A stretch of 64,000 nt of DNA from Gammaproteobacteria bacterium (GCA_963422205.2 CAXMWX010000005.1:544001-608000); one strand, 5' to 3'. Counted from the stretch's first letter, positions 1 to 64,000 are shown. The notes: generated by a model from the sequence alone, not told the origin. Translations and numbers: made by a program.

Positions 1-915
1 GCCTCGGTGCGGGAGAAGACCGCAGGGCAGATTAAGGCCGCCGATGGCCTTGAGAGCTTTTATTCGTTTACCGAACAGCTCGCCGCCAATGATTTGTTTA
101 CCGAGATCCGATCCGTGTGCGAGGCCATGAACATCGCGCTCGAAAGCCTGCACAATGAATTCTCAACCCTGATAGAGGCGGCCTTGTTACCCGCCGAGGG
201 CGTGTTGATAGCAGATAACGCGGCCCTGTTTAAGGCGGTTATCAAGGCGATTGCGAGAAGCTACGGGTTGATGGCCTCCTTCATGGCCCGGCGTGATCAT
301 CGCACACAGGGTTGTGGCGGCCATGTTAATCTGAACCTGCTGGATGCTGGCAGCCGCCGGGGGCTGTTGTATGATAAAGCAAACCCGGCCGGCCTGACGG
401 ACACCTTGTTACAATTTATTGGCGGGCTGCAAAAATACACACCGGAATTACTGCTGCTGCAATGCCCTAACCTGAACTCCTTTCGCCGCTTCCAGCCCGG
501 CCTGTTCGCCCCCCTGGCAAATAACTGGGGCATCAACAACAAGACCGTGGCCTATCGTTTTGTCAACACCAGCGAGACGGCCGCAAGGATTGAAGTGCGC
601 CTGCCGGGTGCCGATGTCAACCCGTACCTGAGCCTGGCCGGGCTGTTAATCGCCGGACGCCAGGGCATAGCAGAGCAACGGCAACCGGAGGCAGCGGTAC
701 AGGGCAATGGCTGGTCTGGTGATGCCCCGGGGCGTTACCCCTTCCCTGAGGATTTTTCTGCGGCAATAACGGCGTTTAAGACCTCCGCTCTCGCACGTGA
801 CTGCCTGGGCGATGCGTTTGTTGCCTGCTATGCCGCCAGCCGGGAATGGCAACTGCATGATCTGAAGAACACGATCACCGACTGGGAGATCAGCACCTTC
901 ATTGAAGGCACCTAG
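1..915 (+). CDS. Glutamine synthetase family protein (possible gamma-glutamyl-amine ligase), 5'-truncated by the window edge
   Basis: Frame open from base 1. GS catalytic-domain motifs: ASFMAR..GCGGHVN, PNLNSFRRF, WGINNKTVAYR, RIEVRLPGADVNPYL, ITDWE. Confidence 0.85.
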   Translation, partial: ASVREKTAGQIKAADGLESFYSFTEQLAANDLFTEIRSVCEAMNIALESLHNEFSTLIEAALLPAEGVLIADNAALFKAVIKAIARSYGLMASFMARRDHRTQGCGGHVNLNLLDAGSRRGLLYDKANPAGLTDTLLQFIGGLQKYTPELLLLQCPNLNSFRRFQPGLFAPLANNWGINNKTVAYRFVNTSETAARIEVRLPGADVNPYLSLAGLLIAGRQGIAEQRQPEAAVQGNGWSGDAPGRYPFPEDFSAAITAFKTSALARDCLGDAFVACYAASREWQLHDLKNTITDWEISTFIEGT

Positions 916-1136
916 CGATGAGGGCGTGACAACGTGCAGGCTGTGCGCCGCCTCCCTGAACATAAAACCATGCCGCCGTGTGCCGTCTTTCAAGGAGAAA
1001 TTTCGCAAGTGCAGCAAAAACGTGTATCCTTGATATCTATATAGGCCGCTCGCGTTTATCTTGCCGGATGTTTCTCTCACGCCTCCGTGCGGGCGGCTGT
1101 GAGGCATCCAATCAACCAGGTGAATGTAAAAAAAAA

Positions 1137-1892
1137 ATGATGAAAATCCTTGTGCCAATCAAGCGCGTGATCGACTACAACGTGCGTGTGCGCGTGAAAT
1201 CTGATCGCTCTGGCGTGGAGAGAGCCAATGTCAAGATGTCCATGAATCCATTCTGCGAGATTGCCGTGGAGGAGGCGATTCGCATGCAAGAGGCCGGACA
1301 GGCAGAGGAGATCATTGTCGTCACCATCGGCGGGCCAAAATGCCAGGATATTCTGCGTACCGCCCTGGCGATGGGCGCCGATCGCGCCATCCTGGTTGAG
1401 ACTGATGTGGCGGTACAGCCGCTTGCCATTGCCAAATTACTCAAGGCGGTGGCGATGCAGGAAGCACCTGAAATCATTCTGCTGGGCAAACAGGCGATTG
1501 ATGATGATAACAACCAGACCGGCCAGATGCTGGCGGCATTGCTTGGCTGGCCACAGGGCACGTTTGCCTCCCGGGTTGAGTTTGCCGATGGCAAAGTGCA
1601 TGTCATGCGCGAGATTGATGGCGGCCTTCAGACGCTGGCACTGCAACTGCCCGCTGTCATCACCACCGATCTGCGCCTGAATGAGCCGCGCTATGTGAAG
1701 CTGCCGAATATCATGAAGGCAAAAAAGAAACCGCTGGACACCTTGCGGGCGGCCGAGATGGATATAGACATTACCCCCACGATCGAGATGCTTGAGGTCA
1801 ATGAGCCGGCGGCACGATCAGCCGGTGTCAAAGTCGCCGATGTCAGCGAGTTGGTTGATAAACTGCGTAACGAAGCCAGAGTAATTGCATGA
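1137..1892 (+). CDS. etfB: Electron transfer flavoprotein beta subunit
   Basis: [44 protein letters not shown]. Real start is ATG 1137 or 1140, not 978. Overlaps the etfA start (ATGA). Confidence 0.97.
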
Positions 1893-2821
1893 GCCTGCTT
1901 ATCATCGCTGAACACGATAACAGCAGATTAAAACCCGCCTTTTTGAACACCATCACGGCGGCCAGGCAGCTTGCCGATGAGATCACCGTACTGGTGGCAG
2001 GACACAGGGCGGACAGCGTGGCAGAAGCAGCGGCCAGGATCAACGGCGTGAGTCGTATCCTGCTGGTGGATGCGGTGCAGTATGAACATCAGTTGGCCGA
2101 GGATATCGCCCCGCTGGTGCTCACACTGGCCTCCGGTATGACGCATATCCTCAGCAGCGCCAGCACCTTTGGGAAAAATCTCATGCCCCGCATCGCCGCC
2201 CTGCTGGATGTCGGCATGCTCTCTGATGTTGCCGAGATCAAGACCAGCGATACCTTCATCCGGCCAATCTATGCCGGCAATGTCATGGCAACCGTCAAGA
2301 GTCACGATGCCGTTAAAGTCATGACCATACGCAGCACCGCCTTTGATGCCGCCACCGAGGGCGGGGGCGGGAAGGCGGCTATTGAACAGGGCAAGGCCAT
2401 CGCTGGCAGCGGCCTGTCCGCTTTTCTCAGCGAGGAACTGACCGTCTCGGAACGACCTGAATTGACCACCGCTGATATCATCGTCTCCGGTGGGCGAGGT
2501 CTTGGCAGCAACGAGAGTTTTGCCCTCATAGAGGCGCTGGCCGATAAATTACAGGCAGCCGTGGGGGCATCTAGGGCGGCGGTGGATGCCGGTTATATGC
2601 CGAATGATTATCAAGTGGGGCAGACGGGCAAGATAGTCGCACCCCAGCTTTACATTGCCGTTGGCATATCCGGTGCGATACAACATCTGGCGGGCATGAA
2701 AGACAGCAAGGTGATCGTGGCCATCAATAAAGACCCGGAAGCCCCGATCTTTGAAGTGGCGGACTACGGCCTGGTGGCGGACTTGTTCAAGGCCGTGCCG
2801 GAGTTGACCGAAGCACTGTAA
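1889..2821 (+). CDS. etfA: Electron transfer flavoprotein alpha subunit
   Basis: [46 protein letters not shown]. Confidence 0.97.
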
Positions 2822-2977
2822 GCCCGCCAGGGGATTATCACGTTCGCCGCAGGCCAACAACCCAGACCAACAACATATTCTGCCAAGGCCGTGCTGCTCC
2901 TTTATCGGCCCTCGTATACGATCACTTCCAAGTACGTAACATGCCTGCCCAGGACAGCTAACCCGGAGAGCTTTAAG

Positions 2978-3877
2978 GTGTGTTCAACCGCTAAACGCAA
3001 TCTGTACAAAGGGACGGTGATTACGCTGGCCGCCACCTTGCTTGTCTGTCTGCTGGATGTGTTGGCAAAGACCATGGTGGCGATCTATTCGCCATTTCAG
3101 ATCAGCTTCCTTCGCAGCCTCATCGGCTTCATGATTATTTGTGGCTATATTGCTGTCACCGGTAATGCCAGAGAATTAAGCACACGGCGGCCCGGCCTGC
3201 ATTGCATCAGGGCTGTCTTCACCCTGGCCCTGTATGTGATTTTCTTTTATGCGATCGCACATATCCCGCTGGTCGAAATAGAGGCTATCGCCCACTCGGC
3301 GCCTTTTTATGTTGCGCTGCTGGCACCGGTATTATTAAACGAGAAAGTCGCCGCATCGCAATGGCTGGCTATCCTTACCGGCTTCGGCGGCATCATGATC
3401 ATCCTGCGGCCTGATCCGGCGCGTTTTCATATCGCCTATGTCTATATGGTATTTGCGGCGATGGCCTATGCCGGGTTACTGATAACAGCGCGAAAAATGC
3501 GTGACAGCGAAACGCTGCTGGCGATGAATTTTTACATGTACCCGCTGGCGGTCATCGTGCTGGCCTATTTCGGTATTGCCAACTGGCAGAGACCGGAGCC
3601 GCTGCACTGGCTGGCCTTCATCACCATGGGCATATTCGGGGCACTGGCCATCTTTCTGTTTATCTATGCCATACAATTTATTGAAGCGACCCAGGCGGCG
3701 GTGCTGGATTACTTCACGCTGGCCTGGGCGTCAATTTTCGGCTATCTCTTCTGGCATGAATTTCCCGATGCGCTCACCCTGGCAGGGATCTTTCTGATCG
3801 TTGTCAGCGGTATTTATATCATCAGGCACAGCGCCAGGGCAACGGATGAATCCTTGATTGAAAGCCTGGATCACTGA
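2978..3877 (+). CDS. DMT/EamA family transporter
   Basis: About 10 hydrophobic segments with EamA-repeat patterns (LLNEKV..W..I..GFGG..IILRP; GYLFWHEFP). Probable GTG start at 2978; the ORF track starts at 2891. Confidence 0.9.
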   Translation: MCSTAKRNLYKGTVITLAATLLVCLLDVLAKTMVAIYSPFQISFLRSLIGFMIICGYIAVTGNARELSTRRPGLHCIRAVFTLALYVIFFYAIAHIPLVEIEAIAHSAPFYVALLAPVLLNEKVAASQWLAILTGFGGIMIILRPDPARFHIAYVYMVFAAMAYAGLLITARKMRDSETLLAMNFYMYPLAVIVLAYFGIANWQRPEPLHWLAFITMGIFGALAIFLFIYAIQFIEATQAAVLDYFTLAWASIFGYLFWHEFPDALTLAGIFLIVVSGIYIIRHSARATDESLIESLDH

Positions 3878-4821
3878 TGGCTTCGCATGAACACCGGCCG
3901 GGACATCGCCCGCTGGCAGGGATCAGCTTTATGCTGCTCGCCTCAATCCTGTTTTCCGTCTCTGATGCCCTGGGAAAATGGCTGACGGCCAGCTACCCGA
4001 TCGCACAAATTGCCTTCGTTCGGCTCGCCGTGGGGATGATCATTTTGCTGCTGCTGATGGTCTTTACCGCCCGCCTGTCCAGCCTGAAAACCCGAAGACC
4101 GCTGTGGCATATTGGCCGCAGCCTGTTAAGTGCAAGCGTCATGTTTACCATGTTCTACGGCTTGAAGCATATCCCCCTGGCGGAGTTTGTCTCCCTGTGC
4201 TTCAGCATTCCGTTTTTTCTTGCGATCATCTCACCCTGGCTACTGGGCGAGGAGACAAGCTGGCAGTCCTGGCTGGCGATCACCACTGGCTTTATCGGCA
4301 TCGTGATCATCCTAAGACCCAGCCCGGAGCATATACACTTAGCCCATCTGGTCACCTTGTTACTGGCATTGACTATCGCCCTGTTGGCCGTCTCAGCAAG
4401 ATATCTGGGCGATACCGAAAATTTCTATTCGATGAATTTTTATCTCTACCCCGCCGGCCTGCTTGTGTATGGCGTTGATTCGGCCCGGGTGTGGGTGGCC
4501 CCGCCGCCCTTGCATTGGCTGGCGCTGGTCTCACTTGGGATCTGCACAACGATTGCCCTCGCCTGTTACATTCAGGCCAACCGCTATGCCCGGCCTACGA
4601 CCATCGCACCGATAGATTATATACGTATAATATGGACGATCCTGCTGGGGTATTTTATCTGGCATGAAATACCCGATACATACACCTGGCTGGGCATGAC
4701 GATTATCATTATCAGCGGCATTTATGTGGTCAGCCACACCGGCACGACGCCGGAAGTTGACACCGCACAGGGCCTCGCCCCGGCCAAAAACCCCATCCCT
4801 GATCAAGCGCTTAACCGGTAG
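3877..4821 (+). CDS. DMT/EamA family transporter (tandem paralog)
   Basis: Same architecture as the preceding gene (LLGEE..W..GFIGIVIILRP; GYFIWHEIPD). Start overlaps the upstream stop. Confidence 0.9.
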   Translation: MASHEHRPGHRPLAGISFMLLASILFSVSDALGKWLTASYPIAQIAFVRLAVGMIILLLLMVFTARLSSLKTRRPLWHIGRSLLSASVMFTMFYGLKHIPLAEFVSLCFSIPFFLAIISPWLLGEETSWQSWLAITTGFIGIVIILRPSPEHIHLAHLVTLLLALTIALLAVSARYLGDTENFYSMNFYLYPAGLLVYGVDSARVWVAPPPLHWLALVSLGICTTIALACYIQANRYARPTTIAPIDYIRIIWTILLGYFIWHEIPDTYTWLGMTIIIISGIYVVSHTGTTPEVDTAQGLAPAKNPIPDQALNR

Positions 4822-7800
4822 CTGAAGCTCATAAAGAATCGATATAACAGGGGGACAACAAACAGGGTCAAGACGGTTGAGAATCCCAGGCCCCAGACGA
4901 TCGCCGTTGCCACCGGCCCCCAGATAAGCGACTTGCCCGCAATGCCAGCAGCCAGTGAAAACAAACCGGCAATGGTGGTCAGGGAAGTAATCAGAATAGG
5001 GATCACCCGGCGGCGACCGGCATAGATGGTGGCGTGCAGCAGGCTCATCCCCTGTCCTAAGCGATCATTGGCCGCCGAAATCAGGACAATGGCCGAATTG
5101 ACAGCGATCCCCGTCAAGGCCACCACACCATAGAGCGTATACAGGCTCACCGGGTTACCGGTCACCAGCAAACCAAGGATCACACCGGTAAAGGCCAGCG
5201 GCACAGTCGCAATGATCATAAACGGCTGAAAATAACTGCGGAACTGTGTCCCCAGAATGATGTAGATAATACCCAGCCCGAGCAAAAACAATATCCAGAT
5301 GGTGTCCAGGCTTTCCTGCAAATCATCCAGTTCGCCGGAAAAATCCAGGCTGATGCCGGGGTATTGTGCCTGCAAATCACGCCATTTTTGCGCTATCAGC
5401 TGATTCGCCTGAATGGTATCGATCTGCTGCTTGTCGATATCACTTTCCAGCGTAATGGTGCGGCGAAAATTATAGTGACGGATGTTCTGCTGCCCCAGAC
5501 CGGGCTCAGCAATAACCAACTCACTCAGGGTAACTGACTGGCCGTTGGGCAACGAGACAGTTTGCCGCATCAGATTATCAATATCGGCGTTACCATCCTT
5601 CCTGGCCAGCACCCTGACCTTCACCTCATCCCCCTCATCCTGAAAATCGGTCACGATCTCACCATCGACATACGCCTGCATCACCCGACCGATGACCGCC
5701 GGATTAATACCCGCACGTTGTATCGCCTCGCCATCCAGACGCAACACCAATTCGGGATTGCCCGGTCGATAATCCACCGTAATATTCCGATAGACCGGGT
5801 TGCTGGCTAAAAACTGTTTCAACGCATTGGTGGCCACCAGAATCGTCTCAAAATCATCGCCTTTGACCTTCACGCTGATGGCCTTGCGCGTGGGCGGCCC
5901 GTCTTTCACCTCCAGTATGGTCAGGCTGACCGGCCCGGGCATGGTCTTGACTTTTTGCCGAACCAATTCCGCCAGATCAAACACCGCTCGCCCGTCTTTG
6001 CCTTGTGGTTGCAGGCTGAACATCACCTGCCCTATGGTGTCGCCAAACAGCGGCTCGGTCTCGGTGAACTGTTGTCCGGCATAGGTCAACGAGGCCCGCA
6101 ACTCGCCCTTGCGGAACACCGTCAGCGCCTGTTGTTCAATACGCAGCAGCATGTCGCTGGTATCCTGCAAGGAGGAGCCGGCCGGCATCTCGACATTGAC
6201 ATAAAACAGCCGGATGGGATCGGAGGCAAAAAAATTAAATTTAATCTTGCCACTCACCAACGCCCCCGCCGCCAGGCCAAGGACAATGAGAATAACCAAT
6301 AACGTGATCAGCGGATAACGCAACGCCTTGAGCAAGGCCCGGATATAGCGCCGCCGCACCCAGTGCGCCGCCGCCTGGCGTCTCTTTTGCACAGTGCCGG
6401 GCCGGGAGAAATCGACCTTCAGTGCCAGCACATGGGCCGGCAGCATCCAGTAGGCCTCAAACAAACTGATAAACAGCGCAATGGTCACCACCAGCGGCAC
6501 CACCCGCATGAACTCGCCGAGGATGCCGGGCAACAAGACCAGCGGCAGAAACGCCGCAATGGTTGTCATGACCGAGGTGGTCACCGGGGCGAAGACTTCA
6601 CGCAGCGAGCTGAGCACAGCCGTCATGCCATCCCGGCCCCGCTGCAAACATTGATAGATGGATTCCACCACCACCACGGCATCATCCACAATCATCCCCA
6701 GCGAGATCACAACCCCCAGCAGGACGGTATTATTCAGGGTAAAACCACTGGCATTGATCACCAAAAACGTACCGGCCAGCGTGAACGGAATCCCGATACT
6801 GGTCAACAAGGCGATACGTGTCCCCAGAAACGCCCAGGTTACCAGCAAGACCATGAGCAGGCCGATGCTGGCATTTCTCTGCATCAGATTGAGCGCCTGG
6901 CGGGTGCTGATGGTCTGATCATCGGCCAGGATTAACTCAATGCCGGTGGCGTGGCTGAAGGCATTGCGCTCGGTGATGTACTGATTGATGCGATCAACCA
7001 GCTCGATCACATTCGCATCCGATTGCTTGGTGATGGTCAGTGTGGCGGCCGGTTTGCCGAGATAACGCACGATCTCGCCCGCCTCTTCCCGCTCACGGGA
7101 TAATTCAGCCACGGCTCCCAGGGGCACAACGCCGTTGGCCGTGACGATCGGAAAATCGCGCAACATGGCAGGATCCGCACTGGTGCCCTGCAAGCGCACG
7201 ATCCATTGCCCATCAACGGTGTGCAGATCGCCAGCAGAAACATCGCTGAAATAAACAGCAATGGTATCTGCGATATCCGCCGGTGTAATCCCCAGGCCCT
7301 CCAGGCGCTCCGGGATGAAGGCGACATGCAGTTCCGGATCAGACAGGCCGACATCATCCACCCGATCAACACCGCTGATCCGCTCCAGAGACCTTTTGAT
7401 ATTGCGAGTCTGGCGGCGCAGGTTCTCATCATCGCCTCGGCTGGTAACGACAATCATGGCAGTCGGGAAGGCGTTGGAGGTGCCGATGTCATAGACCACC
7501 GGGTCCTCGGCAGCTTCCGGCAACTCATCGGTGTAGGCGTTTTGCACCTCACGCCTGACATCAATCAGCCGCTTGTCAAACAGATCGGCATCGATCTGCT
7601 CAAAGCGCACCAGAATATTGGAAATGCCATCACGGCTGGTGCTGAGAACGAATTTCATGTCCTTGATAGAACGCCTCAAGGCTTCCTCCAGCGGGTCGGT
7701 AATGCGCCGTTCAATATCCACCGCCGCTGCCCCGGGGAAAACCGTCACAATATTCACCCAGTTAAAATTGATTTCAGGATCCTTGGCACGCGGCATGTTC

Positions 7801-7901
7801 AGATAGGTCAGCGCACCTAACACGATGACCAGGCCAAAGGTCAGATTAGCCAGCACATGATTATTAAGGAACGCTCTGAGGAATTGCATATTACTGGGCA
7901 T
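4803..7901 (-). CDS. RND efflux transporter permease subunit (AcrB/AcrD/AcrF family)
   Basis: About 1030 aa. GMIVDDAVVVVE, VNSAIVLI, RRVIPILITSLTTIAGL, STVLTLFVVP. Start at 7901 or 7889. Confidence 0.95.
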   Translation of the reverse strand: MPSNMQFLRAFLNNHVLANLTFGLVIVLGALTYLNMPRAKDPEINFNWVNIVTVFPGAAAVDIERRITDPLEEALRRSIKDMKFVLSTSRDGISNILVRFEQIDADLFDKRLIDVRREVQNAYTDELPEAAEDPVVYDIGTSNAFPTAMIVVTSRGDDENLRRQTRNIKRSLERISGVDRVDDVGLSDPELHVAFIPERLEGLGITPADIADTIAVYFSDVSAGDLHTVDGQWIVRLQGTSADPAMLRDFPIVTANGVVPLGAVAELSREREEAGEIVRYLGKPAATLTITKQSDANVIELVDRINQYITERNAFSHATGIELILADDQTISTRQALNLMQRNASIGLLMVLLVTWAFLGTRIALLTSIGIPFTLAGTFLVINASGFTLNNTVLLGVVISLGMIVDDAVVVVESIYQCLQRGRDGMTAVLSSLREVFAPVTTSVMTTIAAFLPLVLLPGILGEFMRVVPLVVTIALFISLFEAYWMLPAHVLALKVDFSRPGTVQKRRQAAAHWVRRRYIRALLKALRYPLITLLVILIVLGLAAGALVSGKIKFNFFASDPIRLFYVNVEMPAGSSLQDTSDMLLRIEQQALTVFRKGELRASLTYAGQQFTETEPLFGDTIGQVMFSLQPQGKDGRAVFDLAELVRQKVKTMPGPVSLTILEVKDGPPTRKAISVKVKGDDFETILVATNALKQFLASNPVYRNITVDYRPGNPELVLRLDGEAIQRAGINPAVIGRVMQAYVDGEIVTDFQDEGDEVKVRVLARKDGNADIDNLMRQTVSLPNGQSVTLSELVIAEPGLGQQNIRHYNFRRTITLESDIDKQQIDTIQANQLIAQKWRDLQAQYPGISLDFSGELDDLQESLDTIWILFLLGLGIIYIILGTQFRSYFQPFMIIATVPLAFTGVILGLLVTGNPVSLYTLYGVVALTGIAVNSAIVLISAANDRLGQGMSLLHATIYAGRRRVIPILITSLTTIAGLFSLAAGIAGKSLIWGPVATAIVWGLGFSTVLTLFVVPLLYRFFMSFSYRLSA

Positions 7902-7902
7902 A

Positions 7903-8928
7903 TCACGGCATGACACGGATGGCCTGTCCGTCTTGCAGGCTGTACTGGCCTTCGGTTATCACCCGGCTGTCAAGCGGCAGGTTCACCACCGTCGCCCTGC
8001 CTTGCTGGGCATGATCCAGCACATGAAACCGCGCCTTGCCGTTATCGTAGATAAACACCCCAAGATCATCACCCCGCCGGACCAGCAGCTTGCCCGGTAT
8101 GTGCGGCCGGTTATCCTGCCAGGTCAACTTGCCTGCCGCCCCCGGCAAGGCCGGAGTATCTTCAAACACCAGCCTGACCTCACGGTTACGGGTGGTGGTA
8201 TTGACCGCCGGCACCACAGTACGCAAGGCCAGCGGGTAACGCCTGGCCGAGTCCTCAAAGAACAAGGCAGCGACAGTCGTTAGCTGTTCGGTATCCGGTA
8301 TCGGCACCTGGGCGGCGATTTCCAGGGCGTCAATGTCGATCAACCGTACGACCGGCGTACCCCGGCCAGCGAACTCGCCCTCGGCACTTACCCGTTCGGT
8401 AATCACGGCATGGAACGGACTGGTCACATCGCAACGGGCGATGTCTGCCTTCGCCATCTCCAATGCCGCCCGGGCGGCACGCTGCTCGGCAGCTAACACC
8501 GCCAGATCGGATTGCCGTTCATCCAGCAGCTCCTCAGCGACAGTCTGTGTCATGGTCAGTTGTTCTGTACGCTGTAACCGGCGCTCTGCCAGGGCAATCC
8601 GGGCAGCTAGCGAGGCGAGGCGGGCCCTGGCCTCATCCCGTATCAACAGGTAATCAGTGCAATCCAGCCGGGCGAGCAAGGCGTCTCTCTTCACCACCTC
8701 ACCCACACGTACAAAAATGGCCTGGATACGGGCGGCGATTTCCGTAGAGATGGCGGCCTCATTCAGGCTATGGACGGTCGCCGGGGCGTTTTTCTGCGGG
8801 TAGATGGCAATTTCGTCAACACGCGCCGTGCTGACGCGGACGGCCTCCTGGGCAAAGAGAAAGGACGAGGCAAGAGATAACGAAACAACGGCCGCAAACA
8901 CGGCATTCGGTCGTTGCTGGGGGGGCAT
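7903..8928 (-). CDS. RND periplasmic adaptor (membrane fusion protein)
   Basis: Signal-like N-terminus, lipoyl-like halves (VRVGEVVKRDALLARLD; VTSPFHAVI) flanking a coiled hairpin. Directly upstream of the RND permease. Confidence 0.92.
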   Translation of the reverse strand: MPPQQRPNAVFAAVVSLSLASSFLFAQEAVRVSTARVDEIAIYPQKNAPATVHSLNEAAISTEIAARIQAIFVRVGEVVKRDALLARLDCTDYLLIRDEARARLASLAARIALAERRLQRTEQLTMTQTVAEELLDERQSDLAVLAAEQRAARAALEMAKADIARCDVTSPFHAVITERVSAEGEFAGRGTPVVRLIDIDALEIAAQVPIPDTEQLTTVAALFFEDSARRYPLALRTVVPAVNTTTRNREVRLVFEDTPALPGAAGKLTWQDNRPHIPGKLLVRRGDDLGVFIYDNGKARFHVLDHAQQGRATVVNLPLDSRVITEGQYSLQDGQAIRVMP

Positions 8929-9053
8929 AAAACAGATTCCTTATAAGGCCGGGGGGTTGCTAATGTTGCTAATATCAGCGTCCATTCTCGCACAAGCATA
9001 GATGAAAGGCTTGTGAAATTTACCGGCAGGCTCAGCATCCCCCCGCCGGCCAG

Positions 9054-10283
9054 TCATGGCATGAGCGCCTTCATGGGGATTGACTCATCGGCCAGTTTAT
9101 CGGCCGCCATGCTGGCACCCTGCATGATCAGTGTCTTGGAAAACATGAACTCCGGCGGCTTGTTCACGGCATCAACGGCAATGATCCTGCCCTGGCGCAA
9201 ATAAAATGCGGCAAAGCGGCGGCTGTTGGTTATATCGCCGCGGATAACCACCTGATCGTAGCCTTGCGATAAACCGGCAATCTGCAATTTCAGATCGTAT
9301 TGATCCGACCAGAACCAGGGCAGGGCATGGTAATCCTCGGGCTTGCCACAGATAGCCAGGGCCGCAATATGCGCCTGCTCAGCGGCATTTTGCACCGATT
9401 CCAAACGCAACCAGCGATCATACACCGGATTGTAGTGACAGGTGCAATCGCCCGCCGCATAGATAGACGGATCGGATGTCTGTGCCTGGCTGTTCACCTT
9501 GATGCCGTTCTCCACCGCCAGACCGGCCGCCTCGGCCAGTTCGGTATTCGGCACGATGCCCACGCCGATGACAACCAAATCCGCCGCCAGAGTCGTGCCG
9601 TCATCACAGATCACCTGCGCCACTTTATCAGTACCCGGAGAAGCGTGAAAAGCGCTGACCGCGGTATTACAACGGATGTCCACCCCCTCTTCACGATGAA
9701 TGCGGGTGTAAAACGCCGACACCTCCGGGGCGGTCACGCGTTGCAGCACCCGCGCCTGCATCTCCAGCACCCTCACCTGCATACCCAGCCGGTTAAGCAC
9801 TGCGGCGCTCTCAAGACCAATATAACCCCCGCCCACGATCACGGCATGACCGCCCGGCTGGATGTGTTGCCGTATCTGCTCGGCATCGGCCAGATCCCGC
9901 AGATAGCAAACGCCAGCCAGGGTCGCACCGGGCAGATCGACCGTCCTGACCCTGGCACCGACAGTCAGCACCAGCCGGGTATAGGCCAGTTGCTCGCCAT
10001 CCATGCACGTGATCGTTTTGGCCGCCGGGTGAATTGCCGTGATGCGTTTATTCAGCACAAAGTCGATCTCCGCCTGTTCATAAACCGAAGCAGGCCGCAG
10101 ATAGATATCAGCCAACGATTTTTCACCGGCAAGAAAATCCTTGGATAACGGCGGGCGCTGATAGGGAATCACCGGCTCCTCAGTGACAACAGTAATCGCC
10201 CCAGCCCAGCCCTGCTGCCTTAGCATCGGCGCCAGCATGGCGGCCGCATGTCCGGAGCCGATAATGAGACAGTTATCTGTCAT
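9054..10283 (-). CDS. FAD-dependent ferredoxin reductase (putidaredoxin reductase-like)
   Basis: IIGSGHAA, YQRPPLSK, IVGGGYIGLE, TSDPSIYAAGD, RLESVQNA, PWFWSDQYD. Likely start at MTDNC (10283). Confidence 0.93.
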   Translation of the reverse strand: MTDNCLIIGSGHAAAMLAPMLRQQGWAGAITVVTEEPVIPYQRPPLSKDFLAGEKSLADIYLRPASVYEQAEIDFVLNKRITAIHPAAKTITCMDGEQLAYTRLVLTVGARVRTVDLPGATLAGVCYLRDLADAEQIRQHIQPGGHAVIVGGGYIGLESAAVLNRLGMQVRVLEMQARVLQRVTAPEVSAFYTRIHREEGVDIRCNTAVSAFHASPGTDKVAQVICDDGTTLAADLVVIGVGIVPNTELAEAAGLAVENGIKVNSQAQTSDPSIYAAGDCTCHYNPVYDRWLRLESVQNAAEQAHIAALAICGKPEDYHALPWFWSDQYDLKLQIAGLSQGYDQVVIRGDITNSRRFAAFYLRQGRIIAVDAVNKPPEFMFSKTLIMQGASMAADKLADESIPMKALMP

Positions 10284-11568
10284 GGCAATGCCCACCTGTC
10301 GCTTGAATGACGGCATAGATGGCAGCCGTTAATTGGTTAAGCTCAGCGCTGCTGACAATGTAAGGCGGCATCAGGTAGATTAATTTCCCGAATGGTCGCA
10401 CCCACACGCCCTGCTCAACAAACAGGGCAGGCACACGCTGCATATCCACTGCCCGGTCAAGCTCAACCACACCTATCGCCCCCAGCACCCGAACATCCTG
10501 CACCCCGGGCAGTTCTTTACATGCCTCAAGCCCGGCTTTGAGATCATCGGCAATCGCCGCAATGCGTTGCCGCCAGTCCTCTGCCAGTAACACATCAATA
10601 CTGGCCTGGGCGACAGCACAGGCCAGGGGGTTGGCCATGAAAGTCGGCCCGTGCATGAACACGCCGGCCCCCCGGCATGATATCGTCTCTGCCACCTGGC
10701 GGCTCGTCAGGGTGGCCGCCAGGCTCATATAACCGCCCGTCAGGGCCTTGCCCAAACAGAGAATATCCGGCTCAATGGCCGCATGTTCACAGGCGAACAG
10801 CGTGCCAGTACGACCAAAACCGGTGGCAATCTCATCACACACAAGCAACACCTGATAGGTATCGCAAAGCTGTCTTGCCCGCTTGAGATACTGCGGCGAA
10901 TAAAACCACATGCCGCCCGCCCCCTGCACCACCGGCTCCAGAATAAGGGCGGCGATTCGCTCATGATGTTCGGCCAGCAGGCTCTCCAATGAAGCAATGT
11001 CATCCTCATGCCAGGGATCAGCAAAACGACACCGAGGCTGCTCAGCAAAATAATGCCGGGGCAAGACCTGTCGAAACAAGCCGTGCATCCCCGTGACCGG
11101 ATCACACACGGCCATGGCGCCGAAGGTATCGCCATGATAGCCTTGCTTTATCGTCAACAGCTTTTGTTTCTCGGCCATGCCCTGTGCCGCCCAGAACTGA
11201 ATCGCCATCTTGATGGCCACCTCTACAGCGACTGAGCCAGAGTCGGCAAAAAACACGGTCTGCAACGATGCCGGGGTCAGCCTGACCAACTGCTCGGCCA
11301 GGGCCACGGCTGGCTCGTGCGTCAAGCCGCCAAACATCACATGCGCCATCGTATCGAGTTGCGCTGTTATGGCGGCATTTAGCTCTGGATGATTATAGCC
11401 ATGAATCGCACACCACCAGGAGGCCATCCCATCGACAAGCTGCCTGCCATCCTCCAATTCAATCCTGGCACCGGCGGCGGAGCGTACCGAAAACAACGGT
11501 GAGGCCTCCGTCATGGCGGCATAGGGATGCCAGAGGTGGGCACGATCACGGGAGACTAATGCGCTCAT
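10273..11568 (-). CDS. bioA: Adenosylmethionine-8-amino-7-oxononanoate aminotransferase
   Basis: HLWHPY, DGMASWW..IHGY, SGSVAVEVAIKMA, YHGDT, DEIATGFGRTG, GKALTGG, HGPTFMANPLA. Confidence 0.97.
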   Translation of the reverse strand: MSALVSRDRAHLWHPYAAMTEASPLFSVRSAAGARIELEDGRQLVDGMASWWCAIHGYNHPELNAAITAQLDTMAHVMFGGLTHEPAVALAEQLVRLTPASLQTVFFADSGSVAVEVAIKMAIQFWAAQGMAEKQKLLTIKQGYHGDTFGAMAVCDPVTGMHGLFRQVLPRHYFAEQPRCRFADPWHEDDIASLESLLAEHHERIAALILEPVVQGAGGMWFYSPQYLKRARQLCDTYQVLLVCDEIATGFGRTGTLFACEHAAIEPDILCLGKALTGGYMSLAATLTSRQVAETISCRGAGVFMHGPTFMANPLACAVAQASIDVLLAEDWRQRIAAIADDLKAGLEACKELPGVQDVRVLGAIGVVELDRAVDMQRVPALFVEQGVWVRPFGKLIYLMPPYIVSSAELNQLTAAIYAVIQATGGHCHDR

Positions 11569-11694
11569 CAGCTATGGTATGACCGCCTCACCACGGTCAC
11601 GTAACCCCTGCACTGGCGCACCTTAACCGGCGGGGGTTCGGTTTGTTTGCCTGAGTGTTTTCTTTCATGCAGATAGTGTACTTTAGTCAGCCCT

Positions 11695-12621
11695 ATGCAA
11701 ACAAACCCGTACATTATAGAGGCGACAGATTTAAGAAAAGCCTTTAATGGTGAATGCGTTGTCAACGGCATTGAGCTGGCCATCCCCTACGGCGGTTGTT
11801 TCGGTCTGCTCGGCCCTAACGGGGCGGGCAAGACGACAACCTTGAAGATGATCCTGGGACACTCACCCGTCACCTCCGGCCGCCTGACCGTGCTGGGTAT
11901 GCCGATAGCCGGCGATATCAGCCGCATCCGCCAGCGGATCGGCGTGGTGCCACAAACAGACAACTTGGATGTTGATTTTACTGTCAAGGAAAACCTGCAA
12001 GTCTACGCCAGCTATTTTGGTATCAGCAAACAGACGATCGATGAGCGCATAGCGAGGTTGTTGCCGTTTGTCGAATTGAGCGAGAAGGCCGATACCCGCA
12101 TTAACCAGCTCTCTGGTGGTATGCAGCGCCGCCTGAGCATTGCCCGCGCCCTGATCAATGAACCGGCATTGCTGATCCTCGATGAGCCAACCACCGGTCT
12201 TGATCCACAGGTACGGCATCTTATCTGGTCACGCTTGCGCGAACTCAAGCACACCGGCACCACCTTGTTACTGACCACCCATTACATGGAAGAGGCACAA
12301 AGGCTGTGTGATGATCTGGTGATCATGGATCACGGCACCATCCTCAGCCGGGGCAGCCCGCACACGCTCATCAAACACCATGTCGAGCCGGATGTGATAG
12401 AGATCCACGGTGCGGTTGAACAATTACCCGCCGCCAGCCGGCTGACCGGCCTTGATGTGAGAGTCGAGCGCATCGGGGAGACCGTCTATTACTTCACGAG
12501 TACGCCCGCACCGCTCATGCAGCAGCTGGAAGATGTCAGCGATATTGCCTGTCTGCATCGGCCAGCCAACCTGGAAGATGTGTTTCTGCGCCTGACCGGC
12601 AGAGAATTGCGGGAAGGCTGA
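11695..12621 (+). CDS. ABC-2 exporter ATP-binding protein, NodI-like
   Basis: GPNGAGKTT, GVVPQTDNLD, LSGGMQRRL, LILDEPTTGLDPQ, TTHYMEEA, C-terminal RPANLEDVFLRLTGRELRE. Confidence 0.9.
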   Translation: MQTNPYIIEATDLRKAFNGECVVNGIELAIPYGGCFGLLGPNGAGKTTTLKMILGHSPVTSGRLTVLGMPIAGDISRIRQRIGVVPQTDNLDVDFTVKENLQVYASYFGISKQTIDERIARLLPFVELSEKADTRINQLSGGMQRRLSIARALINEPALLILDEPTTGLDPQVRHLIWSRLRELKHTGTTLLLTTHYMEEAQRLCDDLVIMDHGTILSRGSPHTLIKHHVEPDVIEIHGAVEQLPAASRLTGLDVRVERIGETVYYFTSTPAPLMQQLEDVSDIACLHRPANLEDVFLRLTGRELREG

Positions 12622-13397
12622 TGGACTGGCGCTGCCCGAAAATCAGGCCGAGGCTGTTGCTGGTCTGGCGCCGCAACCTGTTGGTATGGCGGCGGCTCAT
12701 TGTCCCCAGCTTATTATTAAACTTCGGCGAGCCGGTCCTATACCTGCTGGGGCTTGGCCTGGGGCTGGGGCGATTTGTCGGCGAGATGGCCGGGATGCCC
12801 TACCTGACCTTCCTCGCCACCGGCCTACTGGCCTCATCGGCCATGAACACAGCAACGTTTGAAGGCTTGTTTTCGGTCTATACCCGCATGGGGCCGCAGC
12901 GCACCTACGATGGGATACTGGCCACCCCGGTCGAGGTGGATGACATCATCGCCGGCGAGATGCTCTGGTGTGCAACCAAGGGCATGTTGAGCAGCACGGC
13001 TATCCTGGTGGTTGCTATCCTGGCCGGGGCAATTCATCACTGGCAAGCCTTTCTGTGTATCCCGCTGTTTTTGTTAATCGGCCTGTGCTTTGCCGGGCCG
13101 GCAATCGTGGTGGCCTCTTTCTCGCAATCCTATGATTACTTTAACTACTACATCACGCTGGTGTTGACCCCCATGTTTCTCTTTGGCGGCGTGTTCTATC
13201 CGGTGACCACCTTGCCACAGGCAGTACAGCCGTTGTTATCGCTGATCCCGCTGACCCATGCCATCGCCCTGGTGCGGCCCTTGTCCACCGGCGCCGAGGT
13301 CAAGGCGGTGGGATACCACCTCGGTGTCCTGGCCGTGGTTGCCCTCATCGGGTTTTATCTGGCGGTGGTGCTGGTAAGAAGGCGTCTTATCAAATAA
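12621..13397 (+). CDS. ABC-2 permease, NodJ-like
   Basis: VWRRNLLVWRR, EPVLYLLGLG, GEMLWCATKG, FGGVFYP, PLTHAIALVRP. Coupled to the ATPase gene. Confidence 0.88.
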   Translation: MDWRCPKIRPRLLLVWRRNLLVWRRLIVPSLLLNFGEPVLYLLGLGLGLGRFVGEMAGMPYLTFLATGLLASSAMNTATFEGLFSVYTRMGPQRTYDGILATPVEVDDIIAGEMLWCATKGMLSSTAILVVAILAGAIHHWQAFLCIPLFLLIGLCFAGPAIVVASFSQSYDYFNYYITLVLTPMFLFGGVFYPVTTLPQAVQPLLSLIPLTHAIALVRPLSTGAEVKAVGYHLGVLAVVALIGFYLAVVLVRRRLIK

Positions 13398-13452
13398 GCC
13401 GCCCCTTGCCCGGATCCCCTGCCGCCAGCAATGCCCCATCACGGTCGCTCGC

Positions 13453-13461
13453 TGGTATAAT
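13453..13461 (+). promoter_or_regulatory. Extended -10 element (TGgTATAAT) 6 nt before the ATG; probable leaderless promoter
   Basis: Sequence ctggtataatagccgtATG, with no Shine-Dalgarno in the 6 nt gap. Confidence 0.55.
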
Positions 13462-13467
13462 AGCCGT

Positions 13468-14448
13468 ATGCGTTATATTGCATTGACAGCACCCGGCGAT
13501 GCCGAGGTCATGCAACTGGCCGAGCGTGATCTGCCCGCCCATGCCGCCGGTCAGGTGTTGATCAAGGTAAAAGCCGCCGGGGTCAATCGGCTGGATATCC
13601 TCCAGCGCCAGGGAAAGTATCCCCCACCGCCGGGCGCCTCGGATATCCTCGGGCTGGAAGTCGCTGGCGATATCGTGGCCATCGGCGATGATGTCACCAC
13701 CTTCAGGCCCGGCGATGCGGTCTGTGCGCTCATGACCGGCGGTGGGTATGCCGAGTATGCCAGCGCCGAAGCCAGCCTGTGTCTGCCCATCCCCGATGCG
13801 CTGTCTTACAGCGAGGCCGCCGCCCTGCCAGAGGCGCTGTTCACCATCTGGAGTAATGTCATCGACCGTGCTGGCCTTAAAGCGGGCGAGAGGTTTTTAG
13901 TGCATGGGGGCAGCAGCGGCATCGGCAGCATCGCCATTCAACTGGCAAAGGCACTGGGGGCTACTGTCTTCACGACCGCCGGCTCGGCCGAGAAATGCCG
14001 GGCCTGCATTGGGCTGGGGGCAGACTTGGCAATCAATTACCATGAGGACGATTTTGTCGAACAAATCAAACAGGCTACCCAGGGGGAGGGGGTGCATGTC
14101 ATTCTGGATATGGTGCTGGGCGATTACCTGCAGAAAAATATCCGGCTGGCCGCTGAGGAGGGGCGGCTGGTGATCATCGCTGGCCTTAAAGGCTATACCA
14201 CGAAAGTCAATCTATTGCCGGTCATGCAGAAGCGGCTGCTGATCACCGGCTCAACCCTTCGGGGGCGTGAAGTCGCATTCAAGGCGGCTATCGCCAGGAA
14301 AATACGGCAATACGTCTGGCCCTGGGTGGAATCCGGCCAAATAAGACCGGTGATCTATCAGGAATTTGCACTGGCCGAGGCGGCGGCGGCACATCACCTG
14401 ATGCAGAGCAGCCAGCACATCGGCAAGATCATCTTGAACACCGCATAA
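13468..14448 (+). CDS. NAD(P)H-quinone oxidoreductase (PIG3/zeta-crystallin family)
   Basis: AAGVNRLD..QRQG.YPPP, LGLEVAG, GGGYAEY, VHGGSSGIG, TGSTLR, HIGKIIL. Confidence 0.93.
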   Translation: MRYIALTAPGDAEVMQLAERDLPAHAAGQVLIKVKAAGVNRLDILQRQGKYPPPPGASDILGLEVAGDIVAIGDDVTTFRPGDAVCALMTGGGYAEYASAEASLCLPIPDALSYSEAAALPEALFTIWSNVIDRAGLKAGERFLVHGGSSGIGSIAIQLAKALGATVFTTAGSAEKCRACIGLGADLAINYHEDDFVEQIKQATQGEGVHVILDMVLGDYLQKNIRLAAEEGRLVIIAGLKGYTTKVNLLPVMQKRLLITGSTLRGREVAFKAAIARKIRQYVWPWVESGQIRPVIYQEFALAEAAAAHHLMQSSQHIGKIILNTA

Positions 14449-14538
14449 ATCACCCAGAAATATTTTCCACATCCGGCCGAGTTCTTTATAATCTGCGCTT
14501 TCCTTAAAAATCAGCACACACGCACATAGAGGACGTTC

Positions 14539-14859
14539 ATGCCCAAAATACAATTCATCGCCTTTGATGGCGCCTTAACGGAAGTCGATGCCGCCGATGG
14601 CATATCGCTGATGCAGGCCGCCGTGAATAACGGCATCTCCGCCGTTGTGGCTGAATGTGGCGGTGCCTGTAGCTGTGCAACTTGCCATGTGCATGTGGCC
14701 GAGGACTGGTTTGACAAACTGCCGCCCGCCGAGGACATGGAAAAGGACATGCTGGATTTTGTCACCAGCCCGAAACCCACCAGCCGCCTGAGCTGCCAGA
14801 TCAAACTGACCCCCGAACTGGACGGCCTGGTGGTCAATACGCCGGAATCACAATACTAG
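14539..14859 (+). CDS. 2Fe-2S ferredoxin (putidaredoxin/adrenodoxin type)
   Basis: CGGACSCATCHV and SRLSCQ. SD AGGA upstream. Confidence 0.95.
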   Translation: MPKIQFIAFDGALTEVDAADGISLMQAAVNNGISAVVAECGGACSCATCHVHVAEDWFDKLPPAEDMEKDMLDFVTSPKPTSRLSCQIKLTPELDGLVVNTPESQY

Positions 14860-14928
14860 ACACCCCTGCCCTGGCATGACTGCCGGTTCATGCCGTCAGT
14901 TAAGGATCCCTCATGCGATGATAAGCCG

Positions 14929-16140
14929 CTAACCTTGGCGCTCAATCACGATCGCAATCCCCTGACCCACCCCGATACACATGCTGATAAGACCATAGCG
15001 ACCACCGCTTCTCTCCAGTTGCCGCAGCGTGGTCAACACCAGGCGGGCACCCGATGCCCCCAGAGGATGCCCGATAGCAATCGCCCCGCCATTCGGGTTG
15101 ACCCGTTCATCCTTAAAATCAATCTGCAATAACTGCAAACAGCCCAGCACCTGTGTGGCGAAGGCTTCGTTGATTTCGATCACATCCATATCAGCCAAAC
15201 TCAGGCCAGCACGTTGCAGCACCTTCTGGCAGGCGGGTACCGGGCCAAGCCCCATCACCCTCGGCGGCACGCCGGCAATCGCACCAGATACGATCGCCGC
15301 ACGGGCGGACAAACCCAGCTTATCGCCCATCGCCTGACTGCCGACCAGCAAGCCTGCCGCCCCATCATTAATGCCGGAGGCATTGCCAGCCGTCACCACA
15401 CCGCCGGCGAGTAGAGTCGGCAGCTTACCCAGTCTCTCCAGGCGGGTATCCGGGCGCGGATGCTCATCCTCTTTGACCACCACCGGCGGGTCGGTGCGCC
15501 GCCGGGCGGGTACTGCTACCGGCAGGAGTTCTGCAACAAAAAAATCATCGGCCCTGGCCGCGGCGTATTTTTGTTGCGACTGAAAGGCAAACGCATCGCT
15601 GTCTGTACGGCTGATATGATGCTCAGCGGCGATGTTGTCAGCCGTCTGTGGCATGGTGTCATCGCCATATGACTGCGTCAGTTTGCTGTTGGGAAAACGC
15701 GCACCAATGGTGGTATCACAGAGTTGTTGCGAACGCCCATAAGCACTGTCGGCCTTGCTCATCACCCACGGCGCCCGGCTCATGCTCTCCACACCGCCGG
15801 CGATGAATAATTCGCCTTCACCGGTGCGTATCGCCCGCCCGGCATCCAGCACCGCCGCCGCACCGCTGCCACACAAGCGGTTGACCGTGATCCCGCCGAC
15901 CGCCGTATCGAAGCCCGCCAGCAAGCCGGCACTGCGGGCAATATTTCGCCCGTCCTCGCCCGCCTGGATACTGCAACCGGCGATCACATCTTCAATGAGG
16001 CTGCTGTCAAGATGATTGCGCTCAACCAGGGCACGTAATACGGCGGCCAGTAAATCATCCGCACGTACTGCCGCCAGGGCCCCGGCATGTCGACCAAAGG
16101 GCGTGCGGATCCCATCGTAAATCATGGCGTGTTTCATCAT
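14929..16140 (-). CDS. pcaF: 3-oxoadipyl-CoA thiolase (PcaF/PaaJ-type)
   Basis: RTPFGRHAGALA.VRADDL, QAGEDGRN, NRLCGSG, GGVESMSRAP, NEAFA, GGAIAIGHPLGASG, CIGVGQG. Confidence 0.88.
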   Translation of the reverse strand: MMKHAMIYDGIRTPFGRHAGALAAVRADDLLAAVLRALVERNHLDSSLIEDVIAGCSIQAGEDGRNIARSAGLLAGFDTAVGGITVNRLCGSGAAAVLDAGRAIRTGEGELFIAGGVESMSRAPWVMSKADSAYGRSQQLCDTTIGARFPNSKLTQSYGDDTMPQTADNIAAEHHISRTDSDAFAFQSQQKYAAARADDFFVAELLPVAVPARRRTDPPVVVKEDEHPRPDTRLERLGKLPTLLAGGVVTAGNASGINDGAAGLLVGSQAMGDKLGLSARAAIVSGAIAGVPPRVMGLGPVPACQKVLQRAGLSLADMDVIEINEAFATQVLGCLQLLQIDFKDERVNPNGGAIAIGHPLGASGARLVLTTLRQLERSGGRYGLISMCIGVGQGIAIVIERQG

Positions 16141-16301
16141 GTTTTCCTGTGAAGCCAGGGGCAGCTGATAACGTGAATATCAAGACATGCTCGCAGCACG
16201 ATTATGCGCCTTGCCAGAGGGCGTGTAAATACTCAAACCTGCACTGCCATGCCAGCCGTGCTGGGCGCGATAGGCTCTCAGGACGTTGTGATACTGCGGG
16301 G

Positions 16302-16430
16302 TTAAGGTGCATAAATTTCAGCTTGTAATTGCTGAAACCTGCCCAGTTGCTGATCGGTATTGCCAAATAAGGCAGTCATCATCAACACGCGCTTATGATA
16401 CTGACCTACGGCCAGTTCTTCGCTCAGATA
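16302..16430 (-). pseudogene. C-terminal remnant of an acyl-CoA dehydrogenase
   Basis: EELAVGQYHKRVLMMTALFGNTDQQLGRF matches the typical ACAD tail (E..VG.Y.KR......FG..D..L.R). The rest of the gene is absent. Confidence 0.65.
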
Positions 16431-16462
16431 GGGGCAATTATCATGAATCCCGGCAGTGAACA

Positions 16463-16531
16463 ATGGAACACCACGTTCTACCAACATCTGAACGGATAGT
16501 CGCCGCCGCGCGCACGGCATTGGCCGGATAA
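16463..16531 (+). pseudogene. C-terminal remnant of a 2-oxoacid/acetoin dehydrogenase E1 beta subunit
   Basis: Reads MEHHVLPTSERIVAAARTALAG*, like the E1-beta tail (LE...LP..ERIVAA.R). It lies directly before a lipoyl-domain gene. Confidence 0.55.
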
Positions 16532-16553
16532 TGGGATCAGGGCAACGAAAGCA

Positions 16554-16793
16554 ATGAGTGATGTCACTATCCCGGGGGAGGTGTGGGAAGACGATCTGGA
16601 GGGTATTATTGTATCCTGGTTATACCGGGATGGTGCCGCCATTGAACAGGGCAAGCCGATTTTTGAAGTCATGGTAGAAAAAGTGCAAATGGATTTAGAG
16701 GCGCCAGCCTCAGGCATTTTACACATAAAAGCACAGGCAGAAACCATTGTTAAGAAGGGTATGCTCACTGCACAGATACATCCGGCCGGATAA
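16554..16793 (+). CDS. Stand-alone lipoyl/biotinyl attachment domain protein
   Basis: 79 aa: EGIIVSWLYRDG..I..GKPIFEVMVEKVQMDLEAPASGIL, with the lipoyl-type lysine in MVEKV. Confidence 0.85.
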   Translation: MSDVTIPGEVWEDDLEGIIVSWLYRDGAAIEQGKPIFEVMVEKVQMDLEAPASGILHIKAQAETIVKKGMLTAQIHPAG

Positions 16794-16911
16794 GAGAAGC
16801 CGGATTAAGAATCTGTCTCTCTGTCACGGACGGGTGTGATACTCTGTGTCGTGTGGGCTGAAGCGGCCAGGGGCGGATGCTTAACGCGTTGATACCGTAT
16901 ACCCTGATGCG

Positions 16912-16934
16912 GTATATATTGACACCATATATAC
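16912..16934. promoter_or_regulatory. Perfect inverted repeat GTATATAT-N7-ATATATAC overlapping TTGACA; candidate operator
   Basis: Seen directly upstream of the 16980 gene. A second, imperfect palindrome (ATACCGTAT-N6-ATGCGGTAT) overlaps its left end. Confidence 0.5.
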
Positions 16935-16979
16935 TGTAACTGCCCACCGGCGTATCACAGAAGAAACGCGACAGACACG

Positions 16980-18854
16980 ATGAGAATAACCCGACGTGAT
17001 TTTATCAATGGCGTGCTGATGGGCTCCGGTGCCGTACTGGTAGCGGCGAGGACGAGCAAGGCCAGACAGCCCATGCCACACACAGAGGTGGGCGAGGCCT
17101 GGTATGGCGAGGGTGGCGTGGGGGATTATGCGCCCTCACACGGCAATACGCCAGAGGGGGTGAACACCGCACACCGCTTGCGTGATGGCCGCTTCGCCAG
17201 TTTTCCGAATACCCTGCCTGTCGATGAACATTACGATGTGGTCATTGTCGGTGGTGGTATGGCCGGTCTGGGGGCTGCCTGGCATTTTAAGAAACATGCC
17301 CGCCCCGATCAGCGCTGCCTGCTGCTTGATAACCATCCCTTATTTGGTGGTGAAGCGAAGGAAAACGAGTTTCACGTTGATGGCGAAACGCTGCTTGCAC
17401 CCCAGGGGGCAAACGGTTTTTTTGTGCCTGCCTTCGCAGACGACCCCGAATCCGTCACGGGTGATGCGCGTTATTATGCCGAGTTCGCCATCCCCAGAGA
17501 ATTGCCCTACGGTGACTGGGCCAAGGGCATCACGCCGTTAAATATCTGCCGTGACAATTATGGTTATCTGCACTGGTTACTTGAGCATAACACCGATGTG
17601 GGGTATTTCTTTGGTACGCCTAACGGTGGCCAGTGGGTTAAGAATATCTGGCAAAATCAGTTAGAAGACACGCCCTGGAGCAGACAACAACGCCAGAGCA
17701 TGCTGGCCTGGCGCAACAGCCGCAATGACACCCTGGCGGATGGTCGCCGTGATCCCTGGCTTGACAGCATGTCTTACCAGACTTACCTGCAACACGAGAA
17801 GGGCCTTGGGCCGGAGGCCGCCGCGGCGGCGGATGTGTTTCTTGCCGCCGCCTTCGGGCTTGGCAGTGATGCGGTGTCGGCCTGGGTAGCAAAAGATGTC
17901 GCCATGCCGGGGATGCTCTCGCAAGCACAATTTCAGCAGACAATGCCGCGCCGACAAGCCTTCCCTGGCGGTAATTCCGGCTTTGCCCGTTATTTTCTCA
18001 AACACATCATGCCCGCGGCCATTGCCGGCGGGAAGCACTTTGATGACATCATGACTGGCCGGATTAATTTTGCTGCCCTGGATCAGGCTGGCAGCCCGAT
18101 ACGGATTCGTTTGCGATCAACTGCCGTGAGTGTGCAACATGCAGCAGGCAAACACGGCCCCGTGCAGGTTGTCTATATGCACGGCGGCAAGCCCCATGTT
18201 GTCCGAACGAAAGGCGTTGTCATGGCCTCCGGTGGCTGGATGAACCGCCATGTCGTCAGCGATCTGCCGGATGATTTCATGCACGCCTACCTGCAATTTA
18301 ACCATGCTCCTTTTCTGGTGGCGAATGTTGGCTTGAGCAACTGGCGTTTTCTGTATGAGCTGGGTGTCACGGCGTGTCGCTGGCTGGATGGTTTTGCCTA
18401 TACCTGTAATGTACGTCAACCCATGTATGTTGGCAGACACAAGCCCGTGCTGCACCCGGACAAGCCCATCGTGTTGACTTTTTACATTCCTTTCTATACC
18501 CCCGGATTGCCGGTCAAGGCGCAAACAGTCAAGGGGCGAAGTGAGCTACTGCACACCACTTATGCCGATTATGAGCGACAGATCATCGCCCAGATGACCA
18601 CTCTGTTCGCTGCCACTGGCTTTGATGCAGAACGAGACATTCGAGGCATCATCCTCAATCGCTGGGGGCATGCCTATGTCGTGCCCGAGCCGGGCTTTTT
18701 TTATGACACCAACCAACGCACAGCACCACGTAACATCATCAAACAGGGATATGGGCGTATCGCCTTCGGCCATTCAGAGCTGCAAGGCTTCCAGCACTGG
18801 GGGCCGGCAGCGGATGAGGGCCGACGGGCGATGGAGCAAGTATTGTTTTCATGA
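16980..18854 (+). CDS. Tat-exported FAD-dependent oxidoreductase, spermidine dehydrogenase (SpdH)-like
   Basis: Tat motif ITRRDFING, VVIVGGGMAGLGAA, LLDNH..FGGEAK.NEF, FPGGNSG.AR, RDI.GIILNRWGHAY, GRIAFGHS. Confidence 0.8.
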   Translation: MRITRRDFINGVLMGSGAVLVAARTSKARQPMPHTEVGEAWYGEGGVGDYAPSHGNTPEGVNTAHRLRDGRFASFPNTLPVDEHYDVVIVGGGMAGLGAAWHFKKHARPDQRCLLLDNHPLFGGEAKENEFHVDGETLLAPQGANGFFVPAFADDPESVTGDARYYAEFAIPRELPYGDWAKGITPLNICRDNYGYLHWLLEHNTDVGYFFGTPNGGQWVKNIWQNQLEDTPWSRQQRQSMLAWRNSRNDTLADGRRDPWLDSMSYQTYLQHEKGLGPEAAAAADVFLAAAFGLGSDAVSAWVAKDVAMPGMLSQAQFQQTMPRRQAFPGGNSGFARYFLKHIMPAAIAGGKHFDDIMTGRINFAALDQAGSPIRIRLRSTAVSVQHAAGKHGPVQVVYMHGGKPHVVRTKGVVMASGGWMNRHVVSDLPDDFMHAYLQFNHAPFLVANVGLSNWRFLYELGVTACRWLDGFAYTCNVRQPMYVGRHKPVLHPDKPIVLTFYIPFYTPGLPVKAQTVKGRSELLHTTYADYERQIIAQMTTLFAATGFDAERDIRGIILNRWGHAYVVPEPGFFYDTNQRTAPRNIIKQGYGRIAFGHSELQGFQHWGPAADEGRRAMEQVLFS

Positions 18855-18959
18855 CGGCGGCCGCTTGCTCACACGCCCGCCTGCCCGAAGCTAACCCCTG
18901 GCAGCGATGCGATACAAGGCGGCTTGATTATCGCCGATTGATGACTTATGTTGTTGCAC

Positions 18960-19964
18960 ATGCGTGATGATAAGGCACAGCAACGCGCACCGCGAAATCG
19001 TACTATCAGCTTGGGCGAAGCGGAGCAAGCAAATCATACAAAGAAACTCATCAAAATCACCCGGCCGGTTTGTATTGATGAGATACTGAACAAGACCATA
19101 CAGCAGGATGTCTTTGATGTACTGGATCATTTGCCGGACGCATTTATCGATCTCGTGTTCGTTGACCCGCCGTACAATTTCAACAAGACATTCAATCTCA
19201 CAACGTTCCGGGAAATGGATACTGAAAAATACCAGTGCTGGCTGGATTCCTGGATGAGTAAAATGGTGCGCCTGTTAAAGCCAGATGCATCAATCTATAT
19301 TTGCGGCGATTGGAAATCATCGACGGCTGTTTTTAACATCGCCAGGAAGTATTTCAGGATTCAAAACCGCATCACTTTCGAGAGAGAAAAAGGGCGCGGT
19401 GCAAAAACGAATTGGAAAAACAGCGCCGAGGATATTTGGTTTTGCACCATGTCAAAAAATTACTACTTCAACGTTGAAGCGGTGAAAATGAAAAGAAAGG
19501 TGCTGGCGCCGTATCGTGATAACTCCGGCAGGGCGAAAGACTGGAACGAGGAGAGAAACGGCAAATACCGCTTAACGCATCCGTCCAACATCTGGACCGA
19601 CATCACCATTCCGTTTTGGTCCATGCCCGAAAACACCGACCACCCAACGCAAAAACCGGAAAAACTCGTGGCGAAAATCCTGCTTGCAAGTTCCAGGCCC
19701 GGCGCTGTGATCTTTGATCCATTTCTCGGCTCCGGCACCACATCCGTGGTGGCAAAGAAGCTGGGAAGGCAGTATGTAGGAATAGAAATCGATGAATACT
19801 ATGGCTGTCTTGCCGAGAGGCGACTGGAACTGGCAGAGGCAGATAACAGCATTCAGGGGTATTGCGATGGCGTCTTTTGGGAGCGGAATACGCTTAGCGA
19901 ACAGACTAATGAGACGGGTGAAAATCATCAAGCGAGAGAACCGGAAGACATGCTGGCTGGATAA
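18960..19964 (+). CDS. Orphan amino (N6A/N4C) DNA methyltransferase, beta class
   Basis: Catalytic DPPYN precedes HPTQKPE and the SAM-binding DPFLGSGTT. No nuclease gene adjacent. Start at 18948 or 18960. Confidence 0.92.
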   Translation: MRDDKAQQRAPRNRTISLGEAEQANHTKKLIKITRPVCIDEILNKTIQQDVFDVLDHLPDAFIDLVFVDPPYNFNKTFNLTTFREMDTEKYQCWLDSWMSKMVRLLKPDASIYICGDWKSSTAVFNIARKYFRIQNRITFEREKGRGAKTNWKNSAEDIWFCTMSKNYYFNVEAVKMKRKVLAPYRDNSGRAKDWNEERNGKYRLTHPSNIWTDITIPFWSMPENTDHPTQKPEKLVAKILLASSRPGAVIFDPFLGSGTTSVVAKKLGRQYVGIEIDEYYGCLAERRLELAEADNSIQGYCDGVFWERNTLSEQTNETGENHQAREPEDMLAG

Positions 19965-19968
19965 AGCA

Positions 19969-20853
19969 TTACCCGGCCAGCTTGTCCTGTGTCCTGGTAT
20001 CAAAATCACTGGCCGCATGACGCTCATGCAACTGCTCTTTTGGCTCTCCCCAGGTGCGGTTTACCATGCGCCCTCGCTGCACCGCCGGGCGCTGCAAGAT
20101 GTCTTCCGCCCATCGGCACAGGTGTTGGTATGAGGCGGTCTGCAAAAATTCGGCAGCGTCATAGAGCACATTAAACGTCAGATTGCCATACCAGGGCCAG
20201 ATAGCCATATCCGCAATACTGTACTCATCAGCGCACAGGTAGCGATGCTCGGCCAGGTGCCGGTCAAGCACATCCATCTGCCGTTTCACTTCCATGGTAA
20301 AGCGGTTAATACTGTATTCCATCCTGGTCGGCGCATAACGATAAAAATGCCCAAAGCCGCCGCCAAGATAAGGCGCACTGCCTATCTGCCAGAATAACCA
20401 CGACAGACAGGCCGCACGGGCGGATGGATCAGCAGGGATAAACCGGCCAGACTTCTCCGCCAGGTAGAGCAGGATGGCCCCGGACTCAAACACCTTGACG
20501 GGCGGGGTGGTGCTGCAATCCAGCAGGGCGGGGATCTTCGAATTCGGGTTCAGCTCAACAAAGCCGCTGCCGAACTGCTCACCCTCATCAATCCGAATCA
20601 GGTGTGCATCATATTCTGCTTCGCCAACACCCAGGGCGAGCAGCTCCTCCAGCATGATCGTCACCTTCACACCATTCGGCGTAGCAAGCGAGTACAGTTG
20701 CAACGGATGCTTGCCAATGGGCAACGCGTTATCATGAGTCGCCCCGGCAAACGGCCGGTTAATTTTAGCAAACCTGCCGCCGCTCTGCTCATCCCAAGTC
20801 CAGATGTCAGGCGGGGTATAAGCGGGGGCTTGTTGTTCTGGGTTATGGCTCAT
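19969..20853 (-). CDS. yghU: Glutathione-dependent disulfide-bond oxidoreductase (Nu-class GST)
   Basis: YTPP..W.W....GG.FA.INRP.AGA, LYSLATPNGVKV, NPNSKIPAL, PYLGGGFGHFY, PAVQRGRMVN, LHERH.ASDF. Confidence 0.95.
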   Translation of the reverse strand: MSHNPEQQAPAYTPPDIWTWDEQSGGRFAKINRPFAGATHDNALPIGKHPLQLYSLATPNGVKVTIMLEELLALGVGEAEYDAHLIRIDEGEQFGSGFVELNPNSKIPALLDCSTTPPVKVFESGAILLYLAEKSGRFIPADPSARAACLSWLFWQIGSAPYLGGGFGHFYRYAPTRMEYSINRFTMEVKRQMDVLDRHLAEHRYLCADEYSIADMAIWPWYGNLTFNVLYDAAEFLQTASYQHLCRWAEDILQRPAVQRGRMVNRTWGEPKEQLHERHAASDFDTRTQDKLAG

Positions 20854-20877
20854 GGGTTATGGGTTATGGGTTATGGG
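20852..20877. repeat. Heptamer tandem repeat (ATGGGTT)x3 plus a partial copy, abutting the yghU start codon
   Basis: catgggttatgggttatgggttatgggg. A further gggttatgg lies in the first codons (20840-20848). Confidence 0.8.
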
Positions 20878-20931
20878 GCTTGATCTCTCATAAGATGGGG
20901 CATGTTGGCATCCGTTCCGCCCTGTGCGTTT

Positions 20932-21576
20932 TTAGTCTGCTCGTTTCAGGTCGGCCAGTTGCCCCATGCAGACCCGGGCAAGGCGGGTGATGGCCTCCCA
21001 ATCCTCATTCTCCACCAGTGTCGGCGTCACCATCCAGGAGCCGCCAACGCAAAACACGTTTGGCATGGTGATAAAAGTACCCAGATTGTTTGTATTGATG
21101 CCACCGGTGGGGCAGAACCTGACCTTGGGGAAGGCGGCCTGAAAGGCGGGCAACAGCGCCACGGCGTTGAGGGGTATGGCCGGAAACAGCTTCAGATGAT
21201 GCCAGCCATAATCCATACATGACATGATCCCGGAAGCGGAACTGACGCCGGGCAAAAAAGCCGTGTTTTTGGTCGCCGCCATCGCTAACAGCTTATCGGT
21301 GACACCCGGTGAGACGATAAAGTCCACGCCCAGATCAACCACCTCAGCCAGCAGTTCAGGACGGGTCACCGTGCCAGCCCCCACCAGGATATCCAGATCG
21401 GCTTGCTTGACGGCCTTGATGGCATCAAGCGCAGCGGGAGTACGGCAGGTTATCTCGATACAGGAAAGCCCGCTTTGCCGCAGCGCTTCGGCCAGCTTGA
21501 CTGTCGCCGCCACCCGGCTCGCCGTCACCACGGGTAATATGCCAATCTGTTCAAGTTGCTGATATATCTCTGACAT
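20932..21576 (-). CDS. eda: KDPG/KHG aldolase
   Basis: IEITCRT, VGAGTV, FIVSPG, LKLFPA, FCPTGGI, CVGGSW. Confidence 0.93.
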   Translation of the reverse strand: MSEIYQQLEQIGILPVVTASRVAATVKLAEALRQSGLSCIEITCRTPAALDAIKAVKQADLDILVGAGTVTRPELLAEVVDLGVDFIVSPGVTDKLLAMAATKNTAFLPGVSSASGIMSCMDYGWHHLKLFPAIPLNAVALLPAFQAAFPKVRFCPTGGINTNNLGTFITMPNVFCVGGSWMVTPTLVENEDWEAITRLARVCMGQLADLKRAD

Positions 21577-21730
21577 GATGTTGCCTGGTCTGTCCCTCTG
21601 GCTTACTTATAAAACCGCTGATGCCTTGTGATCGTCTTGCGCCTGGCTGAAATCATTTCACATTATGCCAGAAAAATCGACCACCACCCATGACAGGAAA
21701 GCAGGACATAACACAAACCGCTCAGGCTGC

Positions 21731-23056
21731 TTATCCATGCACTCGCTCGCCCAGCAGATGGGTTTCCCGGATCACCCGATCATCACCTAACATCATCAGG
21801 ACAAACAATTTCTCTTCCAGATGCTCTGGCAGATGCTCTACCATATTCATGCGCCTCTCCAGCAGGGGCGTGGCGGCAGGCTCGATGATGATAAAATCTG
21901 CCTCTTTGCCGGCGGCAAAATTACCCACATGCTGATCAATATATAAAGCGCGGGCACCGCCCAGGGTGGCCAGATAAAAAGCCCGCAATGATGACAAGGA
22001 CTGGCCGGACATCCGCATGACCTTGTATGCCTCATGCAGGGTCTGCAACATGCCAAAACTGCTGCCGCCACCCACATCAGTCGCCATGCCGACACGCATA
22101 CCGGCATCATCGGCGGCCTGCATATCAAACAAACCACTGCCCAGGAATAAATTCGAGGTCGGACAAAATGCCGCGGCGGCGCCACAGGCGGCCATGCGCC
22201 GTCGGTCGGCGGCATCCAGATAAATACAGTGCGCCAGCACCGAGCGCTCTCGCAACAAGCCGAAGGCATCGTACACATCCAGATAACTTCGGCTGTGCGG
22301 AAACAACGCGGCAACCCACTTGACCTCCTCCCGATTTTCTGCCACGTGGGTGTGCATGAACACATCATCATATTCATCCAGCAAACGGCCGGCCAGCTTT
22401 AGCTGTGCGCTGGTTGAGGTAGGCGCAAAACGCGGAGTGACCGCATATAAAAAACGATCTTTTTTATGCCAGGTCTCGATCAATGCCCTGACATCGGCAT
22501 AACCTGATTGTACGCTATCCTGAAAATCATCCGGGCAGTTCCTGTCCATCATCACCTTGCCGGCGGCAAGGCGCATACGATAACGCCGGGCAGCGGTAAA
22601 AACCGCATCAATGCTTTGCTTGTGTACACTGCCCAGCACCAGCGCCGAGGTGGTGCCATTGCGAAACAACTCCTGTAGAAAAAAGTCCGCCACCTCACAG
22701 GCATAGGCATAATCGGCAAAACGTCTCTCGGCAGGAAAGGTATATCGCTGCAACCAGTCGAGCAATTCCCCGGCGGGCGAGGCAATGATATCCGCTTGCA
22801 CATAATGTATATGGCAGTCGATAAACCCCGGCATGATCAGACAGCCGGAATAATCCTGTACCTTAACCCCCTCAAGGCCAGGCAACAATTCCTGATAAGG
22901 CCCAACGCTGATGACATGACCGGCATCCAGAAGCAACAGCCCATCGGCAAAATATTCATAGGCCAGGTGCGAGTCGGTTGTGGCAGGATCATCGAGGAAG
23001 TGTAGAATGCTGGCACGCAGGGCCTTTGTCTCTGCATTTTTTGCAGCTATGATCAT
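21731..23056 (-). CDS. guaD: Guanine deaminase
   Basis: PGFIDCHIHY.Q, LLDWL..YTFP.E, YAVTPRFAPTST, THVAEN, FCPTSNLFLGSG, TDVGGG, GDDR. Start at MIIAAK with an AAGGAG SD. Confidence 0.96.
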   Translation of the reverse strand: MIIAAKNAETKALRASILHFLDDPATTDSHLAYEYFADGLLLLDAGHVISVGPYQELLPGLEGVKVQDYSGCLIMPGFIDCHIHYVQADIIASPAGELLDWLQRYTFPAERRFADYAYACEVADFFLQELFRNGTTSALVLGSVHKQSIDAVFTAARRYRMRLAAGKVMMDRNCPDDFQDSVQSGYADVRALIETWHKKDRFLYAVTPRFAPTSTSAQLKLAGRLLDEYDDVFMHTHVAENREEVKWVAALFPHSRSYLDVYDAFGLLRERSVLAHCIYLDAADRRRMAACGAAAAFCPTSNLFLGSGLFDMQAADDAGMRVGMATDVGGGSSFGMLQTLHEAYKVMRMSGQSLSSLRAFYLATLGGARALYIDQHVGNFAAGKEADFIIIEPAATPLLERRMNMVEHLPEHLEEKLFVLMMLGDDRVIRETHLLGERVHG

Positions 23057-23255
23057 GCAGCAGGACTCCTTGACATGGACTAAACGACAGGCTGTTATGC
23101 AAACGCCAGCGGCTGATGCCGCTGCTGGCAAGTGCAAACGCCTAGCGTAAAAGTATGCCTGATTTTCACAGAAAAAACAGGATGACTGGCCACCGGCAAG
23201 ACATTATCATCGGCGCAAAAACGATCTGCACCCAAGACCCCCGGAGTGCATCATC

Positions 23256-23819
23256 ATGGTTGAAAAAGTCTATCTCAGTGCCAATGAATTATTGGCTGAT
23301 TCCTTTACCATGGCCGCAGAGATATATGCCAGCGGCTTCCGCCCGGACTTTATCATCGGCATCTGGCGCGGCGGTACCCCGGTGGGAATCGCCGTCCAGG
23401 AATACCTGCAATACAAAGGCGTAAAAACCGATCACATCGCCATCCGCACCTCCTCGTATACCGGTATCAACCAGCCGTCAAAAACCATCCGTGTACACGG
23501 CCTGCATTACATCATCGAGAACGTCAATGCGGACGACTCACTGCTGATCGTTGACGATGTGTTTGATTCCGGCAGCAGCATCCAGGCGGTGATTGATGAG
23601 TTGTCCCAGAAAACCCGCCGTAATATGCCGGAGGTGCTGAAGATAGCCTGTCCCTGGTATAAGCCTGACAATAACAAAACCGATATCGTGCCGGATTACT
23701 ACCTGCATGAAACCGCGGCCTGGCTGGTGTTTCCACATGAGTTGATCGGCTTGCGTATTGAGGAGATCCGCCAGGGCAAGCCGGAGATGGCGGAGGTGTT
23801 GGCATCCCTTAAAGACTGA
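23256..23819 (+). CDS. Purine (hypoxanthine/xanthine-guanine) phosphoribosyltransferase family protein
   Basis: GIWRGG, PRPP-binding LLIVDDVFDSGSS, WLVFPHE. Purine-salvage context. Confidence 0.88.
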   Translation: MVEKVYLSANELLADSFTMAAEIYASGFRPDFIIGIWRGGTPVGIAVQEYLQYKGVKTDHIAIRTSSYTGINQPSKTIRVHGLHYIIENVNADDSLLIVDDVFDSGSSIQAVIDELSQKTRRNMPEVLKIACPWYKPDNNKTDIVPDYYLHETAAWLVFPHELIGLRIEEIRQGKPEMAEVLASLKD

Positions 23820-23932
23820 ACACCAGGCGGCCTGATACCAACACGCTGGCTTGCGATCTGATCTGTGCCGAGATCAGGATTGCGACAGCACCCATCACCA
23901 CCGGCGATAAAAGCAGGCCCTTGCCCTAAATC

Positions 23933-24988
23933 TCATGCCGCAAACACGGCCGACAAGTTCTGTGCAAAAGGCGGGGAGATGATGCCTTTCTCCGTGATGA
24001 TGGCGGTAATGTACTTCGCCGGTGTCACGTCAAATGCAGGATTACCTGCCAGCGTTCCTTCCGGGGCAATCTGCTCATTGCCGATGCGGATCACCTCCTC
24101 CGGGTCGCGCTGTTCGATCTCAATCCCGCCTCCGTCCGCGGTCGAGATATCGATCGTGGACGTGGGGGCGGCGATGTAAAACGGCACGGCATGGGCGTAT
24201 GCCACCAGCGCCAGGTTATAAGTGCCGATTTTATTCGCCGTATCGCCATTGGCAGCAATACGATCACAACCCACCACACAAAAATCCACCCCGCCCCGCT
24301 GCATGTAAAAACCCGAAGCCCCATCCACGATCAGCGTGTGCGGAATCCCCAGTTGTGCCAACTCCCAGCAGGTCAGGCGCGCACCTTGCAGGCGCGGGCG
24401 GGTCTCATCCACCAGCACGGCAATATTCCGGCCCTGCTCGTGCGCCGTGCGAATCACGCCCAGTGCCGTACCATACCCCACGGTGGCCAGGCCGCCGGTG
24501 TTGCAATGGTGTATGGCCGTTGCCTGCTGCGGCACCAGCGCCAGCGCCTGTTCGCCGATGCGTTTGTTAATAGCGATATCCTCTCGGGCGATGGTATGGG
24601 CGGCGGTTAATACCTGCTGCCGTAACTCATCGGCACTGTGTACGTTGGCGCTGGCGATGTCTGCCTTAATGCGATCCAGCGCCCAGCACAGGTTCACCGC
24701 CGTCGGCCGGGCGCAGCGCAGCACAGCATCGGCCTTCTGGTAGAGCCGTTGCAGTGCTGCCAGATCATCGCTGCCGTGATGATAAAGCTCCACCGCCAGC
24801 CCATAGGCCGCCGCCGCACCGATGGCCGGTGCGCCCCGAATCACCATGTCCCTGATGGCCGCCGCCACCCCGGCAGCATCGGTATAATCCCAATAGACCT
24901 GCCGGGCCGGGAGCTGCCGTTGATCCAGCAGGCGCACGCTGTTATCGGCCTCACGCCAGGCAATACTGTGATACTCCATCGGCATCAC
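23933..24988 (-). CDS. mtnA: Methylthioribose-1-phosphate isomerase
   Basis: LLDQR.LP, IRGAPAIG, ARPTAVNL, HCNTGGLAT.GYGTALG, ETRPRLQGARL, GDTANKIGTY, NPAFDVTP. Confidence 0.96.
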   Translation of the reverse strand: MMPMEYHSIAWREADNSVRLLDQRQLPARQVYWDYTDAAGVAAAIRDMVIRGAPAIGAAAAYGLAVELYHHGSDDLAALQRLYQKADAVLRCARPTAVNLCWALDRIKADIASANVHSADELRQQVLTAAHTIAREDIAINKRIGEQALALVPQQATAIHHCNTGGLATVGYGTALGVIRTAHEQGRNIAVLVDETRPRLQGARLTCWELAQLGIPHTLIVDGASGFYMQRGGVDFCVVGCDRIAANGDTANKIGTYNLALVAYAHAVPFYIAAPTSTIDISTADGGGIEIEQRDPEEVIRIGNEQIAPEGTLAGNPAFDVTPAKYITAIITEKGIISPPFAQNLSAVFAA

Positions 24989-24997
24989 GCCTCGCCT

Positions 24998-25786
24998 TCA
25001 AAAGGCTTTGCTGGACAGCACACCGCCATCCACCCGCAATTCCGCCCCGGTGATCCAGGCCGCGGCGGTAGAGCTTAAAAACAAACAGGCGTTGGCCACA
25101 TCCTCGGCCCGTCCCAGCCGCTCAAGCGGTGCTGACTTTCTCCAGCCCGCCACCCCTTCCGGCCATTCCGCTTCAATGCCTTGACGCCAGATAAGCCCGG
25201 GCAGCACGGCATTACAGCGAATACCATACCGCCCCAACTCACTGGCAGCACTGCGGGTAAACATATTCACGCCGGCTTTTGCCGCCGTGTAATGGCTGTG
25301 CATCGGCATGACATGCTGGGATTCAATCGATGAGATATTGACGATGGATTTGTGCCGGGCCGCCTTCATGTAGGCAATGACAGACTGGGTACATAAAAAC
25401 GTTGAGCGCATATTGGCGCACATCACAGCATCCCATTCGGCTGTCGTCATATCAACAATCGAAGAGAGGGGATAATGACCGGCATTGTTGATCAACACAT
25501 CAACCGGCTGGTCGGTGGCGATGTCGGCGAACATCTGCTGCACCTCCTGTTTCCTGCCAACATCGGCAGAAATCGTCACCGCCTGCCCGCCGTTGTCTTC
25601 GATCTTCCGTTGCAGTGCCTCGGCCCTCGCCCTGCCGGAGCGGTAATGAATAACCACACGCGCACCCGCCTCAGCAAAACGCTCGGCAATGCCCGCCCCC
25701 ACCACACCGCTTGCACCGGTGATGACCACCGTGCAGCCGGTAAAATCAGTAAACTCTGCCAAGCTGGATGAGGGCATCACATTCAT
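24998..25786 (-). CDS. SDR family oxidoreductase
   Basis: TGASGVVG, LINNAG, NISS, YTAAK, ITGAELRVDGG. 9 bp upstream of mtnA. Start uncertain (25777-25822). Confidence 0.92.
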   Translation of the reverse strand: MNVMPSSSLAEFTDFTGCTVVITGASGVVGAGIAERFAEAGARVVIHYRSGRARAEALQRKIEDNGGQAVTISADVGRKQEVQQMFADIATDQPVDVLINNAGHYPLSSIVDMTTAEWDAVMCANMRSTFLCTQSVIAYMKAARHKSIVNISSIESQHVMPMHSHYTAAKAGVNMFTRSAASELGRYGIRCNAVLPGLIWRQGIEAEWPEGVAGWRKSAPLERLGRAEDVANACLFLSSTAAAWITGAELRVDGGVLSSKAF

Positions 25787-25933
25787 GCCGATAGCATAGC
25801 GCGCTGGCGCTGGCCTTGCCATGACAGATGGCGCAAAATGCCGACAGGAGTAGTTAAGGTGGGCGTGCCTGGGTTATGATCAGGCGGTGTTTCTTAAAAA
25901 CATACCTTAATAAAACCTACCGGAGATATCCTG

Positions 25934-27280
25934 ATGACCGTGGTTCGCCTCGCATTCAAGCACCCTCATCGTAAGCGGTTTTTGCAGGAGAAAACCATCC
26001 AGCGCCTCGTCCTGGATAAGTATGATTGCATTATCACCGAGGGTGAGCATGCAGATGTGCTGATACACGGCCCCAGGCTTACCCTAAAAGAGGGCGCTTT
26101 CCATACCGTGATAGACGATATCAATCTGCAACACACCCCGGCCAGAACCCTGATCTTCTGTGGCGAGAACATTGAAGCCGTGGATATGTTTCCCATGCCC
26201 ATAACGAAGGTGATACGTTTGCTGACGAGGTTGCTGAACCTGCTGCTACCCCCCCCCCCCCCCCCCCCCCCCCCCGAAAGTCATACAAATCGCACAAGCA
26301 TCATCGGGCAAATACCGAAGAGCACGGAGCCAAAGAGCGCGGGGAATGGAACGAGCCCCATGCTGACCGTTAGAATAGCGCTGGCCAGATCACTCGTGTT
26401 TCTCATTCATGCCATCATCAAGGTCTGGCTTAAAGTAGAAAAATCCAACACCATGCGCCGCTTGATCGACAGGAGAAAACTGTATTATCGCAGGCCGGCC
26501 TTAACCCGCTATATTCAGAACCTGCCTGGTGCCAATAACTATGTGGTGGCTACCAATAAAGTGAACGAGACGGACAACATCCTGACCCTGCCGCTCTTCT
26601 TTCGCCCCTGTAGCGGCGACTGGCAGCGGTTTACTGAACCCAAGCCAGGCTTGGAAGAGAAAACGCGCTTCTGTGCCTTTGCGGTATCTGGCCTCGGAGA
26701 TTGCAGCAGGCTGCACTGCCTGCGAAGCCTGCTGTGCGTTGAGTTATCCAAATACAAACCGGTCGACTGTTACGGGCCCTGGCTCAATAACGCCACCGTG
26801 CCGCAGGCGCTGGTAGAGAAACACAGCGAGGGAAAAACAAAACTGGATCATTTTACCGCAGCGGATATCATGCAGGCATGCAATAAGGCTTACCATCCTG
26901 ATTGTGGCGGGGTGGATCGCGATGCCTTGAATCAGGACGTGTTCAGGGACTACAAATTCGTGATTTGTTTTGAGAACAGCATCGCCGAGGATTACATCAC
27001 CGAGGAACTGCCCAATGTCATGCTGGGCGGCAGCATCGGTATTCATTACGGGGCGCCCAATGTGGGGGAGTATTTCAACCCCAAATCGTTTATCAATTAT
27101 GCGGACTACGATGATTACCAGGCGGTCATTGACAGGATCATCGCCCTGGACAAAGACGATGAGCAATACATGCACATGCTAAGCGAGCCTTATTTCCCGG
27201 ACAATCGGGTGCCGGAGATCATCATCGAAAAAGAAAAGGCGCTGTGCCGGTTTCTGGACAGGATTTTTCTTGGCCGATGA
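25934..27280 (+). CDS. Glycosyltransferase family 10 (alpha-1,3/4-fucosyltransferase-like) with an internal poly-C tract
   Basis: KTRFCAFAVS, YKPVDCYG.W.NN, the GT10 signature YKFVICFENS..EDYITE(E)L, YGAPNV.EYFNPKSFIN, ALDKDDEQY..ML.EP.F. Confidence 0.88.
   Translation: MTVVRLAFKHPHRKRFLQEKTIQRLVLDKYDCIITEGEHADVLIHGPRLTLKEGAFHTVIDDINLQHTPARTLIFCGENIEAVDMFPMPITKVIRLLTRLLNLLLPPPPPPPPPESHTNRTSIIGQIPKSTEPKSAGNGTSPMLTVRIALARSLVFLIHAIIKVWLKVEKSNTMRRLIDRRKLYYRRPALTRYIQNLPGANNYVVATNKVNETDNILTLPLFFRPCSGDWQRFTEPKPGLEEKTRFCAFAVSGLGDCSRLHCLRSLLCVELSKYKPVDCYGPWLNNATVPQALVEKHSEGKTKLDHFTAADIMQACNKAYHPDCGGVDRDALNQDVFRDYKFVICFENSIAEDYITEELPNVMLGGSIGIHYGAPNVGEYFNPKSFINYADYDDYQAVIDRIIALDKDDEQYMHMLSEPYFPDNRVPEIIIEKEKALCRFLDRIFLGR
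26249..26275 (+). repeat. Poly-C homopolymer, 27 nt (9 Pro codons, currently in frame)
   Basis: Counted directly: CTA-(C)27-GAA inside the GT10 ORF. Confidence 0.95.
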
Positions 27281-27311
27281 TAAGGCGGGCGTGAAGGCGA
27301 ACATTAAGATC

Positions 27312-28739
27312 ATGGCCATTATCTCCACAGATCATATCGCAGCTTTTTGGGCGGGATGCCTGGCCGTGCTGATAGCCGGCGGCCTGTGCGCTACGGCGAG
27401 CAATGCAGCAGAGGTTGATCTCATCATCAGTGCAGATCACATCGTCACCATGGATGAGAGAAATACCGTCATCAAAAACGGCGCACTGGCGATCAACGAT
27501 GGCAGCATCATCGCCATCGATCACCGTGACAGAATTCGCCAGCAATATCAGGCACGCCAGACTTTAAGCGGTCATCATCGTCTGCTCATGCCCGGCCTCA
27601 TCAACGGACATACCCATGCCGCCATGACCCTGTTTCGTGGTCTGGCCGATGATCTCGCCCTGATGGACTGGCTCAATAATTACATCTTTCCGGCGGAGAT
27701 CCGCTTTGTCGATGAGACCTTCGTGCGTATCGGCACCCAGTTAGCCTGTCTGGAGATGATCAAAGGCGGGACGACCACCTTCGTGGATATGTACTTCCAC
27801 CCACGGGAGATCGCCCGGGTCGTGGCGGCATGCGGTATGCGGGCGATTATCGGGGCGGCCGTGATTGAACAGCCCAGCGGCTACACCAAAGACTTTGCCG
27901 ATGCCATGCTAAAAGCCGAGCGTTTTATCGCCGAATGGCAAGGGAAAAACAGCCGCATCACACCGGCCTTCGCCGCCCATGCCGCTTATACCATCGGCCC
28001 GGAGAACCTGAAGCTCGTTCGCCAAGCAGCCAATGCCGCCGCCGTGCCGGTGCTCATCCACCTGGCCGAATCCCGAACCGAGCTTGAGATCATCGATCAG
28101 CGCTATAACAACACGCCGGTTAAGCACCTGGCCGCCATGGACTTCTTCAGCGGCCCGACGATAGCAGCGCATGTCGTCTGGCCAACCGATGCAGAACTGC
28201 CCATTCTGGCGCGATACCAGGTGGCGGCAATCCACAACCCCACTTCCAACATGAAAACCGCCTCCGGATTCGCCCCGGTGCCGAAACTGCTTCAGCAGGG
28301 CGTGCCGGTCGGCCTTGGCACCGATGGGGCGGCCTCCAATAATGATCTGGATATGTGGGAGGAGATTCGGCTGGCGGCGCTGCTGCACAAGGGGAAGTTA
28401 CTGAACCCGCAAATCCTGCCGGCCATGACTGTGCTGGAGATGGCCACCCGCCGGGGCGCCGAGGCGGTGGGCCTGGGGGAGATCACCGGCAGCCTGGCCG
28501 TGGGCAGGCGTGCCGATGTGATCCAAATCTCGCTTGAAGCGGCTCACCTGGTGCCGGTGTACGATGTGGTCTCGCATCTTGTCTACGCCGTTGATGCCCA
28601 GGATGTGCAGACCGTCATCATTGATGGCAAGGTGGTGATGCGTGATCGCAAGATCCTCACACTGAACGAAGCGGCTGTGATCGATGCTGCCCGCACCATC
28701 GCAACGCAAATCAACCAGGCCATGCGGGCAACGCCATAA
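27312..28739 (+). CDS. Amidohydrolase, MTA/SAH deaminase (MtaD/TRZ-ATZ) family, with a predicted signal peptide
   Basis: PGLINGHTHAAM.LFRG.ADDL, GGTTTFVDMY, IHLAES, HNPTSNMK.ASG, GTDGAASNN.LDM. Hydrophobic N-terminus ending ASNA-AE. Confidence 0.88.
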   Translation: MAIISTDHIAAFWAGCLAVLIAGGLCATASNAAEVDLIISADHIVTMDERNTVIKNGALAINDGSIIAIDHRDRIRQQYQARQTLSGHHRLLMPGLINGHTHAAMTLFRGLADDLALMDWLNNYIFPAEIRFVDETFVRIGTQLACLEMIKGGTTTFVDMYFHPREIARVVAACGMRAIIGAAVIEQPSGYTKDFADAMLKAERFIAEWQGKNSRITPAFAAHAAYTIGPENLKLVRQAANAAAVPVLIHLAESRTELEIIDQRYNNTPVKHLAAMDFFSGPTIAAHVVWPTDAELPILARYQVAAIHNPTSNMKTASGFAPVPKLLQQGVPVGLGTDGAASNNDLDMWEEIRLAALLHKGKLLNPQILPAMTVLEMATRRGAEAVGLGEITGSLAVGRRADVIQISLEAAHLVPVYDVVSHLVYAVDAQDVQTVIIDGKVVMRDRKILTLNEAAVIDAARTIATQINQAMRATP

Positions 28740-28751
28740 TGCCTTATCTCC

Positions 28752-29276
28752 ATGCCAGACATAACGGCTGAACAGATCATTGCACACCTTAACCTGCGGC
28801 CCCTGCCCATCGAAGGCGGCTATTATGCCGTCACCTACCGCTCGGATGAGACGCTGCCCGCTGCCAGCCTGCCTGAACGCTACGACAATGCTCGCCCGCT
28901 TGCCGGGGCGATCTATTTTTTGATGACCACAGCGCAGTTCTCCGCCCTGCACAGCTTGCCCACCGATGAGGTGTATTACTATCACCTGGGCGACCCGGTA
29001 GAGATGTTATTGCTGCATCCCGATGGGACGGGCACCGTCAGGATCCTCGGGGCGGATATCTGCGCCGGGCAACAGCTGCAAACCCTCGCCCCCCGACAGT
29101 GCTGGCATGGCGCCCGGCCACGGCCCGGCGCTCGGCATGGTTTCAGCCTGTGCAGCACCTCCATGGCACCGGCCTATGCCACAGGTGATGCGGTGTTTGC
29201 CGAACGGGAGGGGCTGATAGCACAGTATCCGCCATTTGGCACGCTGATCACCGCCTTGACTCGGCCAGCGGCCTGA
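28752..29276 (+). CDS. Cupin domain protein (DUF985/YML079w-like)
   Basis: L.L.P.P.EGGYY..TYRS, AIYFL, FSALH.L..DE.YYYH.GDP, W.GA, MAP. Confidence 0.85.
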   Translation: MPDITAEQIIAHLNLRPLPIEGGYYAVTYRSDETLPAASLPERYDNARPLAGAIYFLMTTAQFSALHSLPTDEVYYYHLGDPVEMLLLHPDGTGTVRILGADICAGQQLQTLAPRQCWHGARPRPGARHGFSLCSTSMAPAYATGDAVFAEREGLIAQYPPFGTLITALTRPAA

Positions 29277-29306
29277 TACACCAGCAACCCCGTCAGCCAA
29301 GCCGCC

Positions 29307-30026
29307 ATGCCCGCCTATGTCTTTAACGCCCGGCCCGGTGATATTGCCGAGACGGTCATTATGCCCGGGGACCCGTTGCGGGCGAAGTATATTGCCGAGT
29401 CCTGTCTGGATGATGCCAGAGAAGTGACCAATGTACGCAATATGCTGGGTTTTAGCGGCAGCTACAATGGCAGGGCTGTCAGCGTCATCGGGCATGGGAT
29501 CGGCATTGCCTCAGCCATGCTCTATACCACCGAGTTGATCCGGGCGTGGGGCGTGCGGCGCATTATTCGGGTGGGTAGCTGTGGTACGGTCAGTGCGGCT
29601 GTCAAGCTGCGTGATCTGGTGATCGCCATGGGCGCATCGACCGACTCAAACGTGAACCGCACCCGCTTCAGGGGGCATGATCTGGCGGCGATAGCGGATT
29701 ATGATTTACTGCAAGCCGCCGTAGAGAATGCCCGCCGGCAGGGTCTCACCTACCATGTGTGTAACGTCTTCACTTCGGATTTTTTCTACCCCCCGGCGGA
29801 TGCCGAGATGTGGGATATTCTGGAACGCTACCGGGTGCCGGTCGTGGAGATGGAGATCGCCGGCATTTATGGCGTTGCAGCGGAATACGGTGCGGCGGCC
29901 ATCGCCCTGTGTACCGTCAGTGATGATGTGCATACCCACACAGGCATCTCCCAGAAAGAGCGGCAAGAGGGTTTTGATGACATGATCCGGGTGGCGCTGG
30001 AGACCGCCGCTGCACCCGCCCCATGA
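29307..30026 (+). CDS. deoD: Purine nucleoside phosphorylase, DeoD-type, divergent paralog
   Basis: [38 protein letters not shown]. Lacks the N-terminal His and has GHGIGI instead of G(H/S)GMGI. Confidence 0.9.
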   Translation: MPAYVFNARPGDIAETVIMPGDPLRAKYIAESCLDDAREVTNVRNMLGFSGSYNGRAVSVIGHGIGIASAMLYTTELIRAWGVRRIIRVGSCGTVSAAVKLRDLVIAMGASTDSNVNRTRFRGHDLAAIADYDLLQAAVENARRQGLTYHVCNVFTSDFFYPPADAEMWDILERYRVPVVEMEIAGIYGVAAEYGAAAIALCTVSDDVHTHTGISQKERQEGFDDMIRVALETAAAPAP

Positions 30027-30261
30027 CAGCTATGCCGCAAGCCAGATCGGCCCTGCCGGGGCTTGTCAACGGCGCTGACGGACTGGGCGCTCGCAAACAG
30101 GGCTTGCCCTATGTTGCTTCTTCACAACAAAATCGAATCTTTCAATTTGCATTGTCAACAACCCGGTAATCCAGTACCCTCGCCGCCTGATATGAGCGCT
30201 TGACAACACATACCGGATCAACCCCGGATGGTTTATTTATCCCTAAGGAGACTAACAAGTT

Positions 30262-32427
30262 ATGAGATTCAATCCGCCCAGCATCGGCATTGCCTTGCTT
30301 GCAACCGCCTTCATTGGTCACACGTTTGCACAAGGCGTTCTGGAAGAGATCATCGTCACGGCACAGAAGCGTGAGCAGAATATTCAGGAGGTGCCCCTCT
30401 CCATAACCAACTTATCCGGGGACAGGCTAAATGCGCGGTTTACAGGCGGTGAGGATATCCTCAGTCTGTCCAGTGCGGCGCCGGGGCTGCATGTGGAATC
30501 ATCCAACGGTCGCCTGGCGCCGCGCTTTTATCTGCGTGGCCTCGGCAATGCGGATTTCACCCAGGCGGCATCCCAACCGGTATCCATCGTCTTTGATGAA
30601 GTGCCCATGGAAAAAGCGGCGCTGAAGGCATTTCCCCTGTTCGATATGGCGGACATTGAAGTCATTCGAGGCCCGCAGGGGACGCTGTTTGGTCGCAACA
30701 CAACAGCCGGTATTATCAAGATCGATTCACGCCGACCAACCGAAGAAACCGAAGGCTTTGCGAGGCTCGCTGTGGGTAATCTGGGTACTGTCAATGCCGA
30801 GGCAGCCATCGGCGGCACACTGGTTGAACAGGTATTAACAGGCCGGGCTTCATTCATGACTCAAAACCGTGCAGACTGGGTCAGCAATGGTTTCACGGGC
30901 GAAGCAGATGCCCTCGGCGGTCATAATGTGTTTGCCGGTCGGCTACAGTTGTTGTGGACGCCGAGAGATGATGTCACTGCCTGGGTGATGCACCAGCATC
31001 AGGACGCCGATGGTACTGCCAGCCTGTTCCGCGCCAATGTGCTCAGCACAGGCAGCAATGAACTCAACGATAATTATGATCGGGATACGGTATTTTTCGA
31101 TGGCGGCGACAATAATCCCGGCAAGATCAAATCACATGGCACCACGGTAAAACTGGACTGGGACATCAATCGGCATACCATTACCTCGATCACCGCTTAT
31201 CAGGATGTCTATGATCGCTTTGGCCGCTCTGATATTGATGGCGGTAACCCCCGCGGCCCGGGTAGGATACCCTTCCCGGTCGATACCGGCAGTTCTCTGG
31301 AACTCACGCAGTTCACGCAGGAGGTTCGTCTTGCCAGCCAGCTGGATGGGGCATTCAATTATCAGGTGGGGCTGTTTTATTTTGAGGATGATCTGGCAAT
31401 TAACTCCCAGGGGGTAAGACAGGAAGAGTTTCAAACCAACTCAACTTCCAATATTGAGAATACCACCTGGGCGGTCTTCGGACAGGGCAGCTATGCGGTA
31501 AATGAGCAACTGACGCTGACCGCCGGCGTGCGTTACACCGATGATGAGAAAGACGCCCTGCATGTTGATTTCAACCCGCCGATCATCCCGTCAGTGCCGA
31601 TTGCATTATCCGATGACAATATCAGTTGGGATCTGGCCTTATCCTATGCCATGACCGATGAGGCACAGGTCTATGCCCGTATTGCTTCCGGTTTCAGAGC
31701 ACCGACTATCCAGGATCGTATTGAGGATGATGTCAATATCACAACGGCTGATTCAGAGACCATCATGTCGTATGAGGTCGGTTACAAGGCAGACATCAAC
31801 CAGCGACTGCGCTTGAATACCGCCCTGTTCTATTATGACATTGATGATATGCAGCTCACCGCCATAGGCGGTACCGCAAACACGACCTCCCTGTTGAATG
31901 CAAAGGGCGGCGAGGGTTACGGTCTTGAGTTTGACATTGACTGGATCGCAACGGATAACCTGATAGTGTCCGGCGGTTTTGGCTATGCCAGGACAAAAAT
32001 TAAAGATGAGATCTTGTCGGTCAGCCAGTGCAGTTCATGCACGATTACCGATCCTCTAAACGATAACAATCGTGCCCTGATTAACGGCAACCCCTTCCAG
32101 CATGCCCCGCTGTGGACGGCCAATATTGAGTTGGACTATCGCCACCCGCTCTCTGGCGATGGCGAGTTGTATCTGTTCACGGACTGGAAGTTCAAGGGCG
32201 AGACCAACGACTTTCTCTACGAGAGTATTGAATACATCACCGATACCCAGTTCGAAGGCGGCTTGCGGGCAGGTTATCGCAATGTCACCCACAACTATGA
32301 GATCGGTTTTTTCATCCGCAATATTACCGATGAGGACAACCTCATCGGCGGTATCGACTTCAACAACAACACCGGCTATGTCAATGAACCACGGGTGTGG
32401 GGAGTGGAAGCGGCTTACCGTTTTTAG
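30262..32427 (+). CDS. TonB-dependent receptor (candidate nucleoside/nucleotide uptake)
   Basis: Signal peptide, LEEIIVTAQKREQ, PRFYLRGLGN.DF..AASQPV, EVIRGPQGTLFGRNT, C-terminal YRF. SD AAGGAG. The substrate is inferred from context. Confidence 0.93.
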   Translation: MRFNPPSIGIALLATAFIGHTFAQGVLEEIIVTAQKREQNIQEVPLSITNLSGDRLNARFTGGEDILSLSSAAPGLHVESSNGRLAPRFYLRGLGNADFTQAASQPVSIVFDEVPMEKAALKAFPLFDMADIEVIRGPQGTLFGRNTTAGIIKIDSRRPTEETEGFARLAVGNLGTVNAEAAIGGTLVEQVLTGRASFMTQNRADWVSNGFTGEADALGGHNVFAGRLQLLWTPRDDVTAWVMHQHQDADGTASLFRANVLSTGSNELNDNYDRDTVFFDGGDNNPGKIKSHGTTVKLDWDINRHTITSITAYQDVYDRFGRSDIDGGNPRGPGRIPFPVDTGSSLELTQFTQEVRLASQLDGAFNYQVGLFYFEDDLAINSQGVRQEEFQTNSTSNIENTTWAVFGQGSYAVNEQLTLTAGVRYTDDEKDALHVDFNPPIIPSVPIALSDDNISWDLALSYAMTDEAQVYARIASGFRAPTIQDRIEDDVNITTADSETIMSYEVGYKADINQRLRLNTALFYYDIDDMQLTAIGGTANTTSLLNAKGGEGYGLEFDIDWIATDNLIVSGGFGYARTKIKDEILSVSQCSSCTITDPLNDNNRALINGNPFQHAPLWTANIELDYRHPLSGDGELYLFTDWKFKGETNDFLYESIEYITDTQFEGGLRAGYRNVTHNYEIGFFIRNITDEDNLIGGIDFNNNTGYVNEPRVWGVEAAYRF

Positions 32428-32524
32428 GCCAACGGGCGGTGCCACAAGCTGGCGATAACCGATTGCCTCTGGCGCTTGTCCCTGTCCATACGGCACCAAA
32501 GGCCGCCGCCCCATAGCCTGATGC

Positions 32525-32566
32525 CCGCCGATGATTGCAGCGTTGCCGCCGATGATTGCAGCGTTG
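32525..32566 (+). repeat. Exact 21-bp tandem duplication (CCGCCGATGATTGCAGCGTTG)x2
   Basis: Seen directly just upstream of the phoD start. Confidence 0.9.
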
Positions 32567-32579
32567 TTTTAAGAGACCG

Positions 32580-34163
32580 ATGAGCAGGGTGAACAGACGC
32601 GATTTTCTCCGTAATGCGATCCTAGGGCTGGGCAGTGCGCCGCTGGCCGGTGCGCTTGCCGCTGACATGCCCTCATCCAACCCGTTCACGCTGGGGATCG
32701 CCTCAGGTGATGTCACGAGCAACTCGGCCGTTTTATGGACCCGGCTGGCGCCTCAGCCCTTGAGGGCAGATGGCGGTATGCCCGCCGTCAATATTCCGAT
32801 CAGCTGGGAATTGTCACTGGATGCGAACATGTCCCGCATTGTCCGGCGCGGGGAAGCACAGGCCGGGCCAGCACTGGCCCACTCGGTGCATATCGAACTT
32901 GAGGATCTGACGCCTGATCGGGCGTACTGGTATCGCTTCGCTACGGCAAAACACCTATCGCCAACAGGCAGAACCAAAACACTGCCGGGCATGGACGGCC
33001 TGCCGCGTGCTGCCCGCTTTATCACCGCCTCTTGCCAGAACTACACGCATGGTTACTTCATCGCCTATGCACATATACTTGCCGAGCGACCGGATTTCAT
33101 CATTCACCTGGGCGATTATATTTATGATACCGCCTATGGAGAGACATTCAGGCAGCACGACAGCGAGCAACCCCCGGTCACGCTGGCTGACTTCCGGCGA
33201 CGGCATGCGCTGTACAAAACCGATCCATACCTCAAGCACGCCCATGCACAACTGCCCTTCTTCGTCACCATCGACAACCATGATGCGGTGGAAGACAACC
33301 ATCCAGATACCTTCAAGCGGCGTACCGCCGCCTATCAGGCATGGTATGAGCACATGCCCGTATCCGGCTACCGCCTGGCCGGTCAACACGCTATCGATAT
33401 GCACCGGCGCATCCAGTTTGGCGAGCTGCTCACGATCAGCCTGTTGGATCCCCGGCAATTTCGCGATCAGAAAAATCTCTGCCCTGATAACCCGTACCCG
33501 GAGTATGGTTTCGGCAATTACCGTGAGCGATGCAAGGAGGTATTCGCCGAAGACAGAACCATGCTGGGCGCGGTGCAGGAGCAATGGCTGGCCGACAACC
33601 TCATCCACAACGAAGCGGCCTGGAATGTGATCGCCTCTGCCAGCCCCGTCTCAAGTTTTGAGTACCATCTGGACGGCAAAAAACTGCACTATACAGGTGC
33701 CTGGGATTTCTATCCTGCAAACCGGCAGCGCATTAAGCAGGCGCTCAGCCAGGCCAGGATAGGGCATCCCGTTATCCTAAGCGGCGATCTGCATTCCTTC
33801 TGGGCGATCAGGGATGCGCTTTGTATGCAGCAGGATAAGCACCTGCCAGTGACAGAGTTCGTTACCTCATCCATCACGGCTAACTGGCCGGAGCCGCTGG
33901 CAAGACCCGTGACGGATAATCTGCCGCACAATCCCCATGTCGCATTTTATGCGCCGGATAAACGAGGATACTTGCTGCATGAAGTGAACCAGACCACCTG
34001 GAAAACCACCGCCCGCGCAATACAGGATGTGAGAGATAGACACTCGCCCGCATTCAATCTGGCCAGCTTCCTGGTGGAGAACGGAAAACCCGGTTTTACA
34101 CGAATTTATCAAGACGTGCCTGGAGTTCAGGGCAGCACAGATTTTTCGAATTTGTACGCATGA
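32580..34163 (+). CDS. phoD: PhoD family alkaline phosphatase/phosphodiesterase, Tat-exported
   Basis: NRRDFL Tat motif, [51 protein letters not shown]. Confidence 0.92.
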
Positions 34164-34873
34164 CGACAAAACACATCAATGCCAGGTTCGGTGATTTTGC
34201 CGAGACCATCATCCTGCCCGGTGATCCGCTGCGTGCGAAACACATTGCCGAGACCCACCTGCAAGCCGCCAGACAGGTGAGCGATGTGCGTAACATGCTC
34301 GGCTTTACCGGCACATACAAAGGCAAGCCCGTCTCGGTCATGGGCTCTGGCATGGGCATTCCTTCGGCATCAATTTACTGCACCGAGCTGATCAACCATT
34401 ACGGGGTAAAACAGATTATCCGTGCCGGTAGCTGTGGCAGTGTTCTGCCTCAGGTAAAATTGCGTGATATCGTCATCGGCATGGGCGCATGTACGGATTC
34501 CAACGTGAATCGCCTGCGTTTTAAGGGCTATGATTTTGCTGCCCTGGCCGATTATGATCTGCTGCATCATGCTGTAGCAACAGCCAAGGCAAGGCAACTC
34601 GCTGTCCATGTCGGTAATATTTTCTCGGCCGATTTGTTTTACACGCCGGATGCGGACATGTTCAAGGTCATGGCAAAATACACGATCCTCGGCGTGGAGA
34701 TGGAAGCGGCCGGGATCTATGGCCTGGCGGCGGAGTTTGGCGCCCGGGCATTGGCGCTCTGCACAGTCAGTGATCACATCAGCGATGGCACCGCACTGTC
34801 TGCCAAAGAAAGGCAACTCAGCTTTGATGAGATGATCGAATTGGCCATGGAGACCGCCCACATCAGCACGTGA
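34160..34873 (+). CDS. deoD: Purine nucleoside phosphorylase, DeoD-type, canonical
   Basis: [51 protein letters not shown]. Confidence 0.97.
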
Positions 34874-34956
34874 CTAGGGCGTTCTAAAAATGAGGCGTGG
34901 CTGACACAAAAAGTGAGGCGATACTTATCGTCATTTTCAACCGCTGTATTGGCTGC

Positions 34957-35649
34957 TCAATACCCATCGCCATGTCTATCACCGGCATCCTGCATGGCAG
35001 CACCGACGATAAGCAAACCGGCGCTGGTGCCCAGGCGATTGGCACCGGCGGCTACCATGGCACAAGCCGTCTCATAGCTACGGATCCCGCCACTGGCCTT
35101 CACGCCAATCTCAGCACCCACGGTGGCACGCATCAGCCTGACATCGTCCAGCGTTGCACCACCGGTAGAGAAACCGGTAGAGGTCTTGACAAAAGCCGCC
35201 CCGGCCGCCACCGCCGCCTTGCAAGCGATGACTTTCTCCTCAATATTTAACAGACAGGTCTCCAGAATCACCTTGACCAACCGGCCCCGGGCAGCCGCCA
35301 CCACAGCGGCCACGTCTGTGTGCAGAAAATCATACTGACCGGATTTTAACGCGGCAACATTCAATACCATGTCCAGCTCATCGGCGCCTTGCTCAACCGC
35401 AATGCGGGCCTCCCTTGCCTTTGCCTCGGCAGCATGTGCGCCCAACGGGAAACCGATCACCGTGCACAGCTTGACAGCAGAATGCCGTAATTGCTCGGCT
35501 GCCACCGGGACATAAAAAGGCAACACACAGACCGAGCAGAAATTCTCCTGGCGGGCTTCGGCACAAAGCTGTGCTACCTGCTCTGCTGTGCTCTCAGGCT
35601 TGAGTAACGTATGGTCGATCAAACCGGCCAATGCCTGGCGCTGCATCAA
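34957..35649 (-). CDS. deoC: Deoxyribose-phosphate aldolase
   Basis: IDHTLLKP, CTVIGFPLG, ELDMV, VKVILET, FVKTSTGF, GVKASGGIR, RLGTS. Confidence 0.97.
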   Translation of the reverse strand: MMQRQALAGLIDHTLLKPESTAEQVAQLCAEARQENFCSVCVLPFYVPVAAEQLRHSAVKLCTVIGFPLGAHAAEAKAREARIAVEQGADELDMVLNVAALKSGQYDFLHTDVAAVVAAARGRLVKVILETCLLNIEEKVIACKAAVAAGAAFVKTSTGFSTGGATLDDVRLMRATVGAEIGVKASGGIRSYETACAMVAAGANRLGTSAGLLIVGAAMQDAGDRHGDGY

Positions 35650-35667
35650 CTGAACCCGCCGCTCTCG

Positions 35668-36600
35668 CTAATAGCCGTAACCGAAATTTTCCTTGAAGCG
35701 TTCGGCAAACGCTTCTCGGCTGATGGTGTGGTTCTGGGTGCCACAGGTTTCGATCTTGACCGCCGCAATCAAGGCCGCAATCCGGCCGGTCGTCTCCCAG
35801 CCGAGGCCCTGCATCAGGCCGCATAACAGGCCCGCCCGGTAAGCATCGCCGCAGCCGGTCGGGTCTTTTATCTCACTGATCCTGGCCGCAGGTATGTCAA
35901 ACGTTTTCTCTTGCGTGTAGATAGATGAGCCTTGCCCGCCCCTGGTCACGATAAGCGCCTCCACATAGCGAAGGATGGTCTCTGCATTGAGCGCAGTCTT
36001 GTCTTTGACCAACTGCCATTCATAATCATTAAAGACCAGCCAGGTCGCCTGCCTGAACGCATGCAGCAACTCCTGTTTGCATAATACCGTCACGTTCTGG
36101 CCAGGATCAAAGAAACAGGGAATCCCGGCCGCCGCAAACTGCTCAACATGCTGCAACATGCCTGCTTTGCCATCGGGTGCAACAATGCCTATGCTGATGC
36201 CGGTTGCATCGGCGATGTGATTCTCATGTGCATAGGCCATCGCCCCCAGTTGAAATGAGGTGATCTGGTTATCGTCCAGATCGGTGGTAATAAAACACTG
36301 GGCAGTGAAGGTGTTATCAATCAGCTTGATATGACGGCTGTCCACGCCCAGTGAATCCAGATGTTTTTTATAGCTGTCAAAATCCATGCCGGCCGTGCTC
36401 ATGGGAATACCATCTGCATTGAGTAATTTCATATTGTAGATGATATTACCGGCACACCCGCCGAACTCGCGCCGCATCTCCGGCACCACAAAACAGACAT
36501 TTAATATATGGATTTTATCCGGCAGGATATGATTTTTGAAATGATCCGGGAAGACCATAATATGGTCATACGCCATCGAACCACACACGAGCGCTGTCAT
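35668..36600 (-). CDS. PfkB family kinase, adenosine/nucleoside kinase type
   Basis: CGSMAYD.IM.FP..F, FGGCAGNI.Y, TDLDDNQIT.F, FDPGQ, DPTGCGDAYRAG, KIE..G.QNH. Confidence 0.9.
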   Translation of the reverse strand: MTALVCGSMAYDHIMVFPDHFKNHILPDKIHILNVCFVVPEMRREFGGCAGNIIYNMKLLNADGIPMSTAGMDFDSYKKHLDSLGVDSRHIKLIDNTFTAQCFITTDLDDNQITSFQLGAMAYAHENHIADATGISIGIVAPDGKAGMLQHVEQFAAAGIPCFFDPGQNVTVLCKQELLHAFRQATWLVFNDYEWQLVKDKTALNAETILRYVEALIVTRGGQGSSIYTQEKTFDIPAARISEIKDPTGCGDAYRAGLLCGLMQGLGWETTGRIAALIAAVKIETCGTQNHTISREAFAERFKENFGYGY

Positions 36601-36750
36601 AGATATTCCTTATAGAGAAGCGATTCTAAGAATACGGCAAAGATTAGCAGATGATATTATTCCCAATGATATTCATCAAACCGTCATACTGCCCTGCTAT
36701 TTTACACCGATGACGCATTTGTTTGTACTTTAGCCTTGCACAGGAACACC

Positions 36751-37353
36751 ATGCCGGAAGAGAAAATGAAAATCTGCGTGTTCTGCGGCTCCAGCGTTGG
36801 CAGCAGGCAGGCATATACCGAGGCTGCTAAAGCATTGGCGCAAGAACTGGTGCAACGCGATATTGAGCTCGTCTATGGGGGCGGCGATGTCGGCCTGATG
36901 GGTGTGCTGGCAAACAGCGTGATGGCCGCCGGTGGGCGGGTGATCGGCATCATGCCAAAATTCCTCGCTGACAAGGAGCTGGCGAGCAACGAGATAACCG
37001 AGTTACGCATCGTCAATTCCATGCACCAGCGCAAGGCGATGATGTCTGAATTGGCCAACGGCTTTATTGCCTTGCCGGGCGGTCTTGGCACCTTCGAGGA
37101 GTTATTTGAAGTGCTGACCTGGCAACAACTGGGCATTCAACACAAACCCTGCGCCTTGCTCAATATCTGTGATTACTATGCGGTACTGCTGCAATTAATG
37201 GTGCAGGCAGTCGCCGAGGGATTTATCAGAACCGAACATAAAGATATGCTCATCGTTGGCGCCACACCGGCTGAGGTGCTGGATAAATTATCTGCCTATC
37301 AACACCGGCACATCGAGAAGTGGACTGATCGGGATGTTCAGGTGCAAATCTGA
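36751..37353 (+). CDS. LOG family nucleotide phosphoribohydrolase (TIGR00730)
   Basis: ICVFCGSS, LVYGGG.VGLMG, MHQRKA.M, PGGLGTFEE, W.QLG...KP. Confidence 0.94.
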   Translation: MPEEKMKICVFCGSSVGSRQAYTEAAKALAQELVQRDIELVYGGGDVGLMGVLANSVMAAGGRVIGIMPKFLADKELASNEITELRIVNSMHQRKAMMSELANGFIALPGGLGTFEELFEVLTWQQLGIQHKPCALLNICDYYAVLLQLMVQAVAEGFIRTEHKDMLIVGATPAEVLDKLSAYQHRHIEKWTDRDVQVQI

Positions 37354-37405
37354 TAAGATGACTGACTGGTGAGCATGACCATAGCCCCTTAAGTATAAAT
37401 TCCGC

Positions 37406-37433
37406 TTGCCTGCCTGGCTTACAATGCTACTAT
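37406..37433 (+). promoter_or_regulatory. Putative sigma70 promoter of the thiamine uptake operon
   Basis: TTGCCT-N16-TACTAT with a TG extension, about 30 nt upstream of the riboswitch aptamer. Confidence 0.45.
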
Positions 37434-37463
37434 GCACCCCCGTAGCCTTGGTGTAGCAAGGCT

Positions 37464-37550
37464 TTCCTAAGGGGTGGCCGTTGCGGCCTGAGATGTCTTG
37501 ATGACGAACCCTGTGAACCTGATCCGGATCATACCGGCGTAGGGATAGGC
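37464..37550 (+). ncRNA. TPP riboswitch (THI element)
   Basis: GGGGTG...CTGAGA...ACCCTGTGAACCTGATCCGGATCATACCGGCGTAGGGA matches the TPP consensus. A downstream hairpin (about 37588-37614) overlaps the AAGGAGG SD, suggesting translational control. Confidence 0.96.
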
Positions 37551-37620
37551 TTGGCGTTTCTGTTGTTTCCCCCCTGCCTCATCCGGGTCTCTTGCGGCAA
37601 ACCGCACAAGGAGGCTTGAT

Positions 37621-39741
37621 ATGTTGTTACAGTTATCGAACCGACTGGTTGCCACCGCCATGGCCCTATCCAGTATAGCCGCACCCGCCGCTAATGAAAT
37701 TGCCGCCAATGAAATTGAAGAAATCATCGTAACCGCAGGCTTTCGTCCATCTAAACTCATGCAGAGCACGGGCAGCATCAGTGTGCTGGATGAGATGCAG
37801 ATTTCTGATCGGGCGGCCTGGCAGATCACCGACATCCTGGGTACCCTGCCGAATGTCAATTACTCCTCGGCCGGTTCCCGAGCCAGGTTTATCCAGATGC
37901 GCGGCATCGGGGATATCGAGCAGTTTGTGGATCCCAAACACTATCCCTCCGTGGGTGTTTTAATTGACACCATGGAAGTCGGTACCACCGCCAATGGGGC
38001 AGTCTTGTCTGATGTGGCGCAGGTGGAAGTTTTGCGCGGCCCGCAGGGAACGCAATTCGGCGCCAATGCCCTGGCCGGCATCATCAACATACAGACACAG
38101 GATCCGGGCGAGAGATTCAACGGCACGGTCAGGGCCGGCTATGGCAATCGTGGTCACCGGCTGGTCAATGCCGTTGCCGGCGGGCCGCTGACAGAGACGT
38201 TCGGTGGTCGGCTTGCCGTGCAACGGCTGCAAAGCGATGGCTTTATCCATAATGCCTTCCTCAATGCTGAGGATACCAACGCCATTGACGAGACATCCCT
38301 GCATGGCAAGCTCATCTGGCGAGGTAAGGATGATAATGAAGTCCGGCTGACCGCCATGTATCTTGATCTCGATAACGGTTATGATGCGTTTTCACTGGAT
38401 AACAGCCGCACGACTGTGACCGATGCCCCGGGCCGGGATGCACAACACACCCGGGCGCTGGCAGTGCAGAGCCGGTGGGCTATCCGGGGTAACAGCCGGC
38501 TTGAAACACAGCTTGGCTGGAGTGGCCATGATGAGGTCTATGGGTATGATGAGGATTGGGTGTTTGCCGGTTTTTGTCGTGATCTCTCATGCCCGTCCGG
38601 CGAGTTTAGCGGCACGGATACCATACGCCGAACCCGTGATGTGTATACTTTTGACAGCCGCATTCAGTCCGAATCATCTGCAACTACCAGCGTGGCCGGG
38701 GTGTATGCACAAGCCAGAAATGAAGCTTTGGCCAGAGAACACGCCGGAACATTCAGCAGCACCTATGACACCCGGCGCTATGCACTCTACGGCCAGCTTG
38801 ATTATGTGTTTGCGCCAGCGCTCACTCTCACCACCGGGCTCCGGGTTGAGCATTTTCGCGATGCCTACAGCGACAGCCGGCGGCTGGATACCCGCTCCAG
38901 CGCCACCTACTGGAGCGGTGCGATCACATTGGCCTACCGCCCTTTAGAGAACACCTTGCTGTATGCCACCTTATCCCGTGGCGTCAAGCCCGGCGGAGTC
39001 AACACCGATGCCCGCTCCCGTCAACCGGCTATCTCGGCCAGCTTTACGCCCTTTCTTACCGAGCGTTTGCAATTTAATGCCGAGAGCCTGCTGAACAAGG
39101 AGTTGGGAGTCAAAGGCGATTATCTTAAACAACGCCTCCGCCTGCGGCTGTCCCTGTTTCATACAGACCGCCATAACGCCCAACTGGAGAGCTGGGTATG
39201 GGATGCGACAAATTTTATCTGGAGCGGCCTGCTGGACAGTACCAGCGATGCACAGAATTATGGTGCTGAACTGGCGCTTGACTACCGGCTTGCTGAGGGT
39301 ATTTCAACGTTTGCCAATATGGGCTATCTTAAAACCCGTGTGGATGCGCTGACAACATTCGATCTGGACAGCGGACAGTTTGTTATCAGCACAGGCCGGG
39401 AGCAGGCCAAATCCCCTAACTGGCAATACAATGCCGGGCTTGAGTTTACTCTGTGGGGCGGGCTGCAAGGCCGGGTTGAGGTAGAAGGCCAGGACAGCAG
39501 CTTTTTTGGCTACTACCACGATGGCCGGCTGGATTCTTTCACCCTCGCCCATGCCAGCCTCAGCTATCCGCTGGGCAATCTCCGTATCCAGACCTGGATC
39601 AAAAACCTGTTCGATAAGGATTACACCATCCATGGTTTGTATTTTGCCAATGATCCGCGTGATGGCTTCACCAGGAATCGATCCTATTTTCAACTTGGCG
39701 AAGCACGCCGCTATGGCGTTACCATCAGTTACCGTTTTTAA
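37621..39741 (+). CDS. TonB-dependent receptor, predicted thiamine uptake
   Basis: IEEIIVTA.FR, SRARFIQMRGIG, VEVLRGPQGT.FGANALAG.IN, C-terminal YRF. Directly downstream of the TPP riboswitch. Confidence 0.92.
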   Translation: MLLQLSNRLVATAMALSSIAAPAANEIAANEIEEIIVTAGFRPSKLMQSTGSISVLDEMQISDRAAWQITDILGTLPNVNYSSAGSRARFIQMRGIGDIEQFVDPKHYPSVGVLIDTMEVGTTANGAVLSDVAQVEVLRGPQGTQFGANALAGIINIQTQDPGERFNGTVRAGYGNRGHRLVNAVAGGPLTETFGGRLAVQRLQSDGFIHNAFLNAEDTNAIDETSLHGKLIWRGKDDNEVRLTAMYLDLDNGYDAFSLDNSRTTVTDAPGRDAQHTRALAVQSRWAIRGNSRLETQLGWSGHDEVYGYDEDWVFAGFCRDLSCPSGEFSGTDTIRRTRDVYTFDSRIQSESSATTSVAGVYAQARNEALAREHAGTFSSTYDTRRYALYGQLDYVFAPALTLTTGLRVEHFRDAYSDSRRLDTRSSATYWSGAITLAYRPLENTLLYATLSRGVKPGGVNTDARSRQPAISASFTPFLTERLQFNAESLLNKELGVKGDYLKQRLRLRLSLFHTDRHNAQLESWVWDATNFIWSGLLDSTSDAQNYGAELALDYRLAEGISTFANMGYLKTRVDALTTFDLDSGQFVISTGREQAKSPNWQYNAGLEFTLWGGLQGRVEVEGQDSSFFGYYHDGRLDSFTLAHASLSYPLGNLRIQTWIKNLFDKDYTIHGLYFANDPRDGFTRNRSYFQLGEARRYGVTISYRF

Positions 39742-39774
39742 TCAGGCCAACGGATAGATCAGAGGAGGCAGACG

Positions 39775-40032
39775 ATGAGGATGACCGCCGAAATCAGCAT
39801 GTATCCATTATGCGAAGACCTTATCCCGAAAATTGATGCGGTGATAGCGAAGTTGAACACCTATGCCGAGATTGACGTGCACACCTTTACTACAGCAACG
39901 ACCCTGACTGGCGAGTATGAAGCCGTGATGGCGGCCATCAGCGAGACCATCGCCTGGAGTTATGCAGAACACGGCAAGGCCGTCTTTGTCACCAAGTTCA
40001 TTCCCGGCTATGCCCCTGGTGAGCATGTCTGA
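39775..40032 (+). CDS. YkoF-like thiamine/HMP-binding protein
   Basis: 85 aa, AEISMYPL, T.LTGEY..VM, KAVFVTK. Lies between the thiamine receptor and PnuC. Confidence 0.75.
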   Translation: MRMTAEISMYPLCEDLIPKIDAVIAKLNTYAEIDVHTFTTATTLTGEYEAVMAAISETIAWSYAEHGKAVFVTKFIPGYAPGEHV

Positions 40033-40648
40033 GCTGTGGCTGGCCCTGGGCGCCATGGCAAGCCAGACCTATTGGGAAAGTGCCGCCGTGCTGCTTGCCA
40101 TCGCCTATCTGCTGTTAGCGGCACGAGCGAGCAGCCTGTGCTGGTATTGTGCGCTGTTCAGCACGGCAATTTATACTGTCCTCCTCTGGCATGTCAGCCT
40201 GCCAATGGAATCGGCCTTGAACGTCTATTACATGGCGATGGCGGTCTATGGCTGGTATCAGTGGCGCCACGGTGGGCAGCAAAACACCGGCGTGCGGATT
40301 CACACCTTCACCGGCAGGCAACATATAAGCATTGTGACAGGGGTGCTGGTGTTGACCGTCATCTCCGGTTATCTGTTAAGTCAGCATACCCGGGCGGCAT
40401 GGCCTTATGTGGATTCTTTTACGACCTGGGCGAGCGTTGTGACCACGGTGATGGTGGCGAGAAAAATCCTGGAGAACTGGTTGTACTGGCTGGTGATCGA
40501 CAGCCTGTCCATACCGCTGTACCTTGAGCGGGGGCTATATCAGACGGCCTTGTTATTTGTTATCTACCTGTTTATTGTCGCCTATGGTTATGCCACCTGG
40601 CGCCGACTGTATCGGCAGCAGCCTGCCCTGGCCCCTCATGCAGGCTGA
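40025..40648 (+). CDS. PnuC family transporter (PnuT-type thiamine permease)
   Basis: E..AV...IAYL.LA, YGWYQW, PY.DSFTTW.S, ARKILENW.YW.VID. TPP-regulated operon. Confidence 0.92.
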   Translation: MSELWLALGAMASQTYWESAAVLLAIAYLLLAARASSLCWYCALFSTAIYTVLLWHVSLPMESALNVYYMAMAVYGWYQWRHGGQQNTGVRIHTFTGRQHISIVTGVLVLTVISGYLLSQHTRAAWPYVDSFTTWASVVTTVMVARKILENWLYWLVIDSLSIPLYLERGLYQTALLFVIYLFIVAYGYATWRRLYRQQPALAPHAG

Positions 40649-41426
40649 ATTGACCGCGCTTTTCTCTGCCGGACAACTACCGTTTGCGAATCCGCCAGAA
40701 CTGCTCCGGCAATTAAGGGCCGGACGAAGCAACACAACATGGCTGATTAAGGCCGATGCTGAGTATTATATCGCCCAGGATAAAACCGCCAGCGCGCGCT
40801 GCCCCGGCGTTGAACCTCAGCGTGAACAACACATCATGCAGCAAGCCAGCCAGTGCGGCCTGGCCCCGGCGGTTGTCTATTATTCCCCGGAACGGCATAT
40901 TCTCATCACTGAATATATGGCCGGTCGGCACTGGCAACGAAGCGATGCGAAGAACAAGAGGCTGCTTGAGCGGCTGCTGCACGCCATTCAGCAACTGCAG
41001 GCGCTTGATTCCGGCTGGCCAGCGCTGGATTATGCTGCTCATATTGATGCGTATTTTAATCAGCTTCAGCAACACCCAAGCCCGCTATTGGTGCAACAAC
41101 AGCAGGCGGTGTCAGCCGAGTTGGCTCAGCTTGACTACCCGGCCGTGCTCTCACACCATGACTTAAATGCAGGCAATATCCTGCTGACCGACACCGGGCT
41201 GGTCTTTCTGGATTGGGAATATGCCGCCCCCGGCTGGTCATTATTTGATCTGGCGACTGTCATGGTCGAGTGCGGTGTCTCTGTAATGCAGCTGACCGAG
41301 CGCTTTGATGTTGACCGACAGCAACTGCAATCAGCCCGGCGCCTCTACAGTCATCTGTGCGATCTCTGGCGGCATGTCTGCCCTTCCCGCCTCACGCCAC
41401 CGGGCGCAGGAGCAAGAAGGGCATAA
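40638..41426 (+). CDS. Choline/aminoglycoside kinase-like phosphotransferase, predicted thiamine kinase
   Basis: G.SN.TW, GLAP.V.Y, LITEY, SHHDLNAGNIL, LDWEYA, FDLA. Follows PnuT. Confidence 0.8.
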   Translation: MQAELTALFSAGQLPFANPPELLRQLRAGRSNTTWLIKADAEYYIAQDKTASARCPGVEPQREQHIMQQASQCGLAPAVVYYSPERHILITEYMAGRHWQRSDAKNKRLLERLLHAIQQLQALDSGWPALDYAAHIDAYFNQLQQHPSPLLVQQQQAVSAELAQLDYPAVLSHHDLNAGNILLTDTGLVFLDWEYAAPGWSLFDLATVMVECGVSVMQLTERFDVDRQQLQSARRLYSHLCDLWRHVCPSRLTPPGAGARRA

Positions 41427-41443
41427 GTGCATGAATCTCTCAC

Positions 41444-41914
41444 TCATGAATCTCTTAGGGGTAACTGCGTTTTTTTCGTCACCGGCCGAAGGGCAAAACT
41501 GGAGCGCACCCGGGATACCCCCGGCAGACAGGTCAGATGTTCATGATGAATACGCTCATAATCAGCCGCATCCGCCACAATAACACGCAGCAGATAATCG
41601 TAATCACCCGACATCAGATAACATTCCATCACTTCCGGCACAGCCACCACCGCCAGTTCAAATTCATCCAGATATTGACGTTGCTGCTGGTTTAAGGTGA
41701 TTTCGACAAACACATTCCCCGGCAGGCCGACTGCCGCCTGGTTGACCAGCATGACATAGCGCTCAACTACCCCCGCTTCGCTGAGCAATTTAACCCGTCT
41801 GAGGCAGGCAGACTCCGACAGATTAACCCGCCCGGCCAGGGCGACATTGCTCAGCCGGCCGTCCAGTTGCAGCGCAGACAATATCGCACGATCAATCTTG
41901 TCTACTGTAAACAT
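41444..41914 (-). CDS. Lrp/AsnC family regulator (AldR-like)
   Basis: D.IDRAIL..LQ.DGR.SN..LA..V.LS.S.CLRRVK.L, VPEVMECYLMSGDYDYLL. Divergent from ald. Confidence 0.93.
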   Translation of the reverse strand: MFTVDKIDRAILSALQLDGRLSNVALAGRVNLSESACLRRVKLLSEAGVVERYVMLVNQAAVGLPGNVFVEITLNQQQRQYLDEFELAVVAVPEVMECYLMSGDYDYLLRVIVADAADYERIHHEHLTCLPGVSRVRSSFALRPVTKKTQLPLRDS

Positions 41915-42072
41915 GAGAGGATAATGCGTTTTATTTTCATAAAAGCGAATAAATATTCAGTTTGACAAGCTGATTATAGTCTTTTTTGCAAGACTATTTT
42001 TATCCAGATTAATTATTATTTGATTTAACTGTAGCCGCCTTGTTTTAAGGGGGCATTTTTAAGGGGCCAAAT
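41915..42072. promoter_or_regulatory. AT-rich divergent promoter region with several palindromes (candidate AldR/Lrp sites)
   Basis: GAATAaaTATTC (41947-41958), TTGACA (41962-41967), ATAGTCTT-N6-AAGACTAT (41976-41997), TTTTAT-N4-ATAAAA. Confidence 0.6.
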
Positions 42073-43191
42073 ATGCTGATCGGCACGCCGAAGGAGATTA
42101 AAAATCATGAGTACCGAGTTGGCCTGACCCCGGCCAGCGTCAAGGAATTGGCTCATCATGGTCATGAGGTGTTAATTGAAACCCAGGCGGGCGCCGGCAT
42201 TGGCATGAGTGATGATGACTATCGGCGGGCGGGCGCCAGCATAGTAGACAGTGCAAAGGCCGTCTTCTCCCAGGCGGAGATGGTGGTCAAGGTCAAAGAG
42301 CCACAGCCTGATGAGTGTCGGCAATTACGCCGTGGGCAAGTGCTGTTTACCTATCTGCATCTCGCCCCTGATCCTCGGCAAACCGAATTGTTACTGGCCT
42401 CTGGCGTCACCGCCATCGCCTATGAAACCGTGACCGCCAGCGATAGCAGCCTGCCGTTGCTGGCACCGATGAGTGCGGTGGCCGGGCGGCTATCGGTTCA
42501 GGTCGGCGCCCATTGTCTGGAAAAAGCCCAGGGCGGGGCGGGGGTGTTGTTGGGCGGCGTGCCGGGGGTAGAGCCGGCCCGGGTGTTGGTCATCGGCGGC
42601 GGCGTGGCCGGTGAGAATGCCGCCGCTATGGCCTTGGGCATGGGGGCCGATGTGACCATATTGGATCGCTCATTAGCCCGCCTGCATCAGTTGGACTCTC
42701 ACTATAACCGCCGTGTTGACTGTATTTTTTCCACCGCCGAGGCCATCGAGGCACACGCCTTGCAGGCCGATCTCATCATCGGTGCCGTGTTGATCCCGGG
42801 CGCCACGGCGCCGAAATTATTGACCCGGGAGTTGATCAAAAAGATGAGACAAGGGGCGGTCGTTGTGGATATCGCCATCGATCAGGGCGGCTGTTTTGAA
42901 ACCTCCCGGGCGACCACCCACCAGCAGCCAACCTATATCATCGATGGCGTTGTACACTATTGTGTGGCAAACATGCCGGGCGCCGTGCCACGCACCTCAA
43001 CATTTGCGCTGAATAATGCCACCTTGCCGTTCACCCTTGCACTGGCAAACAAAGGCATTAAGCAGGCGCTGCGGGATGATCCGTTTTTGTGTCGTGGCCT
43101 GAATATTCATCACGGCAATATCACCCACGAGGCCGTGGCCACTGATCTGGCCTATGACTATACGCCGGCATTACAGGCGATTGCATCCTGA
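42073..43191 (+). CDS. ald: Alanine dehydrogenase
   Basis: IGTPKEIKNHEYRV, VKVKEP, FTYLHLA, LAPMS.VAGR, AIDQGGCFET, HYCVANMPGAVPRTST. Confidence 0.98.
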   Translation: MLIGTPKEIKNHEYRVGLTPASVKELAHHGHEVLIETQAGAGIGMSDDDYRRAGASIVDSAKAVFSQAEMVVKVKEPQPDECRQLRRGQVLFTYLHLAPDPRQTELLLASGVTAIAYETVTASDSSLPLLAPMSAVAGRLSVQVGAHCLEKAQGGAGVLLGGVPGVEPARVLVIGGGVAGENAAAMALGMGADVTILDRSLARLHQLDSHYNRRVDCIFSTAEAIEAHALQADLIIGAVLIPGATAPKLLTRELIKKMRQGAVVVDIAIDQGGCFETSRATTHQQPTYIIDGVVHYCVANMPGAVPRTSTFALNNATLPFTLALANKGIKQALRDDPFLCRGLNIHHGNITHEAVATDLAYDYTPALQAIAS

Positions 43192-43218
43192 CTGGCGAGG
43201 TTGACTGGCGAGGTTGAC
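43189..43218 (+). repeat. 13-bp tandem repeat (TGACTGGCGAGGT)x2 plus TGAC, starting at the ald stop codon
   Basis: Seen directly. Confidence 0.85.
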
Positions 43219-43276
43219 CAGCAAAAGCGGTGAGGCCGCCGCCAATGCTCTCATGGCCTGCAACCACACATCGGGC

Positions 43277-43999
43277 CTAATACATGTGCTGACCGCCGTT
43301 AATACTCAGTGTTGACCCGGTAATAAAACCCGCCTCATCAGCCACCAGAAAGCGCACGGCGCGCGCTATCTCGCTGGCCTGCCCCAGGCGTCCGACCGGG
43401 ATCCCGGCGATGATCTTCTCCAGCACATGCTGTGGTACGGCGCGCACCATGTCGGTGTCAATATAGCCCGGGGCGATGGCGTTCACCGTGATGCCCCTGG
43501 CAGCACCTTCCTGCGCCAGCGCCTTGGTAAACCCATGAATACCGGACTTGGCAGCCGCATAGTTGACTTGGCCATATTGACCGGCCTGACCGTTGATAGA
43601 GCCAATATTGACGATACGCCCAAACCCCCGCTCACGCATACCCTCAATCACCGCCCGGCACATGTTAAAACACGACCCCAGATTGGTCTGGATCACGCTG
43701 TCCCACTGCTCAAAATTCATCTTGTGCATCGTCCCGTCCCGGGTAATGCCGGCATTGTTGATAAGGATATCTACCGGGCCAAGCGCACCCTCGATCTGTG
43801 CCACCGCCTGCTGCACTGCCGAAAAGTCACCGACATCGAATTTCCAGGTCTTTATGCCAGTGGTATCAGTAAACTGCCTGGCTGCCTCATCATTACCTGC
43901 ATAACTCGCCGCCACGTTATAACCTGCTTCTTTCAGACCCGTTGAAATCGCACCACCAATACCGCGCGTACCACCGGTTACTATTGCCACTCTTGCCAT
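43277..43999 (-). CDS. phaB: Acetoacetyl-CoA reductase
   Basis: VTGGTRGIG, NNAGITRD, SINGQAGQYGQVNYAAAK, GFTKALAQEGA, GSTLSINGGQHM. Confidence 0.93.
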   Translation of the reverse strand: MARVAIVTGGTRGIGGAISTGLKEAGYNVAASYAGNDEAARQFTDTTGIKTWKFDVGDFSAVQQAVAQIEGALGPVDILINNAGITRDGTMHKMNFEQWDSVIQTNLGSCFNMCRAVIEGMRERGFGRIVNIGSINGQAGQYGQVNYAAAKSGIHGFTKALAQEGAARGITVNAIAPGYIDTDMVRAVPQHVLEKIIAGIPVGRLGQASEIARAVRFLVADEAGFITGSTLSINGGQHMY

Positions 44000-44217
44000 T
44001 GCCTAGTCACCCCCGCTTGCCAATTCAAGCTGGTTGTTTTCATTTTAACAGACACAAAAGATAGCAAAAAAAAAGCCGCTTTTACAGGGAGACGGCAATT
44101 TTAACGCGATTTTCATAAAAACCTTCACGCCATTCACAGATGCTGGTTTGCAGGAACAAAAAACCTTGGCTATAGTCTCAGGAGAATAACCTTACCCGGT
44201 ATCTTTGAGGTACTGAT

Positions 44218-45573
44218 ATGCCTCCTTACATACACATCTGCCCTGCTATCCTGCTGCTGCTCTTACCCGCTTATCCACCAGGCACCGCTGCCGATAACAA
44301 CACCCCCGAAACCCCGAACACGTCAGCACACCAGAAGATCAGTGCGGCGGAGGCTGCCGAACGCAAGCAGACAGCAAACCGGTTTGCCGAAGAGATAAAA
44401 AGACGGGAGGCTGAATACGGTATTTATGATGCAAAAACCGCTGAATATCTGCTCAGTATCGGCCTGTTGCATCAAGCTGCTGGCAACCACAGCCAGGCGA
44501 TCGGGGCATTGGCACGTGCCCTGCAAATTCAGCGGGTGAACGATGGGCTGCAAAGCGCCAGCCAGTTGATCATCTTGGAACAACTCATCAAAAGCCATAT
44601 CGCCAGCGAGAACTGGGCTGAGGTGGACAAAAATTTCCATCAGCTATTGTGGATCAACCGGCGCAATTATGACCCGGGCGACCCCCGGTTGCTGCCCGTG
44701 ATTGACCGGGTAGGCCGTTGGAAGCTGAAGGCCTACAAAGACGAGTTGCTGGCAGAAAACCCAGTGACGACCCTGCAGGAAGCGGCCAGCCTGTTTACCA
44801 GCACGATCGCCATCCTGGACAAGGAATACGGGGCGCACGCCCCGCTGCTGGTGGATGCGCTTTATGGCGAGGCACTGACCAATTATCAGGTCGCCTTTCA
44901 ACTGCTGCTAACGCCACTGGATGAGTTTCACGGGCGAGGCAGCCCGGACACCTTGCAGACGGTGTGTACACCCATCAGACTCCCCAATGGCCGGATGAGC
45001 CAATCCTGCCGCACGATCAGGGTACCCAACCCGGGCTACTATGCAGGCCGGCAACAAAACAAGAATTTCTCTGTTGCCACCCAGGTCGGCAAAGTCGGCA
45101 AGTCCTTGAAACGGATCATCGCCATCCATGAAGCCAACCCCACACTCCCCCGGCAGCAACATGCGATGGCCCTGGTGCATCTGGGTGACTGGAACCTGCT
45201 GCAAAACCGGCGGACAACCGCATTGCGTGTCTACACGCAAGCATATCAGTTGCTGGCAGGCGACCCGGCGAGCGAAGAGAAACTGCAACGGCTGTTTGGC
45301 AAACCGGTCAGTATTCCGGCCCTGCATCTGCCGCTGCCTGAAGTGGATAAGCAGCTAGATGAGGAGGAGAACAAGGCGTATGCGCTGGCGACATTTGATG
45401 TCTCACAAAGCGGCACACCCAAAAACATCACCATCATCGAGACTCACCCCCCGGCCAGCAAGTCCGCCAGCCGCAAGGCGAAGAAATCGATCAAGGCACG
45501 GCGCTATCGCCCGCGTTTTGTCGATGGGCAGCCGGTAGAGACGACTGGCAACAGGATACGGGTGCTGTTATAA
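44218..45573 (+). CDS. Exported TPR-like protein with a C-terminal TonB-C-like domain
   Basis: Signal peptide, helical TPR-like repeats (LLSIGLLHQAAGNH..AI..L.RAL; LVHLGDW.LL), C-terminal FDVSQSGTPKNITII...RRYRPRFVDGQPV resembling TonB_C. Confidence 0.75.
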   Translation: MPPYIHICPAILLLLLPAYPPGTAADNNTPETPNTSAHQKISAAEAAERKQTANRFAEEIKRREAEYGIYDAKTAEYLLSIGLLHQAAGNHSQAIGALARALQIQRVNDGLQSASQLIILEQLIKSHIASENWAEVDKNFHQLLWINRRNYDPGDPRLLPVIDRVGRWKLKAYKDELLAENPVTTLQEAASLFTSTIAILDKEYGAHAPLLVDALYGEALTNYQVAFQLLLTPLDEFHGRGSPDTLQTVCTPIRLPNGRMSQSCRTIRVPNPGYYAGRQQNKNFSVATQVGKVGKSLKRIIAIHEANPTLPRQQHAMALVHLGDWNLLQNRRTTALRVYTQAYQLLAGDPASEEKLQRLFGKPVSIPALHLPLPEVDKQLDEEENKAYALATFDVSQSGTPKNITIIETHPPASKSASRKAKKSIKARRYRPRFVDGQPVETTGNRIRVLL

Positions 45574-45760
45574 AAAAATAAGCGTTGTACTGGATAATCA
45601 CCCTGTATGGGATTTAAGCCATCGTATTGACTGCTTTATCGGCTGCCGGAATTGTCAAATCCCCATTCGCACACGTGCAAAAAACAGCAGGAAATGTTTG
45701 CCAGGGATGCCATTAACACATGCTTTCTGTGGTTGGATAACGAAAGGCGGCTAAGAATAT

Positions 45761-46702
45761 ATGCCAAATAAATCCCATGTTAACAAAAGCCATATCGCCA
45801 TAAACAGTCAAAAGAAAAAGGGTATCAGGCACAGTTCTGAAATTAATATAACAACTCATGAGACCCAAAATACCCTCCATGCCGTTTTTATTGAAGACGC
45901 TGTACACATCTTAAAGCAACTCCCTGACTCTTCCGCTCAACTGATATTGATTGATCCCCCCTACAATTTAGCTATGGACCACTGGGATGCTTTTGATAAC
46001 TACCTGGATTGGGCGAGGACATGGATAGATGAGATCTTCCGGGTATTATCCGATACTGGCAGTTGTGTGATTTTCGGCGGTTTCCAATACCAGGACTTGA
46101 AACAAGGCGACCTGCTGGAAATACTGCATTACACAAGGCATTATACCCGGCTCCGTTTCATAAATTTAATTATCTGGTATTACAAAAACGGCATGAGTGC
46201 ACAGCGTTTTTTTGCCAACAGGCATGAAGAGGCAATATGGCTGTCAAAGACAAATAAGTATTATTTTAATCTTGATTCAGTGAGAGTACCCTATAGTGAG
46301 GAGACCAAAAAACTTTATAAAAAAGATAAGCGATTAAACCCTGAAAGTGTGGAAAAGGGGAAAAACCCCACAAATGTTTGGGAAATAAGCCGGCTTAATG
46401 GAAACTCAAAAGAAAGAGTCGGGCACCCTACGCAGAAACCGGTTGAAGTAATTCGCAGATTTGTACGAGGATTATCATACCCCGGTGCTACGGTTTTAGA
46501 TTTTTTTGCCGGCTCAGGCACCACCGGGCGCGTTTGTATAGAAGAGGGGAGAAATTCTGTGCTGATAGATAATGATCCCATGTTAAAAAAATACCTCCAA
46601 TTACATCTATCTCAAATAAAAAATGATATGTTTATCACGCCTTATTCAATTCTAAACAACATAAGTGTGGAAACGGCAATAGATAAAATATTAAAAAATT
46701 GA
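45761..46702 (+). CDS. N6-adenine DNA methyltransferase, M.RsrI-like (predicted GAATTC)
   Basis: DPPYN, IFGG.QYQ, NGMSAQRFFANRHEE, KDKRLNPESVEKG.NPTNVW, RLNGNS.ERVGHPTQKP, LDFFAGSG, closely resembling M.RsrI as I recall it. AT-rich, and next to an EcoRI-like gene. Confidence 0.9.
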   Translation: MPNKSHVNKSHIAINSQKKKGIRHSSEINITTHETQNTLHAVFIEDAVHILKQLPDSSAQLILIDPPYNLAMDHWDAFDNYLDWARTWIDEIFRVLSDTGSCVIFGGFQYQDLKQGDLLEILHYTRHYTRLRFINLIIWYYKNGMSAQRFFANRHEEAIWLSKTNKYYFNLDSVRVPYSEETKKLYKKDKRLNPESVEKGKNPTNVWEISRLNGNSKERVGHPTQKPVEVIRRFVRGLSYPGATVLDFFAGSGTTGRVCIEEGRNSVLIDNDPMLKKYLQLHLSQIKNDMFITPYSILNNISVETAIDKILKN

Positions 46703-46722
46703 TTATTTAGAACAGATGTAGC

Positions 46723-47180
46723 ATGAAAAAGAACCAGGCAGACAGACTTAGCAAGCAACACAAAAAAGTAAAGGTCAAGGGGGGATATTTGGAAAGTCTG
46801 CACAAAAACACGATGTTTCAGTTAAAGATGTATCAAAGCTGGCATTTCAATCGCTTGTGAAAGAGTTTCCAGGGCTGGCATTTCGCTATCGAGAACAAAT
46901 TCAAAAGAAAGCAATTAATCAAAAGCTAAATGAACTGGATAGTCGGCTAGGCATTACGCTTTATGTGGCAAAATCTGCTATTAAGCCTGATGGCGGAATC
47001 ATTGAAGTGAAGGATAAACAAGATCGATGGAGGATTGTTCTTGTATCGGAAGCAAAACACCAGGGGAAAGATATTGAAAATATCAGCAAAGGAGTTTTAG
47101 TCGGGAAAATGAAGAATCAAGACATTATGGTCGCAGGAAATGCCATAGAACGATCTCATCCAGATACTTTACCTGGATAG
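46723..47180 (+). pseudogene. EcoRI/RsrI-family restriction endonuclease, frameshifted and 3'-truncated
   Basis: ATG 46723 MKKNQADRLSKQHKK, then a frame change near the A6/G6 runs (46762-46784) into SKGQGGIFG..KHD...IKPDGGIIEVKD..W..VLVSEAKHQGKD...AGNAIERSH. Similarity then stops at the 3' end of the convergent peptidase gene. Confidence 0.9.
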
Positions 47181-47987
47181 ACGCCGGGCCAGCGATTTTA
47201 ATATCGCAATGCGTTCGGTGGATGAGGGATGTGTGCCGACAAATCCACCTTGGCGATGTTTCTGTGATTTATACAATAATTCCTGTAACCTGACGGCGGC
47301 TTGGGGTTCAAACCCGGCCTCAACCATCCAGACTGTACCGATATAATCGGCCTCACGCTCATTCTCCCGGCTGTAGCGGGTGGCCTCGGCCGTGCGCCAG
47401 GACGATGCCGTCCGGCGGCTTTTTTGCCTTGCCTCCTCGCCATGATCAAGCACGATATGGCCCAACTCATGGCCGATCAAAGCAGCCGCCATGTGCATAT
47501 CATCACCCAGCATATCCAGCATGGCAAAATTGATACCGATCAGGTTTATCTCAACCGCCTCATCATCCTCAGCAACCTTGCCCGGCGGGCCGCCTGTTGT
47601 CCTGGCCATCACGCCGGAACCGCTGGCCTGCTGCTCACGTTTTTTTGCCATCTCCTGCTCTGTGAGTAACCGGCCCTTGACCTTGGTGGCAAAGGCATTC
47701 GGCGCCTGGCCATCGACAATCACCAGCATGGCATTGACCTCAGCAGCCTTTTCGATCCCCTTCAAGGCCGCATAAATACGCAGCAACTGCCGGGTGGGCA
47801 AGGTCTTCAGCAAGCGTCCTTTATCATCATGCAGATCAACCGTATCACCATCGCTCGCCAGCAGGTCACGCACATCCCAGGTGTAAGTGAACGGCGCAGC
47901 TGAGACGATATTGACCGACAGTAATGAGACGATGCAAAGAACAAGCCATCGGTGCTGATATGTTTTTTTACGCTGACATGTACGCAT
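47169..47987 (-). CDS. M48 family metallopeptidase, exported
   Basis: Signal-like N-terminus, PNAFA, AALIGHELGH, YSRENEREAD..G, AGF.P.AA, THPSS.ERI. Confidence 0.9.
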   Translation of the reverse strand: MRTCQRKKTYQHRWLVLCIVSLLSVNIVSAAPFTYTWDVRDLLASDGDTVDLHDDKGRLLKTLPTRQLLRIYAALKGIEKAAEVNAMLVIVDGQAPNAFATKVKGRLLTEQEMAKKREQQASGSGVMARTTGGPPGKVAEDDEAVEINLIGINFAMLDMLGDDMHMAAALIGHELGHIVLDHGEEARQKSRRTASSWRTAEATRYSRENEREADYIGTVWMVEAGFEPQAAVRLQELLYKSQKHRQGGFVGTHPSSTERIAILKSLARRLSR

Positions 47988-48288
47988 AGCTTTACCCTGA
48001 TAGAGATAAACCGCCGCTATCCACTGGGACGATACGGCAACTGTTTAGTTTCAGCAAGCCAGCAGATACCCGGCAACACCCGCCTGCCCCCCTTGGCCTT
48101 GCAACATGGTTATTTTAATATACACAAAAACAACCAGTTACAGCAGGCTTGCAAGTCATCTGCAAATGCCCGATATTAAGCCGCTTAATCAAGGCAAAAG
48201 ACAACCCGCCTCGCCCAGGACAGGCCGGGGAACATTATGCCGCCGCCACTATCGAAAACCATAAGGCTGTATGGCAGACACAGACAAG

Positions 48289-49074
48289 ATGAATACCAGC
48301 ACAAAACCCCTGAAAATTGCCATGGGGATCGTGATCGCAGGCATCGGCTTGTCTGCCTGTGTGAGTACGCCCACCAGGCCCCCCACCTCCAGCACGAGCG
48401 AACTCTCCGGGCCGCCGCAGGCATCAGGCAAACAGACAGACAGCGAGGCCACCGCCGAACAACACACCACGGCAACACCGCCAGCGCAACCCCAGACCCA
48501 GCCCTCCGCTGAACACACGGACAACACCGCCGCCAGCAGCCGGACAGATGATGAAATTCTGGCAGAGGCGCTTGAAGTCTTTGCCGGGCAATCCAAAGAC
48601 ATGGACGGGGACATGGGCGGCGACCCGCCCGGCAGTGCGAACACAGAAGCCGAAAAAACCGAGCAGCTTGATGAGGAGTTAAATGATCGGTTTGCCGAAT
48701 TCGATCGCCTGATGTTAAAGAAACGCCAGGCAGTGCAAGCCGAGGCTAACCGTGAGGGCAGCGGTCGCCGCATGGACCTGGGCAATGGTTCGGGCAGCAA
48801 CGGCGTATTCGGCGATGAGGATGGCGACATGGACGCCCTGCACAGCGCCAATGCCCGCCCGTCACGGCCATCGCAAGACAGCCGCCAGCGCCATGGCAAT
48901 GAGCCTGTCGCTGCCGATGTGCAAAGCGAAAGTCACGTGCCGGAAGATCTCGCCAGTACGGAAGGTGATGATGTGATCGCCCGGCAGTTGCGCGAGGCGG
49001 CAATGAAAGAACCTGATCCGGAATTACGGGAGAAACTGTGGGATGAATACCGTAAATACAAAAAGAGCCTGTGA
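48289..49074 (+). CDS. Hypothetical lipoprotein; low-complexity acidic body and an ordered C-terminal motif
   Basis: Lipobox LSAC, C-terminal DDVIARQLREAAMKEPDPELREKLWDEYRKYK. First gene of the cluster (start 48271 or 48289). Confidence 0.8.
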   Translation: MNTSTKPLKIAMGIVIAGIGLSACVSTPTRPPTSSTSELSGPPQASGKQTDSEATAEQHTTATPPAQPQTQPSAEHTDNTAASSRTDDEILAEALEVFAGQSKDMDGDMGGDPPGSANTEAEKTEQLDEELNDRFAEFDRLMLKKRQAVQAEANREGSGRRMDLGNGSGSNGVFGDEDGDMDALHSANARPSRPSQDSRQRHGNEPVAADVQSESHVPEDLASTEGDDVIARQLREAAMKEPDPELREKLWDEYRKYKKSL

Positions 49075-49075
49075 G

Positions 49076-50275
49076 ATGAATGTTGCCAACACGCTGCCCG
49101 CCGTGCTGCTGTTGTTTGCCGGCCTGGTGCTGTCCGGTTGTAACTCCACCACGGTCAAGACCACCGCACACGAGCAAGTGATCACCGCCAATGACAGCCT
49201 GCCGGAAGACCTTATCCTTGATGTCGGCATAGGTATTTTTAATCCGGGCGTGGATAGCCTGAGCGCCAGAGAGGAAGGCGTGTACCCGCAGATCCGAAAG
49301 GCCGAGGCCCGTTACATGCCCCGCCTCATGCAACAGACCCTGCAACAAACGGGCAACTGGGGCGCTGTGCGGGTGATCCCTGAGCGCCTGAGCGAGATGG
49401 ATGTCTGGGTGGATGCCGAAATTCTCAGATCCGATGGTGAAAACCTCTGGTTACAGGTGCAGGTGCAAGATGCCAGCGGGCGGGTGTGGTTCAATAGAAA
49501 ATACACCGAACAAGCGAGTAAATTTTCATACGATACCGCCATCGGCGGACGCGTGGAGCCTTTCCAGGGGCTGTATAACAAAGTCGCCAACGACATGCTG
49601 CAATACCGTCGGCAGTTGAGTTTCAATGAACTGCAAACCATACGCACAGTGGCTGAATTGAAGTTTGCCAAGGCGTTCACTCCGGCGTTGTACAACGGGC
49701 ATCTGCAAGCCGACAAGCGCGGGCGGTACAGTATCACCCGCCTGCCAGCGGCGGGTGATCCGGTGTTTGCGCGGCTGCGGCAGATCCGGGAGCGCGACCA
49801 TATCTTCGTTGATACATTGCAGCAATACTATGACTCTTTTTACCGCCAGATGGAGGTGCCCTACCGGGAATGGCGTGAAGCCTTCTACATAGAAAATGCG
49901 GCCTTGAAAGAAGTGCGCTCACAGGCAAATGCCCGCCTGATTGGCGGTCTGCTGGCCGTTGCTGCCGGCATCCTCGCCCAGGGCAGCGGCAGCCGCACAG
50001 CACGCTCGGCCGGGGCGGTTGGCATCGGTGCGGGCGCCCTGGCTGTGCAAAGCGGCTTGGGCAAACGCCAGGAAGCCAAGATTCACGTTGAGGCGCTGGC
50101 AGAAATTTCAGACTCCCTGAATGCGGAGATCGAGCCACACACAGTGACGCTGGAAGATCGCACAGTGACGCTGACCGGCACAGTAAAAGAACAATATCAG
50201 CAATGGCGTCAGCTATTAAAAGCCATCTACCACAGCGAAACCGGACTGGCAAGTACGCCGCCAGATCAACGGTAG
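49076..50275 (+). CDS. Hypothetical lipoprotein with a glycine-zipper-like segment
   Basis: Lipobox LSGC, segment LIGGLLAVAAGILAQGSGS..AGAVGIGAGALAV. Starts 1 bp after the upstream stop. Confidence 0.85.
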   Translation: MNVANTLPAVLLLFAGLVLSGCNSTTVKTTAHEQVITANDSLPEDLILDVGIGIFNPGVDSLSAREEGVYPQIRKAEARYMPRLMQQTLQQTGNWGAVRVIPERLSEMDVWVDAEILRSDGENLWLQVQVQDASGRVWFNRKYTEQASKFSYDTAIGGRVEPFQGLYNKVANDMLQYRRQLSFNELQTIRTVAELKFAKAFTPALYNGHLQADKRGRYSITRLPAAGDPVFARLRQIRERDHIFVDTLQQYYDSFYRQMEVPYREWREAFYIENAALKEVRSQANARLIGGLLAVAAGILAQGSGSRTARSAGAVGIGAGALAVQSGLGKRQEAKIHVEALAEISDSLNAEIEPHTVTLEDRTVTLTGTVKEQYQQWRQLLKAIYHSETGLASTPPDQR

Positions 50276-50429
50276 ATGCAGGCACAGCCGGACCGGATGG
50301 ACATATCCTGCCCGGCTTGAATGCGCGCTGGCGGCCACGGCTTCCCGAACTTCACGCCGCCTGACCGATACCGGCACTGTCACAGACGAGCGCCGGATTC
50401 AGGCACTGCTTTGAAAAAAATACGCTTCC

Positions 50430-51992
50430 ATGACAAACGCTAATCAGACAAATTCCGGCGTAAGAAAAATTACCCCTGTCAGCATCAAGCCAGGCAACCC
50501 ATCTCACATAGCCGCCGCACAGGCAGACAAACCCATAGCCGCCAACACGCTGTTGCTGGTGATGTTGCCGGTGGTATTTCTGGCCGCATTGGCGGTGATC
50601 TTTGTCCTGCCAGCGATGATCAGCACGCCTGAAACACAGGCCCCCGCTATCGGCCAGCAGCAGGATGATACACCTGCCAAAAATACCGCGGCGACTCGCA
50701 ACCCCGCCGACAGAGCGGCGGCGGCCATATCTCCATGGGAGATGGCACAACAAAGCGAATTACGCAAGCAAACCCAGCATATCCTGGCCGAGATGCTGGA
50801 AGCACAGCAAACCCTGACGGCAAAAGGCGTTGAGGTCTGGGCGAGCGCAGATTATGCCCGGGCGATGCAACACGCCGAAGCAGGCGATCAGCACTACAGC
50901 AAGCAGGACTTCAGCACCGCAAAGACAGAATACAGCCAGGCCCTGGCCATCTTCTCAACGCTACTGGAACGTGTCGATACCCTGTTTGCCGAGGCGCTGC
51001 TTGCCGGACAGCAGGCCCTGCTTGCAGGTGATGCCATTGCCGCCCACACCGCATTCGATCGGGCCCTGCTCATTGATCCCATCGATCGAAAAGCACTGGC
51101 AGGCAAGGCAAGGGCTGAGAACATAGCCGAGGTGTTTGCCCTGCTAAGGCAGGGCGAGGATCTGTTGCAGGAAGACAAACTCTCCGAAGCAAAGGCTTAT
51201 TTTCAACAAGCCTATACCCTGGATAACGCACTGCCGGTGGCGGCCGAGAGGATCCAACACGTGGATGCGTTGATAGAAAACCGCAAGTTCAGCAAGGCCA
51301 TGTCGGCGGGTTTTCAGCAGTTGCAGAATAATCATCTGCAACAGGCACGGCAATCTTTCTCCGATGCCCTTCGCATCTCGCCGAACTCCAAGGATGCCAT
51401 TGCCGCCCTGAACCAGACCAGACACAAGATCACAGCCAATAACATCGCCAGGTTGATGCAACAGGCGAGGGAGCATGAACATAACGAGCAGTGGCCAGAG
51501 GCGCTGGAGAATTATCAAGCGGCCTTAAAACTCGATGCCAATCTTTTGAGCGCACAACAAGGCATCAGCCGGGCACAGCTCTGGGCGGACATTCACAAAA
51601 AAATGACCCAGATTCTCACCCGACCTGAGCGCCTGTATGATCCGGCGGTATTCGCTGAGACGACAACCTTTCTCGCCAATATCAAGCAAGTCGCTGCACC
51701 GGGCGAGAAATTCAAGGCCAAGCTCGCCCGCTTGACCACGGCAATTGCCAGGGCCGGTAGCCCGGTCCCGGTGCGTTTGCAGTCCGACAACAAAACGCAG
51801 ATCAACCTGTATAAAGTGGGGGAGTTAGGCCAGTTTGCCGATAAAGAGCTGGTACTGCGCCCCGGCAGGTATGTCGCTGTGGGGCAGCGGGAGGGCTATC
51901 GTGATGTCAGGGTGGAATTTTTTGTTGAACCCGATAAAGCCATCGAGCCGATCGTGATCGTCTCGCAGGAAAAAATAGCGCTCAGCAAATAG
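50430..51992 (+). CDS. Membrane-anchored TPR protein with a C-terminal PEGA-like beta domain
   Basis: One N-terminal TM segment, TPR-type repeats (AFDRALLIDP, FQQAYTLD, FSDALRISP, YQAALKLD), C-terminal LRPGRYVAVG.REGYRDVR. Confidence 0.8.
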   Translation: MTNANQTNSGVRKITPVSIKPGNPSHIAAAQADKPIAANTLLLVMLPVVFLAALAVIFVLPAMISTPETQAPAIGQQQDDTPAKNTAATRNPADRAAAAISPWEMAQQSELRKQTQHILAEMLEAQQTLTAKGVEVWASADYARAMQHAEAGDQHYSKQDFSTAKTEYSQALAIFSTLLERVDTLFAEALLAGQQALLAGDAIAAHTAFDRALLIDPIDRKALAGKARAENIAEVFALLRQGEDLLQEDKLSEAKAYFQQAYTLDNALPVAAERIQHVDALIENRKFSKAMSAGFQQLQNNHLQQARQSFSDALRISPNSKDAIAALNQTRHKITANNIARLMQQAREHEHNEQWPEALENYQAALKLDANLLSAQQGISRAQLWADIHKKMTQILTRPERLYDPAVFAETTTFLANIKQVAAPGEKFKAKLARLTTAIARAGSPVPVRLQSDNKTQINLYKVGELGQFADKELVLRPGRYVAVGQREGYRDVRVEFFVEPDKAIEPIVIVSQEKIALSK

Positions 51993-52014
51993 GCCGCCAT
52001 TGCTCAACACACGT

Positions 52015-54102
52015 ATGACTGTGGATACCAAACACACTCACGACAGGCAACGCACCGCATCAAGGCAGATAACACCGGCAAAATTTATCCCCCAGGAAAA
52101 CTTGCTGGGCAACAGGCAAGGGCGGTGGCGTATTAACAGGCCGCTGGTGCTGATCTCTGCCGCCCTGTTACTCATTGCCAGCATCGTGTTTTTTCTGCTG
52201 ACGGCGAAGGCCATCCACATAGAAACCGAGCCAGCGCAAAGTGATATAACCATCGCCAGCCGGCTGATGTTCAAGCTGGGCACAAGCTACCTGCTGCTCC
52301 CCGGCGAGCATAAGATAGCGCTGGCCGCCCCTGGCTATTACGACCTTGAAGAGAGCCTGGTTGTCGGCAGTAAGGGTCAGCAAAAATTCTTCTTTCAGTT
52401 GGACAAGCTGCCCGGCAGCTTAAAGGTAGAGACGGGTGCGCTAACCGGTGCTGAGGTCTTGCTTGATGGTGAGCGCAAGGGAAAGACACCGGTGGTGATT
52501 AACGCACTACCAGCCGGCAGGTATAAAATCGATATTCTCCTGGAGGGTTATCTTCCTCACACAGAGGAAGTTGACCTGAAAGGATTAGGCAAAGAGAACC
52601 ACCTGAAGGCGGAGTTGCTGCCCGCCTGGGCCGAAGTCAGCTTTACCTCCCGGCCTGAAAATGCCGAGTTGTATGTTGACGATACGCTGATCGGCCAGAC
52701 TCCCTTAACCACCAATATCATGCAGGGACAGCACACAGCCAGTGTAAGACGGCGTGGGTATAAGCAATGGCAGCGCACCCTCAAGGTGACGGCGGGGGAG
52801 GCGCAGCGCTTCGATGAGATTACGCTGGCACCGGCCGATGCCACGGTGGTATTGCAGTCGAAGCCCAGTGCCGCCAGCGTCACTGTCGATGGTAACTACC
52901 AGGGCTTAACGCCGATTGAGTTTGCCGTCACGCCCGATACAACTGCCCGGATCAGCCTGTTCAAGCAGGGCTACAAACCGGCAGCACACACAGTCAAACT
53001 GGCATCCGGTGAGCAAAAGCACGTCACGATCACGCTGGCTGCCCGCCTGGTCGAGATCGTGTTCAGCGTTGAACCGGCCGATGCCGAACTGTATATCAAC
53101 GGCAAGCGGCAAGCGGCGGCAAACACCCGCATTCAACTGCCCGCCCGCCAGCATAACATGGAAGTAAAACGTGACGGCTATGTCACGGTGAGCAAAAACA
53201 TATCACCGCACAGCGGGCTGGTGCAGCACGTGCGTGTGCGGCTGAAGTCATTGCAGGAGGTGAAGCGGGAATCCGTACAACCCATCATCAAGACCTCTGC
53301 CGGCCAGACGCTTAAATTATTCAGGCCCGGCGAGTTCACGGCCGGTGCCTCACGCCGGGAGCCAGGCCGGCAGGCCAATGAAACCCTGCAAAAGATCCGG
53401 CTGGGACGAGCGTTTTATATGAGCCTGCATGAAGTCACCAATGCACAGTACAAGCTGTTCAAACCCGGCCATTCAGCCGGCCGGATACAGGGTCACTCAC
53501 TGGATCAGGGCAGCCACCCGGTCACCAGGGTAAGCTGGCAGGATGCCGCAAAATACTGCAACTGGCTTAGCCGCCAGGAGAAACTGACGTCTTTCTATGA
53601 GGAGAGTAACAGTAAGATTGTCGGTATAAACCCGGCTGCCGATGGCTATCGCCTGCCCACGGAAGCGGAGTGGGCCTGGGCTGCCCGTACCCGGGCTGAC
53701 AAGCCGATGTTGAAATTTCCCTGGGGCGGCCAGATGCCGCCGACAGAGAAGAGTGGTAACTTTGCCGATACCAGTTCGGCCAATTTTATTGGTAAGATCA
53801 TCGGCGGGTATAATGATGGCTTTCCGGTCACGGCACCTGTGGGCAGTTTCATGGCGAATGACAAGGGGCTGTTTGATATGGGCGGCAATGTCGCTGAATG
53901 GGTCAATGACTTCTATGATATCGCTGTCAGTCAAAAGACCGTCCTGCGTGATCCCTTAGGGCCGAAAAGCGGTGAGTTTTATGTTATCCGCGGCTCTGGC
54001 TGGGCACATGGAACGATTACCGAATTGCGTTTGTCTTACCGTGATTATGGTAGCGAGCCCAGGGACGATGTGGGCTTCAGGATTGCGCGATTTTTGGAGT
54101 GA
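52015..54102 (+). CDS. Membrane-anchored PEGA-repeat protein with a C-terminal FGE-sulfatase (SUMF1/GldK-like) domain
   Basis: TM segment, several PEGA units (S.P..A.V.VDG...G.TP, ..GY), then HEVTNAQY, HPVTRVSWQDAAKYC.WLS, YRLPTEAEW, GLFDMGGNVAEW, GFRIAR. Confidence 0.9.
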   Translation: MTVDTKHTHDRQRTASRQITPAKFIPQENLLGNRQGRWRINRPLVLISAALLLIASIVFFLLTAKAIHIETEPAQSDITIASRLMFKLGTSYLLLPGEHKIALAAPGYYDLEESLVVGSKGQQKFFFQLDKLPGSLKVETGALTGAEVLLDGERKGKTPVVINALPAGRYKIDILLEGYLPHTEEVDLKGLGKENHLKAELLPAWAEVSFTSRPENAELYVDDTLIGQTPLTTNIMQGQHTASVRRRGYKQWQRTLKVTAGEAQRFDEITLAPADATVVLQSKPSAASVTVDGNYQGLTPIEFAVTPDTTARISLFKQGYKPAAHTVKLASGEQKHVTITLAARLVEIVFSVEPADAELYINGKRQAAANTRIQLPARQHNMEVKRDGYVTVSKNISPHSGLVQHVRVRLKSLQEVKRESVQPIIKTSAGQTLKLFRPGEFTAGASRREPGRQANETLQKIRLGRAFYMSLHEVTNAQYKLFKPGHSAGRIQGHSLDQGSHPVTRVSWQDAAKYCNWLSRQEKLTSFYEESNSKIVGINPAADGYRLPTEAEWAWAARTRADKPMLKFPWGGQMPPTEKSGNFADTSSANFIGKIIGGYNDGFPVTAPVGSFMANDKGLFDMGGNVAEWVNDFYDIAVSQKTVLRDPLGPKSGEFYVIRGSGWAHGTITELRLSYRDYGSEPRDDVGFRIARFLE

Positions 54103-54308
54103 AGATGCGAGATATTGTTTTTATCCTCTTACTGCTTGGCATGAGTCCATCGGCGGCGCAAAAGACCGCCGATCAGGATACAGACGAGAAAACCGATAAA
54201 AACACAGAGAAAACACAGGCAACAGAGCAGGAACGGCGGCCGGAGGTGTTCAATCCAACAGAACAACTCTCCGAAGACAAAGACATTTCTTTCCCCACGG
54301 ATATCTAG
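54099..54308 (+). CDS. Small exported hypothetical protein
   Basis: 69 aa, signal peptide, charged linker, tail FNPTEQLSEDKDISFPTDI. Overlaps the upstream stop and lies 2 bp before the ExbB-like gene. Confidence 0.7.
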   Translation: MKMRDIVFILLLLGMSPSAAQKTADQDTDEKTDKNTEKTQATEQERRPEVFNPTEQLSEDKDISFPTDI

Positions 54309-54310
54309 CG

Positions 54311-55114
54311 ATGTTAATGAAGCATAACCCGGTCTCGGATTTTCTCTACCAGCTATTTGCCCTGTTCATCTCCATCATCATTGTGCATGCTGTCTATGTC
54401 ACCCTCATCAGACCAAAAGCCGATGCCATACTCGAACAGCAGCGTAGCAGGCAGGAGGCAGGACAGAGTTATGAAATAAGGCGCTCGGTGTATATCGTCA
54501 TCAAAGACTTTGAACAGGAAGCCTGCTTTATTCTCGCCTTCTGGGTAAGTGCCATCATCGGCCTGAAGACCAAAATCGCCCTGCAGGAAAGAAGACTGCT
54601 GACACGCTCACTGCTCAAAGTAACGCCCGGCACCCGTATATTGCCACAGGATGCCCGACAGTATGCCAGACCCATACAGGCATTGGCTGAGGATGAGCGC
54701 GAATTTTTATTGCCGCGGGCCTTATTGGCGGCATTGCAACGGTTTGGCTCAACGGCCAATATTCAGGATGTCTCAACGGCAATACGTGAGACCTGTGAGA
54801 CTGAATCTGATCGGCTGGATTCTGAGTTGTCCATGGTGCGCTACATCATCTGGGCAATACCCTCTATCGGTTTCATCGGCACAGTCCGGGGGATTGGTGA
54901 AGCCCTGGGCCAGGCACACAAGGCCGTAGAAGGGGATATTGTCGGTGTGACAGTGAGCCTGGGGGTGGCGTTTAACTCAACCTTCATCGCCCTGATTATC
55001 AGCATTCTGATCATGTTTTTAATGCACCAGTTGCAGTTATTGCAGGAGCGCCTGGTGCTGGATACACAGAACTATTGTGATATAAATTTATTACGCCACC
55101 TGCAAGTACGCTGA
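54311..55114 (+). CDS. MotA/TolQ/ExbB proton channel family protein
   Basis: WAIPSIGFIGTVRGI and LGVAFNSTFIAL helices, plus N-terminal TM segments. Confidence 0.92.
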   Translation: MLMKHNPVSDFLYQLFALFISIIIVHAVYVTLIRPKADAILEQQRSRQEAGQSYEIRRSVYIVIKDFEQEACFILAFWVSAIIGLKTKIALQERRLLTRSLLKVTPGTRILPQDARQYARPIQALAEDEREFLLPRALLAALQRFGSTANIQDVSTAIRETCETESDRLDSELSMVRYIIWAIPSIGFIGTVRGIGEALGQAHKAVEGDIVGVTVSLGVAFNSTFIALIISILIMFLMHQLQLLQERLVLDTQNYCDINLLRHLQVR

Positions 55115-55127
55115 CGGAGAGAGGCAG

Positions 55128-56450
55128 GTGAGAGTGATAGCAGAGCTCAATGACAGCAACATCACTGTCGCAACGATCAGCCGAATCATTGCCATGAGTC
55201 CCGGTGTTGCGATCATACGGGATGATACCATTGAACTGGGACAGGCGGCAGCAGACAAGCTGCACTTGTATCCACAAAATGCACACACACGATTCTGGAG
55301 TGAGCTCAATCTGGATAGGTTAAAAATCACATCAGGGCTGGCACGCCACCATGCCGATCTTGCATTTGCCCATATCGGCTTGATCCATGAACTGGCTGGC
55401 AAGCCTGAAGAGCTGGTGCTGGCTGTGCCTGGCAGTTTCTCTGAGAAGCAATTATCGCTGCTGGCCGGCCTGCTTGAAGCCGCCCCGTTTCAGGTTACCT
55501 CCTTGGTCGATACTGCCGTGGCCGCCATTGCCAGCCATCCAATCGCCGGACATTGTCAATACGTTGATATCGTCTTGCATCAAATCGTGATTACCACCGT
55601 GGAAGTCACCGACAGGGTACGGCTGATAACAACACAGGTGCTGGATGATACCGGCCTCTCAGCGGTTTATGATAACTGTGCACAGGTGATTGCTGATCTG
55701 TTTATTGCCCAATCCAGGTTCGACCCATTGCACCATGCAGAGACCGAGCAACGATTGTATGACCGGCTGCCCCACTGCTTGCAGTCGCTAACGCAACAAG
55801 ACGAGACCGTATTCGTGATTGACTATCAGCAAACGCCTCATCAGGCCAAGGTAAAACAGCAGGCACTGGCGGCTGCCCTGGCCGGTATGTGTGATAAGCT
55901 GAACGCCGTCCTTAACCCCGACATGACCACTGTACTGAACAACAGAGTAGCGCTGATCCCGGGCCTGCAAACACAACTGGATGGGGCCGTTGTGCTTGAC
56001 AGTCACGCCGTGTTTGCCGGGGCCTGCCTGTTCCCGCTACCGGCCGCCGATGACAGTCATGTTAATTTTGTCACCGAAATACCGCTGGATACAGCCGCTG
56101 CCCCGGTGAGAACAACTGCCAGCACACCGGCCCCGTCTCAGCCAACAGCAAGCCCCCCTGCCGCCACACACCTGCTGATTGCACATGAGGCCCACCCGGT
56201 CACAGACCGGCCGCTTTATCTGCATCTAAATAACAACAGTTTAGCGCTCAGTGATAAAAAAGCAGCGACTAACTGCGTTTTTCAGCAACGCCAGGGAAGT
56301 ATCCAGCTTGCCTGTGATGCGGCGGCTGATATTACGATCAACGGACAGATGGTAACCGGCAATCACCGGCTGGTTTGCGGTGATATGATTCAAACAGTTG
56401 CAGGGCAGATAACAGCCATCCGCATCAAAGACGAACATGAGCCGACCTAA
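55128..56450 (+). CDS. Hypothetical protein: degenerate Hsp70/actin-like domain plus a C-terminal FHA-like domain
   Basis: SPGVAII..D.IELGQAA.....YPQN and LVLAVPGSFSEKQ...L...V..LVD.AVAA echo DnaK segments. Pro/Ala/Thr linker. ITINGQMV....RL.CGDMI tail. Confidence 0.6.
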   Translation: MRVIAELNDSNITVATISRIIAMSPGVAIIRDDTIELGQAAADKLHLYPQNAHTRFWSELNLDRLKITSGLARHHADLAFAHIGLIHELAGKPEELVLAVPGSFSEKQLSLLAGLLEAAPFQVTSLVDTAVAAIASHPIAGHCQYVDIVLHQIVITTVEVTDRVRLITTQVLDDTGLSAVYDNCAQVIADLFIAQSRFDPLHHAETEQRLYDRLPHCLQSLTQQDETVFVIDYQQTPHQAKVKQQALAAALAGMCDKLNAVLNPDMTTVLNNRVALIPGLQTQLDGAVVLDSHAVFAGACLFPLPAADDSHVNFVTEIPLDTAAAPVRTTASTPAPSQPTASPPAATHLLIAHEAHPVTDRPLYLHLNNNSLALSDKKAATNCVFQQRQGSIQLACDAAADITINGQMVTGNHRLVCGDMIQTVAGQITAIRIKDEHEPT

Positions 56451-57525
56451 ACGAACACTCTCGGCATTCAGCCTGTCATTTCTCGATATCATGTCCTGCG
56501 GCTTTGGTGCTGCCGTGTTGTTGTTCTTGATCATTAAACACAAAGTCGATACCCCCGAACCCATACCCTTAACCAGCAAAGATCAAACCTCAGAAGTCAT
56601 GCTGCTGGAAGAGGAGATACTGACAGGGAAAAAAAATCTGGCCGCCTTACGCAACACCCTGGAGGCAATAGAAGAGGAGATGATAACAGCACAGGGACGG
56701 GCCAGGCAGGTAAGTTCTGAGATCAGGGAAGTGGCAATGCACACACAGGCCATTGAGCCAGATGCTGTGGCGGCTGAACTTGAGGCATTGAAAACCAGAA
56801 TCAAAAAACTGGAACAACAGAAAAACAGCATCGCAGCAGAGAACAGCAAGACGGGGGAACAGGCATTGAAAATCAGCGGCGAAGGCAATCGCCAATATAT
56901 CACGGGCCTGCGGCTGGATGGCAGACGCTCATTGATCCTGCTGGATATCTCGGCCAGCATGCTGGATCGTACTGTTGTCAACATCCTGCGTTTTCGCAAC
57001 CTGCGTGATGAGCGCAAGCGGCTGGCACACAAATGGCAACAGGCCATTAAGATCGTTGAATGGTTAATGGCCAACCTGCCGGCGGACAGTCAATACCAAC
57101 TCTACCTGTTCAATACCGATACGCTGTCTGCCTTGCCTGACAGCAAAGGTCGCTGGCTTGATGTGGACGATAAAACCACATTGCAAAAAGTCATCGAACG
57201 GCTCAAGCGGCAGGTGCCTGAAAACGGCACCAACCTGGAAAACGCCTTCATCGTGGCACGGCAATTACGTCCGGCGCCCGACAATATTTACCTGATTACT
57301 GACGGCCTGCCAACCCAGGGTTCCAGGACCTATCGTGGTGCAACGATTACGGCTAATCAGCGTCAGAAATTATTTGAAAGAGCGATTCAAAAACTCCCTG
57401 ACAGGTTGCCAATCAATGTCATTCTGACGCCTATGGAAGGCGATCTGCAAGCTGCGTTTGCATTCTGGCAACTGTCCCAGCGCACCAACGGTGCTTTTAT
57501 CAGTCCGCAAGAGGGCTGGCCCTGA
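56437..57525 (+). CDS. ExbD/TolR-like TM segment, coiled coil and vWA domain
   Basis: TM FSLSFLDIMSCGFGAAVLLFLI with an intramembrane Asp, heptad-rich stalk, MIDAS LLDISASM...GTNL...YLITDG. Confidence 0.85.
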   Translation: MSRPKRTLSAFSLSFLDIMSCGFGAAVLLFLIIKHKVDTPEPIPLTSKDQTSEVMLLEEEILTGKKNLAALRNTLEAIEEEMITAQGRARQVSSEIREVAMHTQAIEPDAVAAELEALKTRIKKLEQQKNSIAAENSKTGEQALKISGEGNRQYITGLRLDGRRSLILLDISASMLDRTVVNILRFRNLRDERKRLAHKWQQAIKIVEWLMANLPADSQYQLYLFNTDTLSALPDSKGRWLDVDDKTTLQKVIERLKRQVPENGTNLENAFIVARQLRPAPDNIYLITDGLPTQGSRTYRGATITANQRQKLFERAIQKLPDRLPINVILTPMEGDLQAAFAFWQLSQRTNGAFISPQEGWP

Positions 57526-57534
57526 GGCAAAAAC

Positions 57535-58524
57535 ATGAAGCGAGAAAAACGGACACCAGATGCCTTCAGCATTGCCTTTCTGGATGTCATCACCTGCGGT
57601 TTCGGGGCGATCATCTTGTTGCTGATGATCGCCAAGACCGGTGATACACCGATACTGGAGACAGCGACAGAATCCCTGCAAGGCATAGTGCGTGATCTAC
57701 AGGTACAGCTATTTGAAATCCGTGGCGAAGCCAGGGTATTGAACCGCGACCTGACCGATAAAAAAGAGCAGCTGTCGCAATGGGATGAGCGCATCGCCAA
57801 GCTGCAAGCCGAACTGGCGCTTGCCAAAAAACGCCAGCAGGCCATACGCAATGATTCGACTTTCAATGCCATCATCAAAGGCGAGTATCAAACCGCACTG
57901 CAAAAACTCACCGCCGAAATGAAACGCCTGCTTGCACAGCAACAAACCGCACAGAACGATCTGGTGGCGGGGATCTCGGCGGATACCGAGTACCTGATCT
58001 TCATCATTGACACCTCCGGCAGCATGGTGAATAACCACTGGAACAGGATGATAACGGAAATGATCAACACGCTGGATGCCTATCCGAGACTAAAAGGCAT
58101 ACAGATCATGAGCGATATGGGCGAGTATCTGTTTTCCCAGTTTCGCGGCCGATGGATTCCCGATACCAGGGGCCGGCGCCGGGCGATTATCAGCACCCTC
58201 AGAGGCTGGCGCACATTCAGCAACAGCAATCCGGCGGAGGGTATCACCGCCGCCATACGCACATTTTATGATGACGGTAAAAAGATCAGCATCTATGTCT
58301 ATGGCGATGAATTTCCCGGCCGATCGTTTGCGGAAGTGCTGGCGATTGTTGACCGGATAAACCCGAAGGACAGAGATGGCAATACCAAAGTGCAAATACA
58401 TGCTGTAGGCTTTCCGGCAGGTCGGCAACAACATCCGCAATATCAATTTACCAACGAGCGGTTTGCCGGACTCATGCGGGAATTAACCTACAGAAATGGT
58501 GGCACCTTCGTGGGATTAAACTAA
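57535..58524 (+). CDS. ExbD/TolR-like TM segment, coiled coil and vWA domain (second paralog)
   Basis: TM FSIAFLDVITCGFGAIILLLMI, coiled coil, MIDAS FIIDTSGSM...YVYGDEF, IHAVGFP, NGGTFVGL. Confidence 0.85.
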   Translation: MKREKRTPDAFSIAFLDVITCGFGAIILLLMIAKTGDTPILETATESLQGIVRDLQVQLFEIRGEARVLNRDLTDKKEQLSQWDERIAKLQAELALAKKRQQAIRNDSTFNAIIKGEYQTALQKLTAEMKRLLAQQQTAQNDLVAGISADTEYLIFIIDTSGSMVNNHWNRMITEMINTLDAYPRLKGIQIMSDMGEYLFSQFRGRWIPDTRGRRRAIISTLRGWRTFSNSNPAEGITAAIRTFYDDGKKISIYVYGDEFPGRSFAEVLAIVDRINPKDRDGNTKVQIHAVGFPAGRQQHPQYQFTNERFAGLMRELTYRNGGTFVGLN

Positions 58525-58587
58525 AATGACAGGTACTCTGAAATCATTCGCTTATAAGCGGGTATAACAAAAACAGGAAAACAACGC

Positions 58588-59193
58588 ATGCGAACAGTGC
58601 AGATACTCCCATACTTGCTGCTAACGATGACCCTGCTGGCCTGTAGTCAGTCGGTCACCATGAAGGTAGCCCCCGATATTCCCGCACCACGGGTGGAACA
58701 ACTGCCGCTGACAATGGGGATTTACTACGATGACACATTCCGTCATTATGCCTACAAAGAAGATTCGGCAGAACGGCCTGACTGGACAATTAACAGCGGT
58801 GAATCGCAAGTCCTGTTATTTGAGCAGATTTTCTCATCCATGTTTGCCCGGACTGAACAGGTCGCCGGCCATGCCGCTAACAGCGGCGTGGATGGTATTC
58901 TTTATCCTGAAGTTATCGAGATGCAATTCGCCCTGCCTGCCGAGACAAAGACGGATTTTTATGAATACTGGGTTAAGTACAAAATTGCATTATACGATAA
59001 CCAGGGTAACTTCGTTGCCGACTGGCCGGTTACCGGTTATGGTAAATCCTCTACTGAATTTCTCAAGAGTCGCGACAAGGGGCTTAACGCAGCGATTAAC
59101 CAGGCATTGCGCGATGTCGGCGCCAAACTGGCGATCGACTTTACCAGGGTAAGCGGTGTGGCCAAATGGCTGGCGGACAGACAGGCCAACTGA
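58588..59193 (+). CDS. Hypothetical lipoprotein
   Basis: Lipobox LLAC, alpha/beta pattern, SD AGGA. Confidence 0.8.
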   Translation: MRTVQILPYLLLTMTLLACSQSVTMKVAPDIPAPRVEQLPLTMGIYYDDTFRHYAYKEDSAERPDWTINSGESQVLLFEQIFSSMFARTEQVAGHAANSGVDGILYPEVIEMQFALPAETKTDFYEYWVKYKIALYDNQGNFVADWPVTGYGKSSTEFLKSRDKGLNAAINQALRDVGAKLAIDFTRVSGVAKWLADRQAN

Positions 59194-59207
59194 GTGACGG
59201 AGATGCC

Positions 59208-59873
59208 ATGCAAATCATACGGTATAGCAAGCTGTTCAGCCTTATCATCGTATTAACGGCCTGCAAAAGCACAACGGTGATCGATCAGCACCGGGAATTG
59301 GTCAACACGAGTCTGCGTGCTGGTGAATCCGTTGTCGTACTGGGGCGGCGGCATAGCATCCGCCATGAGACAGAGGCAAAATTCATCAACTGCATCGGCC
59401 AGAGTCTCGGCCAGGGCGAAAACCGGATTCGAGTCATTCCAGAGAAGACCTTCATCGATACCATGTATCCGCATTTTGAAACCAGCACCGCCCCTGTTGA
59501 TGTAAAAAACCTGAAAAAACTTATGCAGAATCCGGCGCTCGCCAGCAAGTTTGATGAGTTTAATATTCGCTACTTCATCTGGATCGACGGCTCAACGGAA
59601 ACAACAGATAAATCCGGCTCAATGTCCTGTGCAGTCGGCCCGGGTGGCGGTGGCTGTTTCGGCTTCACCTACTGGAGCGATGAGGCCAACTATGAAGCCA
59701 GCATCTGGGATTTCAAGGGCTTAGCTATCAGCGGAAAAATCAATGCAGAAAGCAAAGGCACGTCTTTCATGCCCGCCGTGATCATACCGATACCGCTGCT
59801 GGCACAGGTACAAAGCAGCACCTGTAAATCCTTGTCCCGGCAGATCAAGGCTTTCATTGCCGAACAAAGTTAA
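59208..59873 (+). CDS. Hypothetical lipoprotein
   Basis: Lipobox LTAC, SCAVGPGGGGCFG loop, hydrophobic PAVIIPIPLL segment. Last gene before a convergent gene. Confidence 0.8.
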   Translation: MQIIRYSKLFSLIIVLTACKSTTVIDQHRELVNTSLRAGESVVVLGRRHSIRHETEAKFINCIGQSLGQGENRIRVIPEKTFIDTMYPHFETSTAPVDVKNLKKLMQNPALASKFDEFNIRYFIWIDGSTETTDKSGSMSCAVGPGGGGCFGFTYWSDEANYEASIWDFKGLAISGKINAESKGTSFMPAVIIPIPLLAQVQSSTCKSLSRQIKAFIAEQS

Positions 59874-61012
59874 TCCGCTAATCGCAGTAGCTGCCGATGC
59901 TTATTCAGCCCGGCAAAGAGCTGCTCAATATCATCCTCGTTATTATAAAAGTGTGGCGAGATGCGGAGCTTGTTATCACGACAGGAAGTGATCACGCCTT
60001 CCCGACACAGTGAGGAGACCAACGGATACATATCCGAGGTTTGTAATGTCACCATCGCCCCATGACCAGCCCGTTGCTCCGGCATCCCTAAACAATACCC
60101 CTGCTCCAGCGCACGCCGCTTAATCAATCCTGTTAAATCAGTGATAGCCTGTTCAATCACATCCAGACCCACCGCATTCACCAGCCTAAGGCCCGCAATA
60201 ACCGCATACAGATTAGGCACATTCGGTGTGCCGGACTCCAGCTTGCGGGCATTATCCGCCGGCTTATTGTGATCGCCATCCATCGCATTGATATCAGCCT
60301 GTGCGAACCAGCCACTGCTGGTGGGCGTGAAGCGATCCAGATGTTTCTTTTTGCTGAATAAAAACCCCGCACCGGCTGAGGCCAATAAATACTTCAACAT
60401 GCCCCCGGCGGCAAAATCCACATCCAGCGCCGCAAGGTTCAGGCGCATCGTACCCACAGATTGATAACAGTCCAGAAAGACCAGCGCGCCCTGCTGCCTG
60501 GCATGAGCAATGATCGGTTGCAGATCAAGCCTGGCACCGTTGCGGTAGCAGACATGCGGTAATGAGGCGATCAGCGTGGACTCATCAATACAGCGGATGA
60601 AGTTCTCCAGCGGAATCGTCTTACCATCGCTGGCAGCAGCAACCTGTACGCACTCAGCACCACGTCTCTCCTGTGCACGCCAGATCTGCGCTGTCGTGGG
60701 AAAATCAAAATCGGTCAATACCACCTGATTACGCTTGCCGCTGAAATCCAGGTTAGCCGCCAGGCTGTTCAGCCCGTCACTCAAGCTGGAGGTCACGGTA
60801 AGCTCATCTGCGTTTACCGAAAAAAAATCCGCCAGCATGGTACGCACCATCTCCAGTTGGCTCACCCAAAACTCCCAATGTGCACCATAGGCATCCCGAT
60901 CAGCCAGGTAGTGCAGGTAGGCTTCCCTGACATCCACAGACAGCGCACCATAAGAGCAGCTATTGATATACGCTCGCTGCCTGAAGATGGGGAAGCGTTC
61001 ACGCAATGGCAT
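59870..61012 (-). CDS. Class V PLP-dependent enzyme (kynureninase/cysteine desulfurase-like)
   Basis: RERFPI....YINSCSYG, FLDCYQSVG, DFAAGGMLKYLL...GAGFL, GWF, LESGTP, LRISPHFYN. Start at MPLRERF. Confidence 0.88.
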   Translation of the reverse strand: MPLRERFPIFRQRAYINSCSYGALSVDVREAYLHYLADRDAYGAHWEFWVSQLEMVRTMLADFFSVNADELTVTSSLSDGLNSLAANLDFSGKRNQVVLTDFDFPTTAQIWRAQERRGAECVQVAAASDGKTIPLENFIRCIDESTLIASLPHVCYRNGARLDLQPIIAHARQQGALVFLDCYQSVGTMRLNLAALDVDFAAGGMLKYLLASAGAGFLFSKKKHLDRFTPTSSGWFAQADINAMDGDHNKPADNARKLESGTPNVPNLYAVIAGLRLVNAVGLDVIEQAITDLTGLIKRRALEQGYCLGMPEQRAGHGAMVTLQTSDMYPLVSSLCREGVITSCRDNKLRISPHFYNNEDDIEQLFAGLNKHRQLLRLAD

Positions 61013-61020
61013 GGATACGC

Positions 61021-62085
61021 CTAGTAATTGACCTTGGGGCTGCCTGCAGGATAGAAAACACCCATCAGACGCATACCCTCGGCACTCGTGCATTCCAGGG
61101 CATGATCCTGTTTGGCCGGCAGGAAAATAATATCGCCCGGCCCGACTGCTGCCTTGACTGTATCCGTCCACATCATGCCTGAACCTGAGAGGATATAAAT
61201 CACCTCTTCATAGAGATGGCGGTGATACGCTGCCTTGGATTGCGGGATCTCGCCAATAAATTGTGTCACCTGCTCACAGCCAAGCTGCTGATTGATCAGC
61301 TCCTGTAGAAAACGATCTGCCATCGTCTCACGCTTGTCTTCCGCATAGGTTCTTGTGCGCTCCGGCTGACTGATATCAAAATCAGTCGGCATGCTATCAG
61401 GCAGTATCAACTGAGCATCACCCGGGCAGACGGTGATCAGCGCATCAATCAACTCTCCACTTTCATTACCTAGAGAGAACACTTCTCCAGAGCGAATATA
61501 GGCACCAGTTTCCAACGGCATGGCAAAGGCTTTGCCCGAGATAATAATACTGCCAGAACCCTGGGAAAAAAACACCACTACCTCTGCACCTGGAAAGGTC
61601 ATAAGCGGTGAGGTGCCTTGTTCAACAAGCACGGTGTATTGCGCCAGATGTTTAGCCCCGGTTGCAGCGGATATGATGGGTGCTATCCGCAGATTGCCAT
61701 AGCGTTGCAGGGCAGCCGGATTACGCCGCAATACATAACAACCATTATCAAGCCGGGCTTGTTGTGAAACATTATCAATAAACGTACCGTAACCCGTCTC
61801 TGTAACATCAACATGGTCATCCGGCTCTGCTTCTGCATATTTATCGAGCAGGTTATTATGCGAACCATCGCAAAAAGGCGGGGATCTGGTATGTTTGCAG
61901 GCGCAAAAAATCCGTTCTTCATCTTGCTCGGGGACATAGCGTAAAGGTTTAAATTCTGTCCCCTCATGTGCACCATCACAAAACGGTTGCTTACTACTGC
62001 GTCCACAACGACACCAGGTATAAGGCCTGCCCGTCTTAAGCTGCACAAAGTAAGGTTTTAATCTGGCGATTACCGGCTCAGTCAT
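61021..62085 (-). CDS. Tandem CDGSH [2Fe-2S] domains fused to a bicupin
   Basis: WCRCGRSSKQPFCDGAH and FCACKHTRSPPFCDGSH. C-terminal cupin HRHLYEE..YILSGSG...GDIIFLP....H. The middle cupin lacks metal His residues. Confidence 0.88.
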   Translation of the reverse strand: MTEPVIARLKPYFVQLKTGRPYTWCRCGRSSKQPFCDGAHEGTEFKPLRYVPEQDEERIFCACKHTRSPPFCDGSHNNLLDKYAEAEPDDHVDVTETGYGTFIDNVSQQARLDNGCYVLRRNPAALQRYGNLRIAPIISAATGAKHLAQYTVLVEQGTSPLMTFPGAEVVVFFSQGSGSIIISGKAFAMPLETGAYIRSGEVFSLGNESGELIDALITVCPGDAQLILPDSMPTDFDISQPERTRTYAEDKRETMADRFLQELINQQLGCEQVTQFIGEIPQSKAAYHRHLYEEVIYILSGSGMMWTDTVKAAVGPGDIIFLPAKQDHALECTSAEGMRLMGVFYPAGSPKVNY

Positions 62086-62417
62086 TTGTCATTGTCTTGC
62101 TGTATCAAAAGATCATTATAAAAATAATTGCTGTAATTGAAACCCTGCCCCTAGCCTTAAAAGACTAAACAACAAGCACAAGATAAAAACAGCCGATTAA
62201 GCCAGGGGAAATTTCGCTGATGTTGTGCTCCCGTTCCTTCATATACGGATCTTGCCACCCAGCTGGAAAGAGATATGTCATACAGCAACACCTATTTCAG
62301 CACACCAATAAACTTTGACAATACATGTTTTCCATACCGATGTTGAGACCGGCCTTCCTCTGACAGAAATACAGACAAAACATGTAAGCTGCTGCTGGCT
62401 GTATAAAAAAGCAGCGG

Positions 62418-63728
62418 TTAGCTACCAGCAAGGGATTCGTACAAAGTTCCACTCAGGGTAATGAATAAAATCATTGGAGCAAACCATTTAATCCAAAAAA
62501 AGTAGGCACGAGCTAACCGTGGATAACCATTGCCAAAAACCTGTTTAATCGTATTCGCTCTGCCTATGCCCCAAGCCAGAGCCAGCAAGGCAAGGCAACC
62601 TCCTATCAGCATGGCAGCCGAGCCAAAGAGCATGTCGGCTGAAGCGATTAGCTGGGGGTAGAAAGTAAAGGGTAATAATAATAGGGCCTGAACGGTAACC
62701 AAACCAATGAGTAACTGGCGTTTGTTAATGTGTAGTCGCTCTACATCACCAAGCAAGCCACCGACTAGGGCTTCAAGCAGGGCGACATAGGACAACAGGG
62801 CCACCAAGAACAAAGAGCCTAACATCAGGCTACCAAAAAGACGACCGCCTGGAAGCGTGCTAAAAAGATCAGGCAAGGTTTCAAACAATAAGGTCGGGCC
62901 CGAAGTCAACTCCACCCCGAATACCAGTAAGGCCGGAATAAGATACAGCGAGGCTAATAATGCTGCGCCGGTATCACCAAGGCAGGTCATGAGTCCCAGC
63001 CGGGGCAGTTTGATCTCATCTTTTAAATAACTGCCATAGATCAGTGTCAATGTGGCTCCCAGACCGATGGAGAAATACGCCTGACCCATGGCGGCAAAGA
63101 CTTCAGTAAACCCTATCTTGCTGAAGTCTACTTGTAGAAACATGGATAAATGTGTAACCGCACCCGGCAAGGTCAACACTTTGCACACCAAATAAAAACT
63201 GCTCAAAAAAAAGAACGGGACGAATAGCTTGCTAACAAGCTCAATACCGCTTTTAACTCCTCGATGTATGATAAAAGCGGCAATAAACAGGATAAATAGC
63301 GCCAGAGATAATTGCAGGAAAGGATTATGTAGGCCTGACTGAAAAATACGCGTTGTCTGCTGGCCAAAACCATGCACTGTTGCAAAATAGGTGCTATAAA
63401 AAACATGGCCGATGACCACAAGATAATAGCCACCAGCAATAGTGAGACAGCACAGCAAAGCATAGCCAACCAGACGTCCGTACAGCAACCCAAAGGTGGC
63501 AGTAAATGCCCCAATGGTTCCCTGACGAGTGTGTCTGGCCAAGGCCCATTCCGACATCAGGGCCGGCAAGGTTAGCAAAACGATAAAAAGAATAAATACC
63601 ACGAGAAAGGCGCTGCCGCCGTAACTGCCCATCATGTAAGGAAAACGCCAGACATTGCCAATACCGATAGCAAGACCGGCAGTGACCATCAGGGAGCTGA
63701 AAAAAGAACTAAAACGCAGCGCCGGCAA
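62418..63728 (-). CDS. Sodium-dependent transporter, NSS/SNF family
   Basis: AG.AIGIGNVWRFPY..G.YGG.AF, GIE..SK, AMGQAYFSIGLG, YGSY, GP.LLF.TLP. Confidence 0.93.
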   Translation of the reverse strand: MPALRFSSFFSSLMVTAGLAIGIGNVWRFPYMMGSYGGSAFLVVFILFIVLLTLPALMSEWALARHTRQGTIGAFTATFGLLYGRLVGYALLCCLTIAGGYYLVVIGHVFYSTYFATVHGFGQQTTRIFQSGLHNPFLQLSLALFILFIAAFIIHRGVKSGIELVSKLFVPFFFLSSFYLVCKVLTLPGAVTHLSMFLQVDFSKIGFTEVFAAMGQAYFSIGLGATLTLIYGSYLKDEIKLPRLGLMTCLGDTGAALLASLYLIPALLVFGVELTSGPTLLFETLPDLFSTLPGGRLFGSLMLGSLFLVALLSYVALLEALVGGLLGDVERLHINKRQLLIGLVTVQALLLLPFTFYPQLIASADMLFGSAAMLIGGCLALLALAWGIGRANTIKQVFGNGYPRLARAYFFWIKWFAPMILFITLSGTLYESLAGS

Positions 63729-63752
63729 ATTACCATTCCTTTATGATCAAAA

Positions 63753-64000
63753 TTATTTACGACGCAAGGCAGTGATTTCAATTTCGATCAAGGCACCTTC
63801 TGCCGCCAATTGCGTGACTACTGTCGTATTTGCTGGCCTGACATCACCCAGGTACTGATGTAATTTATTCGGCATGGCTGCAATATATTTCGTATCAACG
63901 ATGAAGCAGCGTACCCGAACGATATCTTCAAGCCTGGCATTGACCCGGTTTAGCGTGTCGCCAATATTGATAAAAATCTGGTCCATTTGCTGATCAAAAC
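63753..64000 (-). CDS. RidA/YjgF family protein, 5'-truncated by the window edge
   Basis: Q..Q.F.NI...L......LEDIV.V, VRPANT.V...L.....LIEIE.TA. Frame open to the window end. Confidence 0.88.
   Translation of the reverse strand, partial: FDQQMDQIFINIGDTLNRVNARLEDIVRVRCFIVDTKYIAAMPNKLHQYLGDVRPANTTVVTQLAAEGALIEIEITALRRK

Follow-up and report, generated by a model that had tools for sequence, protein, structure and literature searches.

A conserved envelope gene cluster from mostly marine bacteria, encoding a predicted ion-driven motor with vWA-headed axle subunits

Gene content of the locus

The window (the whole stretch of DNA analysed, 64,000 nucleotides from a Gammaproteobacteria bacterium) contains 11 genes, g1 to g11, all confirmed as ORFs on the plus strand and together spanning 48289..59873. 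The tight spacing reported in the initial annotation is borne out: the g1-g2 gap is 1 bp (the ATG of g2 is at 49076), and those that follow are 154 (g2-g3), 7 (g3-g4), -4 (g4-g5), 2 (g5-g6), 13 (g6-g7), -14 (g7-g8), 9 (g8-g9), 63 (g9-g10) and 14 bp (g10-g11). The boundary drawn at 11 genes has to be given up: the cluster is wider, taking in an upstream TPR gene (u) and an M48 peptidase gene, and its core comprises just 8 of the 11 genes.

44218..45573, plus strand: u, exported TPR protein with a C-terminal TonB-C domain, accessory (Pfam, profile match)
47169..47987, minus strand: M48 zinc peptidase, BepA/LoiP-related, accessory (Pfam Peptidase_M48)
48289..49074, plus strand: g1, lipoprotein outside known families, core (lipobox, alignment)
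49076..50275, plus strand: g2, lipoprotein, predicted outer-membrane ring, core (AlphaFold, Foldseek, VIA, hydropathy)
50430..51992, plus strand: g3, single-pass inner-membrane TPR protein, core (Pfam TPR_2, hydrophobic helix)
52000..54102, plus strand: g4, single-pass protein with PEGA and an FGE/C-type-lectin fold, core (Pfam)
54099..54308, plus strand: g5, exported peptide of 69 aa, core (signal peptide, C-terminal motif)
54311..55114, plus strand: g6, MotA/TolQ/ExbB-family channel subunit, core (PF01618)
55128..56450, plus strand: g7, cytoplasmic protein with an Hsp70 nucleotide-binding-domain fold and FHA-like tail, accessory (AlphaFold, Foldseek, VIA)
56437..57525, plus strand: g8, trans-pore helix, coiled coil and vWA head, core (Pfam VWA_2, alignment)
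57535..58524, plus strand: g9, g8 paralogue of equal architecture, core (HHalign, alignment)
58588..59193, plus strand: g10, lipoprotein, likely of YajG/LptE-type fold, accessory (ESM Atlas)
59208..59873, plus strand: g11, lipoprotein, possibly of CsgG/CT253-type fold, accessory (ESM Atlas, a lead only)

A Pfam scan gave no match for g1, g2, g7, g10 or g11; one hydrophobic helix lies near the N-terminus of each of g3, g4, g8 and g9. A promoter scan of the cluster was uninformative (9 sites against 8.6 expected), and a terminator scan found no strong plus-strand terminator.

The 11-gene arrangement is not due to chance, since gene order is kept in every related locus that has all 11 genes (59/59); the gene-neighbourhood check proposed earlier thus came out in favour of conserved content and order. 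Of the related loci with full flanks, 56 of 60 are complete. The core consists of g1-g6, g8 and g9 and is intact in distant genomes; g7, g10 and g11 are accessories, often accompanied by u and the M48 peptidase gene. The 8-gene, or short, form has no M48 peptidase, u or g7; therefore, these three cannot define the core job.

Carriers are dozens of bacteria, mostly marine. They include Microbulbifer, Halioxenophilus and Pseudomaricurvus, with relatives also in Pseudoalteromonas, Alishewanella and Aliidiomarina. Among 401 genomes of the phylum there are 12 strong matches, 11 of these genomes having two matches each; such patchy occurrence means that the cluster is dispensable in most lineages. 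It is kept in genomes both with and without flagellin or PilM, and alongside complete Tol-Pal and Ton sets.

Motor subunits, scaffolds and lipoproteins

The single MotA/TolQ/ExbB subunit claimed for the cluster is g6 (Pfam MotA_ExbB, PF01618, E 7e-15). Its Thr191 and Thr224 are each invariant (79/79), a pair that a weak alignment (E 0.2) places opposite the Thr positions of TolQ; g6 is 23-24% identical to the TolQ/ExbB paralogues of the same genome. Matches to g8 and g9 accompany it in 76 of 80 g6 loci, with g7 lying between g6 and g8 in the long form. These two had been described as Asp-containing, ExbD-like membrane proteins. The Asp helix stands, Asp17 being present in all homologues of g8 (75/75) and g9 (73/73); the ExbD identity does not, as no ExbD domain (PF02472) was found in the cluster and the genome's three matches all lie on other contigs. 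The helix consensus of both has no His and no SHLS motif.

Between its helix and its vWA head (Pfam VWA_2, E 1.5e-7), g8 has a coiled coil of ~90 residues, and the metal site of the head (DxSxS, T, D) is intact: D170, S172, S174 and D289 are each found in 75/75, as is T/S265. Pfam gives g9 weak coiled-coil matches only; its profile has coiled-coil matches over positions 35-147. It is homologous to g8 (HHalign 99.4%), yet 21% identical, and its DxSxS and second Asp are intact (D159, S161, S163 and D258, each 73/73). The invariance of both metal sites implies that ligand capture is under selection.

The two single-pass scaffolds of the initial annotation were likewise recovered. In g3, periplasmic TPR repeats (TPR_2, E 1e-11) are combined with a conserved C-terminal beta domain; in g4, four PEGA stretches (E 2e-52) are combined with an FGE-sulfatase head (E 3e-41). 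The positions of this head aligned to the catalytic cysteine pair are not Cys, which excludes g4 as a catalytic formylglycine-generating enzyme, in agreement with the non-catalytic reading given earlier. The GldK model scores g4 at 115.7 bits, against a cut-off of 350. The small secreted peptide, g5, has a signal peptide, a variable acidic linker and a conserved motif at the C-terminus, of the form FxP(T/S)ExISEDxxxxFPxDI-stop. This motif is found upstream of g6 in 74/79 loci; short-form versions of g5 are 35-55 aa long in the six loci read (6/6).

Four lipobox proteins had been proposed, and the pattern recurs among their homologues (g1 53/67, g2 55/67, g10 57/68, g11 54/67), as opposed to 3/49 for u and 3/50 for g5. 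In g1, linkers of low complexity accompany a helical motif that is conserved at the C-terminus; the short-form version of g1 is exported, with no lipobox. The AlphaFold model of g2 (pLDDT 77.8; hairpin tip <50) predicts an alpha/beta domain of the FlgT/PelC/CsgG/TolB-N type, then an extended helical hairpin whose tip holds two uncharged, Gly-rich segments that are hydrophobic by hydropathy. In Foldseek and VIA the g2 fold falls among ring and envelope proteins of the outer membrane or periplasm: VIA Z is 10.4 for the FlgT ring, 9.9 for XCC0632, 9.6 for PelC, 9.4 for the curli complex and 9.1 for TolB, values of 9-10 being modestly above background, and the TraT fold is matched as well. We predict that g2 forms an outer-membrane lipoprotein ring.

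The idea that g10 and g11 share the fold family of g2, likely for g10 and possibly for g11, comes from the fold search for g2 and from ESM Atlas leads: the nearest named clusters of g10 (at 0.95) have Lipoprotein_16 in 48% and LptE in 22% of members, and those of g11 (at 0.92) have CsgG in 19% of members, together with the CT253 family. Four Cys are invariant in the g11 alignment. Profile comparison detected no homology of g10 or g11 to g2 (probability 5% and 0.2%); PDB profile searches gave zero matches at E 1 for g2 and g11 and only noise for g10; and Pfam across all members of the three found no consistent family.

One way to understand these parts is as proton-powered export, in which g2 would form a channel across the outer membrane and cargo, be it g1, g5-tagged partners or a polymer, would be pushed or pulled through it by the vWA heads, as in the T9SS or CsgG/PelC systems. 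The fold family of g2 includes monomers (TolB N-domain, LptE) and also the secretion channels CsgG and PelC, so that g2 fits export equally well. Its likeness to TraT is double-edged, as PMC11733297, in its account of TraT, describes outer-membrane insertion of a helical barrel and reports that this barrel is not a pore. The g4 head has a relative in the T9SS ring protein GldK/PorK, but g4 is anchored in the inner membrane, unlike the lipoprotein GldK, and its score is well short of the GldK cut-off. Conserved C-terminal motifs mark g1 and g5, both of which are exported and of low complexity; however, no variable cargo gene is linked to the cluster, and a gene-neighbourhood count finds no family besides the 13 listed here in more than 12/80 loci. 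On these grounds export seems rather unlikely.

The Hsp70 fold claimed for g7 was settled by structure, the profile match to the genome's DnaK being weak: the AlphaFold model (pLDDT 92.2) matches Hsp70s in Foldseek (E 1e-15), and VIA Z is 27.6 for Ssz1 (rmsd 3.4 over 311 residues) and 21.6 for MreB. The FHA-like tail claimed with it fared less well (EssC FHA, E 0.002; Pfam FHA in 2/74 members); in the model the C-terminus is a small beta domain. The phosphate loops are degenerate, loop 1 reading (E/D)LND and loop 2 (D/E)xxLH, where the genome's DnaK carries DLG motifs. Of the marks of an Hsp70 chaperone, the fold is present; the Gly/Thr phosphate loops and the peptide-binding domain are absent.

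Accessory neighbours

The initial annotation overlooked u, which adjoins the long form directly upstream of g1 in 41/67 loci. Pfam finds TPR_12 (E 5e-8) and TonB_C (E 4e-4), and the TonB-C domain matches TonB2 2k9k by profile (E 2e-10). Two more loci have u within 570 bp, so that the TonB-C protein is linked in 43/67; in the rest it lies elsewhere (6), is absent (11) or has no room (7). Its N-terminal hydrophobic stretch is marginal, with no strong membrane anchor, and two paralogues occur elsewhere in this genome. The true TonB-C domain, the adjacency and the 29 transporter matches in this genome would suit an alternative import energiser, in which u, as a soluble protein, pulls on TonB-dependent transporters. 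We hold this to be quite improbable: u is missing both from the short form and from 11 long-form loci that have room for it, its paralogues are unlinked, no conserved transporter gene lies nearby, and the genome has ordinary Ton sets.

The M48 peptidase (Peptidase_M48, E 2e-13) directly follows g11 in 31/67 loci (20 long, 11 short forms) and is divergent upstream of g1 in 7, which links it to the cluster in 38/67; it is otherwise placed in 3, absent in 23 and without room in 3. The peptidases of the long forms match BepA below its cut-off.

In this window a restriction-modification remnant is inserted between u and g1, and genes of restriction-modification and toxin-antitoxin-like type are inserted within the cluster or next to it, both here and in 6 of the 7 long-gap loci inspected. 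Such company might suggest a Zorya-like system against phages or for sensing contact, the motor detecting envelope damage. This we regard as highly improbable, since the cluster has no nuclease or other effector, and the 63-83% identity of g6 relatives, with the fixed order, fits vertical, housekeeping-type inheritance. Zorya itself is ruled out: PADLOC returned no Zorya model match among 13 proteins, and no match for g6 or the core genes except weak coiled-coil matches of g8.

A proposed machine and its relation to known systems

The reading we prefer, with a probability of about 0.4, is that the cluster encodes a proton-driven motor and ring that remodels (assembles, releases or turns over) outer-membrane-associated proteins. 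Its foundation is observed: the gene set, its order, the invariant Asp and Thr, and the metal-site residues. By analogy, five g6 subunits would surround the helices of g8 and g9, and proton flow would turn one against the other; this 5:2 rotary step is taken from ExbBD, TolQR and MotAB and from the AlphaFold3 model in a 2025 paper (PMC12204202). The ~90-residue coiled coil (about 13-14 nm) would raise the metal-dependent vWA heads across the periplasm; g3 and g4 would be inner-membrane struts keeping motor and ring in register; and g2, with g10 and g11 in the long form, would make up the predicted ring, held in the outer membrane by lipid and hydrophobic hairpin. There the vWA-tipped shaft would take hold of proteins and twist them. 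In g5, the acidic motif at the C-terminus may be a ligand or adaptor, caught either by a vWA metal site or by the head of g4; the M48 peptidase may clear the products; and g7 may be a cytoplasmic regulator or localiser.

Counted for remodelling are the M48 and TonB-C linkage, the invariant residues, the fixed order, the core kept whole in distant genomes, the fold neighbours of g2 with the leads for g10 and g11, the presence of the cluster beside complete Tol-Pal and Ton sets and irrespective of flagellin or PilM, and the NorQD precedent; counted against it are the accessories missing from the 8-gene form, the monomers and secretion channels in the fold family of g2, its modest Z, the low-confidence hairpin tip and the patchy occurrence. 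A broader statement, for which the odds fall just short of even, is that this would be a sixth kind of 5:2 ion motor, whose axle-borne vWA clamps catch g5 and rotate or draw it through the lipoprotein ring and its helical outer-membrane barrel: an unrecognised export route or an ATP-free periplasmic remodeller, widespread in marine and sponge-associated Proteobacteria. To our knowledge, major envelope physiology depends on every characterised system with this motor family (flagellar stator, Ton, Tol-Pal, Agl-Glt, Zorya). The axle here ends in ligand-binding heads, not in a wall-binding or TonB-binding domain, and the five extra core genes are candidates for the struts, the outer-membrane ring and the peptide ligand.

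The cluster shares with Ton and Tol-Pal a PF01618 subunit with a conserved Thr pair and partner helices with Asp; the TolB-N-like fold of g2 is Tol-like, and the TonB-C domain of u is Ton-like. It differs from them in having no ExbD/TolR domain, membrane-anchored TonB/TolA, beta-propeller or Pal. Canonical Ton is ruled out, as PF02472 is missing from the cluster and u is neither a membrane-anchored TonB nor core; Tol-Pal is ruled out, as tolA, tolB and pal were not found among the 17 proteins scanned in the cluster region. The genome's TolQ/ExbB paralogues lie elsewhere with their own partners, and its sole TolB_N match follows TolQ/TolR on contig C11. By identity, profile scores and gene context, then, this motor stands apart from the Tol-Pal and ExbBD sets that the genome also has, as the initial annotation maintained. 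A flagellar stator is ruled out by the lack of flagellin in this 98%-complete genome.

Agl-Glt of Myxococcus combines one pentamer subunit and two unlike axle subunits with TPR, FHA, TonB-C and vWA parts. The cluster has the same plan, with an FHA-like part, and might on that account be a surface-motility or adhesion motor, as had been suggested. That proposal gained no positive support, and we consider it improbable, if a shade less so than import. In place of ExbD domains the axle subunits have vWA heads, and these are tethered at the inner membrane, whereas the Agl-Glt vWA is a surface lipoprotein; no Agl/Glt NCBIfam match at E 0.05 was found among the 17 proteins; and no beta-barrel or surface adhesin was recognised in the cluster. 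Having no ExbD-type AglQ/AglS and no Glt family match, it is not a member of Agl-Glt. PMC12204202 suggests gliding for the sister vWA-transducer family. Among 57 carriers examined, 10 have neither flagellin nor a strong PilM match; flagellin occurs in 21, however, and a strong PilM match in 46, so that the cluster does not replace other motility. We know of no gliders among the named carriers Microbulbifer, Porticoccus, Pseudoalteromonas and Aliidiomarina.

With the Bacteroidetes T9SS/gliding ring the cluster shares a non-catalytic FGE fold, a proton motor and long periplasmic arms. Its motor, though, is PF01618, not GldL/M, of which no match was found, and g4 is an inner-membrane PEGA fusion with a TM anchor, not a lipoprotein; SprA/PorV were not recognised in the cluster. 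It thus falls outside T9SS/Gld, the GldK score of g4 included.

Our preferred remodeller might be an ATP-free periplasmic counterpart of the MoxR AAA+/vWA remodellers. In NorQD, a works-like analogy only, a motor applies force via a vWA clamp, and PMC13036017 provides the precedent for vWA domains as force-bearing motor clamps. The cluster, unlike NorQD, has no AAA+ ATPase; force would stem from ion flow, and in the periplasm.

The closest relative is the 'TPH-vWA' class of motors, predicted computationally by Williams-Jones et al. 2025 (PMC12204202) from an Idiomarina/Aliidiomarina seed, with no function given where that paper treats the class. In gene content and sequence features, the three-gene motor core (g6, g8, g9) matches it: both have a TolQ-like gene and two unlike TM-tethered vWA genes, an Asp in each helix, a Thr ring, and no syntenic tolR/exbD. 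A short-form g9 homologue (E 7e-66 to the g9 profile) is 49-57% identical to Idiomarina/Aliidiomarina proteins. The initial annotation knew of no functional description; the motor core had in fact been described there computationally, without function or the other genes. A literature search found no other description of the system, and the pertinent portion of PMC7159879, on vWA conflict systems, does not mention TolQ/ExbB. As the class is described, the cluster differs in placing g7 between g6 and g8 and adds another 5 core genes and up to 5 accessory ones; PEGA, formylglycine and SUMF1 have 0 mentions in the text of PMC12204202 that covers TPH-vWA. Relative to that text, the fold and hairpin of g2, the degenerate Hsp70 fold of g7 and the exported peptide motif of g5 are new. 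With a parts list, a minimal form of 8 genes and cultured carriers, the question raised by the 2025 paper can be put to a direct test.

Gene content and conservation

The eleven genes, g1 to g11, are separated by successive gaps of 1, 154, 7, −4, 2, 13, −14, 9, 63 and 14 bp. The gene inventory of the initial annotation proved correct: open reading frames, Pfam matches, helices and lipoboxes all agree with it. Pfam matches were MotA/TolQ/ExbB for g6, four PEGA repeats and FGE for g4, TPR for g3 and vWA for g8, of which g9 is a paralogue; a scan of g1, g2, g7, g10 and g11 found no Pfam family. Hydropathy gives a single N-terminal helix in each of g3, g4, g8 and g9, and lipoboxes are carried by g1, g2, g10 and g11.

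Features of the cluster and its upstream flank
48289-59873, + strand: g1-g11, eleven genes (ORF listing)
44218-45573, + strand: u, TPR repeats joined to a C-terminal TonB domain (profile match TonB2, E 2e-10)
45761-47180: insert between u and g1, with a DNA methylase (N6/N4) and a truncated fragment of an EcoRI-family endonuclease
47169-47987, − strand: M48 peptidase

The cluster is real and conserved. A search of genome contigs with g6 gave at least 499 relatives among at least 578 candidate stretches; the best 80 (63-83% identity) were retained, and these are not independent, as they are the closest relatives. Among them, many of which stop at contig edges, tblastn found g4 in 78, g7 in 77, g8 and g9 in 76 each, g3 in 71, g10 in 69, g1 and g2 in 68 each, g11 in 67 and g5 in 47. 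Profiles made from these loci detected all eleven genes in 59, collinear in every one; the gene set thus co-occurs in other genomes in fixed order, as a neighbourhood check was to establish. Where both flanks are full, 56 of 60 loci are complete, two lacking g1-g3 and two g10-g11. Apart from these eleven, u and the M48 peptidase, every family was confined to at most 12 of the 80 neighbourhoods. In two loci (L022 and L044) the cluster starts at g4, with g1-g3 missing within 10 kb; these clusters may be split rather than having lost the three genes.

Across 401 genomes sampled evenly from the phylum, g9 had a strong match in 12, the window's own genome counted, and a marginal one in 1 more. Nine stretches from these genomes comprise two long forms, six short forms and one short contig with g6, g8 and g9. 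The short form reads g1-g2-g3-g4-g5-g6-g8-g9, with g7 missing; two of the six reach a contig edge soon after g9, and the four with room lack g10 and g11. The unit is therefore best described as an eight-gene core with accessories. The core includes g5, since all six short-form loci keep a version of 35-55 residues with the same five-residue ending. One family outside the window's class has the short form in eight genomes of the sample, which suggests that it is common in that lineage.

Both u and the M48 peptidase, which lie beyond the span first reported, belong to the long form. Of 67 loci, 41 have u immediately before g1 and 2 more have it within 570 bp; u lies elsewhere in 6, is absent from 11 and is unjudgeable in 7. 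In the same 67, the peptidase gene directly follows g11 in 31 and is divergent before g1, as in the window, in 7. Four M48 examples gave BepA, LoiP or HtpX model matches, all below cut-off. Two paralogues of u, unlinked to the cluster, occur elsewhere in the genome (C3, 222393-223661; C11, 311507-312193), and the one on C11 is close to the pilM-pilQ region for type IV pili. In six close relatives (L016-L019, L023, L111) the TPR gene is shortened to about 200 aa, lacks the TonB-C part and is convergent after the M48 gene.

The insert between u and g1 has a GC content of 0.40 against 0.54-0.57, and its EcoRI-family fragment covers profile positions 32-131 of 257. In one clade (L004, L006, L009, L013, L015, L028) the g4-g5 junction carries 0.8-4.5 kb of extra DNA, with toxin-antitoxin-like, methylase and other mobile genes (labelled by eye from translations), and the cluster genes are kept; the junction looks like an insertion hot spot. 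Beyond g11, a minus-strand gene (61021-62085) fuses a CDGSH iron-sulfur domain to two cupin domains and adjoins a class V aminotransferase.

A putative motor and its envelope parts

All 75 g8 and all 73 g9 sequences carry Asp17 in the membrane helix, and all 79 g6 sequences carry both Thr191 and Thr224; from established knowledge of ExbBD, TolQR and MotAB, we take these to be the ion-coupling residues. Judged by sequence, g6 is far from characterised family members: its best PDB match is TolQ (E 0.2), and identity to the genome's other PF01618-family members is 23-24%. In g8 and g9 the helix is followed by about 90 residues of coiled coil and then a vWA head. Both heads have an invariant DxSxS and an invariant distal Asp, making them likely metal-dependent binders; DxSxS is kept in 12/12 short-form proteins checked. 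At C13, 55794-57707, the genome has a second non-canonical gene of the g6 family; after it come a partner whose N-terminal helix bears an Asp but which has no ExbD Pfam match, and a small membrane protein.

Over residues ~20-165, the AlphaFold model of g2 (pLDDT 77.8) best matches FlgT of the LPHT ring (Z 10.4, rmsd 4.7, 170 aligned), then XCC0632 (Z 9.9), PelC (Z 9.6, rmsd 2.2, 108 aligned), CT253 (Z 9.5), the curli complex (Z 9.4) and TolB (Z 9.1), with TraT lower (Z 6.7); Foldseek agrees. After this domain comes a long helical hairpin. Its tip, poorly placed in the model, contains two hydrophobic segments free of charged residues (mean hydropathy over 13 residues, 2.2 and 1.5). In TraT, helices of this type form an outer-membrane barrel, not a pore (PMC11733297). 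Atlas neighbours provide leads for g10 (Lipoprotein_16 48%, LptE 22%) and g11 (CsgG 19%). The g4 head has the FGE fold, is only distantly similar to GldK and lacks the catalytic cysteines.

The model of g7 (pLDDT 92.2) has the Hsp70 nucleotide-binding fold, closer to Ssz1 (Z 27.6) than to MreB (21.6) or PilM (14.7); with degenerate phosphate loops and a weakly FHA-like tail, it is likely a non-catalytic scaffold or switch. The peptide g5 starts with a signal peptide, followed by an acidic linker of variable sequence; the motif at its C-terminus occurs upstream of g6 in 74/79 loci. The search pattern contained the last five motif positions; independent of it, conservation extends to Asp −10 (75/75), Glu −15 (74), Ser −12 (72) and Phe −19 (69).

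Possible functions

Together these parts suggest a 5:2 motor, whose axle would raise two vWA clamps ~13-14 nm, with g3 and g4 as struts and g2 as a putative outer-membrane ring. The clamps might bind an acidic ligand, for which g5 is the obvious candidate, and rotation would twist or pull the protein bound to them.

We rank outer-membrane protein remodelling first, at roughly four chances in ten, because a BepA/LoiP-type peptidase is linked, TolB-N/TonB-C-type parts are present, a variable cargo gene is absent, and the vWA clamp has a precedent in MoxR-type remodellers (PMC13036017). Export comes second, at perhaps half that standing or a little more. The surface motility offered in the initial annotation gained no positive support and is doubtful: among 57 carrier genomes (47 from the best 80 loci and 10 others), flagellin was found in 21, a PilM match in 50 (46 strong), and neither flagellin nor a strong PilM match in 10, so that the cluster neither tracks nor replaces known motility. 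The source genome itself has PilM; flagellin was not found in it. Import is slightly less probable still, and defence quite improbable; both are weaker than remodelling and export.

Relation to known systems

The source genome has six PF01618 genes, three ExbD genes, TolB adjoining TolQ/TolR and 29 transporter matches; the ExbD, TolB and transporter genes all lie outside g1-g11, in agreement with the earlier view that the cluster is neither Ton nor Tol-Pal. That no description was known is not supported for the motor core, which had been predicted: PMC12204202, in its accessible portion, reports TolQ-like genes accompanied by heterologous pairs of vWA proteins with trans-pore helices, modelled as a motor with no function stated, and the cluster shows those features of the class that can be tested by computation. 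That text names none of the cluster's other genes, which its gene-cluster figure may show; a search of the open-access literature, subscription papers being outside its coverage, found no further description. Relatives were found in Idiomarina and Aliidiomarina. The motor core is thus an already published prediction, set in a surrounding machine undescribed as far as the open literature shows; the system would work like the Ton, Tol and Agl motors, but is a member of none of them.
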